64,000 nt of DNA from NCBI RefSeq assembly GCF_964204865.1, contig NC_135258.1, positions 17,422,001-17,486,000 of the forward strand, given 5' to 3'. Position numbers and translations under genes: made by a program. The notes under the pieces are model-generated. The model worked only from the letters and a program-made list of their open reading frames with translations, was not told where the DNA came from and searched no databases. Positions 1 through 64,000 of the stretch are shown piece after piece. This DNA comes from Styela clava. Its lineage: Eukaryota. How positions within the stretch are numbered: the first letter of the stretch is position 1; every line of letters begins with the position of its first letter.

Positions 1-789
1 TATGTCATATTCGACCTAGAAACTACTGACCTGCGAGACCGCAAAATCACAGAAATTTATATGGCTGCCGTTGCGAGATGCCATCTTGGTGTCACTGAGG
101 ATGTGAATCCATATTCAGTGATACAAGATAAGATTCGAATATCTGTCGACCCCAAAAGAACTGTCGAACCAGTAGCAGTAGATCTAACTGGCTTAACACG
201 AAAGGATCTCTTGCTACGTCAGAAACTACCGTGGAGTTCGCTCACAAACACACTGGTTGCTGATTTTTTGAAAAGACAGACACAACCATTGTGTATTCTT
301 GCTTTCAATGGAAATAGATTTGATTTCAAAGTGTTGAAAATGCATATAGGTTCTATGTCCGTCGAGAAAAAGTTCTCTCGATATTTCAGCGCAGACGTAA
401 TGACTGGAACGAGTCGCCTCTTGATGGAAAACGGCGTAAAATTAGAAAATAAAAAATTGGATACCATGTTCAAACATTTGGTTGGGGAATTTGAAATCCA
501 AGAGCGTCATTCAGCTGAAGGAGATGTAAATGCCACAATAGCGTTATTACAGAGATCGCCAGGGGATATTCTTCAATGGTTTGATCAATATAAGGTACCT
601 TTCAACGGGCGTTCTTTTACACCGCCCCAGCGGAAGAAAAAGAAGAAAGTGAAAAAATCAGATGAAAACGAAAAAGAAAAAGTCACATCAACCCTGAAAA
701 AGAAAGAAAGAAAAAGAAAAAATAAGAAGGCACTGTCAACTAATTTTGTAACAAATAATCAGAATGAGTCGTCAGCTTCAACGTCATAA
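1..789 (+). CDS. TREX-like DEDDh 3'-5' exonuclease, intronless, 5'-partial (about 3 codons lie upstream of the window)
   Basis: Frame 1 is open from base 1: YVIFDLETT (ExoI), LAFNGNRFDF (ExoII), RHSAEGDV (ExoIII), then a Lys-rich tail. The paralog at 16427 starts MATYVIFDLETT, so the track's Met at 61 is internal. Confidence 0.85.
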   Translation, partial: YVIFDLETTDLRDRKITEIYMAAVARCHLGVTEDVNPYSVIQDKIRISVDPKRTVEPVAVDLTGLTRKDLLLRQKLPWSSLTNTLVADFLKRQTQPLCILAFNGNRFDFKVLKMHIGSMSVEKKFSRYFSADVMTGTSRLLMENGVKLENKKLDTMFKHLVGEFEIQERHSAEGDVNATIALLQRSPGDILQWFDQYKVPFNGRSFTPPQRKKKKKVKKSDENEKEKVTSTLKKKERKRKNKKALSTNFVTNNQNESSASTS

Positions 790-1802
790 ACAAAAGTTAC
801 ACCTTCTCAATCTCGACGTTGAAGATATGTTGAAGCAAATATATTTATCCTTATCTGCTACAAATCTGTATCTGCATGATTCTAATCTTTTCAGTTGTTT
901 AGACATTTATTCAATCATTTTTAATCATGCTGTAACCATATCATCTTGTTGTAAATCCTAAATAATGAAGTTCCTGTACAAATTATAGATTGCACTTCGA
1001 AACCATGACATAAAGACCAGGGAACTAACAAACGAATAATATAAATGTTCGTATTCTAGAATTAATTATCATGCCACTTAAAAGTTCCTTGTATTCCGAA
1101 TAAGTTCAAATGTTAAGTTGCTTTATTGTTAAATTGTTTCACTGCCAAGCCAAATTTGACGAAAATAATGCAAAAATAAAAGGTTTATATTTTTGAAATA
1201 ATCTGAGTTAGATTAGTTTTGAAAATATATTTTGATGGAAATCGATTTATCTTTGTTAAATTTGTCTGTTCACTTTATTTCGAAGTCAGTCACCGGTGGG
1301 TGACTCAATTCGAAACTTCGATTTGTATATACCCGTATGCGTGCATTCACCACATGCTCCCGTGTTTGAACGATTAGCAAATTGCTAGTATGGGTATACA
1401 ATATCCCGTTACTAACTTACTAGCAAAATAATTATAGGATTTTGTGGGTTCCATAAATTTGTAAGCATGCAAAGTAGAGAAATCAAGTCAGAGCTACGTA
1501 ATTCTTCAGACTCACAAATTATTCTGTCTTAGATATCTGAGAAATCACGGATATATCCTTCGACAATTTGTTGTTGCTAAAAGTGCTTGTGGAGACTGCG
1601 TCTCGCGTGCATGATTTAAATTTGAATACCCCACAAGTCTTTCCTAATTTATCCGCTTGACGCGTTATGTGCAAAAAGTTTTCAAATGGAAAACCGGTTT
1701 GACCATAAGCTATTCTGTATATTGCTTGACAACATTACTGGTGATGCACTAATTGTATCCAAAGTCGTACTTACCACCTCATTGCATGCCAATGAGTGTT
1801 AC

Positions 1803-2080
1803 TGTCATACAATAGGTATAATATTGTATTATTGTTATGCTCTAATGACTTTTCATGCGTGCCCTATTTTCTTTATGTATGTTGTGGCGCATGAATATCT
1901 TGTTTACAGGGTGTCTTCGTTTTCGATGTTCTAGGAGTAACACGTAAATTTGATGCTGTGCTGTGTTAGAAGTAAATGTGAATACTTAATATATGAGCTG
2001 ATTGTTGGTGTGGATGGTTGGGAAGTAAGGTGCCTCAATAATAATAATTATAGTTGCCATCAACAAGGAGAACTATAACA
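1803..2080 (+). repeat. 5' LTR (278 bp)
   Basis: TGTCATAC...TATAACA; differs from the 3' LTR by about 3 substitutions and 1 indel by eye. Confidence 0.97.
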
Positions 2081-2098
2081 TGGTGTCAGAAGTGGGAT
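2081..2098 (+). promoter_or_regulatory. Primer-binding site complementary to the tRNA-Leu 3' end
   Basis: TGGTGTCAGAAGTGGGAT directly abuts the 5' LTR and is the reverse complement of ATCCCACTTCTGACACCA, the 3' end of metazoan tRNA-Leu(CAA/CAG). Confidence 0.88.
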
Positions 2099-2175
2099 TA
2101 TAATTTACTTCCGTGAAAACCAACGCTGGATTAAAACTTCGTACCGGTAAGCCTATTTTGCCTTAACAAAGCATA

Positions 2176-3627
2176 ATGGCGGATAAATTTAAAACACCGG
2201 AGATGGACTGGACGAGTGCAGGCAATATGCATAAGCGGTTTAAGTTGTTCAAACAGAAGTGCGACCTTATCTTCGACGGGCCACTTGCTGATAAACCGGA
2301 AGCCTACAAGGTGAGAATGTTATTACTCTGGATCAATGATAAAGGTCTTGAAATTTACAATACATCTGTTTGGACAGAGGAGGGTGATAACATGAAGTTG
2401 GCAAGAGTATTGGAAAAGCTTGAAGCCTATACTAAACCGCAAAGTAACCAGATACTAGTTCGTTTTCAATTGCGAAGTTTGAAACAAGGTGACACATCTC
2501 TAGAAGAGTTTGTCACAAAAGCACGATCTCTCATTGATGAAAGTGGTTATGCTGCAACTGCAGTAGATGAAACACTACGAGATACATTGGTTTTTGGTTT
2601 AAAATCTGACAAAGTGCGTAAGGATGCAATTGCTTTGGGTAATATGTTAACATTCAAACAAATTTATGATCTTGCTAAAACAGAGGAAAGTACCAAAGCA
2701 CAAATGGAGATTATTACAACAAATAACACAACCAATGATTTACATGCAATGAAGAGACAACCAGCATATAGAAAATCCAACAACAAGTCAGTGTTTCAAA
2801 GACACAGTAAGCCAGGCATGAAGGATGAAAATAAGTCCATTGCAGATAGATGTCAAAAATGCGGTGGAAGACACTACAGATATGATGATTGCCCTGCAGC
2901 AGGAGTACGATGTAATCACTGTGGGCGAATCGGGCACTTCAAAAGAGTTTGCCGCATAATGCAAAGAGAAAGACATAAGCTACACGAAGTAGTGGATAAA
3001 TTTGATAGCTATTACATTGATGATGGTGGATCAAGCGAAGACGAAACAGGGAATATTGGGTGCATAAGCTCAAATAAGTTGCATAGACAACACAGTATAG
3101 TGAATGGTATGATTTCACAAAGCGGATCAGTCCCTGTCAAAGAGAAAATATTTGTCCGAGTGAAGTTGAATGACAAATTCAATGTAAAACTAAAAATTGA
3201 TACAGGAGCAGATATATGTACAATCACGAGAGATGATTTACGACGCTTGGATATAAAGCTCCATGTAAAAGACAATAGCTGCATACTACATAAGTATGGC
3301 GGTGGAAGAATAAAAACATTTGGACAAGCAAAGATAAAAATTACTTTCAATGGAAAATCAATGTGGATTAATTTCATTATAGTTGAAGGTAATGGAAGCC
3401 CATCAGTTCTTGGATGCAAACAGTCGCAAGAATTGGGTGTAATAACAGTAAATATCCATGATATTGAGAGCGGAAAGAGAAAAAAGGGAATCCGTGTAAT
3501 ACAGAAAATTCTCGTCAAGAAGCTGCTGAGAAAGGAATTCTCACGAAAAGTAAATTGCTTGATGAATATAAGGATTGTTTTGACAAGATTGGTCGTTTTC
3601 CACATGATAGATACCACATTCAGTTAA
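2176..3627 (+). CDS. gag: Retrotransposon Gag plus aspartic protease
   Basis: Two tandem zinc knuckles (CQKCGGRHYRYDDC, CNHCGRIGHFKRVC); protease active site KIDTGAD; flap/C-terminal motifs YGGG and SVLG. Confidence 0.92.
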   Translation: MADKFKTPEMDWTSAGNMHKRFKLFKQKCDLIFDGPLADKPEAYKVRMLLLWINDKGLEIYNTSVWTEEGDNMKLARVLEKLEAYTKPQSNQILVRFQLRSLKQGDTSLEEFVTKARSLIDESGYAATAVDETLRDTLVFGLKSDKVRKDAIALGNMLTFKQIYDLAKTEESTKAQMEIITTNNTTNDLHAMKRQPAYRKSNNKSVFQRHSKPGMKDENKSIADRCQKCGGRHYRYDDCPAAGVRCNHCGRIGHFKRVCRIMQRERHKLHEVVDKFDSYYIDDGGSSEDETGNIGCISSNKLHRQHSIVNGMISQSGSVPVKEKIFVRVKLNDKFNVKLKIDTGADICTITRDDLRRLDIKLHVKDNSCILHKYGGGRIKTFGQAKIKITFNGKSMWINFIIVEGNGSPSVLGCKQSQELGVITVNIHDIESGKRKKGIRVIQKILVKKLLRKEFSRKVNCLMNIRIVLTRLVVFHMIDTTFS

Positions 3628-6377
3628 AAGATAATGCACAACCAGTTGTACATCCACCTCGAACAGTGCCTGTACACATTTTACCTTTGTACAAAAAGGA
3701 GTTGGAAAATATGATTGCAAATGATGTGGTAGAACAAGTTACACAGCCTACTGACTGGGTAAACTCAATTGTGTGCAACGTCACAAAGACAAGTGATGGA
3801 AAACAAAAGGTACGCCTATGCTTAGACCCAAAGGACCTAAATAAAAATATAAAGAGGGAACATTATTACAGTCGAACAATCGATGAAATCTTGCCAAAAT
3901 TGCATGCGAAGAAATATTTCTCTGTTGTCGATACAAAAAAGGGATTTTGGCATGTAGAGCTAGACGACGAGTCAAGTCTACTACGCACATTCAATACACC
4001 TTTTGGAAGACATAGATTTAAGCGACTCGCATTTGGCACATGTGTTTCCTAGGATATATTCCAAAAGAAGCTGGATGATATATTTCAAAATATCCCCAAT
4101 GTGACTGGTATAGCCGACGATATAATCGTGTATGGTGAAACACCAGAAGAACATGACAAATCATTCATAAAAATGTTGAATGAATGCAGAAAAAATAATA
4201 TTGGACTGAATAGTGAGAAATTGCAGTTCAAGCAGAGAAAAGTTGAATTCTATGGACATTCCTTGTCAGATAAAGGAATACAACCATCTGAGGATAAATT
4301 GAGAGTGATAAAGAATATAAAATCACCGGAAAATGCAAAGGAATTGCTCCCCATCCTCGGAATGATAACATATCTCAACAGATTTTCAACGAAAATTGCA
4401 GAATTATCAGCACCGCTGAGAAGATTAACAAAGAAAAGTGTACAATTTGTTTGGGAGTCTGAACATCAACATGGTTTAGATAGAATAAAAGTTGAACTTT
4501 GTGCAGTGAGAATTTTATCATATTATGACCCTAACCCAAACACAACTACAATTTTGCAATGTGATGCAAGTTTAAAAGGTCTTGGGGCCTGGATTAGACA
4601 AATTGATTGCAATGGTGAAGAAAATATAGTTGCAATGGGATCAAGAGCACTCACAGATGCTGAAAGCAGATATTCTAACATAGAAAGAGAATGTTTAGCA
4701 GTTGCTTATGGTCTGGAGAAATTTGAATATTATCTATATGGACGACATGTAATTGTTGAAACAGATCACTCTCCACTAGAACAAATATTCAAGAAAAATA
4801 TTGTTGACGCTCCAGCAAGACTGCAACGGTTATTGCTAAAATGTTTAAAATTTGATGTCACAATCAAGTACAAGCAAGGAATAAAAATACCTGTTGCTGA
4901 TGCATTGTCAAGAGTGATTGAAAATGAAAAAGAGAAGAATAGCGAGCAATATAAAATACACTTCATGGCAAGTGAAGCACCACCAATAAATTTGGAAGTT
5001 ATAAAACAAGCGACAGATGAAGACATGGTATGTAACAAGTTGAAAAAAATTATTTACAAGGGTTGGCCTGATCAAAGAAAACAATGTCCACAAGAGTTAT
5101 GGGACTATTGGAACTTTCGATGTGATTTAGTTCTTGAAAATGGCCTCATTGTCAAAGGAAATCGAATAGTTGTACCTAGCAAGCTAAGGTCACAAGTTTA
5201 GAATGCTCTTCACAGTGGACATCAAGGTGAAACTAAATATTTATTGCTGGCAAGACAATCAGTGTTTTGGCCTGGAATTACAAAAAATGTAACTGACATG
5301 GTAAAGAGTTGTGAGTTATGTAACAAATATTATTCTGCTCAAGCAAAAATGCCAATGATGAAACCTGATTTACCTTCAAGGCCATGGGAAAAACTTGGGA
5401 CAGATATTTTTGAGTTCCAAGGCAATAAGTATTTAATGATTGTGGATTACTTTTCAAGATTTCCAGTTGTGAGAAAACTGCAAGATATGACAGCTGAATC
5501 AGTATGTGAACAATTTTCAAATGTACTTGCAGAATATGGTTTATGTTCCACAATACTAGCAGATTTTGGATCTCAATATGTGAGTCAATTGTTCAGAGGA
5601 AAATGTGATGCTAATGGAATTACAATGACCTTCAGTTCACCTTATCATCACCAAGCAAATAGTCTCGCAGAAAGAGCTATTGGCACTTGTAAATCATTAT
5701 GGAAAAAAGCCAAAGAAGAGGGGAAATCTCTGGAATCAAGCTTATGGATTTATCGAGTCACACCACTTGATTATCAAACACCATCACCATTTGAATTGTT
5801 ATTTGGTAGAAGACCAAGAACATTTATGCCTATGAATGAACGATCTTTACAATCGAAAAGTACAGAGCTTGAAAAGCAGCAAGAGATTAATGAAAATAAA
5901 CAGGCGAAACAAAAAGAATTTTATGATCGAAAAGCTTCCATTGAAAGAAGACCACTGTCGAAAAATGAAGATGTATATGTGTGGAATGATCTAAGAAGAA
6001 TATGGGAGCCAGGAAAAATTGAAAATATACCAAATCCTGTTAGAGAGCCAAGAACCTGCACAGTTCTATTGAATTCGAAATTATATAGGAGAACTCGTGA
6101 ACACCTAAAACCAAGAATTGCTGCAAATAAGTCAAAGTATAATGAAAAGAAATTTGAATTGAAACCATTTTATTATACTCAAGCTCCAGTGATTGATAAT
6201 AATCTAAAGAACAGTACAACTCCTGAAGAAGTACAAAATCAGGAAAAAGAAATAAAGGCAGAAGAGACACATAAAGAACCTCAACCTACAATGGATAGAA
6301 ATACTGGATTTATACCAAAAGCTCAGACAACCAAGTCAGGAAGAACTACACAAGTTCCAGCCAAGTTTAGGGATTAG
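3486..6377 (+). pseudogene. pol: Retrotransposon Pol (RT-RNase H-integrase) with two in-frame stops
   Basis: RT motifs VRLCLDPKDLN, DTKKGFW and GIADD; RNase H CDAS/ERE/TDH/ADALSR; integrase HHCC and D-D-E (GTDIF, ADFGSQY, LAERAI). TAG at 4050-4052 and 5199-5201; lies in the -1 frame relative to gag-PR. Confidence 0.93.
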
Positions 6378-6423
6378 AGTGTACCCCTTTTATGTGCATA
6401 TAATGGTTCTTTTTTATTTATCG

Positions 6424-6435
6424 AAAAAAGGGGGA
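6424..6435 (+). promoter_or_regulatory. Polypurine tract
   Basis: AAAAAAGGGGGA immediately 5' of the 3' LTR. Confidence 0.9.
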
Positions 6436-6714
6436 TGTCATACAATAGGTATAATATTGTATTATTGTTATGCTCTAATGACTTTTCATGCGTGCCCTAT
6501 TTTCTTTATGTATGTTGTGGCGCATGAATATCTTGTTTGCAGGGTGTCTTCGTTTTCGCTGTTCTAGGAGTAACACGTAAATTTGATGCTGTGCTGTGTT
6601 AGAAGTAAATGTGAATACTTGAATATATGAGCTGATTGTTGGTGTGGATGGTTGGGAAATAAGGTGCCTCAATAATAATAATTATAGTTGCCATCAACAA
6701 GGAGAACTATAACA
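6436..6714 (+). repeat. 3' LTR (279 bp)
   Basis: Near-identical direct repeat of 1803-2080, followed by TSD GTTAC. Confidence 0.97.
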
Positions 6715-6737
6715 GTTACCTAATTAAAAGTATGAGG

Positions 6738-6890
6738 AGATCGACAGGGAATATTCTTTTTTTGTTTGATCAATATAAGGTAGCCTACTTTTTGAAGGGC
6801 TCTCTTTTACACGACATCAGCCGAAGAAAAAGAAGACAGTGGAAAAATTAGATGAAAAAGAGAACGCAACATCACCTCCAAAAAAGAGAA
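6738..6890 (+). pseudogene. 3' fragment of the TREX-like gene (partial tandem duplicate)
   Basis: Aligns by eye to ~552-705 (gagatcg..tttgatcaatataagg..aaaaagaag). Confidence 0.75.
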
Positions 6891-7004
6891 ATTTTGTATA
6901 TTGCTTGACAATATTACTGGTAATGCACTAATTGTATCCAAAGTCATACTTACAACCTCATTGCATGCCAATGAGTGTTAACTAATTAAAAGTATGAGGA
7001 AATT

Positions 7005-7740
7005 CAGAGATCGACAGAGAATATTCTTTTTTTGTTTGATCAATATAAGGTACTTTTTGAAGGGCTTTCTTTTACACGACATCAGCCGAAGAGAAAGAAG
7101 ACAGTGGAAAAATTCGATGAAAAAGAAAACGACACATCGCCTCTAAAAAAGAGAAAAGAAAAAAATGATAAGCCAATGTCAACTAATTTTGAAACGAATA
7201 ATCAGAATGACTCGTTAGCTCAATCGTCATGTACACAAGTTACAACTTCTCAATCTCTGACGTTGAAGATATGTTGAAGCAAGTAATTTTATGCTTATTT
7301 GCTACAAATCTGAATCTGCGTGATTTTGATCCTTAGCTGTTTTGACTGACATTTATTTAATCATTTTTAATAATGCTGTAACCATATCATCTTGATATGA
7401 ATCCTAAATAATGAAGTTTTTGAACAAATTGTGTATTGCAGTTCGAAACCATGGCACAAAGACCGAAAAATATAAATGTTCGTAATCTATGATTAATTCT
7501 CATGCCACTGAAGGTTCCTTTTATTCTGAATAAATCCAATTGATAAATTGCTTCATTGTTGAATTGTTCCACTGCCAAGTCAAATGTCACGGAAAGAATG
7601 CAAAAATAAAATGTTGTTCAATATATTTTTAAAATAATACATTAGTTTTGGATAATTTTTTGATGGAAATCAATTTTTCATCGTTAAATTTGCATGTTCA
7701 CTTTGTTTGAAAGTCAATCACCGGTGGGTGACTCATTTAA
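7005..7740 (+). pseudogene. 3' fragment of the TREX-like gene plus 3' flank (partial tandem duplicate)
   Basis: ORF 7032-7277 (FDQYKVLFEG..STNFETNNQN) matches the C-terminus of 1-789; downstream DNA matches ~790-1315. Confidence 0.8.
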
Positions 7741-7957
7741 AACCTCAGGGGGAAAAAAGAGTTGTAAACTTGCAAATTGCATTAATTGTGTAGATTGTAT
7801 AAGAACGGCTTAAAGTATCAGGTTTTCAGTATTAACAGGAAGAGTTATGAATTAGATTTATGTAAAGCGTGTCATGTTCTTCTTTCTCTCACTACCGATT
7901 TTTTTTCTTCCCTTGTGCACTCATGTGGACAAAAATGAGTCCTCACTAATTTAGCTA

Positions 7958-10562
7958 CACTGTAAAAAATATTAAGGGCGATTTACAACCAAACGCGCGG
8001 CAGCAGCGATGCCATGCACTTCGTTGTGAACACCATATACAACTTCAGATGTATTGTATCGTTGCAAGCGCTTGTAATTTTACAACCAAATGTATGTACT
8101 AGGCAAAAGCAGTGGGTTGGATGTCTCCGATTTTTACAGCCATAGCGATGCTAACCTTAACTACAAGAAGAAGTTGTAAAACTAAACAACATCCGCAAAG
8201 TAACTCGATTAACCCTCATGCCAGCACTTGAAGAAATGAAATACAATTGAAAAGAAATCACTTTTAATAAAATATGTGATCAAATATCAGCAACGAAATA
8301 GTATCAAATACACTCGAGAAGTGATCGTCTCCGCCAGCAAAATAGTTCATTTCATCTCTTCAAATAGGTGGAAACCATCCAAAAGATTCAACATTGCAGT
8401 GGCCCCCTGTCACTTTTTTTTGCACTGGCTGTTTATCTTGGCAATTCGGCTGAAAAAAAATGGCATAGGCCTAGCTGGTATAAAATGTAAACAAGTAGTT
8501 GAGTGAGAAGTCAACATATTTACATATGTTATAACTTGATCTGCTGGGGTAAAATGATTCCATTAGCAAAGTGGTAGATTCATATTATATTCAATGCTCA
8601 GAAGAAGTTAAATTTATTATAGGCTATATCATTTCTGAAGCTCGCGATTATATCATTATCTCTCCAAACAATGAAAATTGTTATATAGAAAGACAAAAAA
8701 CTATGTTTGAATTTTTTTGTCTATTCATTGCACAAAAATCAACTTAGTGCAAGGAGGCTCACTATATACAGTAACATGATGCTCATATTTATAAGCAAGG
8801 CTTTTTTTATTAAACAGTCCATACCATTGCCATCGAAAAAAAGAAACACCAATAGCTGAATAGGCTACCAGTTCCTCACCTTTCCAGAAATTCGTTTGTA
8901 GTGTTGATACAATGACAGACTTGATAAAGGCCAAATGTGAATGCCCCAGAGGTAAAATGGCAGGATATGTTTGTCCACTTTCGAACTGAAAAGAATTAGC
9001 AGATTGAAGATGTATGAAAATGATATAGGCATGAAAAGTTCATGACTGTCTACTGCAGTAGCTAATCTTGCAGTTTCACTAGAGATGTCTTTCCAGATGC
9101 ATTTTATTTTAGATTAGTCTAGGTCAAATCTCGAATCAGTCATTTCAAATCGCAGGGTAACTGAAATTACAATTTTACCAGTCTGCTAATACAGTAATAG
9201 GCTTTTTAAGAATTAGGCTGACATTGTCTGAAATTTTAAAAAATAAGAGACCTTTCTGCATTGGTGTAGACTACCTTGGTTTAGAACTCCAATAAATAGA
9301 ATACCGGTAACAAAGATTAAACATGAGCAATTAAAAGTAAAATAACAGAATATGGTAGGCCTACAATAGCTCATTGTCTAAATGCAGGGATGGGACATCT
9401 AGTACGGCAATGCTGTAGTTAACAGGCCAATCCAATTAATGCAAAATTGATTAATAATGACAGATGTGGCATAAATTAACTCACCTTCCAAAACCTGAAG
9501 ATCTACCGGTAGTCTACAAGCACCAGTAGTCCAGAGTTTACAAGCTAGGTAACGGTATTTCTTTCTCCATACTTTCTGTTTTACAACCTTCAGGCAGCAT
9601 AGTGTAAAATATACAGGTTCACACTTTTAAACTAGGCTACTTCAATTGTTTTGAGAGTCGAACCAAGCCAAGCTGCTTCCTAGCGAAACTGGAATCCGCA
9701 CTAAACAGCCATTTTGGCGGGAAAGTACGTCCGGCTTTGGCGGAGTCAGAAAATTCAAATTCAAAATTTGAATCCGTTGCGATCTGAGATATTTCTAAAA
9801 CTTAGGAGCATTAAGCAAATAGTTAAATTAAGAAAATATGCCACTCAATTCAAAATTATATTAACCAAAACATTTGCATATACTTTGGTCCGATAAAAGA
9901 TATAGCGATACAGCGTAAAACTACTAGATTCACCAGTAGTTGGAGTCGTGACTGCAAGTGGACCTGTCCGTTTGAGAATGAGTGCTGTCAGTTGAATCAC
10001 CAGTTTACATGATGCCTAAAATAAAATATCCTTCCACTCGATATAATATTAAGTGCAATATTAGGATTTTTTTTTATCGTAAGCTATAAATTCTATGTCG
10101 AGATTGGGACATACGAAGCCGCAGGTTTACGTAGCATTGTATGACTTGCGCCTTAATTAAGACGCGAAGCCAAATTTGTATCAGTTTGGAACCAAATTCG
10201 TCGCACCAATGTATTTTTTATTGGCATGCATTTTGCTGATAATATGTGGAAGACTGTCTTCTGAGTTCCATGCTTTTGATTACTACCAAGTGGACTTATT
10301 TTAACATAACCGCGAGATAGCTGTTTTCAGTACAGCCGTTTTTGTATGTTACGTATAATTAATTCATCGTATATATATTTAACAACCGTATGTTTGTTTT
10401 ATGATTATGCAACAGTATATGTAATTTTACATCGTACAAGCGGTGAAATTACAACACGATGATGTAAAAATACGTATAAATACTTTCTCGTCCAAAATAC
10501 TGCCAAACGATCGTATTTTTTTACAAAGAAATGGCTGTAAAATTACAAAAAATTTTACAGTG
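7958..10562. mobile_element. Non-autonomous CACTA/EnSpm-like DNA transposon
   Basis: Termini CACTGTAAAA...TTTTACAGTG with TA on both sides (7956-7957, 10563-10564); many TTTTACA/TGTAAAA subterminal repeats; no transposase ORF seen. Confidence 0.75.
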
Positions 10563-10834
10563 TATCAGTGTTCACGAATTTGGATACAGAAAGGTGATGC
10601 AGCAACAGAATATTTGGAAATCATCGGGAAACGATAGACTAAATTACATGGCAAGCATGCGTAAGTTATGAACAAATAATAACGTTAGGAGAGCGTTATG
10701 GAAACTTTATATAACTTTGTCGGCATTAAAATAATACTCTAGGCTGCGCACCAGGCGAATAAAAGAGTTGTGAAAATCACATCGTCAAATTGAGTGAGTA
10801 AGAAACCGTAAAGTTTTGTTAACGTCCCCATGAC

Positions 10835-11314
10835 TAGGGATGGCGGAATCGAATCTGGATTTGATTATAGAATCGATTCCGATGCATTGGAATCGATTCT
10901 CAAGGTTAAAACTTGGATTGCAAACAATGTGTAACGTTTTATGGCAAGTCCTTTACATATATGTATAAATTTCTTCACTGCTATGCTGAGTTGCTACGAC
11001 GTCGCAAACTTCACTGTATATATGTATGTTCGCTAGAAGGTTTTTACGCCTATTTATTTCCAAAATATCTGTGAGTTCTTAGAAATTCGTTTTTTTTTTG
11101 CGATTTTGTCTACTGTGACAGATTGAACATTCATACTACTTAGTTTCGGCCTTCTTGTCCGTCCATATATTTGAACTTCGCTCTCGTGTTTGATTTCATA
11201 TGATATTGTTTAGGTGGGTATGTTTTCTCGGTAAGATATATCGAAGAATCGAGAATCGGAATCGAAATTTTAGGAATCAGTTAAGATTCGAATACTTGTA
11301 AGTGGTCATACTTA
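10835..11314. mobile_element. Degenerate hAT-like MITE
   Basis: TAGGGATGGC start and clustered GAATCG/CGATTC subterminal repeats at both ends; right TIR decayed and no TSD found. Confidence 0.45.
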
Positions 11315-11990
11315 GCAACCTTACCCATGGGTCATGACATGAAAGTCTGTGGCAGCCTAAAATAAAACTTACACAGACTGCGATCATAATCTAACAAGCC
11401 TATGGCACCATACAAATTTCAATAGCAACAACTATGTTGTAGTGTATGATTGGTTAAAAGCAGTGGCGGCGCGTCAATAGGGCCAACCGGGGCAATGCCC
11501 CGGTTGTTTTTTCGGTATAATAAAAAATGTTCGAAACATACCTCAATATCGGTTGCACAGACTGTCTACACTAGCCATATTTTCCCGGCATGGTTCATTT
11601 TTCGCTCGCAAAGCCTTCGCCGAACGTCGACGGGGCGACGCCGATTTTGCCCCGGTTGCTCATTGTATATCGTATTCTCTCTTTTATCTTTCACTCGCCG
11701 CGTTTGTCTCGTTTGTTTTCTGTTTCTTTTACTAAATCATCGGGGCTAGCCCCGAAATTATGACGACACAATGCCGACGTTTCTTACAACAACGTGTTAA
11801 CATATTCACACATTCCATCTCGTTCGTTGGTTGCTTGAAGAGTTGATAGTTTCCTCGCCTTCGTTTTTGTCGCTTGTTTCGCTATTTAAATCAGTTAGAG
11901 ACCTTTAGTCCATTTGCTTTCGATTTTCCACATTCCTTTTGAGCTCCTCACTTCTTTCCGGCTTCGCATTTCTTAGCCTTAGACCTCATA

Positions 11991-14435
11991 ATGAATAAGT
12001 ATGGTGGCCCATCGTTGTCACGCGTAAAATTGAAAAAAAAAAATTAAAAATAAAATAAAAAACCGAAAATAAAAAAATAGTTGTGAAAAACATAAAAATA
12101 ATTGAAAAAAAAATGATAAAANNNNNNNNNNNNNNNNNNNNNNNNNNNNNNNNNNNNNNNNNNNNNNNNNNNNNNNNNNNNNNNNNNNNNNNNNNNNNNN
12201 NNNNNNNNNNNNNNNNNNNNNNNNNNNNNNNNNNNNNNNNNNNNNNNNNNNNNNNNNNNNNNNTATTTTTATGTTTTTTCACAACTATCTTTTTATTTCC
12301 GCTTTTTCATTTTATTTTTTCATTTTTTTTAAATTTTACGCGTGACAACGATGGGCCACCATAAATAAGGTTGATGCACTACTTCGCACTCTGTTTTCGC
12401 AGCTGCCGCTGGAACAAAAATTAGAGGTACAACGTCTTGGGCCTTATCAACCAAAAAATTGTTCACTGGAACAATCCCATGACGGAGGAAAGCGTCGGCG
12501 TACATTCTGCGCAAAACTTGGTATAAAAAACACGAATGGTTGTGTTACAGCGAGGACAAAAATGCACTTTTTTGTTTTTATTGCCTACTTTTTGCTACCG
12601 CCCTGACTCACGTTGGTGTAAATTTGGTTTTAGAGATCTTAAACATCTTTCCGAGCGTGCCAGGGATTATCAATCTTCTATGGAGCATCTGGACAATGCA
12701 GTAAATACCGAACATTCGGAAATGTTAATATTGCAGGACAGTTGGATGAAGGACGCGCGGTTTCTATTCGTCGGCACAACCAAAACGTCGAGAAAAACCG
12801 CCATGTTCTCGGTCGATTGATAGATGTTTTGAAGTTCATTGGTTGTCACGAGCTGTCCCTCCGTGGGCACGATGAACGGACTGGCTCTTCTAATAGAGGG
12901 GTATTTTTGGATATGATGGAATACACCGCATCCCTAGATACAGTATTGAGAGATCATCTTGATGCCGCAACTGTTTCGAAAGGGACATCTAAGGATATCC
13001 AAAAATGATTTGCTCGACTCAATGTATAAAATTTATTTACAACATTTGGCTCTGGAAATTGAGAATTGCCAGTTCCTTTCGATTCAGTCTGACGAGACAA
13101 CTGACATCACGTGCGTTTTCCAACTGGCTGTGATTTTTCGGTTTGTGGAAGATGGTAAACCTACCGAGAGATTTCACAGCTTTGTACCAATCGTTGATCG
13201 CACGGCTTGCGGGATATCGGCTGTACTGAAAGAAGTGTTACAGCCTTACAACGCGAAATCAAAATTGATAGCTCAAACTTATGACGGCGCGGCAGTCATG
13301 AGTGGGTCGAAACATGGTTTTAAGTTTATATAAAAGAAGATTTTCCTCATGCGCATTTTTTACATTGTTATGCACACCAATTTAACCTCGTTATTAAAAA
13401 TATGTGTCTTGATACCCCTCTCGTCCGTATATTTTTTGCAAATGTTTCGGGGTTTTCTTCATTTTTTTTCCGTTTCGCCGAAGCGCTCTGACCTCCTTCG
13501 CCAGATATGTAACCGCCGTCTCCCAGCTTGTGCACCAACACGTTGGAACTTCCAATCACGCGTGGTGCAGGGCGTGTCCGAAATTAGGTCTGAGCTCATT
13601 GAGTGTTTCAATGGCATTCAGAGCTCTCCGGTTTGGGACGAACGCCCTGTGAGGGAAGCGGCAGGTCTAAAGCGTCTGCTAGAAGATGGTGAGTTTTCAT
13701 TTTTTCTCCACAATATTCTATCACGTGGATGTATTATACGGCGCATTGCAGTCAAGGCTAATGGACGGAGCGTCTGTGCAGTCGTGTATTTCAGACTTCT
13801 GCGATGCTGTATCTCGTAACCGAGAAACAATAAAATACGACGACACATGGAGTGCTTCTTTACGCCGCGGGCAAACAACGCAGCGTTTGATTTTGTCTGC
13901 AAAGGAATGCTGTAACATTCTGGTGAATCAAATAGGCGATCGTCCGCGCACTGAACACCTTGCCGCGTTCTCTTTGATGAACCCCAAAAATTTTTCAAAA
14001 TTTGCACGTCAATTTCCCATCCATTTGTTGGCTACTGTCTCCAAATTTTACCCCATGATAAACGTGGGTAAATTGGAAAATGAATTGCGATGTATATACA
14101 CCAATCAAACTTTTTTGAACATCACATCAACTTGCGCGCTCTATGGGTTCCTCATAGATAACACTCTAGTAACTACCTTTGTGGCGTCTGCAAAATTTCT
14201 GGACATCATTTTGACGACGCCTATTTCTTCCGCCGACGCAGAGCGAACATTCAGCACGCTGAAGCGTATTAAAACGTATCTCAGAAACACAATGAAGCAA
14301 GATAGATTAAATTCCTTGGCTGTTTTATCCATTCACAGAGACGTTATTTCTGGGATGCATGACTTTAATCAGCGCGTTATTGAGCATTTTGCTTCCAAGA
14401 AACCGCGGCGTGTTGCATATATGTTCAAGCAGTAG
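11991..14435 (+). pseudogene. hAT transposase, frameshifted and interrupted after codon 3
   Basis: MNK|insert|VDALLR..GPYQP; TTF-type Zn finger WYKKHEWLCYS..FCFYCLLF; LRGHDE, DETTD, YDGAAVMSG, HCYAH, PTRW; dimerisation motif AERTFSTLKRIKTYLRNTMKQDRLNSLA. Motifs are spread over several frames. Confidence 0.92.
12000..12363. mobile_element. IS3EU-type non-autonomous foldback element nested in the hAT; interior is an assembly gap
   Basis: TIR TATGGTGGCCCATCGTTGTCACGCGTAAAATT; 6-bp TSD AATAAG (11994-11999, 12364-12369). TAYGG ends with a 6-bp TSD are IS3EU hallmarks. Confidence 0.82.
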
Positions 14436-16426
14436 AAGTCTAGCAGCATATATATATCTATGAGTGAGCGACGCATGTCCTTATCTTTGCATTAACTTTC
14501 CTTTCTTCATAGTAACGTTTTAAACCTTATTTTAGGTTTTGTCTGCTTTCCCGAAGTTTCTGTTAATATGTCATTGTATTTATCTGGGTAAATATTGCCT
14601 TTCCTTTTGAAAGAGGTTTCAAAATAAACTATGTCTATATTTATTAATCCCTTGACTTGGACCGGTTTTAAAGACACTTTCTTATCGTTAAAAATTGTCG
14701 CTTTTGCCGATTGGTTGTTACCGATGGAATGGTTTTTATACTCATAAAATGATGGAAGAACTTACAGCGCTCATCCTGTCCCCGTAGATGGGGGTGACTT
14801 GGTCCCGCAGTAGCTTGCCCCGGTTGTCAAAATGACCACGCGCCGCCACTGGTTAAAAGTATAAATCATGGCAGCATCTGGCGGGCCATATTATATTTCC
14901 CAACGGGACGGATTTGTTCCGCGGGCGAAGTTTGCCTATATTATCTATACCGAGCTCTAAAATAGATTCGGCATGATTTTCCAAAATTTGAAAACTTACT
15001 GATAGTGAGTTGGATACGAAAAAGAACCACAAGATCGATTAGATACCCCATATCTAAAGTCTCAAACTTATATAGTATATACTAGACTACTAGTATATTT
15101 AAGTGTACATTTTGAATAAATTTGGTATTGCAAGATGATCGCCGTGGATTACTGACATATTCACTCTTTGCAATACGTTAGATGTGCCGAACCGGACGAC
15201 GTCTGTTTGCATTGTGGTTTTTAAGAGGTAGTTCACGAGGACGTAGACATTCAAGTATGGAAGTGGGGATAATGGTTACAATAAACATCATGATTAGGCT
15301 TAACGATAGTGAACATCCAAAGATGTTAATTGAAGTATAATACAGCGGTGTTGATTATGAATAATATTGTACGTCCCGCAGAAAATGCAGATCGGGTTCG
15401 TTTATTCATTATAATACTCTGAATCACCTAATGATATTTTATTAACTATGAACCTCAGTTTCCCACGTGCGAATCTTTAATGTTTACTTTTAGGGCTTCC
15501 GACCTATTGACGATTTGCTGTACACTATATTACAACTTGTATACAAATATATGATGACAACGTTCTGCTGGGCGAGCAGTCAGTCAAGGTTGGGACTACG
15601 CCAGAAGCAGATAGCAATTGTAAACGATTGAAAAGGACGATTTCCAAGCAGTTGACTCGAATTGCTCCCCGTCCTTTTGTCTACATATTTTAATATCGTG
15701 ACTCTAAACCAATATCTCTCAACGTTTTGTGACTGATGCACACATTAGATGGCGTTGTAATGAACTATGTTAAGAATAAATATAAATATTAATTAAAACA
15801 TGAAACTTATGTGAAATCAGAAGCTTTGTATTTACATCATTTGCTCGTGAAAGTCAATCAGACACAACGAAATTGAGTTGATTGTTGTCTGTGTTCTCGA
15901 TGTATTTAAAAAGCCACCAACCGACGGAGTAATCCAGATGCCAAGAATTTACGATAAGTTGTTGCTTCGATTAAATTCCGATCCGGAAAAAAAAATTTCA
16001 CAAAGCAATTCAAAAAATATATTTGAAAACTTTTTAAAATTACAAACTGTACTTATTTGTTTTGTTTGGCGTAAGTCTGCAGAATGTGATATTTCAATGC
16101 TCATAAAATATTTTGATGAAATCGGTAATGCAGAAAATATTTATACCAGGTGAACTTTGAAGAAGTCGCTCGTGTAATTTCTTCTGTACGTAAAGAGAAT
16201 AGCATTAAACAAGCTTTCACACAAACAAAACTAACGCTATGTCAAGTGCAACTGTTTTAGCTAAAGCTTGTTTGGTCGTCTCCATGTATAAAGAATTCAA
16301 AAATTTCCAGTGCCGATCATCGTGCGAAAATCAGGAGGAAGATTCTAAAAGCGATCAAAAATCTAGAGTTGATAATCCGCTTGTAGATGAGATAATAGCA
16401 AGGTAGATGGCCAAGAAAGTTCAAAA

Positions 16427-17240
16427 ATGGCAACCTATGTCATATTCGACCTAGAAACTACTGACTTGCGAGATCGAAAAATCACAGAATTTTGTATGTC
16501 TGCCGTTGCGAGATGCCATCTCGATGTCACGGAAAATGTAAATCCATATTCAGTGATACAGGAAAAGATTCGAATATCTGTCGACCCCAAAAGAACTGTC
16601 GAACCAGTAGCAGTAGACCTAACTGACTTAACACGGAAAGATCTCTTGCTACGTCAGAAACTACCGTGGAGTTTGCTCACAAACACACTATCTGCTGATT
16701 TTTTGAAACGGCAGACACAACCATTGTGTATTCTTGCTTTCAATGGAAATAGATTTAACTTCAAGGTGTTGAAAACGCATATAGGTTCTATGCCCGTCGA
16801 GAAATATTTCTCTCGATACTTCAGCGCAGACGTAATGGTTGGAACGAGTCGCCTCTTGATGGAAAAGGGCGTAAAACTAGGGAATAAAAAAATTGGATAC
16901 TATGTTCAAACATTTGGTTGGAGAATGTGAAATCCAGGAGCGTCATTCAACTGAAGAAGATGTAAATGTCATAATAGCATCATTGCAGAGATCGCCAGGG
17001 GATATTCTTCAATGGTTTGATCAATATAAGGTAGCTTTTAACCGTCGCTCTTTAGCACGACCTCAGCTGAAGAAAAATAGGACAGTGGAAAAATGGGATG
17101 AAAAAGAAAACGTCACATCACCTTTAAAAAAAAAAATAAAGAAAATGAGAATGAATTGTCACCTTATTTTGACACGGAGAATTAGAATGACTCGTCATCT
17201 CCAACGTCATAAACACAAGTTACCAATTGATGTTTCTTAA
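16427..17240 (+). pseudogene. Second TREX-like exonuclease copy, frameshifted
   Basis: Highly similar to 1-789; one extra A in the run at 16886-16892; ExoII Asp changed to Asn (RFNF); ExoIII reads HSTEEDV. Confidence 0.85.
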
Positions 17241-18560
17241 CTGAATTAAATAGAACTATATATGTATTTGTATGGGGTTCAACTTGGGAGCGGATAAAAC
17301 GAAATACCTGGATTGGCCCAAAGAAATAGAAGGTATAAATATGATAAATTTAGAAAAAAAATTTGTTATTGCCCAGAATATGAAATACATCAAATACTCT
17401 TGAACGAGGAAATTAACCCAGTGTGGAAAATGGCTTGATGGATGTGCTGACAATTACTGTTTTAAACAATGCTTGAAGTAAAATTGAGCTCAAGTTCATA
17501 TGTTGTGAAGCATTTACCTTTAACATTCATACAAAATGTATTTAAAAACTGGCATTTCCATAAAAATGTCATTTTTGATTGGAAAATGTCAAATTTTGAT
17601 CAACCTATATGGTACAACAATTTTATATCAAGTCTTGGTATGATCATGGTATAAACGAAGTAAAACACTTAGCAAATGCGGGTAATTTGTTTACTTATAG
17701 AGAATTGACTGAAAAATATGGCATGCAATATAGTGATGAAGAATATGTAAATTATTTTCGCCTCACTGGAGTACCTGATTATTGGTTGTGTAATATTGGA
17801 CACTGTATTGATTTTAGTGCATTAAGTGACCTTGAAGAGAATGCATCTCATTTTTATTCTGAAACATTCGAATCGGGACAAGTAAATAAAGGTATCTATG
17901 AAATATCGAACCTGATCAAATTTATGCTACATCAAGAAAAAAATGGGCAGATCTGATTTTTTTAAAGAATGACTTTAATTTGAATAAAATGTATATGTAT
18001 ATTTTATATTGTACTGTTGAAACTAAATTGCAATCATTTCATATGAAGATGTTTCATGTTGCCATAGTACTAAACGATAGATTGTTTAAATTTGAACTTG
18101 TTTCATCGAAGTTAGGTGATTTCTGTAATGTTGAAAATACTAGCCACTTTTTTATGATTGTAAAATTGTTCAGCAGTTTTGAGAATCTCTGAACAGGTGA
18201 ATATCTTCGAAAACAGGAACAAATTTTAACTTTTCCAAAAGAGATTGCATGTTGGGATGTGTATGTAATTTTTATAACAAATTGTGTATCTGTAAACTTC
18301 TAGCTTCCCGGTTTTATCCAAATCGTTGTAAGATAAAAAAAAAAAGAAACCTCTGTTCAATGTTTTTACTACATATCTGTATGAAGTGAGCAAAATTGAA
18401 CGGTTCATTCAAAAATGGAAACTTTTAAGATATATGTACAATAATTGATGGTATTTATATTATTGTACATGCATATTTCCTGTGATTAGTGAGTTTAAGG
18501 CTGTAACTGTACCGATCAAATGTGTTTTACATATTTGATGAATATATATAAAAAGAAAAA
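17224..18560 (+). mobile_element. 5'-truncated, decayed L1/Tx1-clade non-LTR retrotransposon
   Basis: ORF2 C-terminal remnants FVWGSTWERIKRN..GINMIN, QPIWYN, WYDHGI and zf-RVT KLQSFHMKMFH..NDRLFKF..DFCNVENTSHFF; A-rich tail 18550-18560; absent from the paralogous site at ~800-810. Confidence 0.8.
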
Positions 18561-19600
18561 TCTCCGACGTTGAAGATGAAGATTTGTTAAAGCAAATAAT
18601 TGTATGCTGATCTGCTACAAATCTGTATCTGCATGATTCTAATCCCCGCAGTTGTTTTGACTGATGTTTATTCAATCATTTTTAATCATACTGTAATCAT
18701 ATCATCTTGTTGTAAATTCTAAATAATGAAGTTATTGTACAAATAATGGATTGCACTTCGAAACCATGGCACAAACACCGCATAACTAACAAACGAATAA
18801 TATAAATGTTCGTATTCTTCAATTAATTATCATGTCAAAGTGAAGGTTCGTGGTATTTTGAATAAGTTCAATTGTTGAATTGCGTTATTGTTGCATTGTT
18901 TCACTGCCTAGCCAAATGTCACGAAAATAATGACAATATAAAATGTTATTAATTATATTTTTAAAATACTTTAAGTTATATTAGTTTTGGATAATTTTTC
19001 GTTAGAAATGAATTTATTTTTTTTTAATTTGCATGTTCACTTTATTTCAAAGTCAGTTGCCAATGGGTGACTCATTAAAAACTTCGACTTGTATATGCAA
19101 ATGCGAAAAATAGATACAATCAAGTCCGAGCTACGTAATTCAATTAATCCTACCAGTGCAGTATTCAGACTCTCAAATTATGCAACTTTGACTTTGGTAG
19201 CTGAGAAATCACTGATATACCTGTCGACAATATCTCATCTCTAAAAGTGCTTATGGAACGTACGTTTTGTTTCCCTGATTTAGATTTAACTTATTCCACA
19301 AGTCTTTTCTAATTTATCTGCCTGACACATTCTGTGCAAAAAGTTTTAAATGGAAGACTGAGTTGACCATAAACTATTTTGGGAACTCCAGAAGTATGCG
19401 CACCAAGATGTCGCACAACCTGAACGTAGTATGTGTGTTTACCGGTTAGGATTCAGGTTGTGCGATATCTTGGTGCACATACTTCTGGAGCACCCTATTT
19501 TGTATATACCTTGACAATATTACTGGGGATATGCTAATTGTATCCAAAGTCATACTTACCGCTTCATCGCATGCCAGTGAGTGTTAACGAATTGAAAGCG
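18561..19600 (+). repeat. Segmental duplicate of the TREX-unit 3' flank
   Basis: Collinear with ~810-1802 plus 6720-6735. Confidence 0.85.
19381..19495. mobile_element. Palindromic MITE with 6-bp TSD
   Basis: GGGAACTCCAGAAGTATG...CATACTTCTGGAGCACCC with ~44-bp arms; TSD TATTTT (19375-19380, 19496-19501); empty site in the paralog at ~1711. Confidence 0.9.
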
Positions 19601-20685
19601 TACAGAAAGTTTAAATATAAATCATAAATGAGTCATGAGTGATATACTGATATACCAATTTGAACAAAAGCGAACATCAGTATTTTGCATGAGAAACGAG
19701 ACGATCTGTATGGTGTGTGCCCCGATTTCTGCCCAGCTAACAAAAAATTGTAATGTCATATACCCTCAGTATTATTTCAGTTTTCTCTGTATACCGCCAT
19801 TTAAAGCAGCTCGAGTTAGTTTTTCAACACCCAAACTAAGGAAAGTCTGTGGATACAAAATGTATGAAATATAAACGAAAAGCACCTTATTGTTACAAGG
19901 CCGTTTCTCACCAAATTATTTTTGGTAGAAAAACTTCATTCTCCGAATGATATTTTGTCATCATTTATGACAACAAAACAATGAAATTATTACAATATTT
20001 GCTCTTATGAAAATAAAGAAAAATTTATCCAAAAGAATTTAGAAGCAACTTAAATTTAATTGCCAGGATTATTTCTATAGCGCGGCGCACATATGCAGCA
20101 AAGGTATTGTTGAAGTGAAGTTATCCGCAGGTTGGAATTTGATCGAAAACTGAAAAATATGGTTTAAACACTTATTCCCTGCGACGAAATAGTCTCACGT
20201 ATAAAAAATTGAATCCAGTTCATCTAATTCTGTACGACGAACAACAAGTAACATTTGCATTAGCAGATGCATGTAACAAGCTCATATTGATTTCAGAGTA
20301 TCAAATACTTACTAGGAAAGTCATTGGTTAACTACGAATATGGATGTTCCGCAATCCTACGAGTAAGAAACAACCAGTAAACCAACATTTTTTGGCAGTA
20401 AAACGCATTCAATGTAATATGTACATCTCAAAATCTGTACGACATTCATAGACTCGCGGAACCGCCGTGAAGGGCAACTCTATAGCACCACCAATGTTGA
20501 AGCGTGTTACTTTAAAGCGGTATGGTTAAACGAACGAAAACTGAAAACAATGCTTGGTAGAAACTTTTGTGACTTTCATCACGGAGGGCTCAAATTTCAA
20601 CACTTAGTAAGTAAGTACCTTATGTACATTAACTCAGTTCCTATGCTTCAATCTTATCTACCTAATGAAATCAATATACATTTTC

Positions 20686-21429
20686 TGGCGCTCCAGAAGT
20701 ATGTGTACCAATATATAGGTACCTAAATTTGTTCGCCTACTTTGCATCAAGTTGTGTAAAGTGACTGGAAAAAATGGACGGATATTCACTTGGCTAAGAA
20801 AGACAGTCCCCGAACTCGTAATAAAACTAAAATAAGGAAAAGCGGAACAAAATTATGGCCTAACCATGACGGCGCCTCAAACCGTGACGGTGCGGATTGG
20901 ACAAGCCATCCCTGGTTCGGTTCCAAGGACTCAGTAATAGTTTAAACGTTTTCTATAGTACACCATTGTGGGGAGATTACGGCATCAAAATTATCTGTAA
21001 ATCCTAATAAATTAATCTTCATTGGTCTTTGCTTCAAATAATGAAAATTGTTCAACTCATTGAAAAACTTGCACTTTGTTTCCGGCATTTTGATGATTCA
21101 TCGACAGTACAGTTGGGTGATTTAACTAACGCATGGTTCATACTTCATATCATAACTATGACATAACAATTTTTCTCCTTATCTGAACTAGTTAAGTGAG
21201 ACCCAAATCAATGGTAAATCGGCTGCCTCCGTTAACAAAAAATAATTTTGTAATAGTATCAAATAGAAAATTATTCATGACTGTCGTACTGCAAGTGCAA
21301 CACCGGGACCTTTAAGTCTATCGCCGGAACGGCAGAAAAACATGCTGAAACCGGAATTTTCCCGGCTAAACCGGGACGTATGATAAGCCTACCTGGCCCT
21401 ACCCTGGTACGCATACAACGGGAGTACCC
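20686..21429. mobile_element. MITE of the same 6-bp-TSD family, probably containing a nested hAT-like insert (~20865-21391)
   Basis: Left end TGGCGCTCCAGAAGTATG, right end CATACAACGGGAGTACCC; TSD ATTTTC/AATTTC; internal segment shared with 47760-47997. Confidence 0.65.
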
Positions 21430-22452
21430 AATTTCAATATAGATGATAATACATATTCACAAAGTCTATATCACTAGTTTTAATAGAACTATAAAAAATA
21501 TATATGTATACAAAGATTGAAATACGAAAGTCATATAATACGGTACCGCAATTTCTGTAAGCGGTATCATGGATATATATGTGCTCGAAAATCATTCAGC
21601 TGAAACTGATTCAAAAACGGAACGGCTTGTAGTAGAATCGTTCACAAAATCCAGGCATTAAAATTTCATGTGTGGTGAATTTTACGTTTAACATTCGCTT
21701 AAAATATTAGGATAGATAGACATTCAAATCAGAACTACGAGCTTATAGTCTGACCAATAGTCACAAAGATTAGTAGCAGCAACAATTTGATAATTTTCGA
21801 TATTCGACAAGATGATTGGGAATTAAGACTTTGAAATTTCGGAAATCCAGATGGAACTGGAGTTATCAGGTTAAAAACCACATCTACAAATTTTAATTGC
21901 TTAATCAAAATGGTATTCAATTGAAACGAACTGTTAAAATTCGGACCTCATATCGCGTCTCTCCTGTTAAAACCCAAATGTTGAATCTAGTCTACTTGGT
22001 TTCCCGCTCTGTTGTTCTATGTAAAAGCATTGGTATGATAGCGATAGGCAATACTTGCTATTTTCTTTCCAAACATGAATATACTTTTTTAAAAGTACAA
22101 TCATGTCCGTGAAAAAAGTGTCGTGGATATGTTCGTCTGCATTACGATCGCAAATAGCAGGAATTTTTCTATCTTTGCTTCATAATAAGCTTGACAACTT
22201 TGCTAAGCGCGAATTTATGCTGTAAAAAATTGAGCTTGCGTCGTTTTAAAAATTAATTGGTGAGCCACTTTCGTTGTGCGGTCCATGAGCAATCAGAGAA
22301 ATCAAAGTTCAAATTTGTAGAAACGGCACATATATAATTTTTTAATATGAGTTATAAGGTTTTAGTCCATTGTTGCGTTTCAAATAATAACCCGAAATGA
22401 AATTCTAAAATTCTTAAAACCACTGCCATAATCTTGACAACAATCGCATGAG

Positions 22453-23765
22453 TATGGTGGCCCATCGTTGTCACGTGTAAAATTTAAAAAAAAAATGAAA
22501 AAATAAAATGAAAAAGCGAAAATAAAAAAATAGTTGTGAAAAAACATAAAAATAATTGAAAAAAAAGAAATAAAAAAAAATTCAAATTAAAAAAAAAAAT
22601 TGAAAAATAAAACAAACAAAAAAATTTAAAAAAAAATTAAAATTAAAAAAAAAAATTAAAAAAAAAAAAAAAATTGAAAAAAAAAATTGGATAAAAAGAA
22701 AATAAAAAGGTTGACAACGATGGTCCGCCTCGTGGCCCATCGTTGTCACGCGTTTTTATTTTTAGAAAATTTGATGCTGCTTGGGACCAACGTTGTCAGA
22801 CTTATTCCTACACGCACAAATGTGTTTCCTGGGTTTCTAACTCACTACTGATTTTCATGACCAATATCCAATAAATTCAACATGAAAATGTTCTACAAAT
22901 TCTCCATGCTACAAGTTCAACCACAAGCAATATATTTATAATAAGGATAAGAGAATATAGAATTGGATACGAAAATTTGTTTTTACGTGCAGAAGGTAAT
23001 TTAATTGGAAAATGCTGCTTAACTGCTCAGACACTCGTGCGATGCCGGTACGGTATCGTCTGACCGTACCGGTACCCATGCAATCACTCGTGAAAGAATG
23101 GGAGATGATGAGTGATTGTATGGCTACCGGTACGATCAGACGCAAAGCGACTATAACCGACTACCGGTATTTGGTAAGACGGTACGGTACCGGCATCGCG
23201 AGTGTCCAGACAACTGAGTAGTTAAGCAGCATTCTCCAAATTACCTTATACACGTAAAAACAAATTTTCCGAATTTTCGTATTCAATTCTATATTCTCTT
23301 ATCATTATTATAAATATATTACTTCTTGTTGAACTTGTAGCATGGAGAATTTATAGAACATTTTCATATTGAATATTGCTCAAGAAAATCAGTAGTGAGT
23401 TTGAAACCCAGGGAACACATTTGTGCGCGTAGGATTATGCCTGACAACGTTGGTCCCAAGCAGAAGCAAATTTTCTAAAAATAAAAACGCGTGACAACGA
23501 TGGGCCACGAGGCGGACCATCGTTGTCAACCTTNNNNNNNNNNNNNNNNNNNNNNNNNNNNNNNNNNNNNNNNNNNNNNNNNNNNNNNNNNNNNNNNNNN
23601 NNNNNNNNNNNNNNNNNNNNNNNNNNNNNNNNNNNNNNNNNNNNNNNNNNNNNNNNNNNNNNNNNNNNNNNNNNNNNNNNNNNNNNNNNNNNTTTATTAT
23701 CGGTTTTTTATTTTATTTTTTATTTTTATTTTCAATTTTACGCGTGACAACGATGGGCCACCATA
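22453..23765. mobile_element. IS3EU-type non-autonomous foldback element, ~1.3-kb palindrome
   Basis: Same TIR as 12000-12363; TSD CATGAG (22447-22452, 23766-23771); arms pair almost to the centre near 23100; N gap in the T-rich arm. Confidence 0.9.
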
Positions 23766-25443
23766 CATGAGATAGTAATAGCGCGCTGGTATTCCATACC
23801 ATGTAAGTTGATCGCAGTGAAATATTTTATGATTGCAAGCAGTCAAGACAAACGAAATGATAAAATGAATGAAACAACGATTCCAAAATAATTACCATAT
23901 TACACAGTGTTTGAACTGAAATTGTGACAGCTATGGAAATCGAAACAATTAAAATCACAATTGGAATTAGGTAGGATATTTATTATGCAAATTGTAGAAT
24001 AACACAAATCTTTTAAAATTTTATCTAGAGATAATTGCGGATGCATATATTTGATATATGTTCTTAGATAGTTCAATTTGAAATTTGTTTCTGACTTTGG
24101 GCTTTGGCATAAACTTTCAGCGCTAGTATTGTTTGAGAATGCCAATATAAGCTAATAAAAAGTGTAGTTCATTTTTAGACTGTATACTTTTATTACCTCC
24201 AGTTGGATGAAACACTAGAAAATTCTACCAGATGTACATCAGTGGACGAAGTGAAATGGATGCGTGACTGAAATACCCATAAATTCAAATTGATTTTCAT
24301 CATTTTGCTAACAGCCATGACTGTCACCTGTAATTTGGAATAACCTAAAAGCATGTCGAACGTCACAAACAAAAGCATCGTTTCTCGTTAATTAATTATT
24401 TAAGTCTGACTTGCAGTCGCCCTAATCAGTTACACAAAGCAGTTGTTCCCCTCTCGCTTCGTTTATTACTTCGACTCAAGACAGATAACGCAAAGAAACA
24501 CCTTACTGAATTAATAATCATTTTCTTTCTCGAAAAAGCACACTTCGTCTGTTCATATTTATATCATAATGTATGAATAGCAACCTTTCAGTTGTAGATT
24601 CATCACTTGGCGCGAAGACAGGTCTCAGAAAGAAGCTAGTGAGGCATATACGCCTGGATGGCTGATATATGATTGCTTTCAGATGGGGTTGAGATTAAAA
24701 GGAATTGTGAACTGCCATTCGTTTTATCTAAAAGTACTATGCTCGTTCGTTAAAATATACTCTATGATATTTTATCACTAGCTCTCGTTCGCTATCATGT
24801 GAAGCTGCGTTTCTTAACGTCCCCTCCGTCACCTCGCGGATTTGAACTTTTTTTTTTAATCGAAATTTTATTCTTTACGTTTTTATTTCATCCGTTCTGT
24901 GGTACTTTATACAGCTCTTGTCAAATCGAATGTATGTTTTCTACCTCATTCAATAGTTGCTTCTTTAAGGAGTTGCATCAGGCTAGTTTGTTACGGAAAC
25001 AATTACGGAATTTAAGGAAAGGTTTGTTAGATAATTGACTCAAAATCTAATAGCAGCTAAGCTGGGAATTAATGGAACCAAATGCATCAAGATTCTTTCT
25101 ACGAAACCCGTGTCAAAATATTGTTCTGATTGTAATACTGGGCTCCAAATATAACAAGAGAAAATATATTTTGTTTTACTTTACAAGGCAATAACTTAAC
25201 TCTCAATAAAATTTTAGCAATGTCGCGCGATATATAACTTCTATTCGTAATACTTAATTCACTTGATTAGTGTGAAAACTAACTTACGTTCATTTTTCAA
25301 GTCCTATTTCAGAAATGTATAATAGTTTTAAACAAAGCCTATAAATATAGCAAATTCCTTGTTTGATAAGTCTGATTGTACAAATAATTTGAAAAAGTCT
25401 ATAACACTTTTTCCGGGTTAATGCGTTATACAGTTATTTCATC

Positions 25444-28400
25444 ATGAAAACAGGTGAGTAATACAATTTTTTTTTTCGATTTTCTGTTAAGAGCATGTGT
25501 TTTTAAAATATTTTTGTCACGTTTCAAATAAATTGAAAATACCCTCTTCGTGCTATTCAGATTCATTCAATATTTTCCCAAACTCTCATTACCTATAAAA
25601 TGTCTGCGTCTGTGAGTCTCGATATACTAGATGAAAATATGCACAAAATTTTTGGTATGTGATTAAAAGTGCCACCCGGTTATTATCTTATCTTGTTTTC
25701 GAAAATTAATATCGATAATTTGGCTTCAATCATAGGAAATATTTTTCCTTCATGAATTATTCTGTGATAACAAAACTGTTTGATTTCTAAAAAATACATT
25801 CATTATGCGACGTGTAAAATCACAATTGATTATGTGCTCATGTCAGTGTTGTGAACCTTCATAATTGGTTGTTCTTAAGTGACGAACAACTGCAAAATAT
25901 TTTTTCAGATCGGAGATTCAAGTATTTAATGAAAATTATTAGGATTGTGACTTTAATCATGTCCTGTGCAGTATTGAAATCAGTATTTGCTGCCTCGTCA
26001 GTGGAAAAATGTCGACAGAATAGTTCAGACACAAAATTTGCAAACAATGGGTAAGATTTGAAATATTATTTTTGTTACATATTTGTTATTTTTGAATCGA
26101 AGTGTCTGTGGATTGGAATTGTAAGAAACCAATTCTATTTCAAGTTATCGTGTATACACGGTTATCATTTGCTACATAGATGATGTTCTAGATAATATTA
26201 ATAAATTGAATGCAATTGTATGATTGTACAGGAATCACGCTAATTGTTGAGTCTGATGTTGAAAACTTATTCCATGCACCATGCTAAAAATAAATTGTTG
26301 GGCATATATGTAATTTTTATCGTATCAAATAGAAATTATGGCTCTTTTAATTTATTTTTTGGCTTCACAAAGTTTACAGACCAGACATTCCAAAATGGCT
26401 GACATTTAGAGGTGTTTGTCTAAGATGCCAAGATGGCTTCTTATATTATACAAATAAAAAATTTAATCTGAGAATGAAAAAATAGGTTTAAAACGAAATT
26501 AACTGTAACTTATATTTCACTACTAAAAAATTATCGTTTTTGTTTTATCATCCTTGGCGCCTTATGCGTTATAGGCGATCATATAAGTTATTTCATACCA
26601 GAAACATTTTGGCCTGTAATACTTTCACAAACACATACTAGTTTTCATAAATAATCCACTAACGATTTTTTCAAATATTCCGAATTTGAGATTATGTACG
26701 CAGAGGAGGAAATCGGCTTGTTTGAATCCGTGTGATTTTGTGTTTTTGTCGCGACGAATCGAATTCACTAATATCCTATCTCCAGAAGCAAGGTTTGTTA
26801 TAAGCCACACAATCGGGATGTATTTACATATTATAATGTCGCACGAGAAGTAGTTAAGTTTAATATTTGATGATTGTTTGTTTGTTTGTCCGTTTTTATC
26901 CGATGATTAGCCGGAAAACTAATCCCCACATCCATTGCTGTTTTGCTGTATAAAGATTGTTAATGAATGAAGTTAGAGGACGGAAAAAATACAGATTAGA
27001 AAAATCATATTATAGGGATTCCTGCAATCGAAGCATTTTAGTTTGTTCAAATTTTTTACACAATTATCACCTAAAGTTTACGTTATCCCATGAAAATTTA
27101 TACTTATCCGCGAATAAAACATGCAAATAGCAAATTTTCTTATTGTGCCATAGTTACTGTATTGCATTTTCCCCGGGAATTTGTGTGAAATGTAACAATT
27201 TAAGAGTATTACCTCTTATATGGTCAATGTTGAAGCAATGTGTTTTGAAAAAGTATTTTGAGCTGCGTGTCGAGTAATTGCACCCAAGAAAGCATTGATC
27301 TGATGTAGCTGAATCTAGAATTTAAATTATGGATAAGACTACTTGATGTATGACTATAAACGAGGTGTCATCAAACAACAGCGCATAATTTCAATCGTTA
27401 TATTAGCAATTTTTGCCAAATATAACCGCCGTACATGTTTTTGCTGACGCAATGAGTTGTCATGACACAATTCATTATGAATTCAACAGAAGACAAGATG
27501 TAAACAAATTTAGGGAACACTAACATTAGTGCCAAATCCATTTGTGTTTGATTTAAATAAGTTGAAGTCAAAAGTTTTTGTGGCTTAACTAGGAAAATTC
27601 CCTTTTCAAAATTCTTTTGTCATCAGAATACAAACATAAAGATTTATTAACATGAACATATCTACATTAAAATCGGTGTTGTTTTGTTTTTTGTCAGACA
27701 GTAGTTGCAAACCGTGAATTTTTAATAAAGTTTATAGATTCAAATTCTGTTCTGTTTAAAAATAAAATATTTTATTCCATCTTGTTAGTAATAGAATAAA
27801 ACCCAAACACATTATTTCTCATAGATTATCCATTCTGATTTTTTTTAAACGCATCTATATAATTGAGTAAATTTTGAATACCTCATCGCTCCCAAGATCG
27901 ACTGTTTAGGACTTTCCTACCAGATAGGAAGTGATAACGATAGTGCTTTCATTTTATCAAATGAGTCACAGGGCGCCAGATATGAGTGAGAGGAATAATT
28001 CAGATCCGTAAAACTGATGCATATTGCCAGGGTTCGTGACCCCACTTTCGACAGAAACATGCCGCTCTTCACACAAAATCTATACTTTAATTTTTTATTT
28101 CATTGCTCAATCAATCTACATTGTACTATTTTTTTCATTATTGCATTACCAGATACGAAGGACTTGTAGTTGTGGTTGGAGACGACATAGAACAAGACTA
28201 CAGTCTAATAGAAGACTTGCGCAAACTAATAACCGCAACTTCCGAAAAAATGTTTCAAGTTACCAAGTAAGAACACGAAAAAGCTTTTTCCGTATCCGCC
28301 ATTTTAGTTCATTCACTTCACGTTCATGGTTCAATGTTAGATATTCTGATCTACGGCATTTAAGGGTATTTTATAACCCAAGAAAAGTAAATTATATGAA

Positions 28401-31400
28401 TATTTTATATAAATTAGCTTTCTTTTTATTAAAGATGATATCAGTGCATGGATACTAGCGTATATTCACAAACATAACGTGGGGATCTATATAAAGTTAT
28501 GGCTGATACAGATAACAAAGCTATGTCAAAACTATTATTTGAGACTAGGGCCTGAAGCGAATTAGCATCTCTAATCGTACTGTTGAAACATTTTTTGAAT
28601 ATTTTCACAGGCGTCGAGCATATATTCGACAAGTTTCTGTTTTGTTACCTCGATCGTGGGGTGTTCCTCCAAAAGAATTTGAGAATATCATGAGTGTCAA
28701 AACTGACACAGTTCATACAGTGGATAGAGGAGATTTTAGGCTACGCAATCGATCTCCGAGGTAAATCAATGATATAATCAATCATGAGTCAGCTGCTGAA
28801 ATCTTCTCTCATTTGAGGTGTTTTCCAAAGAATTGATTCAAATTAAATTATTTAAATCAGAAAATTACAACTCCCTTTTTTACAATCACATGTCTTATTT
28901 TTGATGAACGAGTCAAATATTGTTATTGCAATAAATTCAAATATTTAGGCAAATTAAATAGTTTGAATAACATTGTACTATATGCCAATTCAGCCACGAA
29001 GGAAAATGATTGTCAATTTCAATAAAATTTAGTTGAATTATATTCAAATGCAGGTCAGATAATGAAGACATTTCTTGGCAACTGGGCGATGAGGAGGCAC
29101 AAGTTGACATGCCATATGTTATCAAACCGACACCATGTGGATACTCAGGTCGATATCTCCGATTGACCCCAGAATTTGTGAGGTTTGGCGGAAAGGCATC
29201 GGAAATGGGCAAGATGGGATCGCCCGAAAAAATCTTAGTCAGACAATGGGCTAAATTACGTTGGGGAGTGTATGATGAAATTCCTCTCGACGACTCAGAG
29301 TCGAACTTTTATAGACACACCGACTTAGAGGTTCATCCGATTGCTTGCTCGGCTGCTATTACAGGTTAGTTTGAAATACATCATATTGACTCATTATGAG
29401 GTTGATTTAAATAACTGTCTTCGAAAAGAACATGTACTTGTCGTTGCCGTGTTTAAAGAGTCGTTAATAGTACTGGATAAAATACTTTATGGGTTATAAC
29501 GTAGGAGTAATTATTGAGAAAATGACTCCAGCACAGATCTAACGACAACAGCAATCGTCGTTAATTACACATAACTACGCAAATTTCGCCATGCCATGTG
29601 AAATGCATACATGCTACTTTGAAATGCAATTATCCCTCGCTATTCCCCTTTGTCTGTCTCTTTGTAGTGACCAAAACAACGCTGATACGATTATCGTGTA
29701 GGTAACCCTATGTTTCGCGGAACCACCTTTTGGTGTGACACTGTTTGAACCATATTCGTCGTGAATCTGGTTTATTATTGGTAAATAAAAGTGGATATCA
29801 CCACGGAAACACACCTATATCTTGCAAATCAGATGCAAGGACTTTTAGCTATATAAATTATGTATATGTTTAAGGGCCGATACGAATTACACAAACTTTG
29901 TCTGCAAGTAAATATTCCGGATGGACGAAATATAACACTTTTGATGCTACATCAACATGCACAATACAATTTTTTCATATCACTCATGTAAAACAAAAAC
30001 GGTTCATTTTATCGCCAATCGAGTAGAATCTAACAAAATATTTTTACAATTTTCTCCAATTGCAGGAAATGAGCCAAAAAGTGGCTAATTATTCGAAAAA
30101 CCACAAATATAAGAAATTTATTTTAATTATTAAAGCACTTCACTGCAATGTAGTCGGGTAACTTATCATTATATAAGGAAAACAATTTTGAAGAATATTT
30201 TCAATAAGCAATATACTTAATTTCCGGGTTAAAACTCATTATAAACGTTCAATAACTCGTTTCTAATGATTACAAATTTATTTTTAATCTAATGAATTTA
30301 AAAATATTAATCATTTCAGTTTGGAAGATATTTTAGAAAAGTAATACATATAATGGTTTCACTAGTTTACCTCAAAACGAAAATTAGTTTTTTATGTTTC
30401 AAAATGAAAAATTGCCAGCTGGCATAAATATTTTAGCGTTTGTTCCATGTTGCAATTTAACGAAAACGACATCAGACTTTTAAGATATGGACCCGACAAC
30501 ATATTTCTGTGCGAAAGAAATTAATATTTAATTACGTTTCAGGTAAAATAATAAAATCGGACAATCCGGAAGTACCGTGTAGTAAAGAGGAAGCTCTTGT
30601 AAACAAGAATTGTACATTTAAGCCTGACTCTACGCCGTCGAAGACTGTAACTTCCAGAAAAACTTCTTTTGATGAAACCGTCGGAATTACAGGATTCGCC
30701 TCATTAATGTACAGGTACAAGAAATATAGCTGCGTGGGAAGTGTACTAAATAAAAGTCGATATTAAATCGTAATGACTACATTATGCAATAATGTTATCT
30801 CAACTATTTTCTCGGTAAATCAGGATGTGTAACTGCGCAAATGTTGATACCATAAGTATTATTTTGTGTGAATTTCACATTTCACACAAAATTTTGTTTA
30901 CAGTGCATGAGTTGGCCTAGTATGGCACTGATATAGACTTTGTTGACATCGCAGGTTCTAAGTTCAATTCCCATGCCCACGTTATCGTCCAGTGGTGTAA
31001 TAAATTAAGCACCAGCATTCGATGCTTTTAAAAAGGGCTTGTTTGGGGTGACAGGCGTATGAAACGTCGTAAATAATATAATGCGTTTAGTCGATACGAT
31101 ATATATTTTCTATTTCAGTCCTGATTTGAGTTACGTCGATCATTTCTGTGACACTGTAGAAGAATCAGAACAAGAAGTGCCCGAAGAACAACAGCATAAT
31201 GCAGAAGCACCCACGTTACATAATTTGCATTGTCAAGGTAGGCTAAGATACTTTGTTTTATTTCGCCTATGCAACGGACCTGGTGTTTGGTTTAGTGTGC
31301 GTCAATTTGTTCCTGATAGAGTTCAAACCGAATTTTCTTCAAACCCTCCTGATGGAAATTAGAACTTATCAGCTTTCTTGAAGCGTTCCTGAGTCGTAGT

Positions 31401-34400
31401 AAAAGCTGATCCGAACCAACAGTCTGTGCTAATTTTTTTTTATCAATTTATGCTTTTTACAGGAAAAAGTGTATGGGAAGTAATAAGAACTCATCCAGAC
31501 TTTGCGAACGGAAATAACCCCCCACTTCCAGAAAGTTCTATTCCTCCACCGATTGAATTCAGCCTATTAAAAAATCCGGACAGGTACTGAAATAAAAAAT
31601 TCAAAAATACCACGGAGTTCTGCTTTGGTCTCATTTTGAATCCAAATTGAAAACTAACACAGACAATACAAATATTTCTCAAAGCGCGTTGGGCTGTACG
31701 GGTTACTTCATCAAAAGCAATTCGTGCCTATTTACTATAAATGTTCAAATTTATATTTCAAACTATAGACGTATGGCTGCCTGATTTTGATTTGTATCGG
31801 TGGGAAACTTATTTGCTCGATGTTAATTTAAATTTTTTTAAATTAAACTAACTGTAACATAAATTCGAATAAATGTCAGAAAGTTTCGACCATACAGATA
31901 AAATAAGTTTATTTATCTAAAGTTAATTAATAAAATGTATTCTGCCAACAATTTATTTATACACCAATTCTAAACGTATTATGATGATCAGCAATATAAA
32001 AACGTATATACTCACGTTTATGTAGAGTAAAAACTGTTAGTATCCGGTATTTTAATTATGATTTTTTGTGTCATTTCTAGGAGGATTGTTCTCGTTCTCG
32101 ACATTTCGTCCAGTATGAAGTTTTTCAATCGAATGAAATTGATGAGACAAGCAGCAAGTCAATTCATTGATACCGTACCGGAAAACTCTTGGATCGGGAT
32201 TGTTACATTTGCAGCGTAAGTTAGTAATGAAATAATAATCAACAACAAATTTTCAATATAGTATGCCATTCGAAAGGTATATCCTTTATAAAGTACACTT
32301 CAAACAATATCAAATTATCTCTTTTAGAGAAGGAACGGTGATGTCAGAACTCATCAGAGTTTCATCAAACGACGTGAGAAGGTTATTAAAAGAACGTCTT
32401 CCCAATTTTCTTGTCCCCGGTGAGTATGCGCGATTAGATATTTTTTAAATTTATTTCTCCAGTATGTGGTTGATGCATTTATGAGTGTATCATTGTTCTA
32501 CATTTATTGTCTAAAAAATTTCAATCATTTCCCGTGTAGAATGTTATAAATGTATTCATAACAGTTCCAATCTCCGTACCAAAAGTAATGAAATTGAAAT
32601 AATGAAATGAAAGTAATTCTTTTATAATATCTAATGTAAAATCTACGACGGCAAATATCTCTTGTTAGGGGCAAAAAAAATTTAGAATCGCGATATTTAA
32701 CAACACTGAAATTAGTAAAAACGCATTACGATTGCGAAAAGACATTCATTACTAAAACGAATAGGCGCTAATTAGATACTGAAATTACCAAAGGGTTTGA
32801 AAAGACTCTAATTCTAAAATAAAACATTATTTACTTGCAGGGACCAGTATCGGTAGCGGTATTAAACTTGCACTGCAAGTTTTAAAATCATCTGGTCCAA
32901 AGCATATGAGAAAATCGGGTGGAAGTATGCTTGTTTTGAGTGATGGAAAAGAACACAACAGTCCAAAGATCAATGACACATTGTTGGAAGTAAAAAAAAT
33001 TATTATCTCCTAGTACAGAAAAATACAAACTCCTTGCATGGTTTATAATACGAAGGATGTATCTTTAATTTAATGTACAATAAATTTTTAAATCTGCTGC
33101 TAATTGTCATCGTTTTTGAAATATTTAATTTTATAATCCAGGTTATTGATTTTGGAGTTCGCGTTACAACAATTGCTTTTGGTGCACAAGTAGCAGACGA
33201 TTTGGATGTTTTAGCCGAAGTGACTGGAGGTTCTGCATATTTTGCGAGCTCAGGGGAGTTTAGCGACAATAGTGAGTTACGTGATGCATTCCTGGCAACG
33301 ATTGACAATCCAGAAGGTAAACTCCCAGCAAAAATTCTTTATGCAGATTGATTTTGAGCGATTATCTTAGTACAATCAATTCATATGAAGATATTGAGTA
33401 CAGGCGACGCATTTTTAAAAAATATATGATATATTACAAAAAATAAAATAATGGCAAGTGAAAAAACTCTAAGTCGTATGAGATCATTAGCGTATCTGGA
33501 GTTTATACACTTATCGTATATTTTCAGGTGTCGCTGGTAAATATCGAAATCATTAGATATATAATGGATGCAGGCTCAAAATTAATTTTATAAAGTAAAA
33601 TAATAATATATTAATGTGCAATATATAGTAACCTAGTGTCCCAGTTCATAGCTAAATTTATTTTAAATTTACCAAGAGTTCAAAAAAAAACTAGTTGTTC
33701 AATCTAATTAGCTTTAGAATTTATTTGCAGATGACATGGTTGTTGTTTCAAGTCAGTCGATACGATTGAAAGCTAATTCGTCCGAAGGTCACACTTTCAT
33801 TATAGATGAAACAATCGGAAGAGAAACTAGGATTACAGTGCTTTACACCGACACCGTAGCACCTAAGGTAAATAGTAGAAATGGTGATGAAAAATGAATT
33901 GTGAATTTCACAATTACTAGTCTTTGCTACTTTCTATACCAAGTTTCACCCAGAACAAGGCCATGTGCAAGTATACACTGCCACATAAGAGGCTACTATT
34001 TTTTATTGAAGTGTCGTAATTTTTACGGTTCAGGATTATCTTTTCAATTTATTACACTCTGGGCGAAGTGTTATCCATGGTTCATTTTAACAGTTTTGTC
34101 CGACAAAGAAGAGATTCGTTTCTGTGATATTAAGCATGCATACGAATATTCAAATTCAATCTTTCTCCAAAGTATATTTTTACTTATTTATTACCATTTG
34201 TGAGAAATTATTATTTTTAATCTAAAAAGGAAGTTACTATATATTATAATGATGAATATTTTAAGATCGGACTGGAAAATCCTTGGGGTGATGTAATGTG
34301 GGAAGACGATGATATGTTTGATACGAACATTACAGCTGAGTTTTCTTCAGATGAAAATTTTTCAACAAAGACCATTCAATACTTTGGATACATGGAGGTA

Positions 34401-37400
34401 AAATATAGTTCGCAGTCAAAATAATAAATAATAATAGTGAACATTTTATTAAAAATTAGATTTTGCTAAATCTGCCTTATATAATCCCTGTTATTTGACT
34501 CCTTTTTTTCTTGTTCAACTAAAATTCTTTGAAAGCGTTGTGTTTTGTGCATTTACACTGCAACTAAACTTATTTTGGTAAGAAAAATTTTAAGTAATTA
34601 CTATTTACCTCACTCCATATAAATTTAATTTGGTCGAATTGAATTCTTAATCACGTACTTAACTAAACCTTCGAATAATATTCATAAACGTAGTAATTTC
34701 AACTCTTATATCATTGTATTAAAAACGAATGAGTATCTGGCAAAATTCTCAATCAATTACTTTTTGGTATATCCGTAACAAAATAACCGAAAAAATTGTC
34801 GTAGAGCGAAGTATACTTATTCAGTGTCGAGAGATAATTAAATTTGTGGATGAAATTTGAGTTTACCAAAAAGGAAGTAGAAATATATTTTGTGGGGAAT
34901 ACCTAGCATTTTAAATATTCCACATGTCAAACACGGTCACTGTTTTCAATTGGTTTAGTGCATTTCATTAATAATTTTCGTGTTTGAGTGCTGAACCGCA
35001 TGAAATTTTAATGCCTGTGCTATCTAAGCACAAATCCTATACAACAAGAATGATTTTAGTCATACATTATTTGTTTTCAAATGTACATGTAAAATATTCA
35101 TGAACAAAAATTAATGAGAAACAAAATTTAATACAAAAACAATCATTAAAAAAAGCAACAATAGTGAAGCACGGATATTTATATTTTAGCCTGGAACGTG
35201 GACGCTTCTGTTGAAAAACCAGAGGTTGCAAAACAGTGTTACTGCTGACATCTCGGTTTTCTCCCATCCCGCAGAAGAACAGGAAAGTTTGGTTCTCTCA
35301 CCAGCATTACTTTGTAGGATAATAAATTACAGTGGAAGCGAAAGCATTGTCATTTATGCACATCTGAGTTATGGTAATCCATTAAATTAATTGTAATAAA
35401 CTTTTGCTTCATGTTACGTTATTGAGGTCAGTTTGCAATGCTGTTTTTTTATTCATCGAAAACGAAAACTACCATCCTGTAGCATTATTAGCTGACGTAG
35501 CCGTTACTTTCTACTGTCAGCTAAACAGTTAGTTTGGCAGTTTTTAGTGCTGTCAGTTATTTGCTATTGTCTTCAATTATATGTTGTTCATTTACACAAT
35601 TAGTTTTGGTATCGGTGGATCAACTCACAAACTGAAAGAGCAAAATATTTTACCTGTTGAATCGGTTCTTATCACTCTTATTGCTTTTATTAGAAAACTC
35701 CCCGGACTGTACTGTGCCAAGCAAGCATGCGCCAAAGTTTTATTTGTGCCTCAATTGTTCTCACCATTTTTCAGGTGAGTTTGCTGTTCTCGATGCAACA
35801 GTGGAAGCTGTTGTGACTCGGCCTTTATCACTGTCTGGCAGTTATGATACGGCCACCGTTGAATTGAAGGACGATGGTCGTGGTGCTGATGTTATTGCAA
35901 ATGATGGAATATATTCAGGATATTTTACTAGATTCACATTGCAAGGAAGATACAACGTCAAGGTAACTTTAAACATTGAGTACATTGTCCACCATAAATA
36001 ATCTGTTAATCTTATTATATTACGTTGTAATCATACTGCAGCAATCGTCCCTCGCATTTTAACCCCAGTAAGACTCACGCGCAGAAGATGTTTTCCCAAG
36101 CAACTCATTCTCGTGATTTGTAGGATACCCATCGCATAGCACTTTTATACATATGACAGTATCTTTTTGGATTATTTTGTAATCAAAATGTCATTCATGT
36201 GCATGTGGCTAATCTACAAATTGTTTTACAACCTGGATTTGTCAACGCAGTTGAGCGTAGTCACTAATCAAAGTCCATCCAGGCTTGCTATGTTTTTGAT
36301 ATAATTCTCTCTGATCTCAGTGCCAATTGTAATTATCTTTTTTATTTTTGGATTAAAGGTTAATGCCGCCGGAGACGGAGATAAGGCGCGACTTGACATT
36401 AATCATATTCTTGGTCTGGGACGTCGTAAAAATGACTTGGTCAAAGTTGATACAAAAGATGTTTTACAAAATATGGGGAACAAAGAAGAGAATAAGTATG
36501 TCTACGATTATATGCGTGAATCACTGAATTCAGTCTTATTCTGAAATGCATCATTTGGTCTCTCTATTTATGTATCTTAATAATTAAATTATTTTTTCAC
36601 CAAAAGACGGAAATCCAGAAAACGACGCTCAATCAGAGGAATAACGAGTAGGATGGGAAAACTGAAAGCTTTCAAACGATGGAGCACACAACAGAAAGAA
36701 TTCATCGTAAATGACACAACTGCTGTAGTTTGTCCAGATGGGTAAGATTTATACTAATTCGAACTAAGATTTTGGGACCGTACAAACATTTGAAATTATT
36801 TATCAAACAAAAAAGCAAAACTTATTGCTTTATATTTTGAATGAATCGGATATCGAGACGGTGCCTTGTGAGACTATAGAAGAGTCCCACCCAATCTGTG
36901 GCGCATACCTAGAGGGAAATTGCCAAATCAAACATTTCTCGCAAATTAATATTTGCATTGCGTATAATAAGTTGATATTTCTGTAAAATGGGAGAAATTG
37001 ACTGTATGTTATTCTATCGGACAAAGAAGCAAATCGTCCCTAGAATTATTTTTGTATTATTTCGGTGCGATACGTATACAAGTTTATCGAATCAATACAA
37101 TAAGCATACATACCGAAGCAGCCATAAAAGTATGGCAACTAACAAGAATACCTTGAAAAAAAAATTACTATTTTATAATATTTAATATATTCAGATATTA
37201 CCACTTTCAAGACAGTTGCTATAAGTTTGTCCGAACTCCAATGGCATCATTCACTGATGCATCGAAATTTTGTGCAAATGACGGCGGATACCTCGCACAC
37301 GTGAATTCAAATCAAGAACTTTTATATATAATGGACACCATTGGAAAAAAAGATACATGGTTCGGAGGAATTCATCAAGTGGGTTATAACTTATAAAACA

Positions 37401-40400
37401 ACAAAGTAATTTTCGTATTTTTATGCATATATTTATCTTTTATCCTTCATACTTTTATTCACTTCTACAGTCGCTGAACAGAGATGACATATCAGTTGAG
37501 TTTGTAACAAAACGCATTAAAAGAGGACACGAAGATGAAGATCTAGTTGTATTGGCAAATTTATTCAACGAAATTTACCTCAATGAAGATACCAGAAAAA
37601 TAATTGAATCATTTGAACCAGATTTAGCTGGATTAAGCAGAAAAGAGATTAACAAGTATGGAAAGAAGTGAAAGTAACTTTTATCAATAACATTTTCAAA
37701 TTACAATCAAAGTAAAATAATGTTGTCGACGCATCAGTGGTAAACTCGCAGATTCAAAATATCAGTTACAATCCCTATTTACACCCCATTATCAGGATGT
37801 AATAAATTGAGTAAGCTACTCTTAACAGGAAACATCAAAGTCCTTCCACAAAAAGTAACTCCCTGAATATTAGTGTTTAGTTTTTGTATGTAGCCTTTTT
37901 CAGATCATACGTGGTCCAAATGGCTCAGTAGTAGTAATTTCCAATTTTTTCTGTCATTTTTATCAATTCTTAGATTTATAATGCTATGCGCTCGACTTAT
38001 ATAGTTTATTTATACATTTAAAGGATTATTCGAGTACTGGGAGGAACATCAGAATCTGACATTCCTTTACTGAAAGAAGCAAAATTACTGAGACTACAAA
38101 ATGTCCAAGATATGTTGACGACAGCAAGTATGCGCACTCGTACTACACAACACATGACAACAGTGAGGATACATACTATTTAAGATTGCTAATTAAACTG
38201 ACAAAACTGACTGACCTTCAATTTTTGAATTAAATGGAATATTCCAATTTCAAACATTGACCTTTTACACTATGAATGTCCCTGGGTTTCTCAGACTTTC
38301 GTTATCCGTGGCCTTCGGAAGACTCTCGAGACATGTGGCCGCATGTTTTTCTATAAAAATCAGTCGTTCTATGTGCTACATTCAATAATACGAAAACAAA
38401 ACAGGTTAACGCGAATGAATAAATGCATTACAATAAAAGAATCAACGTGAACTGCCTTCAAATTAACGAAGTTAGTGTAAATATTACCTAGTGAACAACT
38501 TTGCTAGTGGCACCCAAATAACCACTCCGTGCTTATGCTTATAATGTAACAGAGGAGCTGAATATGTATTACAACTTGAACTGTCATGAAAAATGCTTTT
38601 TACTTTATCTAATATAACGTCAGGAATAATATTGGCTATCATAAAATATATATTTATATATATATACATATTAGAGCTACATTTTGGTGTTAATATTTTG
38701 CTATTTTTCTGACACCGTTCACCAGACAAATCACAGCCACATTCACTTTGTTGTCTGCGGGGAATTTAACTATATTCTGCGTTTAGACTGTAAGTTCGAG
38801 GAATCGACGACAAGCTGGAACTCCACCATCATCAAGTGGTGATTCTAGCGAACCATCAACAGGCGTATTTACAACGATAGCAACATCCACTGAAAATGCA
38901 ACACTCGCACTTGCAAAGAAATACCCAGATGTAATTAATTTTAGTTGATGAAAACTTTTTTATTTTTAAATGAATTGCTAGTGGTATTTTTTTATCAAAA
39001 AAACTCAATTATATTATTTACTGTATGTCTTGTTTGTATGTTCATTCGTAACTATTGCTGAGATGAACAATAATTTTGAAACAGATGAATGAAAACACGG
39101 AGTGTGTTACTTGAAATGCACACCGCTGTAATTCAAATCGAACGAATAAAAATACCAACAACTTTATCACTAAAAACTCATTGAATTTAGCAAAAAGACT
39201 ACTTTGGAAGTGGAGAACAGGATCCAGAATGCTCATGGTTTAACGATGGTAAAGTAGTTGAAACGTCAGGCGATGAAGTTTGCAACAGGGACAAGGCTTT
39301 CTTTTGTGAAAGACCAAGTATGAATATGAAAATATAAATGGTTTATTGTATTATATTGACTTGTTTGATGCATAACACATCAACCAAACTAAAAAACATT
39401 TATGAAACAGCGGCTTGGTGGGTTATCCATATCTCAGCACATGCTTTGCTCAATTATTGCGAACAAATATACTTTATTAAAACAATATTAAATCTTAGAG
39501 AGTATGAAGCTAATTCACAAAGAAAATCTCGATAACTTCAAAGCAAAAAATGCATGCGAAGGCAGCACTCACACAATATACGGATATGGGTTGAATTGCT
39601 CATAAAAGTTTTAACTCAAACAATTGTTCTTCTTCATTGCAGCATTCGCATGTTTTCGTATGTGTAATATTTAATTTAAGACTTTGAGAAGTTGAACGGT
39701 TTATTCCAAGATAAGAAATTATATATATATTTGGGTTGTCCATTCGCAGTTTAGAAAAAGAAACCAACCAAATCTTTATCATTCCAGAGATCGATCTTTT
39801 TGAACCTTCACGCATCACTGATTTGAAAGTCAAAGTTACTGAAGATCTCAATATTGTTCGACTTGTATGGACGGCCACAGGCGATGACAAGACTAATGGA
39901 AGAGGTACGTTATAATATATTTTTGTAATCTAATTTTGACCATTGGGAGACCAGTTGCCAATTTCAATCTTGAACTAAACGATATAATGAAGTATCAAGA
40001 TGAAGCCACCATTTTACTCCATTAGTAGCAAGTTTAATGACCTTAGTCAACAACGGTTCTAGGAAAATTCGCCGTAGGAAATCTTCCCGCAGAAAATTTC
40101 GCCGCATAGGAAAAATCGCAAGGGTATTTTTCTGTAAAACAAGTATTTGTGATAAAAACAGTTTTTAAAGTATCTTTTTATTAAAAAAGATTCGTTATTT
40201 AAAAGCATACCGTAACCCTGCGGCGAAATTTTCTGCGGCGAATTTTACGGGCACAGGCAACAACAGCTAGATTAACCTAAAGCATGCATTAGAAATGTTA
40301 GTCCCGTTTCACTTTCACCTGTATAGAATACAGCTATTTCTAAATCTCGAAGCAGATTGTCGTGTGATTTAAAATGCGGAACAAGTATAGATATGTAATT

Positions 40401-43400
40401 CTGTCAACATTCTTCTTCTTTACATTCAGCGAAAGAATATGAAATACGCAATCTTAGAACGAAGCGAGCTCGAAAGCTTGCAAGGAATTTCAAAGACGGT
40501 GAATTATTGAGCTTCGCTGCAATATTAAATGGAAGTGTCGATGTTGCCAAAATCTCGGGAGAACGTGAAGAATTAGTCGTCAATTTAACAGAAATTACAG
40601 GTTGGACTTTTTTTTATATCGAGATGGGAAATTTAAATTCTATAATGTTTTGTTTAATTGTAATTTAATTTATTCGATAACAAAAAAATGGAAGTATGAA
40701 AGAGATTTTCATCGAAAACACATATGATCAACTCAGAAATCCGAAGCTTTGTTTGTCTTTAATATATTTCTAACGTAAAGGTGACGCATTACTTTTAAAT
40801 TTTTTTTTTTTACAAATATTTGACACACATTAGGAATTTCAAATTGAAAAATCATTAATGTCGATAAAGCAAAAGTTAAATTTTTTTCTCCCAATCAGGT
40901 TGCCCACCACATGCTGCACTGGACCTAATAATTCTCCTACCTCGCCGAATACTTTCTCCGAGTTCCACATCACGAATCGAAAAAGAATCAACTTTGGATT
41001 TATTCAGAACTTTATTTTCCATCTTCAAAATCAGTAAGTAAAGACTCAAACTAAGACTTGCACCTACCATGATTATTAAGCCTAAGACAGTAAACCCCAT
41101 GAATGTGAAAATTTCTACACTTGAAAAATATCTTCGGGCTGAACCTCGTCCAACTCAGATTGATTTCTTTTACTTGAGCTTTTTGCTTTAAGTGAATTTA
41201 ATGGGAATTAATAAATAATTTGTCCGACAGGTACATATGAAGTACAAGTGAGCGTTGTTGCTATACAAGATCAACTTGGGAGAGTTCTTCTGCGTGATTC
41301 TACTAGTGCCAATGAAGTTCTGAACAGTATTAGGCAGGGATTAGAACAAGACAACAGACTCAGACAGGAAGTCAGATACCGTAAGTAAAAACATATATAT
41401 TGCTATGAACAAAGCCGTAATATACCAACGAGTGAAGCACATGTTTTTGTGCTTTACCGTAACTAAAGATCGTTCATTGTTTCCATTCGATATACTTTCT
41501 AAATATCTAACCCTGTTTACCCTTCTGAATATCTAACCTTGTTTCCATTCGATATACTTTCTAAGTATCTAACCCAGTCTATCTTTTTAAATATCTAACC
41601 CTGTTTATTTCAGATGACACTGTAAAAATATTAGAAGATATGAAATCAAGGGGAAGATCGATCACACCAAAAATTTTATTATCTATATTGACGGAAGAAG
41701 ATATGGAAGAGTTGATAACATATGAAAACACCACTGATATGTTCAAAATTATCGTTGGTGTTGGAATTGCAAATGAAAGGTAATTTTTGTACATCTGCAA
41801 TGATAATTTTAATCATTTTTAGGTTTGCAGTGTAATAAATTGCGCAAGAATTACAGTCAAAGCTAAATGTACTTGATGAAGTTATTTAGAGTCGGTTTTG
41901 CCGGTGAGTGATGTTAGTTAATCCAGCGACCGCACAAGCAGTCACGAACACCTTGCGCGACATGACATGACGTTCTGCGGAGCAATGTGGAGAGATTTCG
42001 AAAATCAATTTAACAAGGGGAGGAATTGGTGCATATATGACTCAAATTAAAATATTGAGATAATTCTTTATACAGTATCCACCATAGGTAACTGATCTCT
42101 TGTATGTTTGTTCCATTTTAAAACTGCAGTGCTGCGTTTAGTTCATCAACTTGCGCCATTTTCATTGTGTTGATTCCTTCATCTATAAGCCAAGCAATTA
42201 GAAAATCGAAATCAGTATTTTTATTCTTTTGATTTACAGCTGCTGTTTTGAGTTGGTAGGTAAAATATTTATTTTTCAACAGTGACGTTCGCGCCGTAGT
42301 TTCAGATCCGCCATGTGAAAATGCAATATTTGCTTCAACGTGGAAAAACTTGAATGAAACGTATCGTGAAGTCGCATCTCAGCTGTGTTATGCAAGAAAT
42401 GATGAATATCAGGTCAGATCCTATCGAAATTAAAAAACAATTTTTTTAATGAAAGTAGTAATAATAACTTCTCATTAAAGAATTTTATAAATAATTATAA
42501 CGGATAAATTGCTAAGAACAGCACATATCAATACTGTTACTAATAATCTATTACGAGAATTATCTGGAATCAAATATACTTGCTAGGATTTTATTCAAAA
42601 TTTTCAATCATGTCGCATCTGATTTGTTGTAGGGCAAAAATCTGACACTATTAGAAAAGTTGTTTCCGTATTTTCAGGCTTGGGGCATTGTTGCTGTTGA
42701 CGAAGGAGGTTTACGCAGTGAGCCTAGCAATATTGTATCAAACATAATTCACAACCATCGGAAATTGGTTGATTGTCCACCAGAGCCAGAATTAGTAAGT
42801 ATATTCGAAATAATAATTTTAGATTTAGCTAACACTTGTGACACTCAGACAACTATGGTATCAGTCATGCTTTTCAACGCCCATCTCTATCGTTACAGCC
42901 TCAACCCAGCGTTGCAGGAATCGATGTTACAGTCGTAACCATTGCAATTACAATACCTCTTGCTGCCATTCTTGGTATCGTTGGCGCAGTTATATGCTTT
43001 GGTCAAGTGAAAAAATACAGAAAAAAGAAGAGAGAAAAAAAGGAGAGAAAGGAACGTGAAGCGGAAGAAGCGGTTAGTTACTTTAAATTTCTTCTTTTCA
43101 AATATCAATAAACATAAGCATATAAAAACTTCGATAGTAGAAAAATCTAGCGCAGTAAAATTACGTTAAATTTCCAATCTACACCGCTTAATATCCCTTA
43201 CTATTTCTAATAAGAATTGAACTGGAAACTGAATTCCCACAACGAATTATAATATATTTCAGTATAAGTGGCACTAATGTGTATATCCCCATTAAATGAA
43301 CAATAACATAATTTACCTTCCGTACACGATTTGCTTATGTTTTCATGTCTGCTTGGAGATTTTGTCATGTTATTGTATATATATATAAATACCCACAGGC

Positions 43401-44158
43401 TGCAGAAGCAAAAAGAGCCGAAGCAATCAAAAATGCAGGGTAAGTCCACCGTTTTTGTGTCCGAGTTCTGCCGTTTCGATAACTTAAATAATAAAAAGAT
43501 ACAGAGTCTCCTGTTTTGTTTTTTTTTTGTTTCCATTATCCCCGAGTTTTGCCCTTAACCTCATTTAGGACTTGAAATTTCGACCACTGAAAATAAAAAT
43601 AAAGATTGACCACACCACTGGGGGTTATGCATTACATCAATGGATGCCATAGGCTTTGTCTCAGTCAAACTGCAACCTTACTGCTTAATTTCAAAATAAA
43701 AAATATCATATTCACCGCTACAAATCGAAACATCGAATCGTCTATAAACATGGCGTATAAACTACACCCATAAAAAAATGCGTGTGAGATTTGTCTTGAG
43801 GATTTTCGACTGTAATCAGAACAATTGACCTATAAATCTATATATAATATATATATTATGTCTGTTAAAATTGGTGTTGTAATAAATTTTAAAGATATAA
43901 AGGTGAAGGAAAAAATTTATGATTCGTTCTGCACGATCAATTTCGCATCAGCAACAACAATCCAGCAAAACGCATTTTGTGCCCAAATATTGAGGCAATG
44001 TAATGCTGTATTATGGCTTCTCAAAAACTTCTATTTTTTCTAGGATCCGTGGGAACGTTCGCGCCAACATGGTCGGTTTGTTACAAAATGTTCGGCGAAA
44101 TTCAAACCTGAAGCTGAAGATCAACAAAACAGCACCAGTGACGCAGCCACCAGTTTAA
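25444..44158 (+). CDS. CLCA: CLCA-family protein, ~33 exons; membrane-anchored pseudoprotease with extra CTLD and VWA domains
   Basis: Exon starts (approx.): 25444, 25909, 28153, 28611, 29054, 30543, 31119, 31463, 32081, 32328, 32841, 33142, 33731, 34266, 35190, 35775, 36359, 36607, 37195, 37471, 38024, 38787, 39191, 39755, 40430, 40899, 41231, 41615, 42282, 42679, 42899, 43399, 44044. Motifs: signal peptide, NGYEGLVV, LRWGVYDE, ASLMY, HNAEAPTLHNLHC, VLVLDISSSM (MIDAS), LKDDGRGADVIANDGIYSGYF, PSRITDL..WTATGDD, AVDEGGLRSEPSNI, TM helix at ~42930-43003, TAA at 44156-44158. Confidence 0.9.
30905..31070 (+). mobile_element. Probable tRNA-derived SINE remnant (intronic)
   Basis: A-box-like TGGCCTAGTATGG and B-box-like GTTCAATTCC at tRNA-like spacing; no cloverleaf recognisable. 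Confidence 0.4.
40054..40257. mobile_element. Small intronic MITE
   Basis: Repeated GAAAATT(T)CGCCG at the left, inverted CGGCGAA(A)TTTT at the right; flanked by CAACAA on both sides. Confidence 0.6.
41478..41607. repeat. Intronic minisatellite with ATATCTAACCC core, about 4 variable units
   Basis: TGTTTCCATTCGATATACTTTCTAA.TATCTAACCC occurs twice, with two shorter units. Confidence 0.7.
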
Positions 44159-44822
44159 ATTACACTCATGAAGACTTTACTTATAGACAAGTCAAAAGGT
44201 GTCACACCGCCCCACATTAAGTGCAAACATGCGACTTCCGCTCCACACTAACTATACTAACTATAAAAAACATTCATACGCGTCTACTTGGCATTTACAT
44301 TATGCACCACTGTGCTACATACATGCGCTATTACATATTGTTAGTTAAAACCATGCTGAGAATTCCAATATGGCGCACATACCTCGAGGGGTTGCAGTCA
44401 CAGTATGACCTGGACACCGATTTGGGTAACATTAACGTCGCATAGTATTGTTACAAGCCAACAAGAATGACTACAGCTGACAACTGAATCAATGAAGTGT
44501 TTTCGTTCCTCTGACGTGGTGGTTCGTATTCGCTTCCCGTAATATCCTGCTTGGTCTTGGCGATGCAAGTACACTAAGAACCGTAGTCACACGGCACACC
44601 CACCATTCAACCTTTTTCAATATACGAATTGCATTTATTGTATATTTTTCATTTATCGAAATTTTTCTTATCAAATGAATAAATTTATCTGCCTGTGAGA
44701 GATGTGATTGTCTGTCATATATGTATGTAACGTACTGAATACAAAAAGAATACTCAAATAAATTATAATAATACAACAGAGGAACACAATGCCCAAAACA
44801 AAAATTATTAGTCTGAATTCTT

Positions 44823-50071
<5,249 letters not shown>

Positions 50072-51682
50072 CGTGGCGAACGATGGATTTCAAATGGTTC
50101 TTTCTTCAATGTTTGTTTACATTTTCTTTTGTTTGTCATTGTAATTGTCTGTTTGTCAAAAGTAGTTATCACAGATTACTTCGTTGTTGGTAAACAAATC
50201 AGCTCCAAGACACAGATAATATATTGTTTTACAACTAACTAACGAGATTGTGCAACGTTTCATTTTAAGATCTATATAACTGCCTATCCCGTCGGACAAC
50301 AAATATTTTCTATTTTCCTCTCAAACAAAAACGAGACAAAACTCAAGACTGTCCAAATTCAGTGGATAATTTAGTGAAATTTTATATCAAGATTTGCATG
50401 ACTAATCCAATGTCTTAATAAATAGAATTTCTGGAGGCAAATAAGTAATTTTATATATATTCGTACAAATAATTTATTATTTGACGATAGAAATTAATTT
50501 GAAACTGATTACTAATTATGCCGTGCGTTGAATAACACATTGAGTGAAACAATAATCTTATCTGTAAACCTTAAATATTATTCGGGCATCATAATATGTT
50601 GAATACAGCCCTACTAATTGGTTATCCACGCCCCTAATGGGTGTTAACATTGGCTGCAGTCTCAAATTTATCGCGTACTCAAAATGCGCACCATTTTACA
50701 AGTGCAACCAACAGAGCACAGAAACCTAATTCGTCCTTAAAACTTAATTGAACTCTATCAAAGCATAAATCCACTCGATTATGTAGCTTACATACAAAAT
50801 GTATGAGGTTTCCTGTTGTATGTGGGAGAGTATCAAATGGTCCATTACGTATATCCACAAACTAACATTTAAATTCAGATGTGATCAGAAATTCAATGAC
50901 AATAAGCATATACGCCAATTAATTATTTTATGTCTTTGATTGTTTCATTAGCAATATCCTTTTAAGAATAGGTGCACGTCACCTCGATTAATCTTGCGGT
51001 GCGACCTTCTTGCCCGGGGGCATTTTTACGATTAGAAGACTGGTTTTTCATGTGTTCTTATGACGCCTCGAGAGTTCCATTGAATACCGGTTTTAGTTGA
51101 GTGAGTAGAATGATTTACAGCATACAGTAGCAAAGTAGATGTTTAGTTGCCAGTGTTGTAAAAACGAAATGTGCGTAGTCAAACAAATTGTTCTTGTTAT
51201 TTTGTTTTTTATATGAATTATGTTTTGATTGTATTTTTGAGTCGTCATACTTAAAGTTATTTAGGCTTCTAGAAAACTTAACTTATAATATTAACCCTGC
51301 GACAGACAATGTGGATATAAATCTAAATCGAACAGCTCGTCGACTTCGCTTTTTATCTAAGGCTGTAATAAGTGTATTTTACACAATGTAGAAAAGTGAG
51401 TGAAATATATAATGCAAGAGGTGAACTAGGAGCGATGGGTACAAATTATGTGCAATGTTGCACTTATTAGCATGCAAGATTGTCTGTACTTTGATTTAGG
51501 CATATCTGGAATCATTGATTCACTGGAATATATTTCATCGACGAAAGCGGTGCTAAATTTACATGGTAGAAAGCAAGGAATCAGTTTGTCGATAAATTAC
51601 AAGATGATTTATATATATACAATTCAACATTATACAGGGATCTACAGCTTAAAATTTAAGTAGTTTAATCACCCGCATATCA

Positions 51683-54600
51683 ATGGCCGGATTATTACCA
51701 CAAAGACTTATTTCTTCGACTGGAAGCGGACCTATAGCCAGAACCCAGGAGTATCAGGTAAAATACAAAATTAGTAATTTAGTACTCAAGTAATTTGATT
51801 TTCAAGCTTTCAATAAAATTATACTAAACTGAATTTACCCAGACTTTACATGTTTTTAAGGAACGTGTTGGGTTCAAGAAGTTTGGGGAAATAAAAACAC
51901 CAATTTGTATTGTGATAATTTACCAATTCATCTACCATTGAAGGAGATTTTGTTGAAGGCTATTAAATAACCCATGCTTGGTAACATATAATTTCGATTT
52001 GAAAAATGTTAGTTCAACTATTTGAAATTGTGATGTCGTGGTTGCTGTCCTTCTTAGAGTCATTTGATCATCTTCTATGGTCAATGAAACAGAAGTATTA
52101 CAGAAATATATTAACAATTACATATGTATTCAACATTTAAACTAGGTCTTCAAATCAAGTACTCATAATGCTGCTGTGTTGAATGGACTCAATGATTTAC
52201 GTCACGATGAAATTCTTTGTGACGTCACGCTCATGGCAGAGGAACAAAGTTTCCCAGCTCATAAAAACATCTTAGCATCATGCAGCCCGTATCTCAGAAA
52301 TTTGTTCAGTGCCGAAGGAGGAATAAAGAATGAACATGAGGTGAAATCATATCATAGAGGCTATACAAGTTTGTATTCAAACATTATAAGAACTCTAATT
52401 TGAGCTCAATTTTCAAAGCACGTAATTTCCACTCCAACTTTGTTTTTTGACACGTAAATCAAGTTCCTTTGATTATAACGCGGGGACATTCCTTTCACAT
52501 TCAGTTAATTACCCTAAAATAACTACACTATTGGAGATGAATTTCCGGATTTTTCATACAAATCCCCTGCCAAAAAACACTGCCAACGCTCGAGGTAAGA
52601 AAATTAGTATTTATTTAGTTAGGGTTAGAAATGCAGATTGCGCTGCAAATTCAAATTTTCTAAATCATTCCTAACCCCAACTGGATAATACTAAACGCGG
52701 GGGGTGTTTTTCTATCAAATCTTTCATTTTTGCATTAGTTGCGGGGGGCTTTGTACAAAATATCCAAATTTCTTGATTCACGAAGCAAATGTATTTCCAT
52801 AACAAAGCTTATTTCTTTTATACCCTGTCTAGTGTTGAGCATATACCTTAGCTATCGGGCTATACTCTTAAAACAGATCTTCACTGTATTATAATTGTGA
52901 AGAAATGATATTTTCAAGCAATTGTTAAGAATAGAAAATCGGAACTCGAGATGTCTAGACTGTGACAATTACAATCCATCTTCGTTCTTGTCAGTAATTC
53001 ATCCCAAACCGGTTATGTTAATTACGACGAAGCTCGGTTCAAATATCCTTGCTTTAGAAATATATAATTATATAACGGTCAATACGCGTTGATCTCAAAA
53101 TTCCGAATTTCAATTTCTACACAATTAAGTTAGTTTGCATAACAACTTTTCAAAAATAACTTTGAAATTTAGCATTTTCTTTTAATAATGTTTTCCCCAA
53201 AGGTTGTCGAAATCCGCGGTGTGAGTTCAGAAGGATTGAAACATGTTATAAACTTCGTTTACACATCGGAATTGGAGTTGACAATGACAAATGTGCAGCA
53301 TGTTCTTGCAGCAGCTGGCCACATGCAGTTGAAACCAATTCTCAATTTCTGTAAGGTAATAAAATTAACATTGGTAACTATATACTTCAAATTTAATAAT
53401 ATTTCGATAGCATTCACAGTAATATACTTCAACTATAATAAATTCATTTAATTCTTTATAGCTCTTTCGATTTTTATCCCCTTCTGCCCTCTGATATGAC
53501 TAATAGAAATAGAAAGACTAGGTCATGATCAACTTTTATTTTAATTTTTATGTTACAGGCTTTTCTTGTCACTGAGATATCCGTCTACAATTGTGTTAGC
53601 ATTATTCATATTGCTGAACATTACGAATTACGAAGTGTGGAAGAAAAAGCTTATACATTTATTGCAGAACATTTGAACGAGCTAGTTAAAACTGAAGAAT
53701 TACAGGTGTGTATGTGAAGGCAAAATACGTACAACAATTTTTACTTTCTTATATGCATGCGACCACTTTTATGATTTTAATTTATGTTCTGAAAATAAAG
53801 TTTAATTGGAAAAATCCATTCCATTCATCCAAGATTCCTCTAATGAATGTCCGAGACATGTGTTTTTATTTCAAATAAAATACAAATATGGACATATGAA
53901 ATAAACTTCAATTTATTGAACAATTTAGGATGTTCAAATTCGATGTTTGGTGTAGATGAATGAATAGTAAACGCGGTTATAGATTATCGCAATTTTTGCT
54001 TATGAAATTTAGCTTTCATGCAATAATAATGTAACCTTTGGAATTTGTTACTAATCTCGTGAATTTCTTTACCAAGAACAAAACACTTTTATATCTAATT
54101 TTTTCTCGTTCAGAAACTGAGCATAAACAATATGTCATTTTTGTTGGATTCATATTCTCTGAAAAACGTTTCTGAGCTCGAACTTTTCGAAGCAGCAAGA
54201 CAATGGCTTCTATTTGATTCGGAAAGGTATATTTTGCTTCAATATAATTATCAAATGAAAATTATAGAAAATAAATTCATACCTATATCTTATTAAGACT
54301 ATATTTAAAAAAGATTTGGAATGCGGAAAAGTACAATAGTATGCTGATCAATTTTGAGTTTTTTTGAAAAATATTCCGAATTCAATTTCGATTTCTATGC
54401 CATAAAAGTACACAAAAACGATGAAAAACACATAATAATAAATTGAGCAAGTTTTCTAAATCCTCAAGTGGCATTCATAGTTGTTACAAAAGTATTGGAT
54501 GCTTTGAAACATCACGGGGAAACCGAGATACGAGTATTTATTTTGCAGTATTTTGTTATTGCCTCATCACTAAATTTCTCATCTTTTTTTTGTTTTTGTT

Positions 54601-57600
54601 TATATAAGTTATAAGCTGGCTCTTATCCAGTGATATAAAATAATTTTGTTGTCAAAACAGGTACAAGAATGTACGTCAGCTGATGGAAAAGATTCACTTC
54701 CCATTGATTCCACCACGTGATCTGTTACGTTACGTAAATTTCGTTGACTTTATGCGTCTTGAATGTAACTATCTACTTCTGGAGGCATCAAACTATCACA
54801 TGCTCCCACATTCCCAGCCGATACTCCAATCAGTCAGGACACAGGTATTATATTTTCACCTACATCTACATTTATCGTACACTTACATTTATCGTACCCC
54901 TATTCATTCAACACTATGGTATTCTATTAGTAATGTTGCTTTCATCATTAGGATGTTGGAAAACGTTAAGTTTATGTGATCTAGAAGAAACTTTCTGTTT
55001 CAAGGTGCGTTCAACCGACAAGAGGATGGTAATCGTTGGTGGGGTTGATCAACACGATAGAGTGTCCAATCAGCTTCTGGCAATCAATGATGACATGTCT
55101 AAATCTGAATTTCTGCCTCCGATGCATGAAGGATTGTGTAGCCACTGTGTCGCAGTCCTCAACAACTTTTTGTATGTCTTGGGAGGACAGAATCTGTTTG
55201 ATGAAAGAGGAACAACTGCGGTAAACACGGTCATTAGATACGACCCTAGGTTTGTGAATCTATCTCTATTCTTCACTTGCAAAATGAAATATCGACTGGT
55301 TTCTTTTGATATTGTATTTTTGTGTATCAAGATGTAATTAGTAATCAAATGCGTTACTTTAACTCCAAGCACAACTTACAATAGATGCGCAGTCATCAAA
55401 TTCATGGAGGTGATTCAACTCTGCTGTAGTATCAACATACACTTGTGAACGAATGAATACCTTGTAATTTCAACTAAGATGCCAATTCAACCAACTTTTA
55501 TAAATCAATGACTATCAATAAATATCCCGTCTCTTGACTTACCAAAACGGCAATATTTCAATGCTAGATGTATCTATTTGAAGAAACATTTTCCAATGTC
55601 TTGCTTCATTCACTGTATATTACAACAACAGGTTTAACATTTGGATGAGAATTGCTGCTATGAATGACAAGCGTGCTGGATTCACAGTAAGCGTTGTAGA
55701 GAACCGTTTGTATGCTCTGGGCGGAGTGAATAGCAGTGGAAGACTGTCTTCTATGGAATGCTACTCCCTTGAAGATGATAGATGGAGATATGTTGCATCA
55801 GTACAAACTGGCTTATGCGATCACGCCCAAGCTGTTTACGGAAACTTGGTATACATCAGTGGTGGATTCAAAGAGGGAAGATTCAGCAATCAGTTGCTGG
55901 CATATAGTCCAAGGTAGAACATAAAATTATTCTTTTTACGCGCTCAAAATTACGACAATATTGTGCATAATTATGCCAAAAAAATCAAAGCAGTAACCAA
56001 TTTAATATGATTTAATAATCTATGCTAAATTTCCAAATATTTAATTCCAGGCACGATACTTGGCACGAAAGATCTTCAATGCATTATGCTAGAGGATGGC
56101 ACGCTATGGTCAGTTATGGAGACAACATCCTGGTTACTGGCGGAAATAGCGGTCTCACTAAGAGAGTCGATATTCATGGTAAATACAATATGATTGAACA
56201 ATGACTGCCAAATATAAATTCTAATCTCATACTCACAAAATGAAATACACATAGTAGCATAGTCAGTATTTGTGCTTATCCACTTTGTGTATCGTAAAAA
56301 TTTATAGAATAATTCGTACTCAAAATTTCTATAATATTCACAGAAACTGAAATATATAGTGGAATGACAGACCAATGGACATTAGTGTCCCCACTGCCGA
56401 TGCCGCACAGTGAAGGTGGATGTGAGATATATGATGGAAAAATATATCTGGTAAGTCGTTATTCAAATTGTTTTCAGGTGGGAGTTAATATTCATAATTG
56501 TAATAGATTGCCATGCAAATGGACGATATGAAATAACCTCCACAAACACCGAAGTTCTGAAGTCCATATGCAGCAGAAAAATATCCTAATTTTAATTACT
56601 GGCGTAAATATATCCTGCCTAGTACTTAACACCTCAAAGTTTGTAAGCGTGAAATATCATGTTCTATATTTATACCTCTCTAATTAAAACGAGTTTGAAC
56701 TCAGAGACAGAGTTTCATTCAAATAGTCACTGAACTGTCGAGCATAACATTTATGTCACTTGGTACTTCAAATGATTTTTAAGCATTGCGGGGAGGCTAT
56801 TATCTTTTTTGCTATTGCCTATATTAGTAAATCATTAATTTTATTTCTAAGGTTGGTGGCTACAGCTGGGCACATCAGAAATGTTTGAGTACAATTCAAA
56901 GTTACGATCCCGCAAAAGATACTTGGGAAAATGCTGGAAATCTTCCAATTGAGTTATCAGGCGTACGACTTACTCTTATTACCATCCCATATTCTGTATC
57001 GCCTCGTAATGGTCTTGTATCCGGAGGTCATGTCCCACTCTCCTGGCCACCCAAGCAAGTGCCTGGACGCTTCATGGAACAGGTAGGTAGTTTTATATTT
57101 TTTGAAACCTGATCACATTTTGTAGTTTGAAACAGATAATCCATCATGTCTAAAGCAAAAATAATCATCAACAGTAGGTTCGGTTAAATATGTATCTTGT
57201 TTGCTGAACATAAGTTTATTGTTAATCGTGACGTCTTAATGTATATCTAGGATCCTCGAATGATGATGGGAGGTATGGCAGGTATGCCGTTGATGGGCGC
57301 TATGATGAGTATGCCTGGAGGATTCCCAAGTACAGGTCAGATGTATCATCCTGGCACTCAACCAACGTCTGGTTTCCTGGACCCTACAACTCTACAAGAT
57401 ATGAGAGAGGCAATGGCTAATATAAAGATGAGTGGAGATCCGAGGTATGTGTATTATTTGAAATATGACAATATTCCAAATATTTGTTCTAAAATCTTCT
57501 TATTTATTTCTTTTCTGTGTTCAGACTCAGCCAACCGCAGCCTATGAAACGAACAGAACCTTCTAGAATACGAAGCAACCCATCATCTCATAAAGATTTA

Positions 57601-58061
57601 GCTTCTGAACTAAGTTCGGATGACCGCGCTCGCAGTCAAGACGATTCTAATATATACAGGTAATAAAACTAAAATACTAGTATTACATTTATCTATCTTT
57701 TACATTGTAACTTTATGTGCAAAGTGCATTTTTTTGCAGTCGACCACGTAGTACCAGCATAGATGATACAATATCTCTGGGTTCGCGGAATATCTTGTTC
57801 GGTAAAAATGGACTCGAAAGCGGACCCTCAGAGGCACACACTGCAGTGTCAATGCCGCGTTCGACCGCCTCTAGTGGAAAGTCTGTCAAAAGTGCAAGCT
57901 TCAGAACTCCCGTAGAAGAGAAAAAGAAAACATCTGACGAGTCTTCCAGCTCAAGTGACGACGATGATGAAGATAAAGCAAATTCTTCCTTAAAAGTAAT
58001 AAAGTCAAAAAATGAAGATAGTGAAGTTGATGAAAGTACCATTAGAGCATACAGAGGATGA
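51683..58061 (+). CDS. BTB-BACK-Kelch (KLHL-family) protein with a long low-complexity C-terminal tail
   Basis: ATG at 51683; BTB (LCDVTL..FPAHKNILASCSPY), BACK (SELELFEAARQWL, IHFPLI) and six Kelch repeats (VGG, LYVLGG, LYALGG, VYISGG, LVTGG, IYL|VGG); TGA at 58059-58061. Resembles the KLHL9/13/26/36 group; ortholog not assignable. Confidence 0.9.
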
Positions 58062-59426
58062 AGATCGGCACAAGTGGAACAAACTGCAGAAGTTCACTGC
58101 AGTACTGTATATATACCGTCGGCGTCTAAACTTCTGGTAAACAACTCCGGATTAGACTGTATATTCATATTAATTGATTGCCACAGCTAGTTTGCGAAAA
58201 TTTCTTTACAAAATATGAAGAATGTAAATTTTAATGAGGAATGTCTTTTGCCTAAATATTAGTATATATATTTATAACATTTAATCAAATTTTGTTGTAC
58301 ATTTTTAAAATAAGTTAGTTTCGTTACTTATAATCTTCGCGTTAATTTAGATAAACTTGATGATCAAGTAATTATTTTATTATGGTGAATTTAATAAAAC
58401 AATCGCTCTTTATTGTCCTCCTACAAACCAACATATGAAAAATAAAGGAATATGATCCAAAATATACAAGACACCCAATGTCATTGTTTATTAATTAATC
58501 TTTATCGTAAAATTTATTTGATTTCCATATTACTTGTGTATATTCCGTTTTTCAAACAATAATATGCTTGATAGAAGTTTCAATGACGTTGAGTGTTAAC
58601 TGCAAAAATTGACAGAGGTTCATAATCGCATGTCATTGAACCTATGAAGACAATTTTTGTTATTCTTGTAAATTCATAAATATCATTGGAAAGTGTAATT
58701 AATAAAATTTAACACAAAATATTGCTTCCTCTTTATTGGTTATTATAATTGAATGCGATTTGTAATGATATTACCGGGGCATTTAGGCTAAGCTGAAGCA
58801 GAACTGAAACGTTACCTGCATAAATCGCAAATATACGTGGGATGTTTGCCTCGTAACTATTGTTAATATTATGTGTATATTTAAAAATATACTTTATTTT
58901 TGAGGTAAAACAGTTGCAATTGTCAGTCATTAATAAATATCAAATATTGACTATTGTTAATCTTTCATGTCATTTGAAGTCTCCGCGTGTCTGTCTAATA
59001 TTGTCAAGTATAAAATAAAAATAAACCAGCTATACATCATACAGTACTAATAGTGAGTCATATTGACCGAAGAAAACACTAATTCAAATAGTCTATGAGT
59101 ATTCATTTGAATATATGACTCAGCTAGATAAAGAATTGCGATTCCGCAAAGAAATCCAGAAATGCGAAATACTAATATCCTGTAATAAGATGGTTGTATG
59201 ATGGTATTGCTTGGGAAATATACAATACGTTTGTTAGTTTGGCTTTACAACTTATAATAAAATAAAATGCAGAACATCATGCTAATTTTGAGTTTTGCTA
59301 GAAATTGAAGAGTAATGTAAGCTGAGTAATAAACATAAGTGTAATAAATACTACTATTAATTTCAAAAAATTTCAGAATATATTTTACGAGAGTATTTAA
59401 TTTATTTTGGACTCACTGGTTAAAAA

Positions 59427-61680
59427 ATGGAAGAGGAAGATTCCAATATTTATGAATATGCAAATGGGACAAGCTCGTGTGGAGGACTTCCGAGACCTAA
59501 AAGAGAGGAAAACACATATGTGATTCCAATTCCTTCTCCTCACCCACCTCCAACGCTATCATCAGATGTGTACGAATCCAGTGAGCAAAACTTTATAAGT
59601 ATATATATATAAATTAAGTACCAGTAAGCATACTTGCGGAAACATTACCACAAAACTCCCAAAGTGAAAAAATAGACGAAAATAGAATTATTGTTTCTGA
59701 TTTTTCAATTCTCAGTTGCAACAACACAAAGTTTCCTTTGATTGATTGTAGTTGGTTGTAGACTATCACCTATTTCGCCATAATTTCCTAAGCGTTTGGA
59801 TTTTTCAGAATATATATTAATCAATGCACATTCAGAAAGCATTGAAATATTGTGATTTTTCCATAGTGGATACTATCTATCAATCATTTCTTCTGTGTGT
59901 GTGAGGTAATGTAACCATAAAAAACTCATTTTTATTTTTCAGTGATGGGCCAGTACCGACCCTCTGACTCTAGCATTCAAACTTCTACAACTCGCAATTT
60001 TGAAAAATACAATGACTTGAATAAGAAAATGAAACGTATCATTGTATATTTTGTTTTTATAATATTCCTCTTCGCTGCATTTACCATCGTTGGATTTGCA
60101 TTATTACAAGTACGTGTCAATATTCAATAAATAAATGATATGGCCGTACACCTGAAGCCAAATTCAGTCTGAGAAATTTCAAACAAAGCAATCAAATCAA
60201 TTTCGGCAATACTTTTGCCGCATACTAAATGATTTGAAATTAAACGTAAAAACTAAGAGATTGTGTATGTTATTAAGATGAACTTCACTAGAAGTTTGCA
60301 TCTGGCATTAACAGTGAATAAGAACACATTCCAGTTATTTACCTTCATATTAGTTGACCGTTGTCAATATCGCATTGAATTCAACAGAGAGAGAGAGAGA
60401 GAGAGAGAGATTTCTTGTTTCTTCAATCAGAAAACAAGCGGTGGTACAATAAAATAAAATATGCAAGGTAATTCGGTATAGACTGGAGGGAGCAATACGA
60501 CCATAAGGTCATCAAATTCAGCTTCTCCCAAGGCATATGTGCAATCTATATTCACCATAATGACATATACAATTTGCAAGGTATCACTATACTGTAATGT
60601 GTAATAAAATTATTGCGATCAAGCGATATAATAAGTTAGATTTCTTTTAGATGAAGCATGACTGCTTATCTCGGGATCTGGAACAAACGTCACACGCTTT
60701 GAATGACTCAGTCAAAATTCAGAAGCAATTGCTAAGAGTCACAGGATGGTATCTTGCAACGAATCATAGAATTTACAAACTCTATAAAACAAACATGACG
60801 TATTTTGCTGCGGAAAAAATCTGTCAAAGTGAAAACTCCCTACTCGTCACATCGGGAATAAGAGATCCCGTAATAAGAAGGTGCCGTAGCTTATCATTAT
60901 TTTTTAATGTGGCTAATTTTACAATACTTATATAATATACGAAAAGATTTCTACAAATATCTAGTATATTCAGTTGAGCTGCAAATTACGACATGAAAAT
61001 ATATTAATTTAATGCATTTATTGGTTTATTTTTTATTATTGTTCACAATTCACTATCTGAAGGGCATCGCCTACAGCGACCTACATTCACAGTGTTAGTA
61101 TTGAAATTCCACACATTATGACTATAAATGGAGCAGTGCTGCCAACAATTAGATTGATTTTATAGTCTAATGATGCATATTCCTGACATAAAACAAATTT
61201 TTATTGCGAAATATTGAGGGAGAGTCAACTTGTGTTTGTTCAAAATTGAATTGAACAAGGCGACGGAAACATTAATCCGTCAGCGCAAAGTTTGAACAAT
61301 GGAAATATTTTGATCTGCATAGCCTACCAAGTACCAGAAAGTGGCCCAATTTTTTTGTTCATACAATGAATGTGTCAATGTACAATGTGGTCAAATGTAA
61401 TAACGGCAATCGTATTTTCTTATTTTTTCAGCGAGTTAATAAAAAAGGTGGTACAACCCGGAGGCTATGATACATGGATCGGTGTCAATGACATAAAAAA
61501 GAAGGACATTGGGTATGGTTAGACAATGTGACGTCAAATTTGAATGACACTTATTGGATGGAAGGACGTCCAAATAATTATAACGGCAACGAGAACTGTG
61601 GTCATTTGTGGAAAACACACAATTATAAAGTCAATGATGCTAACTGCAAAGAATTTATGTATTTCATATGCGAAGCTTGA
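59427..61680 (+). CDS. Type II transmembrane C-type lectin-like receptor, 4 exons
   Basis: Exons ~59427-59580, 59943-60109, 60651-60880, 61432-61680 join in frame; cytoplasmic N-terminus, TM IIVYFVFIIFLFAAFTIVGFALL, neck, CTLD (AEKIC, WIGVND, WVW, RPNN..ENC, VND..C..FICE*). Confidence 0.9.
60386..60410. repeat. (AG)12 microsatellite
   Basis: Read directly from the sequence. Confidence 0.95.
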
Positions 61681-64000
61681 ATAAAAACAATTATACTGAT
61701 GGCACCTAACGAAACTCTATACCTCAGACATTTCGTCATGTTATCCATCTAATGTGTAATGAAATACCCTTGGAAATGACGAGCTGATAGCTTTCCACTG
61801 AATATTTTATCGCTTATCGAGAAATGTTGTTTCCAGGAAATGGGTGGCTGGTACTGAAATGAACTATCGAACAGTCTCGAATTAAAGAAAACCAATTGTG
61901 TTGGATATAAAATATCATTTAATATGAATAGAATTATAGAAATTTAGAACAGTGATTGGTCATGACTTCCGGTCAGTGTTGTCAACTTGAGAAGGTCAAA
62001 AGAGGTTTTTTTCAATACAGATAACCAGACAAATCGTAGAAGCTAAGAAATATTTTTGGTTAAGTATGTAATTGGGTTTGTTGTACTATTGCATTCTTCT
62101 ATTTATTCCACTAAAAGTTTGAAAAATTAAGTGTGATGGATCCAATAAATGCTACCATTAGTGTGACAAGTGTTGACATTCAGGTTTTGCCTATTTAGGA
62201 GGTCTTATTGACTCCAACTCTTTGTCTAGTAGACCATTTGAGACTAACATTCGTGATAAAGTCAAGCAAACAAATTTCAAGCCAAAATATTCATTCATTT
62301 TGTTTTTGTGAATATATAGACTCGAAAATTATATTTCATGAATTTACACAATTTCTATCAAAAAAATAGTTTAAAAAAATTTATTCCGTTTTTTTTTAAA
62401 TTTTTGCAGGAGTTGTAGAACTATGTTGCATTTTTATTTAATTATATTATTACTTAATTGTTAACTTTTTTTGCATTCGCTAACAATTCCTGTCATTTAT
62501 TTTACAGTAATAAATCATTCAAACATTATATATTTCACATTTCAGTAGTAAAACATATAATTAAAATCGAATATACGTTATGAAATTTCAAGAAAGGCAG
62601 TTTGTGCAGATTTAATTTCAGATAAAATGAGTTAAAAAGCTAATGAAATTTTAAACTTGAAGAAGTGCCTCTGGCGCGTGGTACACTATTTAATAATAAT
62701 GTATGCATTTAAAACGTAAAAACTGTCAGATATTAGAATTTTCACTCAAATACTATATTTGGAATAATATTTGCATTTAAAGAAAACATTTTTTAAATTT
62801 GGTGAAGGCATACTAGGAATATTTGACGACTACCACCTTGCCACAAATTGGGGTAATTTTGCAATGTAAAAGCTTCAGCTACTAATTTGAAGGCGTTTAA
62901 CTACTAACCAGCGGGAGAGTTTATATTTAAAAATCGTAGGACGAAATTTTGTAATCATCAAATAACAAGGTAAGATTATCGGCAATATTTAAAACGCCTA
63001 ATTTAAAATTTGTTGACTACAAGTTAAAATATCAATAGACGTACATTTTTTTGTAATTGTGTGTAAATCATTATCAATCAAAAGTTAATTAAAAAAATAA
63101 AGATATTAAATATTTTTATCAGATTATGTTTTCGTTGTCATCATCTCTGTCTTGTATAACTAACCCATACGTGGCCATATTGAATAGATGCAGAGGAAAT
63201 TCAGTCAATTCTGTCAACTTGCAACCCCTTAATTCACATTATATAACAACATCAATAATGCAGGTGCTCTTGACTTAAATACAAATACAATACTGCCGTT
63301 GTAATTGCTACCTGACGTGTCAGCAGCTTCACTTAGATACGAATCGTAATGCTGACAGCTTTTATTTGATGAAATTTTTACGACTAAACCTGTATGAGTT
63401 AGTTCTGCAGTGGACTTCAGCTTCCAGATATCCATTCTTTAGCATACAATTATGATCTCCAGTTATCTGTTCATAAGCTACTTATTAAATGGACTACTAA
63501 TCAATGGTAAGTCATTAGCATTATATGGGATTATACTTTGCTACGTTGCTGCATTGTTTACTTCACCAGTATAAAACGAATTTTATTCCAATTAATCCAA
63601 AATTTTTAATTGCAAATGATGTTGTATATTTGAGCAACTCTGCTAATACGAAGCTAACAAGAACTTGTCAATCGTAAAACGTACTACCACAATTATTGTA
63701 AATTGATGTTAAATATTTCATGGTAATTATCTCAATCTTCTGGTATAGCGCATTATGATAGAATGGCAAAAGTAAGTATCAGATGGAACTTCAGAAGTAA
63801 ATATGAAATTCTACGCAATATAAATATTGTATATATATACTTATGGAACTATAAGGACATGAATGCCATCAGTGCCGACCGACTGCTATTTTTATTTTAT
63901 GAACAAAATGTCTTTATTCAGTTCATGCGAATGCAACTTCACTTCTTGTTTTATAGTTAGTGGAGATCCAATCGAGCACGAACTGTTAGAAGATTTGTTT

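What the first reader, a model, noticed from the sequence alone, without database searches (positions are those of the whole stretch)
29241..36628. CLCA that appears to have swapped self-cleavage for furin processing: HExxH lost, RKRR gained in the cleavage linker
Seen: the catalytic segment reads ILV-RQWAK-LRWGVYDE (29241-29255). Known: CLCAs have FV-HEWAH-LRWGVFDE, a zinc-metalloprotease motif needed for self-cleavage in the linker between GRY.VKV and F.R....F.V, just before FN3. Both His ligands and the catalytic Glu are replaced while the flanks and the VWA MIDAS (DISSS/T/LSDG) are conserved, which argues for a maintained pseudoenzyme rather than decay. Seen: that same linker now reads NKRKSRKRR|SIRG (RKRR at 36617-36628), an optimal proprotein-convertase site. 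Inference: maturation has been outsourced to furin or a trypsin-like enzyme.
Basis: partly seen in the sequence, partly recalled or inferred. Interest (0 to 1): 0.88.

Follow-up and report, generated by a model that had tools for sequence, protein, structure and literature searches.

The report
Dead CLCA protease with convertase site
A sea-squirt gene of the CLCA family has lost the zinc-binding residues it would need to cut itself. Like its relatives in two other sea-squirt genera, it keeps a furin-type cutting signal in the linker where CLCA proteins are normally cut, so another enzyme probably does the cutting; a strict evolutionary "swap" is not shown.

Summary
RQWAK sits at 29241-29255, in the HExxH slot of a Pfam CLCA_N exon. 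RKRR sits at 36617-36628, in the linker between the GRY..V.V and F.R motifs. The gene is real: it has at least 24 GT..AG exons, an open frame, and spliced transcript contigs in four runs that all include the RKRR exon. It is the ortholog of the uncharacterized Ciona LOC100182654 and Clavelina LOC143459166.

All of these ascidian orthologs lack both zinc-binding His residues (R-E/Q-W-A-K). All keep R-x-R-R-S as the only contiguous invariant block of a linker that is otherwise about 30% identical. Two more conserved convertase sites lie further downstream. The dead protease domain is about as conserved (51% identity to Ciona) as the VWA domain (56%).

Cutting by a proprotein convertase is the best reading, but it is an inference. 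The "swap" is only partly supported:
- Substituted HExxH in CLCA_N was already described (Lenart 2013).
- The loss is older than the site: the dead sister protein P0023 has no such site.
- A second dead paralog in this genome (QQWAH) has none.
- A sea-urchin relative with intact HExxH carries the same kind of site.
- Family-wide, 9/22 dead versus 4/62 intact proteins have a site, but there are too few independent contrasts to test this.

The parts
28154..41033 (+). Modelled part of the gene: 24 exons, 1217 codons, open frame. The 5' exon(s) with the signal peptide and the 3' exons out to the TM exon near 42842-43108 are not resolved.
   Evidence: Exon chain from ortholog-guided junction search. 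Eleven exons and ten junctions between 34266 and 39904 come directly from spliced RNA contigs. All introns are GT..AG (the last-but-one acceptor was corrected).
29054..29364 (+). Exon for the core of the metallohydrolase (CLCA_N) domain
   Evidence: Pfam PF08434 E 1.8e-16. 51% identical to Ciona and 50% to Clavelina.
29241..29255 (+). RQWAK in the HExxH slot: Zn ligand His156->Arg, catalytic Glu157->Gln, Zn ligand His160->Lys (human CLCA1 numbering)
   Evidence: Ligand identities are taken from bioRxiv 10.1101/2025.10.18.683246.
29256..29279 (+). LRWGVYDE: the Gly-turn and the retained third-ligand Asp (Asp167 equivalent)
32100..32114 (+). VWA MIDAS D-x-S-x-S (DISSS)
35775..35962 (+). Exon ending in the GRYNVKV motif (end of the beta-sheet-rich domain)
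   Evidence: 61% identical to Ciona
36359..36495 (+). First linker exon. It holds the conserved invertebrate loop motif I-L-G-L-G at 36407-36421.
36607..36741 (+). Second linker exon: basic cluster, RKRR, then the F.R strand motif (36671-36703). It is 135 nt long, so it is in-frame if skipped, but no skipping was seen.
   Evidence: Included in the transcript contigs of all four runs
36617..36628 (+). R-K-R-R, predicted proprotein-convertase site; the predicted scissile bond is after 36628 (Arg|Ser)
   Evidence: Aligned R-x-R-R-S is invariant in Ciona (two forms) and Clavelina
37513..37524 (+). Second conserved convertase-type site, R-I-K-R|G, at the start of the insert in the C-type lectin domain
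38799..38810 (+). Third conserved convertase-type site, R-N-R-R|Q, at the end of that insert

Best explanation
The locus is an intact, transcribed ascidian gene for a large type-I membrane glycoprotein of the CLCA family. Its domain order is dead metallohydrolase, VWA, beta-sheet-rich domain, linker, split C-type lectin, FN3-like, second VWA, TM. It belongs to an old branch of CLCA homologs in which two of the three zinc ligands of the metzincin site are replaced by Arg and Lys; here the catalytic Glu is also Gln. It therefore cannot cut itself by zinc catalysis. The folded domain is nevertheless kept, presumably as a scaffold or binding module, and the Arg/Lys may pair with the retained Asp in place of the metal (inference). 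In the inter-domain linker, where vertebrate CLCAs are cut, all ascidian orthologs keep R-x-R-R|S. The most likely mechanism is that a furin-type proprotein convertase in the secretory pathway cuts there. This would separate the N-terminal dead-MH/VWA/BSR part from the membrane-anchored C-terminal part. Two further conserved convertase sites would excise an insert from the lectin domain. Shown: sequence, exon structure, expression, orthology, loss of the ligands, conservation of the sites, presence of convertase genes. Inferred: the cleavage, the enzyme, the consequence.
For: The motifs and coordinates are as read and the exon is CLCA_N. Spliced GT..AG contigs in four runs include exon 36607-36741, and the contigs reach 1.8-1.9 kb upstream of 34262, which fits the 1674 nt of predicted upstream exons. 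Variants in those contigs affect about 8 codons synonymously and 2 non-synonymously. The orthologs are Ciona LOC100182654 and Clavelina LOC143459166, with slots REWAK and linkers S-R-K-R-R-S, S-R-E-R-R-S and A-R-K-R-R-S. In the four-way alignment only 12 of 66 linker columns are invariant, and R, R, R, S form the only contiguous block. Identity to Ciona is 51% for the MH core, 56% for VWA and 30% for the linker. WIN (the model of this window's gene) branches outside Ciona+Clavelina with 100* support, so the site is shared across a deep ascidian split. Five of five assessable HExxH-intact paralogs here have short linkers with no R.[KR]R. At least five convertase P-domain loci are present in the genome. 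Family-wide, 9 of 22 substituted proteins versus 4 of 62 intact ones have R.[KR]R in the linker, including an independent echinoid dead clade in which 3 of 3 have it.
Against: No cleavage data exist. No structure was made, so exposure of the site rests only on composition (73% polar or charged residues, net charge +10). The linker is so basic that 25% of its own shuffles contain the motif. Dead relatives without a site exist: P0023, several crustacean proteins, and the QQWAH paralog of this genome. Intact relatives with a site also exist: Diadema P0069, a chiton, a lobster, a skink. The phylogenetically independent contrasts are too few (4-5; sign test p about 1). The 5' exon with the signal peptide was not resolved.
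Confidence: 0.6

Rival explanations
1. Strong form of the reader's idea. Loss of HExxH and gain of RKRR were one coupled, compensatory event, and this coupling is a general rule of CLCA evolution.
For: The raw association is 9/22 versus 4/62 (Fisher 5e-4, not corrected for phylogeny). Independent dead lineages carry sites: ascidians, echinoids, Penaeus and one Watersipora protein.
Against: The sister protein P0023 is dead and has no R.[KR]R anywhere. The QQWAH paralog of this genome is dead and has no site. Diadema P0069 has an intact HEWGH together with the same R-S-R-R-S as its dead sisters, so in that lineage the site came first or is independent of the loss. The independent-pairs test has no power.
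Confidence: 0.2
2. The linker is cut, but by an active CLCA paralog in trans or by an extracellular trypsin-like protease. In this reading the basic residues serve as the P1 side of a CLCA-type site.
For: CLCA cleavage is intermolecular: a catalytically dead CLCA2 mutant is cut by co-expressed wild type (PMC10669480). Most CLCAs have a basic residue at P1 of the autocleavage site (bioRxiv 10.1101/2025.10.18.683246). This genome holds about ten HExxH-intact paralogs.
Against: The conserved pattern is the full four-residue R-x-[KR]-R followed by Ser, which fits the convertase consensus rather than a single basic P1. Two more sites of the same pattern are conserved elsewhere in the protein, away from any CLCA cleavage loop. 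The intact paralogs' own linkers have no comparable basic motif.
Confidence: 0.12
3. The basic cluster is not a cleavage site. It is a conserved charged patch, for example for binding glycosaminoglycans or another ligand, and the protein stays in one chain.
For: The local sequence is polybasic beyond the motif (net charge +10 over 45 residues). Several dead CLCAs have no site at all.
Against: Outside the four or five motif residues the basic character is not conserved: the Ciona and Clavelina flanks are neutral. What is conserved is exactly the convertase consensus plus the P1' Ser, three times in one protein.
Confidence: 0.1
4. The copy is a decaying pseudogene and RQWAK is part of the decay.
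For: Three catalytic positions are changed, and here Glu is also Gln.
Against: The frame is open over 1217 codons with canonical introns. Spliced transcripts are present in four runs. Transcript variants are mostly synonymous. Orthologs with the same substitutions exist in other genera, and MH-domain identity equals that of other domains.
Confidence: 0.01

Closest known systems
Ciona intestinalis LOC100182654 (XP_018672742.1) and Clavelina lepadiformis LOC143459166, both annotated 'uncharacterized protein'
   Same: They share the same domain order over the whole length, the same replaced zinc ligands (R-E-W-A-K), and the same three R-x-[KR]-R sites. Identity is 49-50% over about 620-640 aligned columns.
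   Different: This copy also has Gln for the catalytic Glu, a somewhat longer and more basic linker, and a shorter Ser/Thr-rich stretch.
Vertebrate CLCA1/CLCA2/CLCA4, self-cleaving zinc metzincins
   Same: Shared features are the CLCA_N fold signature (Gly-turn, third-ligand Asp, Met of the Met-turn), a VWA domain with a complete MIDAS, the GRY..V.V and F.R motifs, an FN3-like domain, and a C-terminal TM as in CLCA2.
   Different: There is no HExxH, so no zinc catalysis. There is no A-x-Y-I-P-G-type self-cleavage motif. The protein has a convertase-type site instead, plus an added split C-type lectin domain and a second VWA domain.
CLCA_N proteins with substituted active sites (Lenart, Dudkiewicz, Grynberg, Pawlowski 2013, PMC3650047)
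   Same: The substitution pattern is exactly the one described there: first His to Arg, second His to Lys, Glu to Gln. That paper reports 28% of the family without HExxH and several independent losses.
   Different: In the term search of that paper 'cleavage site', Ciona, tunicates and lectin did not occur; its full text was not read. The conserved linker site is not described in any paper found.
Echinoid substituted CLCAs (S. purpuratus XP_011663926 and P0175, Diadema P0174) and their intact sister P0069
   Same: They have replaced zinc ligands plus R-x-[KR]-R|S about 12-13 residues before the F.R motif.
   Different: They are an independent lineage in the tree, have no lectin insert, and their HExxH-intact sister already has the site.

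Membership tests
CLCA family (CLCA_N-containing proteins) | N-terminal CLCA_N / metallohydrolase domain (Pfam PF08434) | tested here: met
   Exon 29037-29366 scores E 1.8e-16, 60.9 bits against a cut-off of 25.6. Weaker exon hits lie at 28091-28267 and 31063-31359.
CLCA family (CLCA_N-containing proteins) | VWA domain with complete MIDAS (D-x-S-x-S, T, D) | tested here: met
   VWA_2/VWA hits. DISSS, G-T-S and S-D-G are present in the joined reading.
CLCA family (CLCA_N-containing proteins) | GRY..V.V and F.R..S.G.F motifs flanking an inter-domain linker, followed by an FN3-like domain | tested here: met
   GRYNVKV, F-K-R-W-S..., and P-S-R-I-T-D-L ... T-A-T-G-D-D. A lectin domain is inserted before the FN3-like domain.
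Catalytically active, self-cleaving CLCA metzincins | HExxH with both His zinc ligands and the catalytic Glu | tested here: not met
   RQWAK. The orthologs read REWAK.
Catalytically active, self-cleaving CLCA metzincins | Third zinc ligand Asp after the Gly-turn, and a Met-turn | tested here: met
   Y-D-E is retained, and the Met of A-S-L-M-Y is retained. This is not sufficient without the two His.
Substituted-site CLCA_N subgroup (Lenart 2013) | CLCA_N fold with non-random replacement of the His ligands by Arg/Lys | tested here: met
   H1->R and H5->K. In the trees this protein groups with 13 other substituted proteins, with support 96* and then 89.
Proprotein-convertase (furin-type) substrate | R-x-[KR]-R motif, conserved in orthologs | tested here: met
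   R-K-R-R|S here, with R-K-R-R|S, R-E-R-R|S and R-K-R-R|S in the orthologs.
Proprotein-convertase (furin-type) substrate | Protein passes through the secretory pathway, with the site on the luminal/extracellular side | tested here: inconclusive
   A C-terminal TM segment and extracellular-type domains place the linker outside the cell. The signal-peptide exon of this gene was not resolved.
Proprotein-convertase (furin-type) substrate | Site lies in an exposed, flexible segment | not tested
   Only composition was examined. No fold was made: the joined model has no reference and the orthologs exceed 1200 residues.
Proprotein-convertase (furin-type) substrate | Convertase present in the organism | tested here: met
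   PF01483 P-domain matches over the cut-off at several loci.
Proprotein-convertase (furin-type) substrate | Actual cleavage after the motif | not testable with these tools
   This needs protein chemistry.

The most novel reading that the evidence does not exclude
In CLCA-type proteins, what is conserved is cleavage of the inter-domain linker, not catalysis. Lineages that acquire a convertase site in the linker are then free to lose the zinc site; Diadema P0069, with both features, would be the intermediate state. Ascidians took this furthest, turning an already dead, lectin-bearing CLCA into a precursor cut at three convertase sites, one pair of which excises an insert from inside a lectin domain.
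Probability: 0.25. Interest if true: 0.65.

Novelty: new variant of a known kind. Interest (0 to 1): 0.45.

Why it matters
In vertebrate CLCAs, self-cleavage and the protease activity are entangled. It is hard to tell whether cutting the linker matters in itself (release of an inhibitory segment, exposure of the VWA domain) or is a by-product of an enzyme that has other substrates. A natural family member that has given up catalysis yet keeps a dedicated cutting signal in the same linker would show that the cut itself is the selected feature. It would also give a simple system for testing this, because the site can be mutated or the convertase inhibited without touching an active site. In addition, it gives a first functional handle on an uncharacterized gene that is conserved in three ascidian lineages.

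Tried and rejected
- Pseudogene or decay: rejected. The frame is open, transcripts are spliced, and the gene is conserved.
- Nuclear-localisation signal: rejected. The CLCA2 NLS lies in the cytoplasmic tail (PMC11007793), whereas this cluster is on the extracellular side.
- Solved structures: the MH exon has no sequence match in the PDB.
- The search for homologous proteins with P0023 and with P0156 added few relatives. P0023's source organism stays unknown.
- Phylogenetic co-occurrence test: only 4-5 independent contrasts, no power.
- dN/dS on the dead domain: not done. Only protein sequences of the orthologs were available, and at about 50% identity synonymous sites would be saturated. Per-domain identity and transcript polymorphism were used instead.
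- One MAFFT run on the full-length proteins timed out. Sequences trimmed to 930 residues around the slot were used instead.
- The joined exon model was used only inside scripts, to align it with fetched proteins. It was not sent to any search, family, fold or complex tool; those searches were done exon by exon, by reference.
- No structure or complex prediction was run.
Full report
**What is in the sequence**

The window is AT-rich eukaryotic DNA (GC about 0.33). It corresponds to G000:C10:17422001-17486000 of a 377-Mb genome. At 29232-29279 the + strand reads I-L-V-R-Q-W-A-K-L-R-W-G-V-Y-D-E, and RQWAK is exactly at 29241-29255. At 36617-36628 it reads R-K-R-R, followed by S-I-R-G.

Exon-sized open stretches were scanned one by one, by reference. 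The stretch 29037-29366 matches Pfam CLCA (PF08434) at E 1.8e-16. The stretches 32031-32216 and 32801-33010 match VWA, and 37157-37393 matches a C-type lectin.

**Gene model and expression**

Ortholog-guided junction search and spliced transcript contigs together give 24 exons from 28154 to 41033. All introns are GT..AG, and the frame is open over 1217 codons.

Contigs of four runs from one study were laid on 34000-39950. They show ten GT..AG joints and eleven exons, including 36359-36495 and 36607-36741. No joint skips the RKRR exon, and no variant falls in 36617-36628.

The runs are labelled only "RNA?", but contigs that lack introns with GT..AG ends are transcripts. These contigs carry 1.8-1.9 kb upstream of 34262, while the predicted upstream exons sum to 1674 nt. 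The runs hold 0.20-0.21 of the sampled words of 28000-37900, about what the predicted exons would give.

Variants between the contigs and the genome affect about eight codons synonymously and two non-synonymously (one loose-end variant was re-read by hand as synonymous).

The first exon(s) with the signal peptide and the last exons were not resolved. A candidate upstream exon ends at 27985, and a TM segment followed by a basic tail lies at 42842-43108.

The joined model was used only inside scripts. It was not sent to any search or folding tool.

**What the gene is**

An exhaustive profile search with the MH exon found a 1602-residue Ciona intestinalis protein (LOC100182654, "uncharacterized") as the best full-length hit. 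A word search added a second Ciona form and Clavelina lepadiformis LOC143459166.

tblastn of the Ciona protein against the window matches exon after exon along the whole gene. The window therefore comes from an ascidian, and the gene is the ortholog of these proteins. In the trees the window protein branches outside Ciona+Clavelina (100*).

**The dead active site**

According to the CLCA1 cryo-EM preprint, zinc is held by His156, His160 and Asp167, with Glu157 as the catalytic base. Here the equivalents are Arg, Lys and Asp, with Gln for the Glu. The orthologs read R-E-W-A-K or R-E-W-S-K.

Ten other CLCA loci in this genome keep HEW[AG]H at the slot. So the replacement is real and specific to this copy.

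The domain is not decaying. The MH core exon is 51% identical to Ciona. For comparison, VWA is 56%, the beta-sheet-rich domain 43% and the linker 30%.

This kind of substitution is already described. Lenart et al. 2013 (PMC3650047) report that 28% of CLCA_N domains lack HExxH, that H1->R and H5->K are the typical changes, and that there were several independent losses. In the term search of that paper, 'cleavage site', Ciona, tunicates and lectin did not occur.

**The linker site**

Between GRYNVKV and the F.R motif the four ascidian sequences share only 12 invariant columns of 66. R, R, R, S form the only contiguous block. The sites are:
- S-R-K-R-R|S in this window
- S-R-K-R-R|S and S-R-E-R-R|S in Ciona
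- A-R-K-R-R|S in Clavelina

Two more R-x-[KR]-R sites are conserved in all four sequences, at 37513-37524 and 38799-38810. They flank an insert inside the lectin domain.

The genome has several proprotein-convertase P-domain loci.

The motif lies about 30 residues downstream of I-L-G-L-G (36407-36421). That loop motif is shared with many HExxH-intact invertebrate CLCAs. The site therefore sits in a lineage-specific extension of the linker, not at the old loop itself.

**Is it a swap?**

*Within this genome.* Five of five assessable HExxH-intact paralogs have short linkers with no R.[KR]R. However, a second, independently dead paralog has none either. It reads QQWAH and lies at C19, about 11.977 Mb (L038:1435).

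*Across the family.* 84 proteins were aligned around the slot and the linker. R.[KR]R occurs in the linker of 9 of 22 substituted proteins and 4 of 62 intact ones. Fisher's test gives 5e-4, but this is not corrected for relatedness.

*The tree.*
- The ascidian group is sister (99*) to P0023, an unnamed marine protein. P0023 is also dead (KEWAK) and also carries a lectin domain, but has no R.[KR]R anywhere.
- Both sit in an all-substituted clade with crustacean proteins (support 96*, then 89 after adding rows). Only some of those crustacean proteins have a site.
- The zinc ligands were therefore lost before the ascidian sites arose.

*Sea urchins.* An independent dead clade (slots RSWSY, RTWGY, REWGR) has R-x-[KR]-R|S in all three members. 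But its sister, Diadema P0069, keeps HEWGH and has the same R-S-R-R|S at the same distance from GRY.

*Power.* The paired-contrast test finds only 4-5 independent contrasts and has no power.

*Conclusion.* Convertase sites are commoner in dead CLCAs and are strongly conserved in the ascidian orthologs. The two traits are neither necessary nor sufficient for each other, and their order differs between lineages.

**Mechanism**

The best-supported reading (about 0.6) is that a furin-type convertase cuts after R-K-R-R in the secretory pathway. This would separate the dead-MH/VWA/BSR part from the membrane-anchored part, as one of three convertase cuts.

The rivals are:
- Cutting in trans by one of the active paralogs. 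CLCA cleavage is intermolecular (PMC10669480), and most CLCAs have a basic P1.
- A conserved basic patch that is not cut.

A nuclear-localisation role is topologically implausible, because the CLCA2 NLS is in the cytoplasmic tail.

**Novelty**

No paper found links CLCA proteins with convertase processing, or treats the ascidian gene. The pseudoenzyme part is known. New here are the conserved linker site, and the three-site precursor. Both are hypotheses that still need protein chemistry.

**Limits**

- No structure prediction was made. The orthologs exceed 1200 residues and the joined model has no reference.
- No dN/dS was computed.
- One alignment run timed out.
- The RNA evidence is from assembled contigs of one study. 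Rare isoforms that skip the 135-nt exon, which would stay in frame, cannot be excluded.

Noticed in passing
window 37513-37524 and 38799-38810: Two further R-x-[KR]-R sites (R-I-K-R|G and R-N-R-R|Q) are conserved in Ciona and Clavelina. They bracket an insert of about 100 residues that splits the C-type lectin domain, so the protein looks like a precursor cut at three sites.
   Followed up: partly
L038:1435 (G000:C19, about 11,977,400, + strand): A second dead CLCA paralog reads QQWAH in the HExxH slot and lies inside the C19 cluster of active paralogs. It has a TM tail, and its linker has no basic motif. It is an in-genome counter-example to 'dead implies furin site'. Compare earlier notes s1-815959 and s1-815933.
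   Followed up: partly
G000:C9 (7.19, 7.69, 7.72, 7.73, 12.52 Mb), C19 (11.97, 11.99, 12.02, 12.03 Mb), C17 (12.52 Mb): About ten HExxH-intact CLCA paralogs sit in tandem clusters. The C19 pair at 12.02 and 12.03 Mb have nearly identical linkers, which points to a recent duplication.
   Followed up: partly
protein P0023 (ENA contig of 5.4 kb, organism unknown): A 1160-residue CLCA-like protein with KEWAK and a C-type lectin domain after the F.R motif is sister to the ascidian group. It has no R.[KR]R motif in its whole length. The uninterrupted ORF suggests a transcript or an intron-poor genome.
   Followed up: partly
protein P0069 (Diadema antillarum XP_071510784.1): This sea-urchin CLCA has an intact HEWGH and an R-S-R-R|S linker site, and it is sister to three dead sea-urchin CLCAs with the same kind of site. 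It may represent an intermediate state.
   Followed up: partly
window 36407-36421: The linker motif I-L-G-L-G is shared by the dead ascidian proteins and many HExxH-intact invertebrate CLCAs ([IV][LV]GxG). It may be the invertebrate counterpart of the loop that occupies the active-site cleft in CLCA1.
   Followed up: no
window 27867-27985 and 28060-28166: The 5' end of the gene is unresolved. A candidate exon ends with a good donor at 27985, in the right phase, but has no Met. An ATG at 28060 opens a hydrophobic reading in another frame that ends in a stop.
   Followed up: partly
window 42842-43108: A predicted TM segment is followed by a polybasic K/R/E-rich cytoplasmic stretch, also present in Ciona. 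It resembles the position of the reported NLS in the CLCA2 tail.
   Followed up: no
   Followed up: no

Follow-up and report, generated by a model that had tools for sequence, protein, structure and literature searches.

A dead CLCA relative of sea squirts with a split C-type lectin domain and three conserved furin-type motifs: probable maturation into a three-chain membrane complex

Sea squirts of three orders retain a membrane-anchored protein related to CLCA, a protease of mucus; it has lost its zinc-binding histidines and has three conserved furin-type motifs. We propose that this dead ascidian CLCA is probably matured by furin-type convertases at the three conserved sites, which would leave a complex of three chains anchored in the membrane, two of them sharing a predicted disulfide-linked lectin fold, and that a Cys-free middle peptide is likely freed. 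The named species compared were three only (Styela, Ciona and Clavelina), spanning three ascidian orders.

The gene (Styela clava LOC120339079) occupies 25444..44158 of the window, by which we mean the whole stretch of 64,000 nucleotides that was analysed; all features described below lie on its + strand. Its 33 exons encode 1565 aa in a single open frame, every intron is GT-AG, and the product is identical to XP_039263070.2. The existing annotation merely reads 'uncharacterized', and nothing on this gene was found in the literature searched for it and its identifiers. Exons 1-2 (25444..26050) encode the start and, at aa ~13-31, a hydrophobic segment resembling a signal peptide, with its hydropathy maximum at aa 13-14 and a predicted cleavage point. 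The CLCA_N metallohydrolase-like domain follows in exons 3-8 (28153..31583; PF08434, E 1.3e-42); the Pfam match covers aa 46-356, its first residues falling in exon 2, and the orthologues match PF08434 at E<=3e-46. Next come a first vWA domain (vWA1, 32081..33316; PF00092 E 1.6e-15, CLCA1 vWA 6pyo E 7.6e-22), whose DxSxS motif is intact in 4/4 aligned rows, and the BSR domain followed by the inhibitory domain (ID) as far as strand beta6 and into the beta6-beta7 loop (33731..36495, by alignment to canonical CLCAs; domains named as in the cryo-EM preprint on CLCA1, 10.1101/2025.10.18.683246). The equivalent of ID strand beta7 is an F-x-R-x-S motif (aa 845-849, 36671..36685), opposite which canonical CLCAs have their FxRxxS strand in the alignment.

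The FnIII-like domain (39788..42794) aligns with canonical CLCAs on either side of an insert, a second vWA domain nested in it (vWA2, aa ~1224-1412, 40600..42397). This domain was recognized by Foldseek (vWF A1, E 8e-8, from a low-confidence model) and by Pfam in the orthologues, the Ciona and Clavelina proteins having two PF00092 stretches; its MIDAS was looked for as DxSxS and not found. Neither the nested domain nor the dead catalytic motif described below featured in an earlier note on this DNA. A single transmembrane helix (aa ~1467-1491, 42929..43003; hydropathy and an AF2 helix) precedes a basic/charged cytosolic tail. The order MH-vWA-BSR-ID-FnIII-(TM), with a MIDAS in the vWA, is shared with vertebrate CLCA1/2/4, the CLCAsin metzincins (10.1101/2025.10.18.683246, PMC10669480). 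Unlike these, the ascidian protein has a split C-type lectin domain (CTLD) between ID and FnIII and the second vWA within FnIII.

In CLCA1 the zinc site consists of H156, E157, H160 and D167 (10.1101/2025.10.18.683246). In Styela, RQWAK (aa 203-207, 29244..29258) replaces the HEXXH motif of active CLCAsins, as read from the translation and the alignment with paralogues; both zinc-binding histidines are gone, and the third ligand, D214 (29277), is the only one kept. The Ciona and Clavelina orthologues have R[EQ]WAK at this position (RQWAK or REWAK across the three species), and these two have also lost the Met of the Met-turn, unlike vertebrate CLCA1/2/4. AEWAK stands there in loci L040 and L041, and HEW[AG]H is kept in the other Styela CLCA loci (10/10). 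The three ascidian proteins group at 100/100 in a tree from which the Styela paralogues were left out. Judged by its active-site residues, the ascidian CLCA is a catalytically dead pseudo-protease, and because the HEXXH motif is gone, autocatalytic cleavage of the ID loop is expected to be lost. CLCAs with substituted active sites reflect about five independent losses (PMC3650047, the main text of which mentions neither 'Ciona' nor 'lectin' nor 'furin'). The ascidian protein shares with them the change of His to Arg/Lys (xEWAK in crustaceans, REWAR in a tick); unlike it, none of the substituted CLCAs with a delimitable ID-to-FnIII segment (78-103 aa) has a CTLD.

The two CTLD halves lie where the earlier note had described them. 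The N-half (36731..37378, aa 865-929, exons 18-19) runs from C865 at 36731 through C876 and C894 to WFGG at 37358-37369, with an intron inside, and the C-half (39191..39317) contains C1099 (39230), C1116 (39281) and C1124 (39305). Gene model and splice joints bear out the three exons claimed between them: insert exon 1 (185 nt, 37471..37655; site 2 and the start of a conserved helical piece), insert exon 2 (139 nt, 38024..38162; the end of the helical core and a Thr-rich tail) and insert exon 3 (144 nt, 38787..38930; site 3 and a Ser/Thr-rich linker). They amount to 468 nt or 156 aa, not the 429 nt or 143 aa first given. All joints of the CTLD region are GT..AG and occur in 4/4 RNA-type runs (one study), none of which is recorded as RNA; the spliced contigs of these runs join the insert exons, whose presence in the transcript is thereby upheld. 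A DNA-type run, X5, covers 35389-40035 in unspliced form. A skip of exons 20-22 would preserve the frame (phase 0-0); no such joint is among the 15 joints listed, with 22 further ones existing. Runs X9-X11, from two other studies, hold no spliced contig of the CLCA gene, which is not evidence on expression; the neighbouring protease is present in X9 and X10.

The furin-type sites in the insert, RIKR|G (site 2, 37513-37524, insert exon 1) and RNRR|Q (site 3, 38799-38810, insert exon 3), are at the positions reported earlier. Between them lies piece C, formerly put at ~80 aa; it measures 98 aa in Styela, 84 in Ciona and 78 in Clavelina. The Ser/Thr-rich stretch described as following RNRR is real (45% S+T over aa 1022-1076) but flanks the motif on both sides. 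In the core of piece C (aa 949-1004), 16/56 columns, or 29%, are invariant over three orders, including hydrophobic positions, compared with 33% and 31% in the CTLD halves and 5-14% in the flanks of the core. Since the core is conserved like the CTLD halves and unlike its flanks, piece C is not a plain spacer. Precursors of the proinsulin/relaxin type lose an internal piece by two basic-site cuts, which leave disulfide-linked chains of one fold. The likeness to proinsulin suggested earlier fits in topology; here, however, a membrane protein carries the fold, a predicted CTLD, and the piece that would be removed has a conserved core rather than being, like the C-peptide of insulin, a poorly conserved spacer.

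Piece C alone is predicted poorly by AF2 (pLDDT 56, pTM 0.28); comparison of the low-confidence model with 48,161 chains gave nothing at Z>=5, which is neutral as to its fold, and the ESM Atlas gave no usable match. In a PDB profile search calmodulin came out on top, with a best single stretch of E 0.3. The alignment of piece C with the EF-hand, a target picked post hoc (hhalign 24%), was reached by 0/60 column shuffles. Pfam found no EF-hand in it, and compared with the 12-residue EF-hand loop and its Ca ligands, the loop is one residue short and has one invariant Asp only. A SAM-like fold was also considered and had no support in profile or structure searches.

If all sites are cut, piece C could nevertheless remain on the lectin, bound non-covalently as a fourth chain or serving as a cap that can be removed, and nothing would be released until a trigger acts, much as pieces are retained after maturation cleavage in complement C4 or at Notch S1. 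The conservation of the core and its invariant hydrophobic positions are what an interface would show, and the poor folding of the isolated piece is in keeping with this. A secreted ligand would be conserved too, however, and piece C has no Cys for tethering; we consider retention rather unlikely.

The earlier note had counted two furin-type sites. Both are real and conserved, with aligned counterparts in Ciona and Clavelina, but a third conserved site was overlooked: RKRR|S (site 1, aa 827-830, 36617..36628, from translation and alignment), in the ID beta6-beta7 loop as placed via canonical CLCAs and the CLCA1 preprint. All three R-x-[KR]-R sites share columns across the three orders, and the Ciona and Clavelina proteins (P0010, P0160, P0161) have no such motif besides them. 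Site columns are 40-80% invariant and their flanks 5-22%. Site 2 is also present in fragments P0002 and P0083. Gln directly follows site 3 in 4/4 rows, and at a new N-terminus it would suit pyroglutamate capping. The ectodomains of Styela, Ciona and Clavelina contain 4, 3 and 3 motifs versus shuffle means of 0.68, 0.50 and 0.34, numbers reached by 10, 30 and 3 of 2000 shuffles, respectively; by this measure the motifs exceed chance in all three. Conserved motifs of this type in a lumenal region are those of furin/PC substrates, and the Styela genome encodes P-domain convertases (11 matches), with one convertase-like open frame of 777 codons.

Cleavage is a prediction, and the protein might instead function uncut, as one chain; its basic motifs would then be kept for binding anionic glycans or be masked, and the insert would simply form a large subdomain in the long loop. 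O-glycans on the Ser/Thr-rich tract around site 3 could mask that site, and the fourth Styela motif, RTKR, is not conserved, so such motifs can arise by chance. Yet each of the three sites retains its P4 and P1 Arg in all three orders, amid diverging flanks, and the orthologues carry no surplus motifs, which makes a single chain improbable. We give still less credence to cutting of the ID loop in trans by active CLCA paralogues, with the gene as substrate or decoy and furin acting at sites 2 and 3 only. Wild type does cleave a dead CLCA2 mutant in trans, though merely at 1.5-6% (PMC10669480); Styela has 10 intact paralogue loci, and a site-1-like motif, RDRR, occurs in a catalytically intact chiton CLCA, but 3/4 rows have the optimal RKRR|S at site 1, and the fourth has RERR|S. 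The chiton motif, together with at least one dead crustacean CLCA (P0171) without a site-1-like motif, means that replacement of self-cleavage by furin is no general rule.

The predicted two-chain lectin depends on the halves forming one domain. The N-half matches PF00059 at 23.6 bits (cut-off 22.6) and, by hhalign (99%), the N-terminal beta1-alpha1-alpha2-beta2 part of a CTLD; its WIGL-like motif is WFGG in Styela and WFKR in Ciona. The C-half alone scores 3-7 bits (hhalign 61% over 12 columns) and ends in F-x-C-E. All six Cys (C865, C876, C894, C1099, C1116, C1124) are invariant in 4/4 rows, the pattern of a long-form CTLD. The C-half falls at profile positions ~96-127, and only 0-3/200 shuffles reach it, but when the insert was removed, as proposed earlier, the gain over the N-half was just 1.6-2.8 bits, equalled by 5-30/200 shuffles. 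Structure prediction was likewise divided on the claim of one CTLD: ESMFold2 pairs the halves, with C894 opposite C1124, whereas AF2, run on aa 824-1565 with an alignment of 8 rows, left the CTLD unfolded (pLDDT <50 there). The ESMFold2 pairing of 0.62, versus 0.02 for the best of 3 controls, may be memory of solved CTLDs; its runs had >=95% contact agreement, a partner pLDDT of 65 and C894-C1124 among the best contacts, and the mark applied was reached by 51/78 solved complexes and 2/108 mismatched pairs in a microbial calibration. A CTLD origin of the N-half alone, with the three-Cys module on the C-terminal side folding separately and no CTLD rebuilt, would fit the weak C-half scores and the AF2 model but is very unlikely given the 3+3 invariant Cys in long-form order with terminal F-x-C-E, the profile placement and the ESMFold2 pass.

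The reported absence of sugar motifs was upheld, with no EPN, QPD or WND in aa 860-1130 of 4/4 sequences, and the canonical long loop of Ca2+-dependent sugar binders is replaced by 173-197 aa between WxG and C3, versus 33-46 in 29 canonical domains. The domain shares its six-Cys core and remodelled long loop with long-form CTLDs lacking sugar motifs (CLEC2D and type II antifreeze protein among the matches). A region search with aa 770-1170 returned no orthologue and one unrelated FnIII protein only, a metagenome scan gave 2 loci from 77 candidates, both stopping before the CTLD, and the ESM Atlas returned for the Ciona region lectin leads only, all sub-0.9. A lectin-like ORF at 60651-60932 was not detectable as a CTLD donor (E 0.11).

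Herein, we describe the maturation that we favour. Because three conserved sites accompany a dead protease, the product would go beyond a two-chain lectin to a three-chain membrane-tethered complex, A·B–S–S–D, with piece C freed. CLCA1 cleaves itself in the ID beta6-beta7 extension (G694|A695), and a beta-strand of the C-terminal product holds the products together; its S729-R730-T731 strand sits in beta7 (10.1101/2025.10.18.683246). Cut 1 would open the same loop ~15 residues ahead of beta7, at a bond other than the homologous one. As in vertebrate CLCAs, the predicted products would be held by beta7; unlike in CLCA1/2/4, HEXXH is missing and a furin-type site lies in the loop. The F-x-R-x-S motif had been considered as the ancestral scissile bond and was rejected, as the preprint puts the cut elsewhere and the strand is beta7. 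Chain A (aa ~32-830, 89 kDa; dead protease, vWA1, BSR and ID) would remain attached through this strand, donated by chain B as it is by the C-terminal product in CLCA1. Chain B (aa 831-947, 13 kDa), predicted to be clasped to chain A by F-x-R-x-S and tied to chain D via C894-C1124, would be a two-sided clasp between them. Chain D (aa 1046-1565, 58 kDa plus glycan) would comprise the CTLD C-half, FnIII with nested vWA2, the transmembrane helix and the tail. Piece C (948-1045, 11 kDa), alone in lacking both Cys and an anchor, would be removed from the long-loop position by cuts 2 and 3; a compact CTLD that does not bind sugar would thereby lose its cap, and/or C would be set free to act as a ligand.

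Complement C3/C4, the insulin receptor and Notch (S1) are extracellular proteins that furin matures into several chains, which disulfides or strand complementation keep together; none of their cuts divides a C-type lectin fold, unlike those proposed here. Snake-venom two-chain CTL-like proteins also have the six-Cys core and a remodelled long loop, but their dimers arise from two separate gene products that swap loops and not from cleavage of one fold.

The mature complex is most likely an adhesion or matrix/mucus-binding receptor acting via vWA1 (MIDAS intact), vWA2 and the CTLD, not a protease. More speculatively, and with considerable doubt, the gene may be a membrane-anchored prohormone made from a dead protease: a conserved helical peptide, perhaps what is left of an EF-hand, would have taken the place of the CTLD long loop, and its excision by furin would yield a signalling or regulatory peptide so far unrecognised in ascidians and switch on the two-chain lectin domain, furin having also taken over the lost self-cleavage.

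If the three-chain maturation is true, a C-type lectin fold would outlast the excision of its ligand-binding loop, as two chains; such a two-chain CTLD as a means of regulation was not found in the literature searched. Because the cut site seems to be kept here although catalysis is gone, the gene could also serve as a natural experiment on an open question in CLCAs, namely whether ID-loop cutting matters apart from protease activity. In conclusion, on this reading neo-N-termini at three exact positions and a peptide of 78-98 aa are to be expected in Ciona, which is tractable as a model.

The gene model of the CLCA-derived gene (LOC120339079, 25444-44158, forward strand) comprises 33 exons, with exon ends taken by coordinate; all 32 introns have GT-AG boundaries, and the exons form a single frame of 1565 aa. 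A search with the first of the three insert exons, which lie inside the split C-type lectin domain (CTLD), returned Styela clava LOC120339079. Its current model, XP_039263070.2, is identical to the protein built here, and earlier RefSeq versions were split in two (832 aa and 818 aa). Every exon in 36495-39788 was joined in contigs of all four RNA-type runs, a type guessed by the tool for runs from one study; a DNA-type run (X5) was unspliced across the same region. The insert exons sum to 468 nt (156 aa) instead of the 429 nt (143 aa) proposed by the earlier note, which had placed the basic sites RIKR and RNRR correctly. The protein consists of a signal-like stretch, CLCA_N (E 1.3e-42), a first vWA domain (vWA1) carrying DxSxS, BSR, the inhibitory domain (ID), the CTLD N-half, the insert, the CTLD C-half, an FnIII-like domain, and a single TM helix followed by a charged C-terminal tail. 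A second vWA (vWA2) of ~190 residues lies inside the FnIII domain and lacks a MIDAS; in an AF2 model with pLDDT 42 overall, it shows an alpha/beta Rossmann pattern and matches vWF A1 (E 8e-8). Pfam finds two vWA stretches in each of the Ciona and Clavelina orthologues.

Tail-to-tail with this gene lies a multidomain trypsin-like protease gene (LDLa, TSP1, trypsin; 44696-50308, reverse strand), which is spliced in runs X9 and X10. Contigs extend the last CLCA exon to 44800 or further, so that the convergent 3' ends overlap. Intronic high-copy short repeats at 40050-40250 and 47760-47990 have very high depth and many loose ends in the DNA-type run. Elsewhere in the window are an LTR retrotransposon (~1600-6600) with similar sequence at both ends, whose protease, RT, RNase H and integrase follow the Ty3/gypsy order and are spread over several frames; hAT transposase fragments (~12500-14435; Dimer_Tnp_hAT E 4e-10), whose repeat-like flanks, near 12000-12360 and 23400-23780, resemble each other; a DEDDh-exonuclease-like ORF in two frames (16391-17240; weak RNase_H_2 match), presumably TREX-like; and a BTB-Kelch gene (~53170-58060, forward strand) whose C-terminal part is Met/Gly-rich and Ser/Asp-rich.

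The same layout was found in Ciona (P0010, P0160; LOC100182654) and Clavelina (P0161; LOC143459166), at 39-41% identity; with Styela, they represent the three ascidian orders. In a tree of 15 CLCAs, with Styela paralogues left out, the ascidian proteins formed one clade (support 100/100). Further relatives are three fragments (P0002, P0083, P0122) and two metagenome loci (L040/L041). P0122 is a marine fragment that spans a Thr-rich tract, the CTLD C-half, FnIII and the start of vWA2; at only 25-32% identity, it possibly represents a more distant tunicate lineage. The Styela genome holds at least 10 intact CLCA paralogues (L002-L039; contigs C9, C17 and C19), which cluster on C9 and C19; between two CLCA loci, at C19:12.010-12.017 Mb, there are matches to the EF-hand family. 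Ten other Styela CLCA loci were read. In the nine with both flanking exons found, the ID-to-FnIII distance was 0.5-2.9 kb, versus 3.8 kb in this gene. At E<=0.05, neither the CTLD nor the insert had a match in any of 18 fetched stretches.

According to the preprint 10.1101/2025.10.18.683246, the zinc ligands of CLCA1 are H156, H160 and D167, and the base is E157. The catalytic motif reads RQWAK in the Styela gene, REWAK in Ciona and Clavelina, and AEWAK in L040/L041, while HEW[AG]H is kept at 10/10 other Styela CLCA loci. Judged by this motif, the protease of the ascidian CLCA is dead. Since substituted CLCA active sites are already known and arose about five times (PMC3650047), the dead motif alone is not new.

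Three furin-type sites (R-x-[KR]-R) accompany this loss: RKRR|S (aa 827), RIKR|G (944) and RNRR|Q (1042). Their aligned counterparts are RKRR or RERR|S, RARR|G and RKKR|Q in Ciona, and RKRR|S, RQRR|D and RNKR|Q in Clavelina. Thus both sites of the earlier note are conserved, but the first, RKRR|S, had been missed. The full-length Ciona and Clavelina proteins carry no such motif beyond these three, and a fourth in Styela, RTKR (1176), is not conserved. Of 2000 shuffled ectodomains per species, 10 (Styela), 30 (Ciona) and 3 (Clavelina) reached the motif count, and 40-80% of columns within the sites were invariant versus 5-22% in the flanks. Convertases are encoded in the Styela genome; one intronless kexin-type frame of at least 777 codons (L042, 1-2334) we take to be PC7-like.

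CLCA1 cuts itself at G694|A695, within the beta6-beta7 extension of the ID, and its products are held together mainly by beta7 of the C-terminal product, which completes the sandwich (10.1101/2025.10.18.683246). Aligned through bird CLCA1, site 1 falls within this extension, ~15 residues before the beta7 equivalent; the CTLD comes directly after beta7. Its long-loop position contains sites 2 and 3, and there the WxG-to-C3 spacing is 173-197 aa, versus 33-46 in 29 canonical CTLDs (16 proteins). The predicted pieces are A (aa 32-830), B (831-947; C865, C876, C894), C (948-1045; no Cys) and D (1046-1565).

Do the CTLD halves form one fold? All six CTLD cysteines are invariant, and hhalign recognizes the N-half clearly (99%). 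The HMMER comparison with the insert removed, proposed earlier, was not decisive, because the C-half is weak (hhalign 61% over 12 columns; 3-7 bits) and deletion barely raises the score. Given aa 858-947 plus 1080-1132 and no alignment, ESMFold2 paired the halves at 0.62 versus 0.02 for the best control, which may reflect memory of solved CTLDs; its mark was reached by 51/78 solved complexes and 2/108 mismatched pairs in a microbial calibration. C894-C1124 was among the tightest contacts (partner pLDDT 65), and at least 95% of contacts recurred between runs. From an 8-row alignment, AF2 produced no fold for this region. The two-chain CTLD is a prediction. EPN, QPD and WND are absent from the CTLD, as the earlier note had held.

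From the observed sequence, splicing, conservation and motif loss, we infer a probable course of cleavage, A-B association, release of C and function. Convertases would cut all three sites, and piece B would clasp both neighbours, holding A through strand complementation and D through a disulfide; hence the ectodomain would remain membrane-bound as a non-catalytic vWA/CTLD complex for adhesion or mucus binding, and only C could leave. The main rival, that C remains docked as a cap, we regard as less likely. The first 56 residues of C are 29% invariant and its tail 5%; helices are predicted with low confidence. Calmodulin ranked first in a profile search, with E 0.3 for the best single stretch. 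Compared by hhalign with 16 Styela EF-hand motifs, C scored 24%, above 60/60 column shuffles. The EF-hand-like loop, however, lacks one residue, and C has no Pfam EF-hand match; the likeness is a lead only. Dead CLCAs, furin-matured multichain proteins and sugar-blind CTLDs are each known already; neither their combination nor a CTLD interrupted by a loop that could be cut out came up in listings of open-access full-text literature, though gene lists in supplements could name the gene.

The ID loop was surveyed in 22 proteins, in 7 of which the segment could not be delimited. A chiton CLCA (P0162) with intact HEWAH has RDRR in this loop, and a Penaeus CLCA (P0165; MEWAK) has RTRR; the loop of an Oratosquilla CLCA (VEWAK) lacks a furin-type motif. 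A dead CLCA2 mutant can be weakly cut in trans (PMC10669480). The three invertebrate cases count against a simple replacement of self-cleavage by furin. The motifs in chiton (active) and Penaeus (dead) suggest that processing by convertases may extend more widely among invertebrate CLCAs.

What the first reader, a model, noticed from the sequence alone, without database searches (positions are those of the whole stretch)
39755..42794. Second, degenerate VWA domain nested inside the CLCA FN3 domain
Seen: FN3 begins (DLFEPSRITDL..LVWTATGDD..EYEIR) and its last strands (WGIVAVDEGGLRSEPSNIV) resume only at 42679. The four intervening exons (40899-42412) encode CP..LDLIILL..FKIS..VQVSVV..R..PKILLSI..IIVGVG..VVSDPP..L..ASQLC, the pattern of a collagen-VI/matrilin-type VWA with bracketing Cys. 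DxSxS is replaced by PRRIL and TDG by TEE, so the MIDAS is dead. Inference: a domain-within-domain insertion. I do not know this architecture from described CLCAs.
Basis: partly seen in the sequence, partly recalled or inferred. Interest (0 to 1): 0.72.

Follow-up and report, generated by a model that had tools for sequence, protein, structure and literature searches.

The report
Sea-squirt CLCA with nested VWA domain
A sea-squirt membrane protein of the CLCA mucus-protease family carries a whole extra von Willebrand A domain inside a loop of its fibronectin domain, shared by three distant sea-squirt genera, and the extra domain likely works as a metal-free binding surface on a protein that has lost its protease zinc site.

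Summary
Confirmed. The four exons 40899-42412 belong to Styela clava LOC120339079 (XP_039263070.2, 1565 aa). They splice in frame between FN3 strands 5 and 6, skipping them shifts the frame, and spliced contigs from four runs carry them on the same contig as the CLCA N-terminus. The 190-residue insert is a VWA domain: full-length profile match to Styela's matrix-type VWAs (HHalign 97.8%) but not to the protein's own first VWA (0.2%); a model gives vWF-A1-like fold (Z 13.6) while the two FN3 halves close into one domain (Z about 10). The MIDAS aspartate is lost. Orthologues in Ciona and Clavelina have the same nesting; 0 of 23 non-ascidian CLCAs and none of the other Styela paralogues examined do. 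The gene is odder than reported: its zinc histidines are lost, and three convertase-type sites are conserved, one in the loop where CLCA1 self-cleaves and two inside a 160-residue insertion that splits a C-type lectin domain. Best reading: an ascidian CLCA pseudoprotease, likely cut by furin-type enzymes, with an imported metal-independent VWA near the membrane. No paper found. VWA insertion has precedent (integrins); function untested.

The parts
25909..44158 (+). Whole coding span of LOC120339079, 32 exons located here (first 4 codons lie on an upstream exon not located); signal peptide to cytoplasmic tail
   Evidence: identical to XP_039263070.2 res 5-1565
28153..31583 (+). CLCA_N metallohydrolase-like domain (res 46-376), catalytically degenerate
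   Evidence: PF08434 E 1e-42
29241..29255 (+). Degenerate zinc motif: Arg202, Gln203, Lys206 in place of His, Glu, His
   Evidence: both His lost in Ciona and Clavelina too
32081..33316 (+). Canonical CLCA VWA1 (res 380-560), all five MIDAS positions intact (387, 389, 391, 457, 490)
   Evidence: PF00092 E 2e-15
36617..36628 (+). Convertase-type site 1 (res 827-830) in the inhibitory-domain b6-b7 loop, the loop where CLCA1 self-cleaves
   Evidence: same alignment column in three species; loop identity from 10.1101/2025.10.18.683246
37195..37378 (+). C-type lectin-like domain, N-terminal half (res 865-929)
   Evidence: PF00059 E 7e-5
37471..38930 (+). About 160-residue insertion in the CTLD long-loop position: conserved predicted-helical piece plus Ser/Thr-rich stretch, with convertase-type sites 2 (37513-37524, res 944-947) and 3 (38799-38810, res 1042-1045)
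   Evidence: helices in model
39191..39317 (+). CTLD C-terminal half (Cys1099, 1116, 1124)
   Evidence: Cys invariant in three species; assignment by cysteine pattern, no Pfam hit on its own
39788..39904 (+). FN3 strands 1-2, with calcium-site Asp1130, 1160, 1161
40430..40600 (+). FN3 strand 3, helix, strands 4-5
40899..41033 (+). Nested VWA2 exon 1: Cys1225, strand 1, degenerate MIDAS loop, helix 1; preceded by a phase-1 intron
41231..41380 (+). Nested VWA2 exon 2: strands 2-3, helix 3
41614..41779 (+). Nested VWA2 exon 3: helix 4, strand 4 (Glu1346 for the MIDAS Asp), strand 5
42283..42412 (+). Nested VWA2 exon 4: helix 6, Cys1385, strand 6, helix 7, Cys1409, then the start of FN3 strand 6
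   Evidence: joints seen in 4 of 4 runs
42678..42794 (+). FN3 strands 6-7 with calcium-site Asp1425; stalk with Cys1450
42899..44158 (+). Transmembrane helix, basic/charged helix and cytoplasmic tail (exons 42899-43072, 43399-43439, 44044-44158)
   Evidence: sequence

Best explanation
This is an ascidian CLCA-family membrane protein that has lost its protease zinc ligands and carries a matrix-type VWA domain inserted in the strand 5-6 loop of its FN3 domain; the inserted domain likely acts as a metal-independent protein-binding or spacer module next to the membrane, and the precursor is likely cut by furin-type convertases in place of self-cleavage. Shown: exon structure, single transcript, VWA identity, loss of MIDAS and zinc consensus, conservation in three genera. 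Predicted by a model: the two FN3 halves close into one domain around the insert. Inferred: a VWA exon set from the ascidian sushi/EGF/VWA matrix-protein families landed in the FN3 loop before Styela, Ciona and Clavelina split; VWA ends lie close together and are held by Cys1225-Cys1409, so the host fold survives; Cys1385 would staple the domain to stalk Cys1450; because this loop is on the same pole of FN3 as the stalk, about 20 residues from the membrane helix, the VWA would contact the dead protease head or partners in the same membrane rather than a metal-bridged ligand. Architecture about 0.97; this working model about 0.5.
For: Splicing and frame. One contig from CLCA_N to the insert in 4 of 4 runs, to the TM exon in 1 (one study, RNA status guessed but joints are GT..AG). 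VWA identity without any model: Pfam VWA has a second stretch in Ciona and Clavelina; ortholog profile hits vWF A1, integrin aL/aX, PTMP1, collagen VI at positions 1205-1383; HHalign 97.8%, E 1e-12, 173 columns to Styela matrix VWAs against 0.2% to CLCA VWA1. Model: VWA 478-666 vs vWF A1 Z 13.6, rmsd 3.1, 171 aligned, ends matching the A1 disulfide ends; FN3 385-696 vs contactin-3 FN3 Z 10.5, rmsd 2.9, 101 aligned. FN3 calcium-site Asp from both halves invariant (site from 10.1101/2025.10.18.683246). Phase-1 intron at the N-terminal Cys, one codon from the intron of four Styela matrix VWAs. Convertase-type sites in identical columns in three species; 3-4 seen against 0.35-0.6 by shuffling, P 0.0005-0.01. 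VWA2 identity 21-31% against 54-62% for VWA1.
Against: No binding, processing, localisation or tissue data. The successful model was built with VWA rows added to the alignment, so its VWA fold is partly circular (the FN3 closure is not: no other FN3 rows were given); mean pLDDT 57.5, and a first model without those rows failed (pLDDT 36). Disulfide pairs were not read from the model. Inner introns of VWA2 differ from those of the candidate donor families and no intron marks its C-terminal end, so simple symmetric exon shuffling is not shown. A tree places VWA2 among matrix VWAs but does not reject a VWA1+VWA2 clade (p-AU 0.086). Ciona and Clavelina keep the last MIDAS Asp. Fast divergence also fits a passenger role.
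Confidence: 0.52

Rival explanations
1. VWA2 is an outward-facing adhesion domain that binds matrix or mucus-net proteins in trans without metal, as vWF A1 and A3 bind GPIb and collagen (recalled).
For: Closest folds are vWF A1, PTMP1 and collagen VI domains; closest Styela relatives sit in sushi/EGF/FN3/VWA matrix proteins; rapid divergence fits a co-evolving ligand.
Against: Inferred position next to a short stalk; no conserved charged surface (pI 5.1-6.2); similarity to A1 is about 20% identity and shows fold only.
Confidence: 0.25
2. VWA2 is a tolerated passenger: inserted once, trapped by the frame and kept only as a folded plug.
For: Lowest conservation among folded domains (21-31%); long branches; MIDAS lost; removal by exon skipping is impossible.
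Against: Length, hydrophobic core and four cysteines are kept in three distant genera; one extra Cys pair appears specific to this subfamily.
Confidence: 0.17
3. VWA2 arose by internal duplication of the CLCA's own VWA1 and then decayed.
For: Same gene holds a VWA; the clade VWA1+VWA2 is not rejected (p-AU 0.086).
Against: HHalign 0.2% vs 97.8%; VWA2 profile scores 16-33 bits on 7 of 7 matrix VWAs and under 1 bit on 10 of 10 VWA1s; CLCA1 VWA crystal sequence hits only VWA1; N-terminal Cys-Pro motif and intron shared with matrix VWAs.
Confidence: 0.04
4. The four exons are a separate nested gene or a gene-model artefact.
For: An older annotation split this locus into fragments.
Confidence: 0.01

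Closest known systems
CLCA family (human CLCA1 cryo-EM, bioRxiv 10.1101/2025.10.18.683246; family survey PMC3650047)
   Same: Order MH - VWA - beta-sheet-rich - inhibitory domain - FnIII-like - membrane helix; intact VWA1 MIDAS; FnIII calcium Asp conserved; substituted zinc sites are already known in the family (five independent losses, PMC3650047).
   Different: A 190-residue VWA in the FnIII strand 5-6 loop, which in CLCA1 is a short glycosylated loop packing on the MH domain; a split CTLD between inhibitory domain and FnIII; three conserved convertase-type sites; 1540-1614 aa against about 900.
Integrin alpha-I domain (PMC12422189) and beta-I domain in the hybrid domain (recalled)
   Same: A collagen-VI-class VWA inserted into a loop of another domain of a type I membrane protein early in chordates; host fold preserved.
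   Different: Host is an FN3 of a CLCA; MIDAS is lost, whereas it is intact and central in alpha-I; the C-terminal Cys is kept, whereas alpha-I domains lack it; seen only in ascidians here.
vWF A1 / collagen VI / PTMP1-type matrix VWA domains; Styela sushi-EGF-FN3-VWA proteins (L059, L070, L080, L086, L088)
   Same: Full-length fold and profile match, bracketing cysteines, phase-1 intron before the first Cys.
   Different: The Styela relatives keep a full MIDAS and lie between domains, not inside one; about 20% identity; inner introns differ.

Membership tests
CLCA family | CLCA_N (PF08434) domain | tested here: met
   E 1.3e-42, res 46-356
CLCA family | VWA with MIDAS after CLCA_N | tested here: met
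   PF00092 382-542; five ligand positions intact
CLCA family | C-terminal FnIII-like domain with calcium site | tested here: met
   Split but complete; four Asp invariant
Active CLCA metalloprotease | HExxH zinc motif | tested here: not met
   Both His lost in 3 of 3 species, Glu lost in Styela; 9 of 10 other Styela paralogue motifs found are intact
Active CLCA metalloprotease | Self-cleavage in the inhibitory loop | not testable with these tools
   Inferred absent; a convertase-type site lies in the same loop
VWA domain superfamily (insert) | Six-stranded Rossmann-like alpha/beta fold over about 180 residues | tested here: met
   Profiles; model and fold search, partly circular
VWA domain superfamily (insert) | Bracketing cysteines of matrix-type VWAs | tested here: met
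   Cys1225, Cys1409 invariant; model range matches the vWF A1 ends; the bond itself not shown
MIDAS-bearing (metal-binding) VWA | D-x-S-x-S, Thr, Asp ligands | tested here: not met
   First Asp replaced in 3 of 3 species, loop lengthened; last Asp is Glu in Styela, kept in the other two
C-type lectin (sugar-binding) | Long-loop calcium/sugar motifs (recalled consensus) | tested here: not met
   Long loop replaced by a 160-residue insertion; the three Cys pairs are kept
Proprotein-convertase substrate | R-x-K/R-R sites that are cleaved | tested here: inconclusive
   Three sites conserved in place; cleavage not testable

The most novel reading that the evidence does not exclude
Ascidians rebuilt a CLCA mucus protease into a convertase-processed receptor-precursor: furin replaces self-cleavage in the same loop, a conserved 75-95 residue helical peptide is cut out of the middle of a C-type lectin domain whose halves stay disulfide-linked (like a C-peptide) and acts on its own, and a second, independent capture of a collagen-type VWA into a surface protein, parallel to the integrin I-domain, supplies a metal-free binding site.
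Probability: 0.22. Interest if true: 0.72.

Novelty: new variant of a known kind. Interest (0 to 1): 0.5.

Why it matters
It is a clean, conserved case of a whole VWA domain nested in an FN3 loop, invisible to Pfam in Styela and annotated only as 'uncharacterized'. It gives a second chordate example, beside the integrin I-domain, of a matrix VWA captured into a surface protein, and marks a CLCA loop that tolerates 190 residues although it packs on the protease head in CLCA1. The pairing of a dead zinc site with a convertase site in the self-cleavage loop makes testable whether CLCA cleavage matters apart from proteolysis. It does not change a general principle, and its biology is unknown.

Tried and rejected
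Single exons of the insert against Pfam: no VWA hit; whole Styela protein: no second VWA. Word-based homologue search with res 1126-1455: 13 hits among 4711 candidates, none over the insert, and it missed the Ciona orthologue, so blanks from this tool are weak. phmmer of P0001 against PDB showed only CTLD hits in the 60 of 84 rows listed. AlphaFold with six orthologue rows failed (pLDDT 36). Trial alignments with canonical CLCAs or paralogue FN3 exons mis-set strands and were not folded. Own-genome searches with the insert found only this locus. ESM Atlas on the Ciona insert gave only VWA clusters but at 0.84, a lead only; the Atlas look-up of the excisable helical piece did not complete, so that piece has no assignment. 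No run was on record as RNA; only 15 of 35 joints were listed, so the joints at 40600/40899, 41033/41231 and 41380/41614 rest on contig-length arithmetic. A 9-nt candidate micro-exon (33528-33536) and one at 37904 are not in the contigs or RefSeq. Symmetric 1-1 exon shuffling: not shown (phases 1 and 0). Literature: searches found no description of this gene or architecture; figures (e.g. architecture Fig. 5 of PMC3650047) and supplements were not seen and could list it. Earlier scan notes: three look-ups, nothing.
Full report
Identity and gene model. A search with one insert exon returned a single protein, Styela clava LOC120339079; its cluster holds the full model XP_039263070.2, 1565 aa. 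Thirty-two exons from 25909 to 44158, all with AG/GT ends, splice into an ORF identical to residues 5-1565. Domain order: signal peptide, CLCA_N (PF08434, 46-356), VWA1 (PF00092, 382-542), beta-rich and inhibitory domains, a C-type lectin-like domain (PF00059 on its first half), FN3, membrane helix, tail. Pfam sees no second VWA in the Styela protein.

The observation. The four exons 40899-41033, 41231-41380, 41614-41779, 42283-42412 encode residues 1224-1417. They total 581 nt, so skipping them shifts the frame and stops within a few codons. Four runs of one study (RNA status guessed; joints are GT..AG) each give one 4.1-4.7 kb contig starting upstream of 28153. Only 15 of 35 joints were listed, among them 41779/42283 and 42412/42678 in 4 of 4 runs. 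Contig lengths end at 41779, 41779, 43072+1 and 42745 under the full model, which are exon ends or, for the last, the base before a listed allele; they do not fit an acceptor at 39755 or a skipped insert. So the insert and CLCA_N share a transcript, and the first FN3 exon starts at 39788.

The insert is a VWA. A complete HMMER search with the fragment P0004 gave 758 hits at E 0.001; among the 150 listed only the protein itself and a Ciona protein reached into the insert. That protein is Ciona LOC100182654, 38% identical and collinear over 1552 columns. A profile search added Clavelina LOC143459166 (3 of 15 rows were these orthologues). In both, Pfam VWA has two stretches. A profile of the orthologues hits vWF A1, integrin aL and aX, PTMP1 and collagen VI with best stretches at insert positions, while the CLCA1 VWA hits only VWA1. 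Styela's own matrix-type VWAs (7 taken from the 30 loci) align with the insert over 173 columns, HHalign 97.8%, E 1e-12; CLCA VWA1 gives 0.2%. One such gene is a sushi/EGF/FN3/VWA protein. A tree nests VWA2 among them on a long branch, but does not reject grouping with VWA1 (p-AU 0.086). A first AlphaFold model failed. A second, with 22 VWA rows added, shows the alternating strand/helix pattern with block pLDDT 55-87 over FN3 and VWA2. Fold searches give vWF A1 (Z 13.6, rmsd 3.1, 171 aligned, model 478-666 = residues 1225-1413) and FN3 domains aligned over 95-108 residues spanning model 385-701, that is both halves (Z 10.0-10.5, rmsd 2.5-4.2). The VWA match is partly circular; the FN3 closure is not.

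Where it sits. A profile of the ascidian FN3 without the insert matches in one piece in 21 of 23 non-ascidian CLCAs (2 matched only the first half); the VWA2 profile hit 0 of 23. These 23 are a small, word-limited sample. Styela has about ten other CLCA genes; in 200 kb around them the VWA2 profile found nothing under E 0.2, and in 8 of 8 checked a single phase-2 intron of 326-822 nt separates strand 5 from strand 6. In our gene the matching intron is phase 0 and 4 nt further on; a new phase-1 intron precedes Cys1225, one codon from the intron of four matrix VWAs, whose inner introns differ. The insert therefore lies in the strand 5-6 loop. In human CLCA1 this loop is glycosylated and, with the C-terminal loop, packs on the protease domain, while a calcium site of four Asp lies at the other pole (10.1101/2025.10.18.683246, passages and sections 10 and 12 read). 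The four Asp (1130, 1160, 1161 before the insert, 1425 after it) are invariant in the three species, which supports closure of the domain.

MIDAS. The first Asp is Pro, Pro, Ser in Styela, Ciona, Clavelina and the loop is longer; the last Asp is Glu only in Styela. VWA1 keeps all five ligands. VWA2 is 21-31% identical between species, VWA1 54-62%. Cys1225, 1385, 1409 and stalk Cys1450 are invariant.

Beyond the finding. Both zinc histidines are lost in all three species (Arg202, Lys206), whereas 9 of 10 other Styela motifs found are intact. Such substitutions are known in CLCAs (PMC3650047; abstract, first part, passages and family section read; figures not held). Three R-x-K/R-R sites stand in identical columns in the three species (827-830, 944-947, 1042-1045; shuffle P 0.0005-0.01 for the counts). 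The first lies in the loop that CLCA1 cleaves itself, about 30 residues past the aligned self-cleavage position. The other two lie in a 160-residue insertion that replaces the long loop of the lectin domain and flank a 74-94 residue acidic piece predicted to be helical; the lectin cysteines on both sides are kept.

How it most likely works. Shown: architecture, expression as one spliced transcript, loss of consensus metal sites, conservation. Inferred: the protein is a surface pseudoprotease matured by convertases; the head stays attached through the inhibitory-domain strand as in CLCA1; VWA1 remains the metal-dependent site; VWA2, tied by disulfides and emerging at the stalk pole of FN3, is a metal-free contact or spacer near the membrane (0.52). 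Rivals: outward adhesion domain (0.25), passenger (0.17), duplicate of VWA1 (0.04), artefact (0.01).

Known and new. It is a CLCA by membership but not an active protease. VWA insertion into a host domain is known for the integrin alpha-I domain, traced to collagen VI-class VWAs early in chordates (PMC12422189, passages read), and for the beta-I domain (recalled). Eight paper searches found nothing on this gene or on a VWA inside a CLCA FN3; PMC6109156 (passages) does not mention CLCA in its main text; supplements were not read. Verdict: real, conserved, apparently undescribed; new variant of a known kind; interest 0.5.

Noticed in passing
window 37471-38930 (res 930-1085): C-type lectin domain split by a 160-residue insertion with two conserved convertase-type sites around a conserved helical piece; possible excised peptide.
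   Followed up: partly
window 29241-29255 and 36617-36628: Zinc motif lost in all three orthologues, with a conserved convertase-type site in the self-cleavage loop.
   Followed up: partly
window 2167-6374 (+): LTR retrotransposon ORFs with protease, RT, integrase, terminal repeats near 1.9 and 6.5 kb by repeated translation; frame is broken in places.
   Followed up: no
window 1-786 and 16391-17237 (+): Two related intronless DEDDh-type exonuclease ORFs (PF00929 on the first); the second appears frameshifted.
   Followed up: no
window 12346-14432 (+): Decayed hAT-type transposase (DUF4371, hAT dimerisation).
   Followed up: no
window 44700-49100 (-): Highly covered LDLa/TSP1/trypsin mosaic protease gene, tail to tail with the CLCA gene.
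   Followed up: no
window 52146-58058 (+): BTB-kelch gene with a long low-complexity tail.
   Followed up: no
L059:1-2262 (G000:C19): FN3, four sushi, EGF and VWA domains in one uninterrupted frame of over 750 codons; intronless, perhaps a retrocopy; close to the likely donor family.
   Followed up: partly
G000:C10:17256829-17262272 (L061, L067): A multi-VWA gene about 200 kb upstream on the same contig; not the closest match to VWA2.
   Followed up: partly
L043 (G000:C19): A second Styela CLCA paralogue with a substituted first zinc His and Glu.
   Followed up: no
P0172 (chiton CLCA): Intact zinc motif but also a convertase-type site in the inhibitory loop, so such a site is not confined to dead CLCAs.
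   Followed up: no
P0021-P0168: Many large unnamed proteins with up to 36 repeats resembling the first half of the CLCA FN3; two checked are FN3-repeat proteins, one with a bacterial secretion tail.
   Followed up: no
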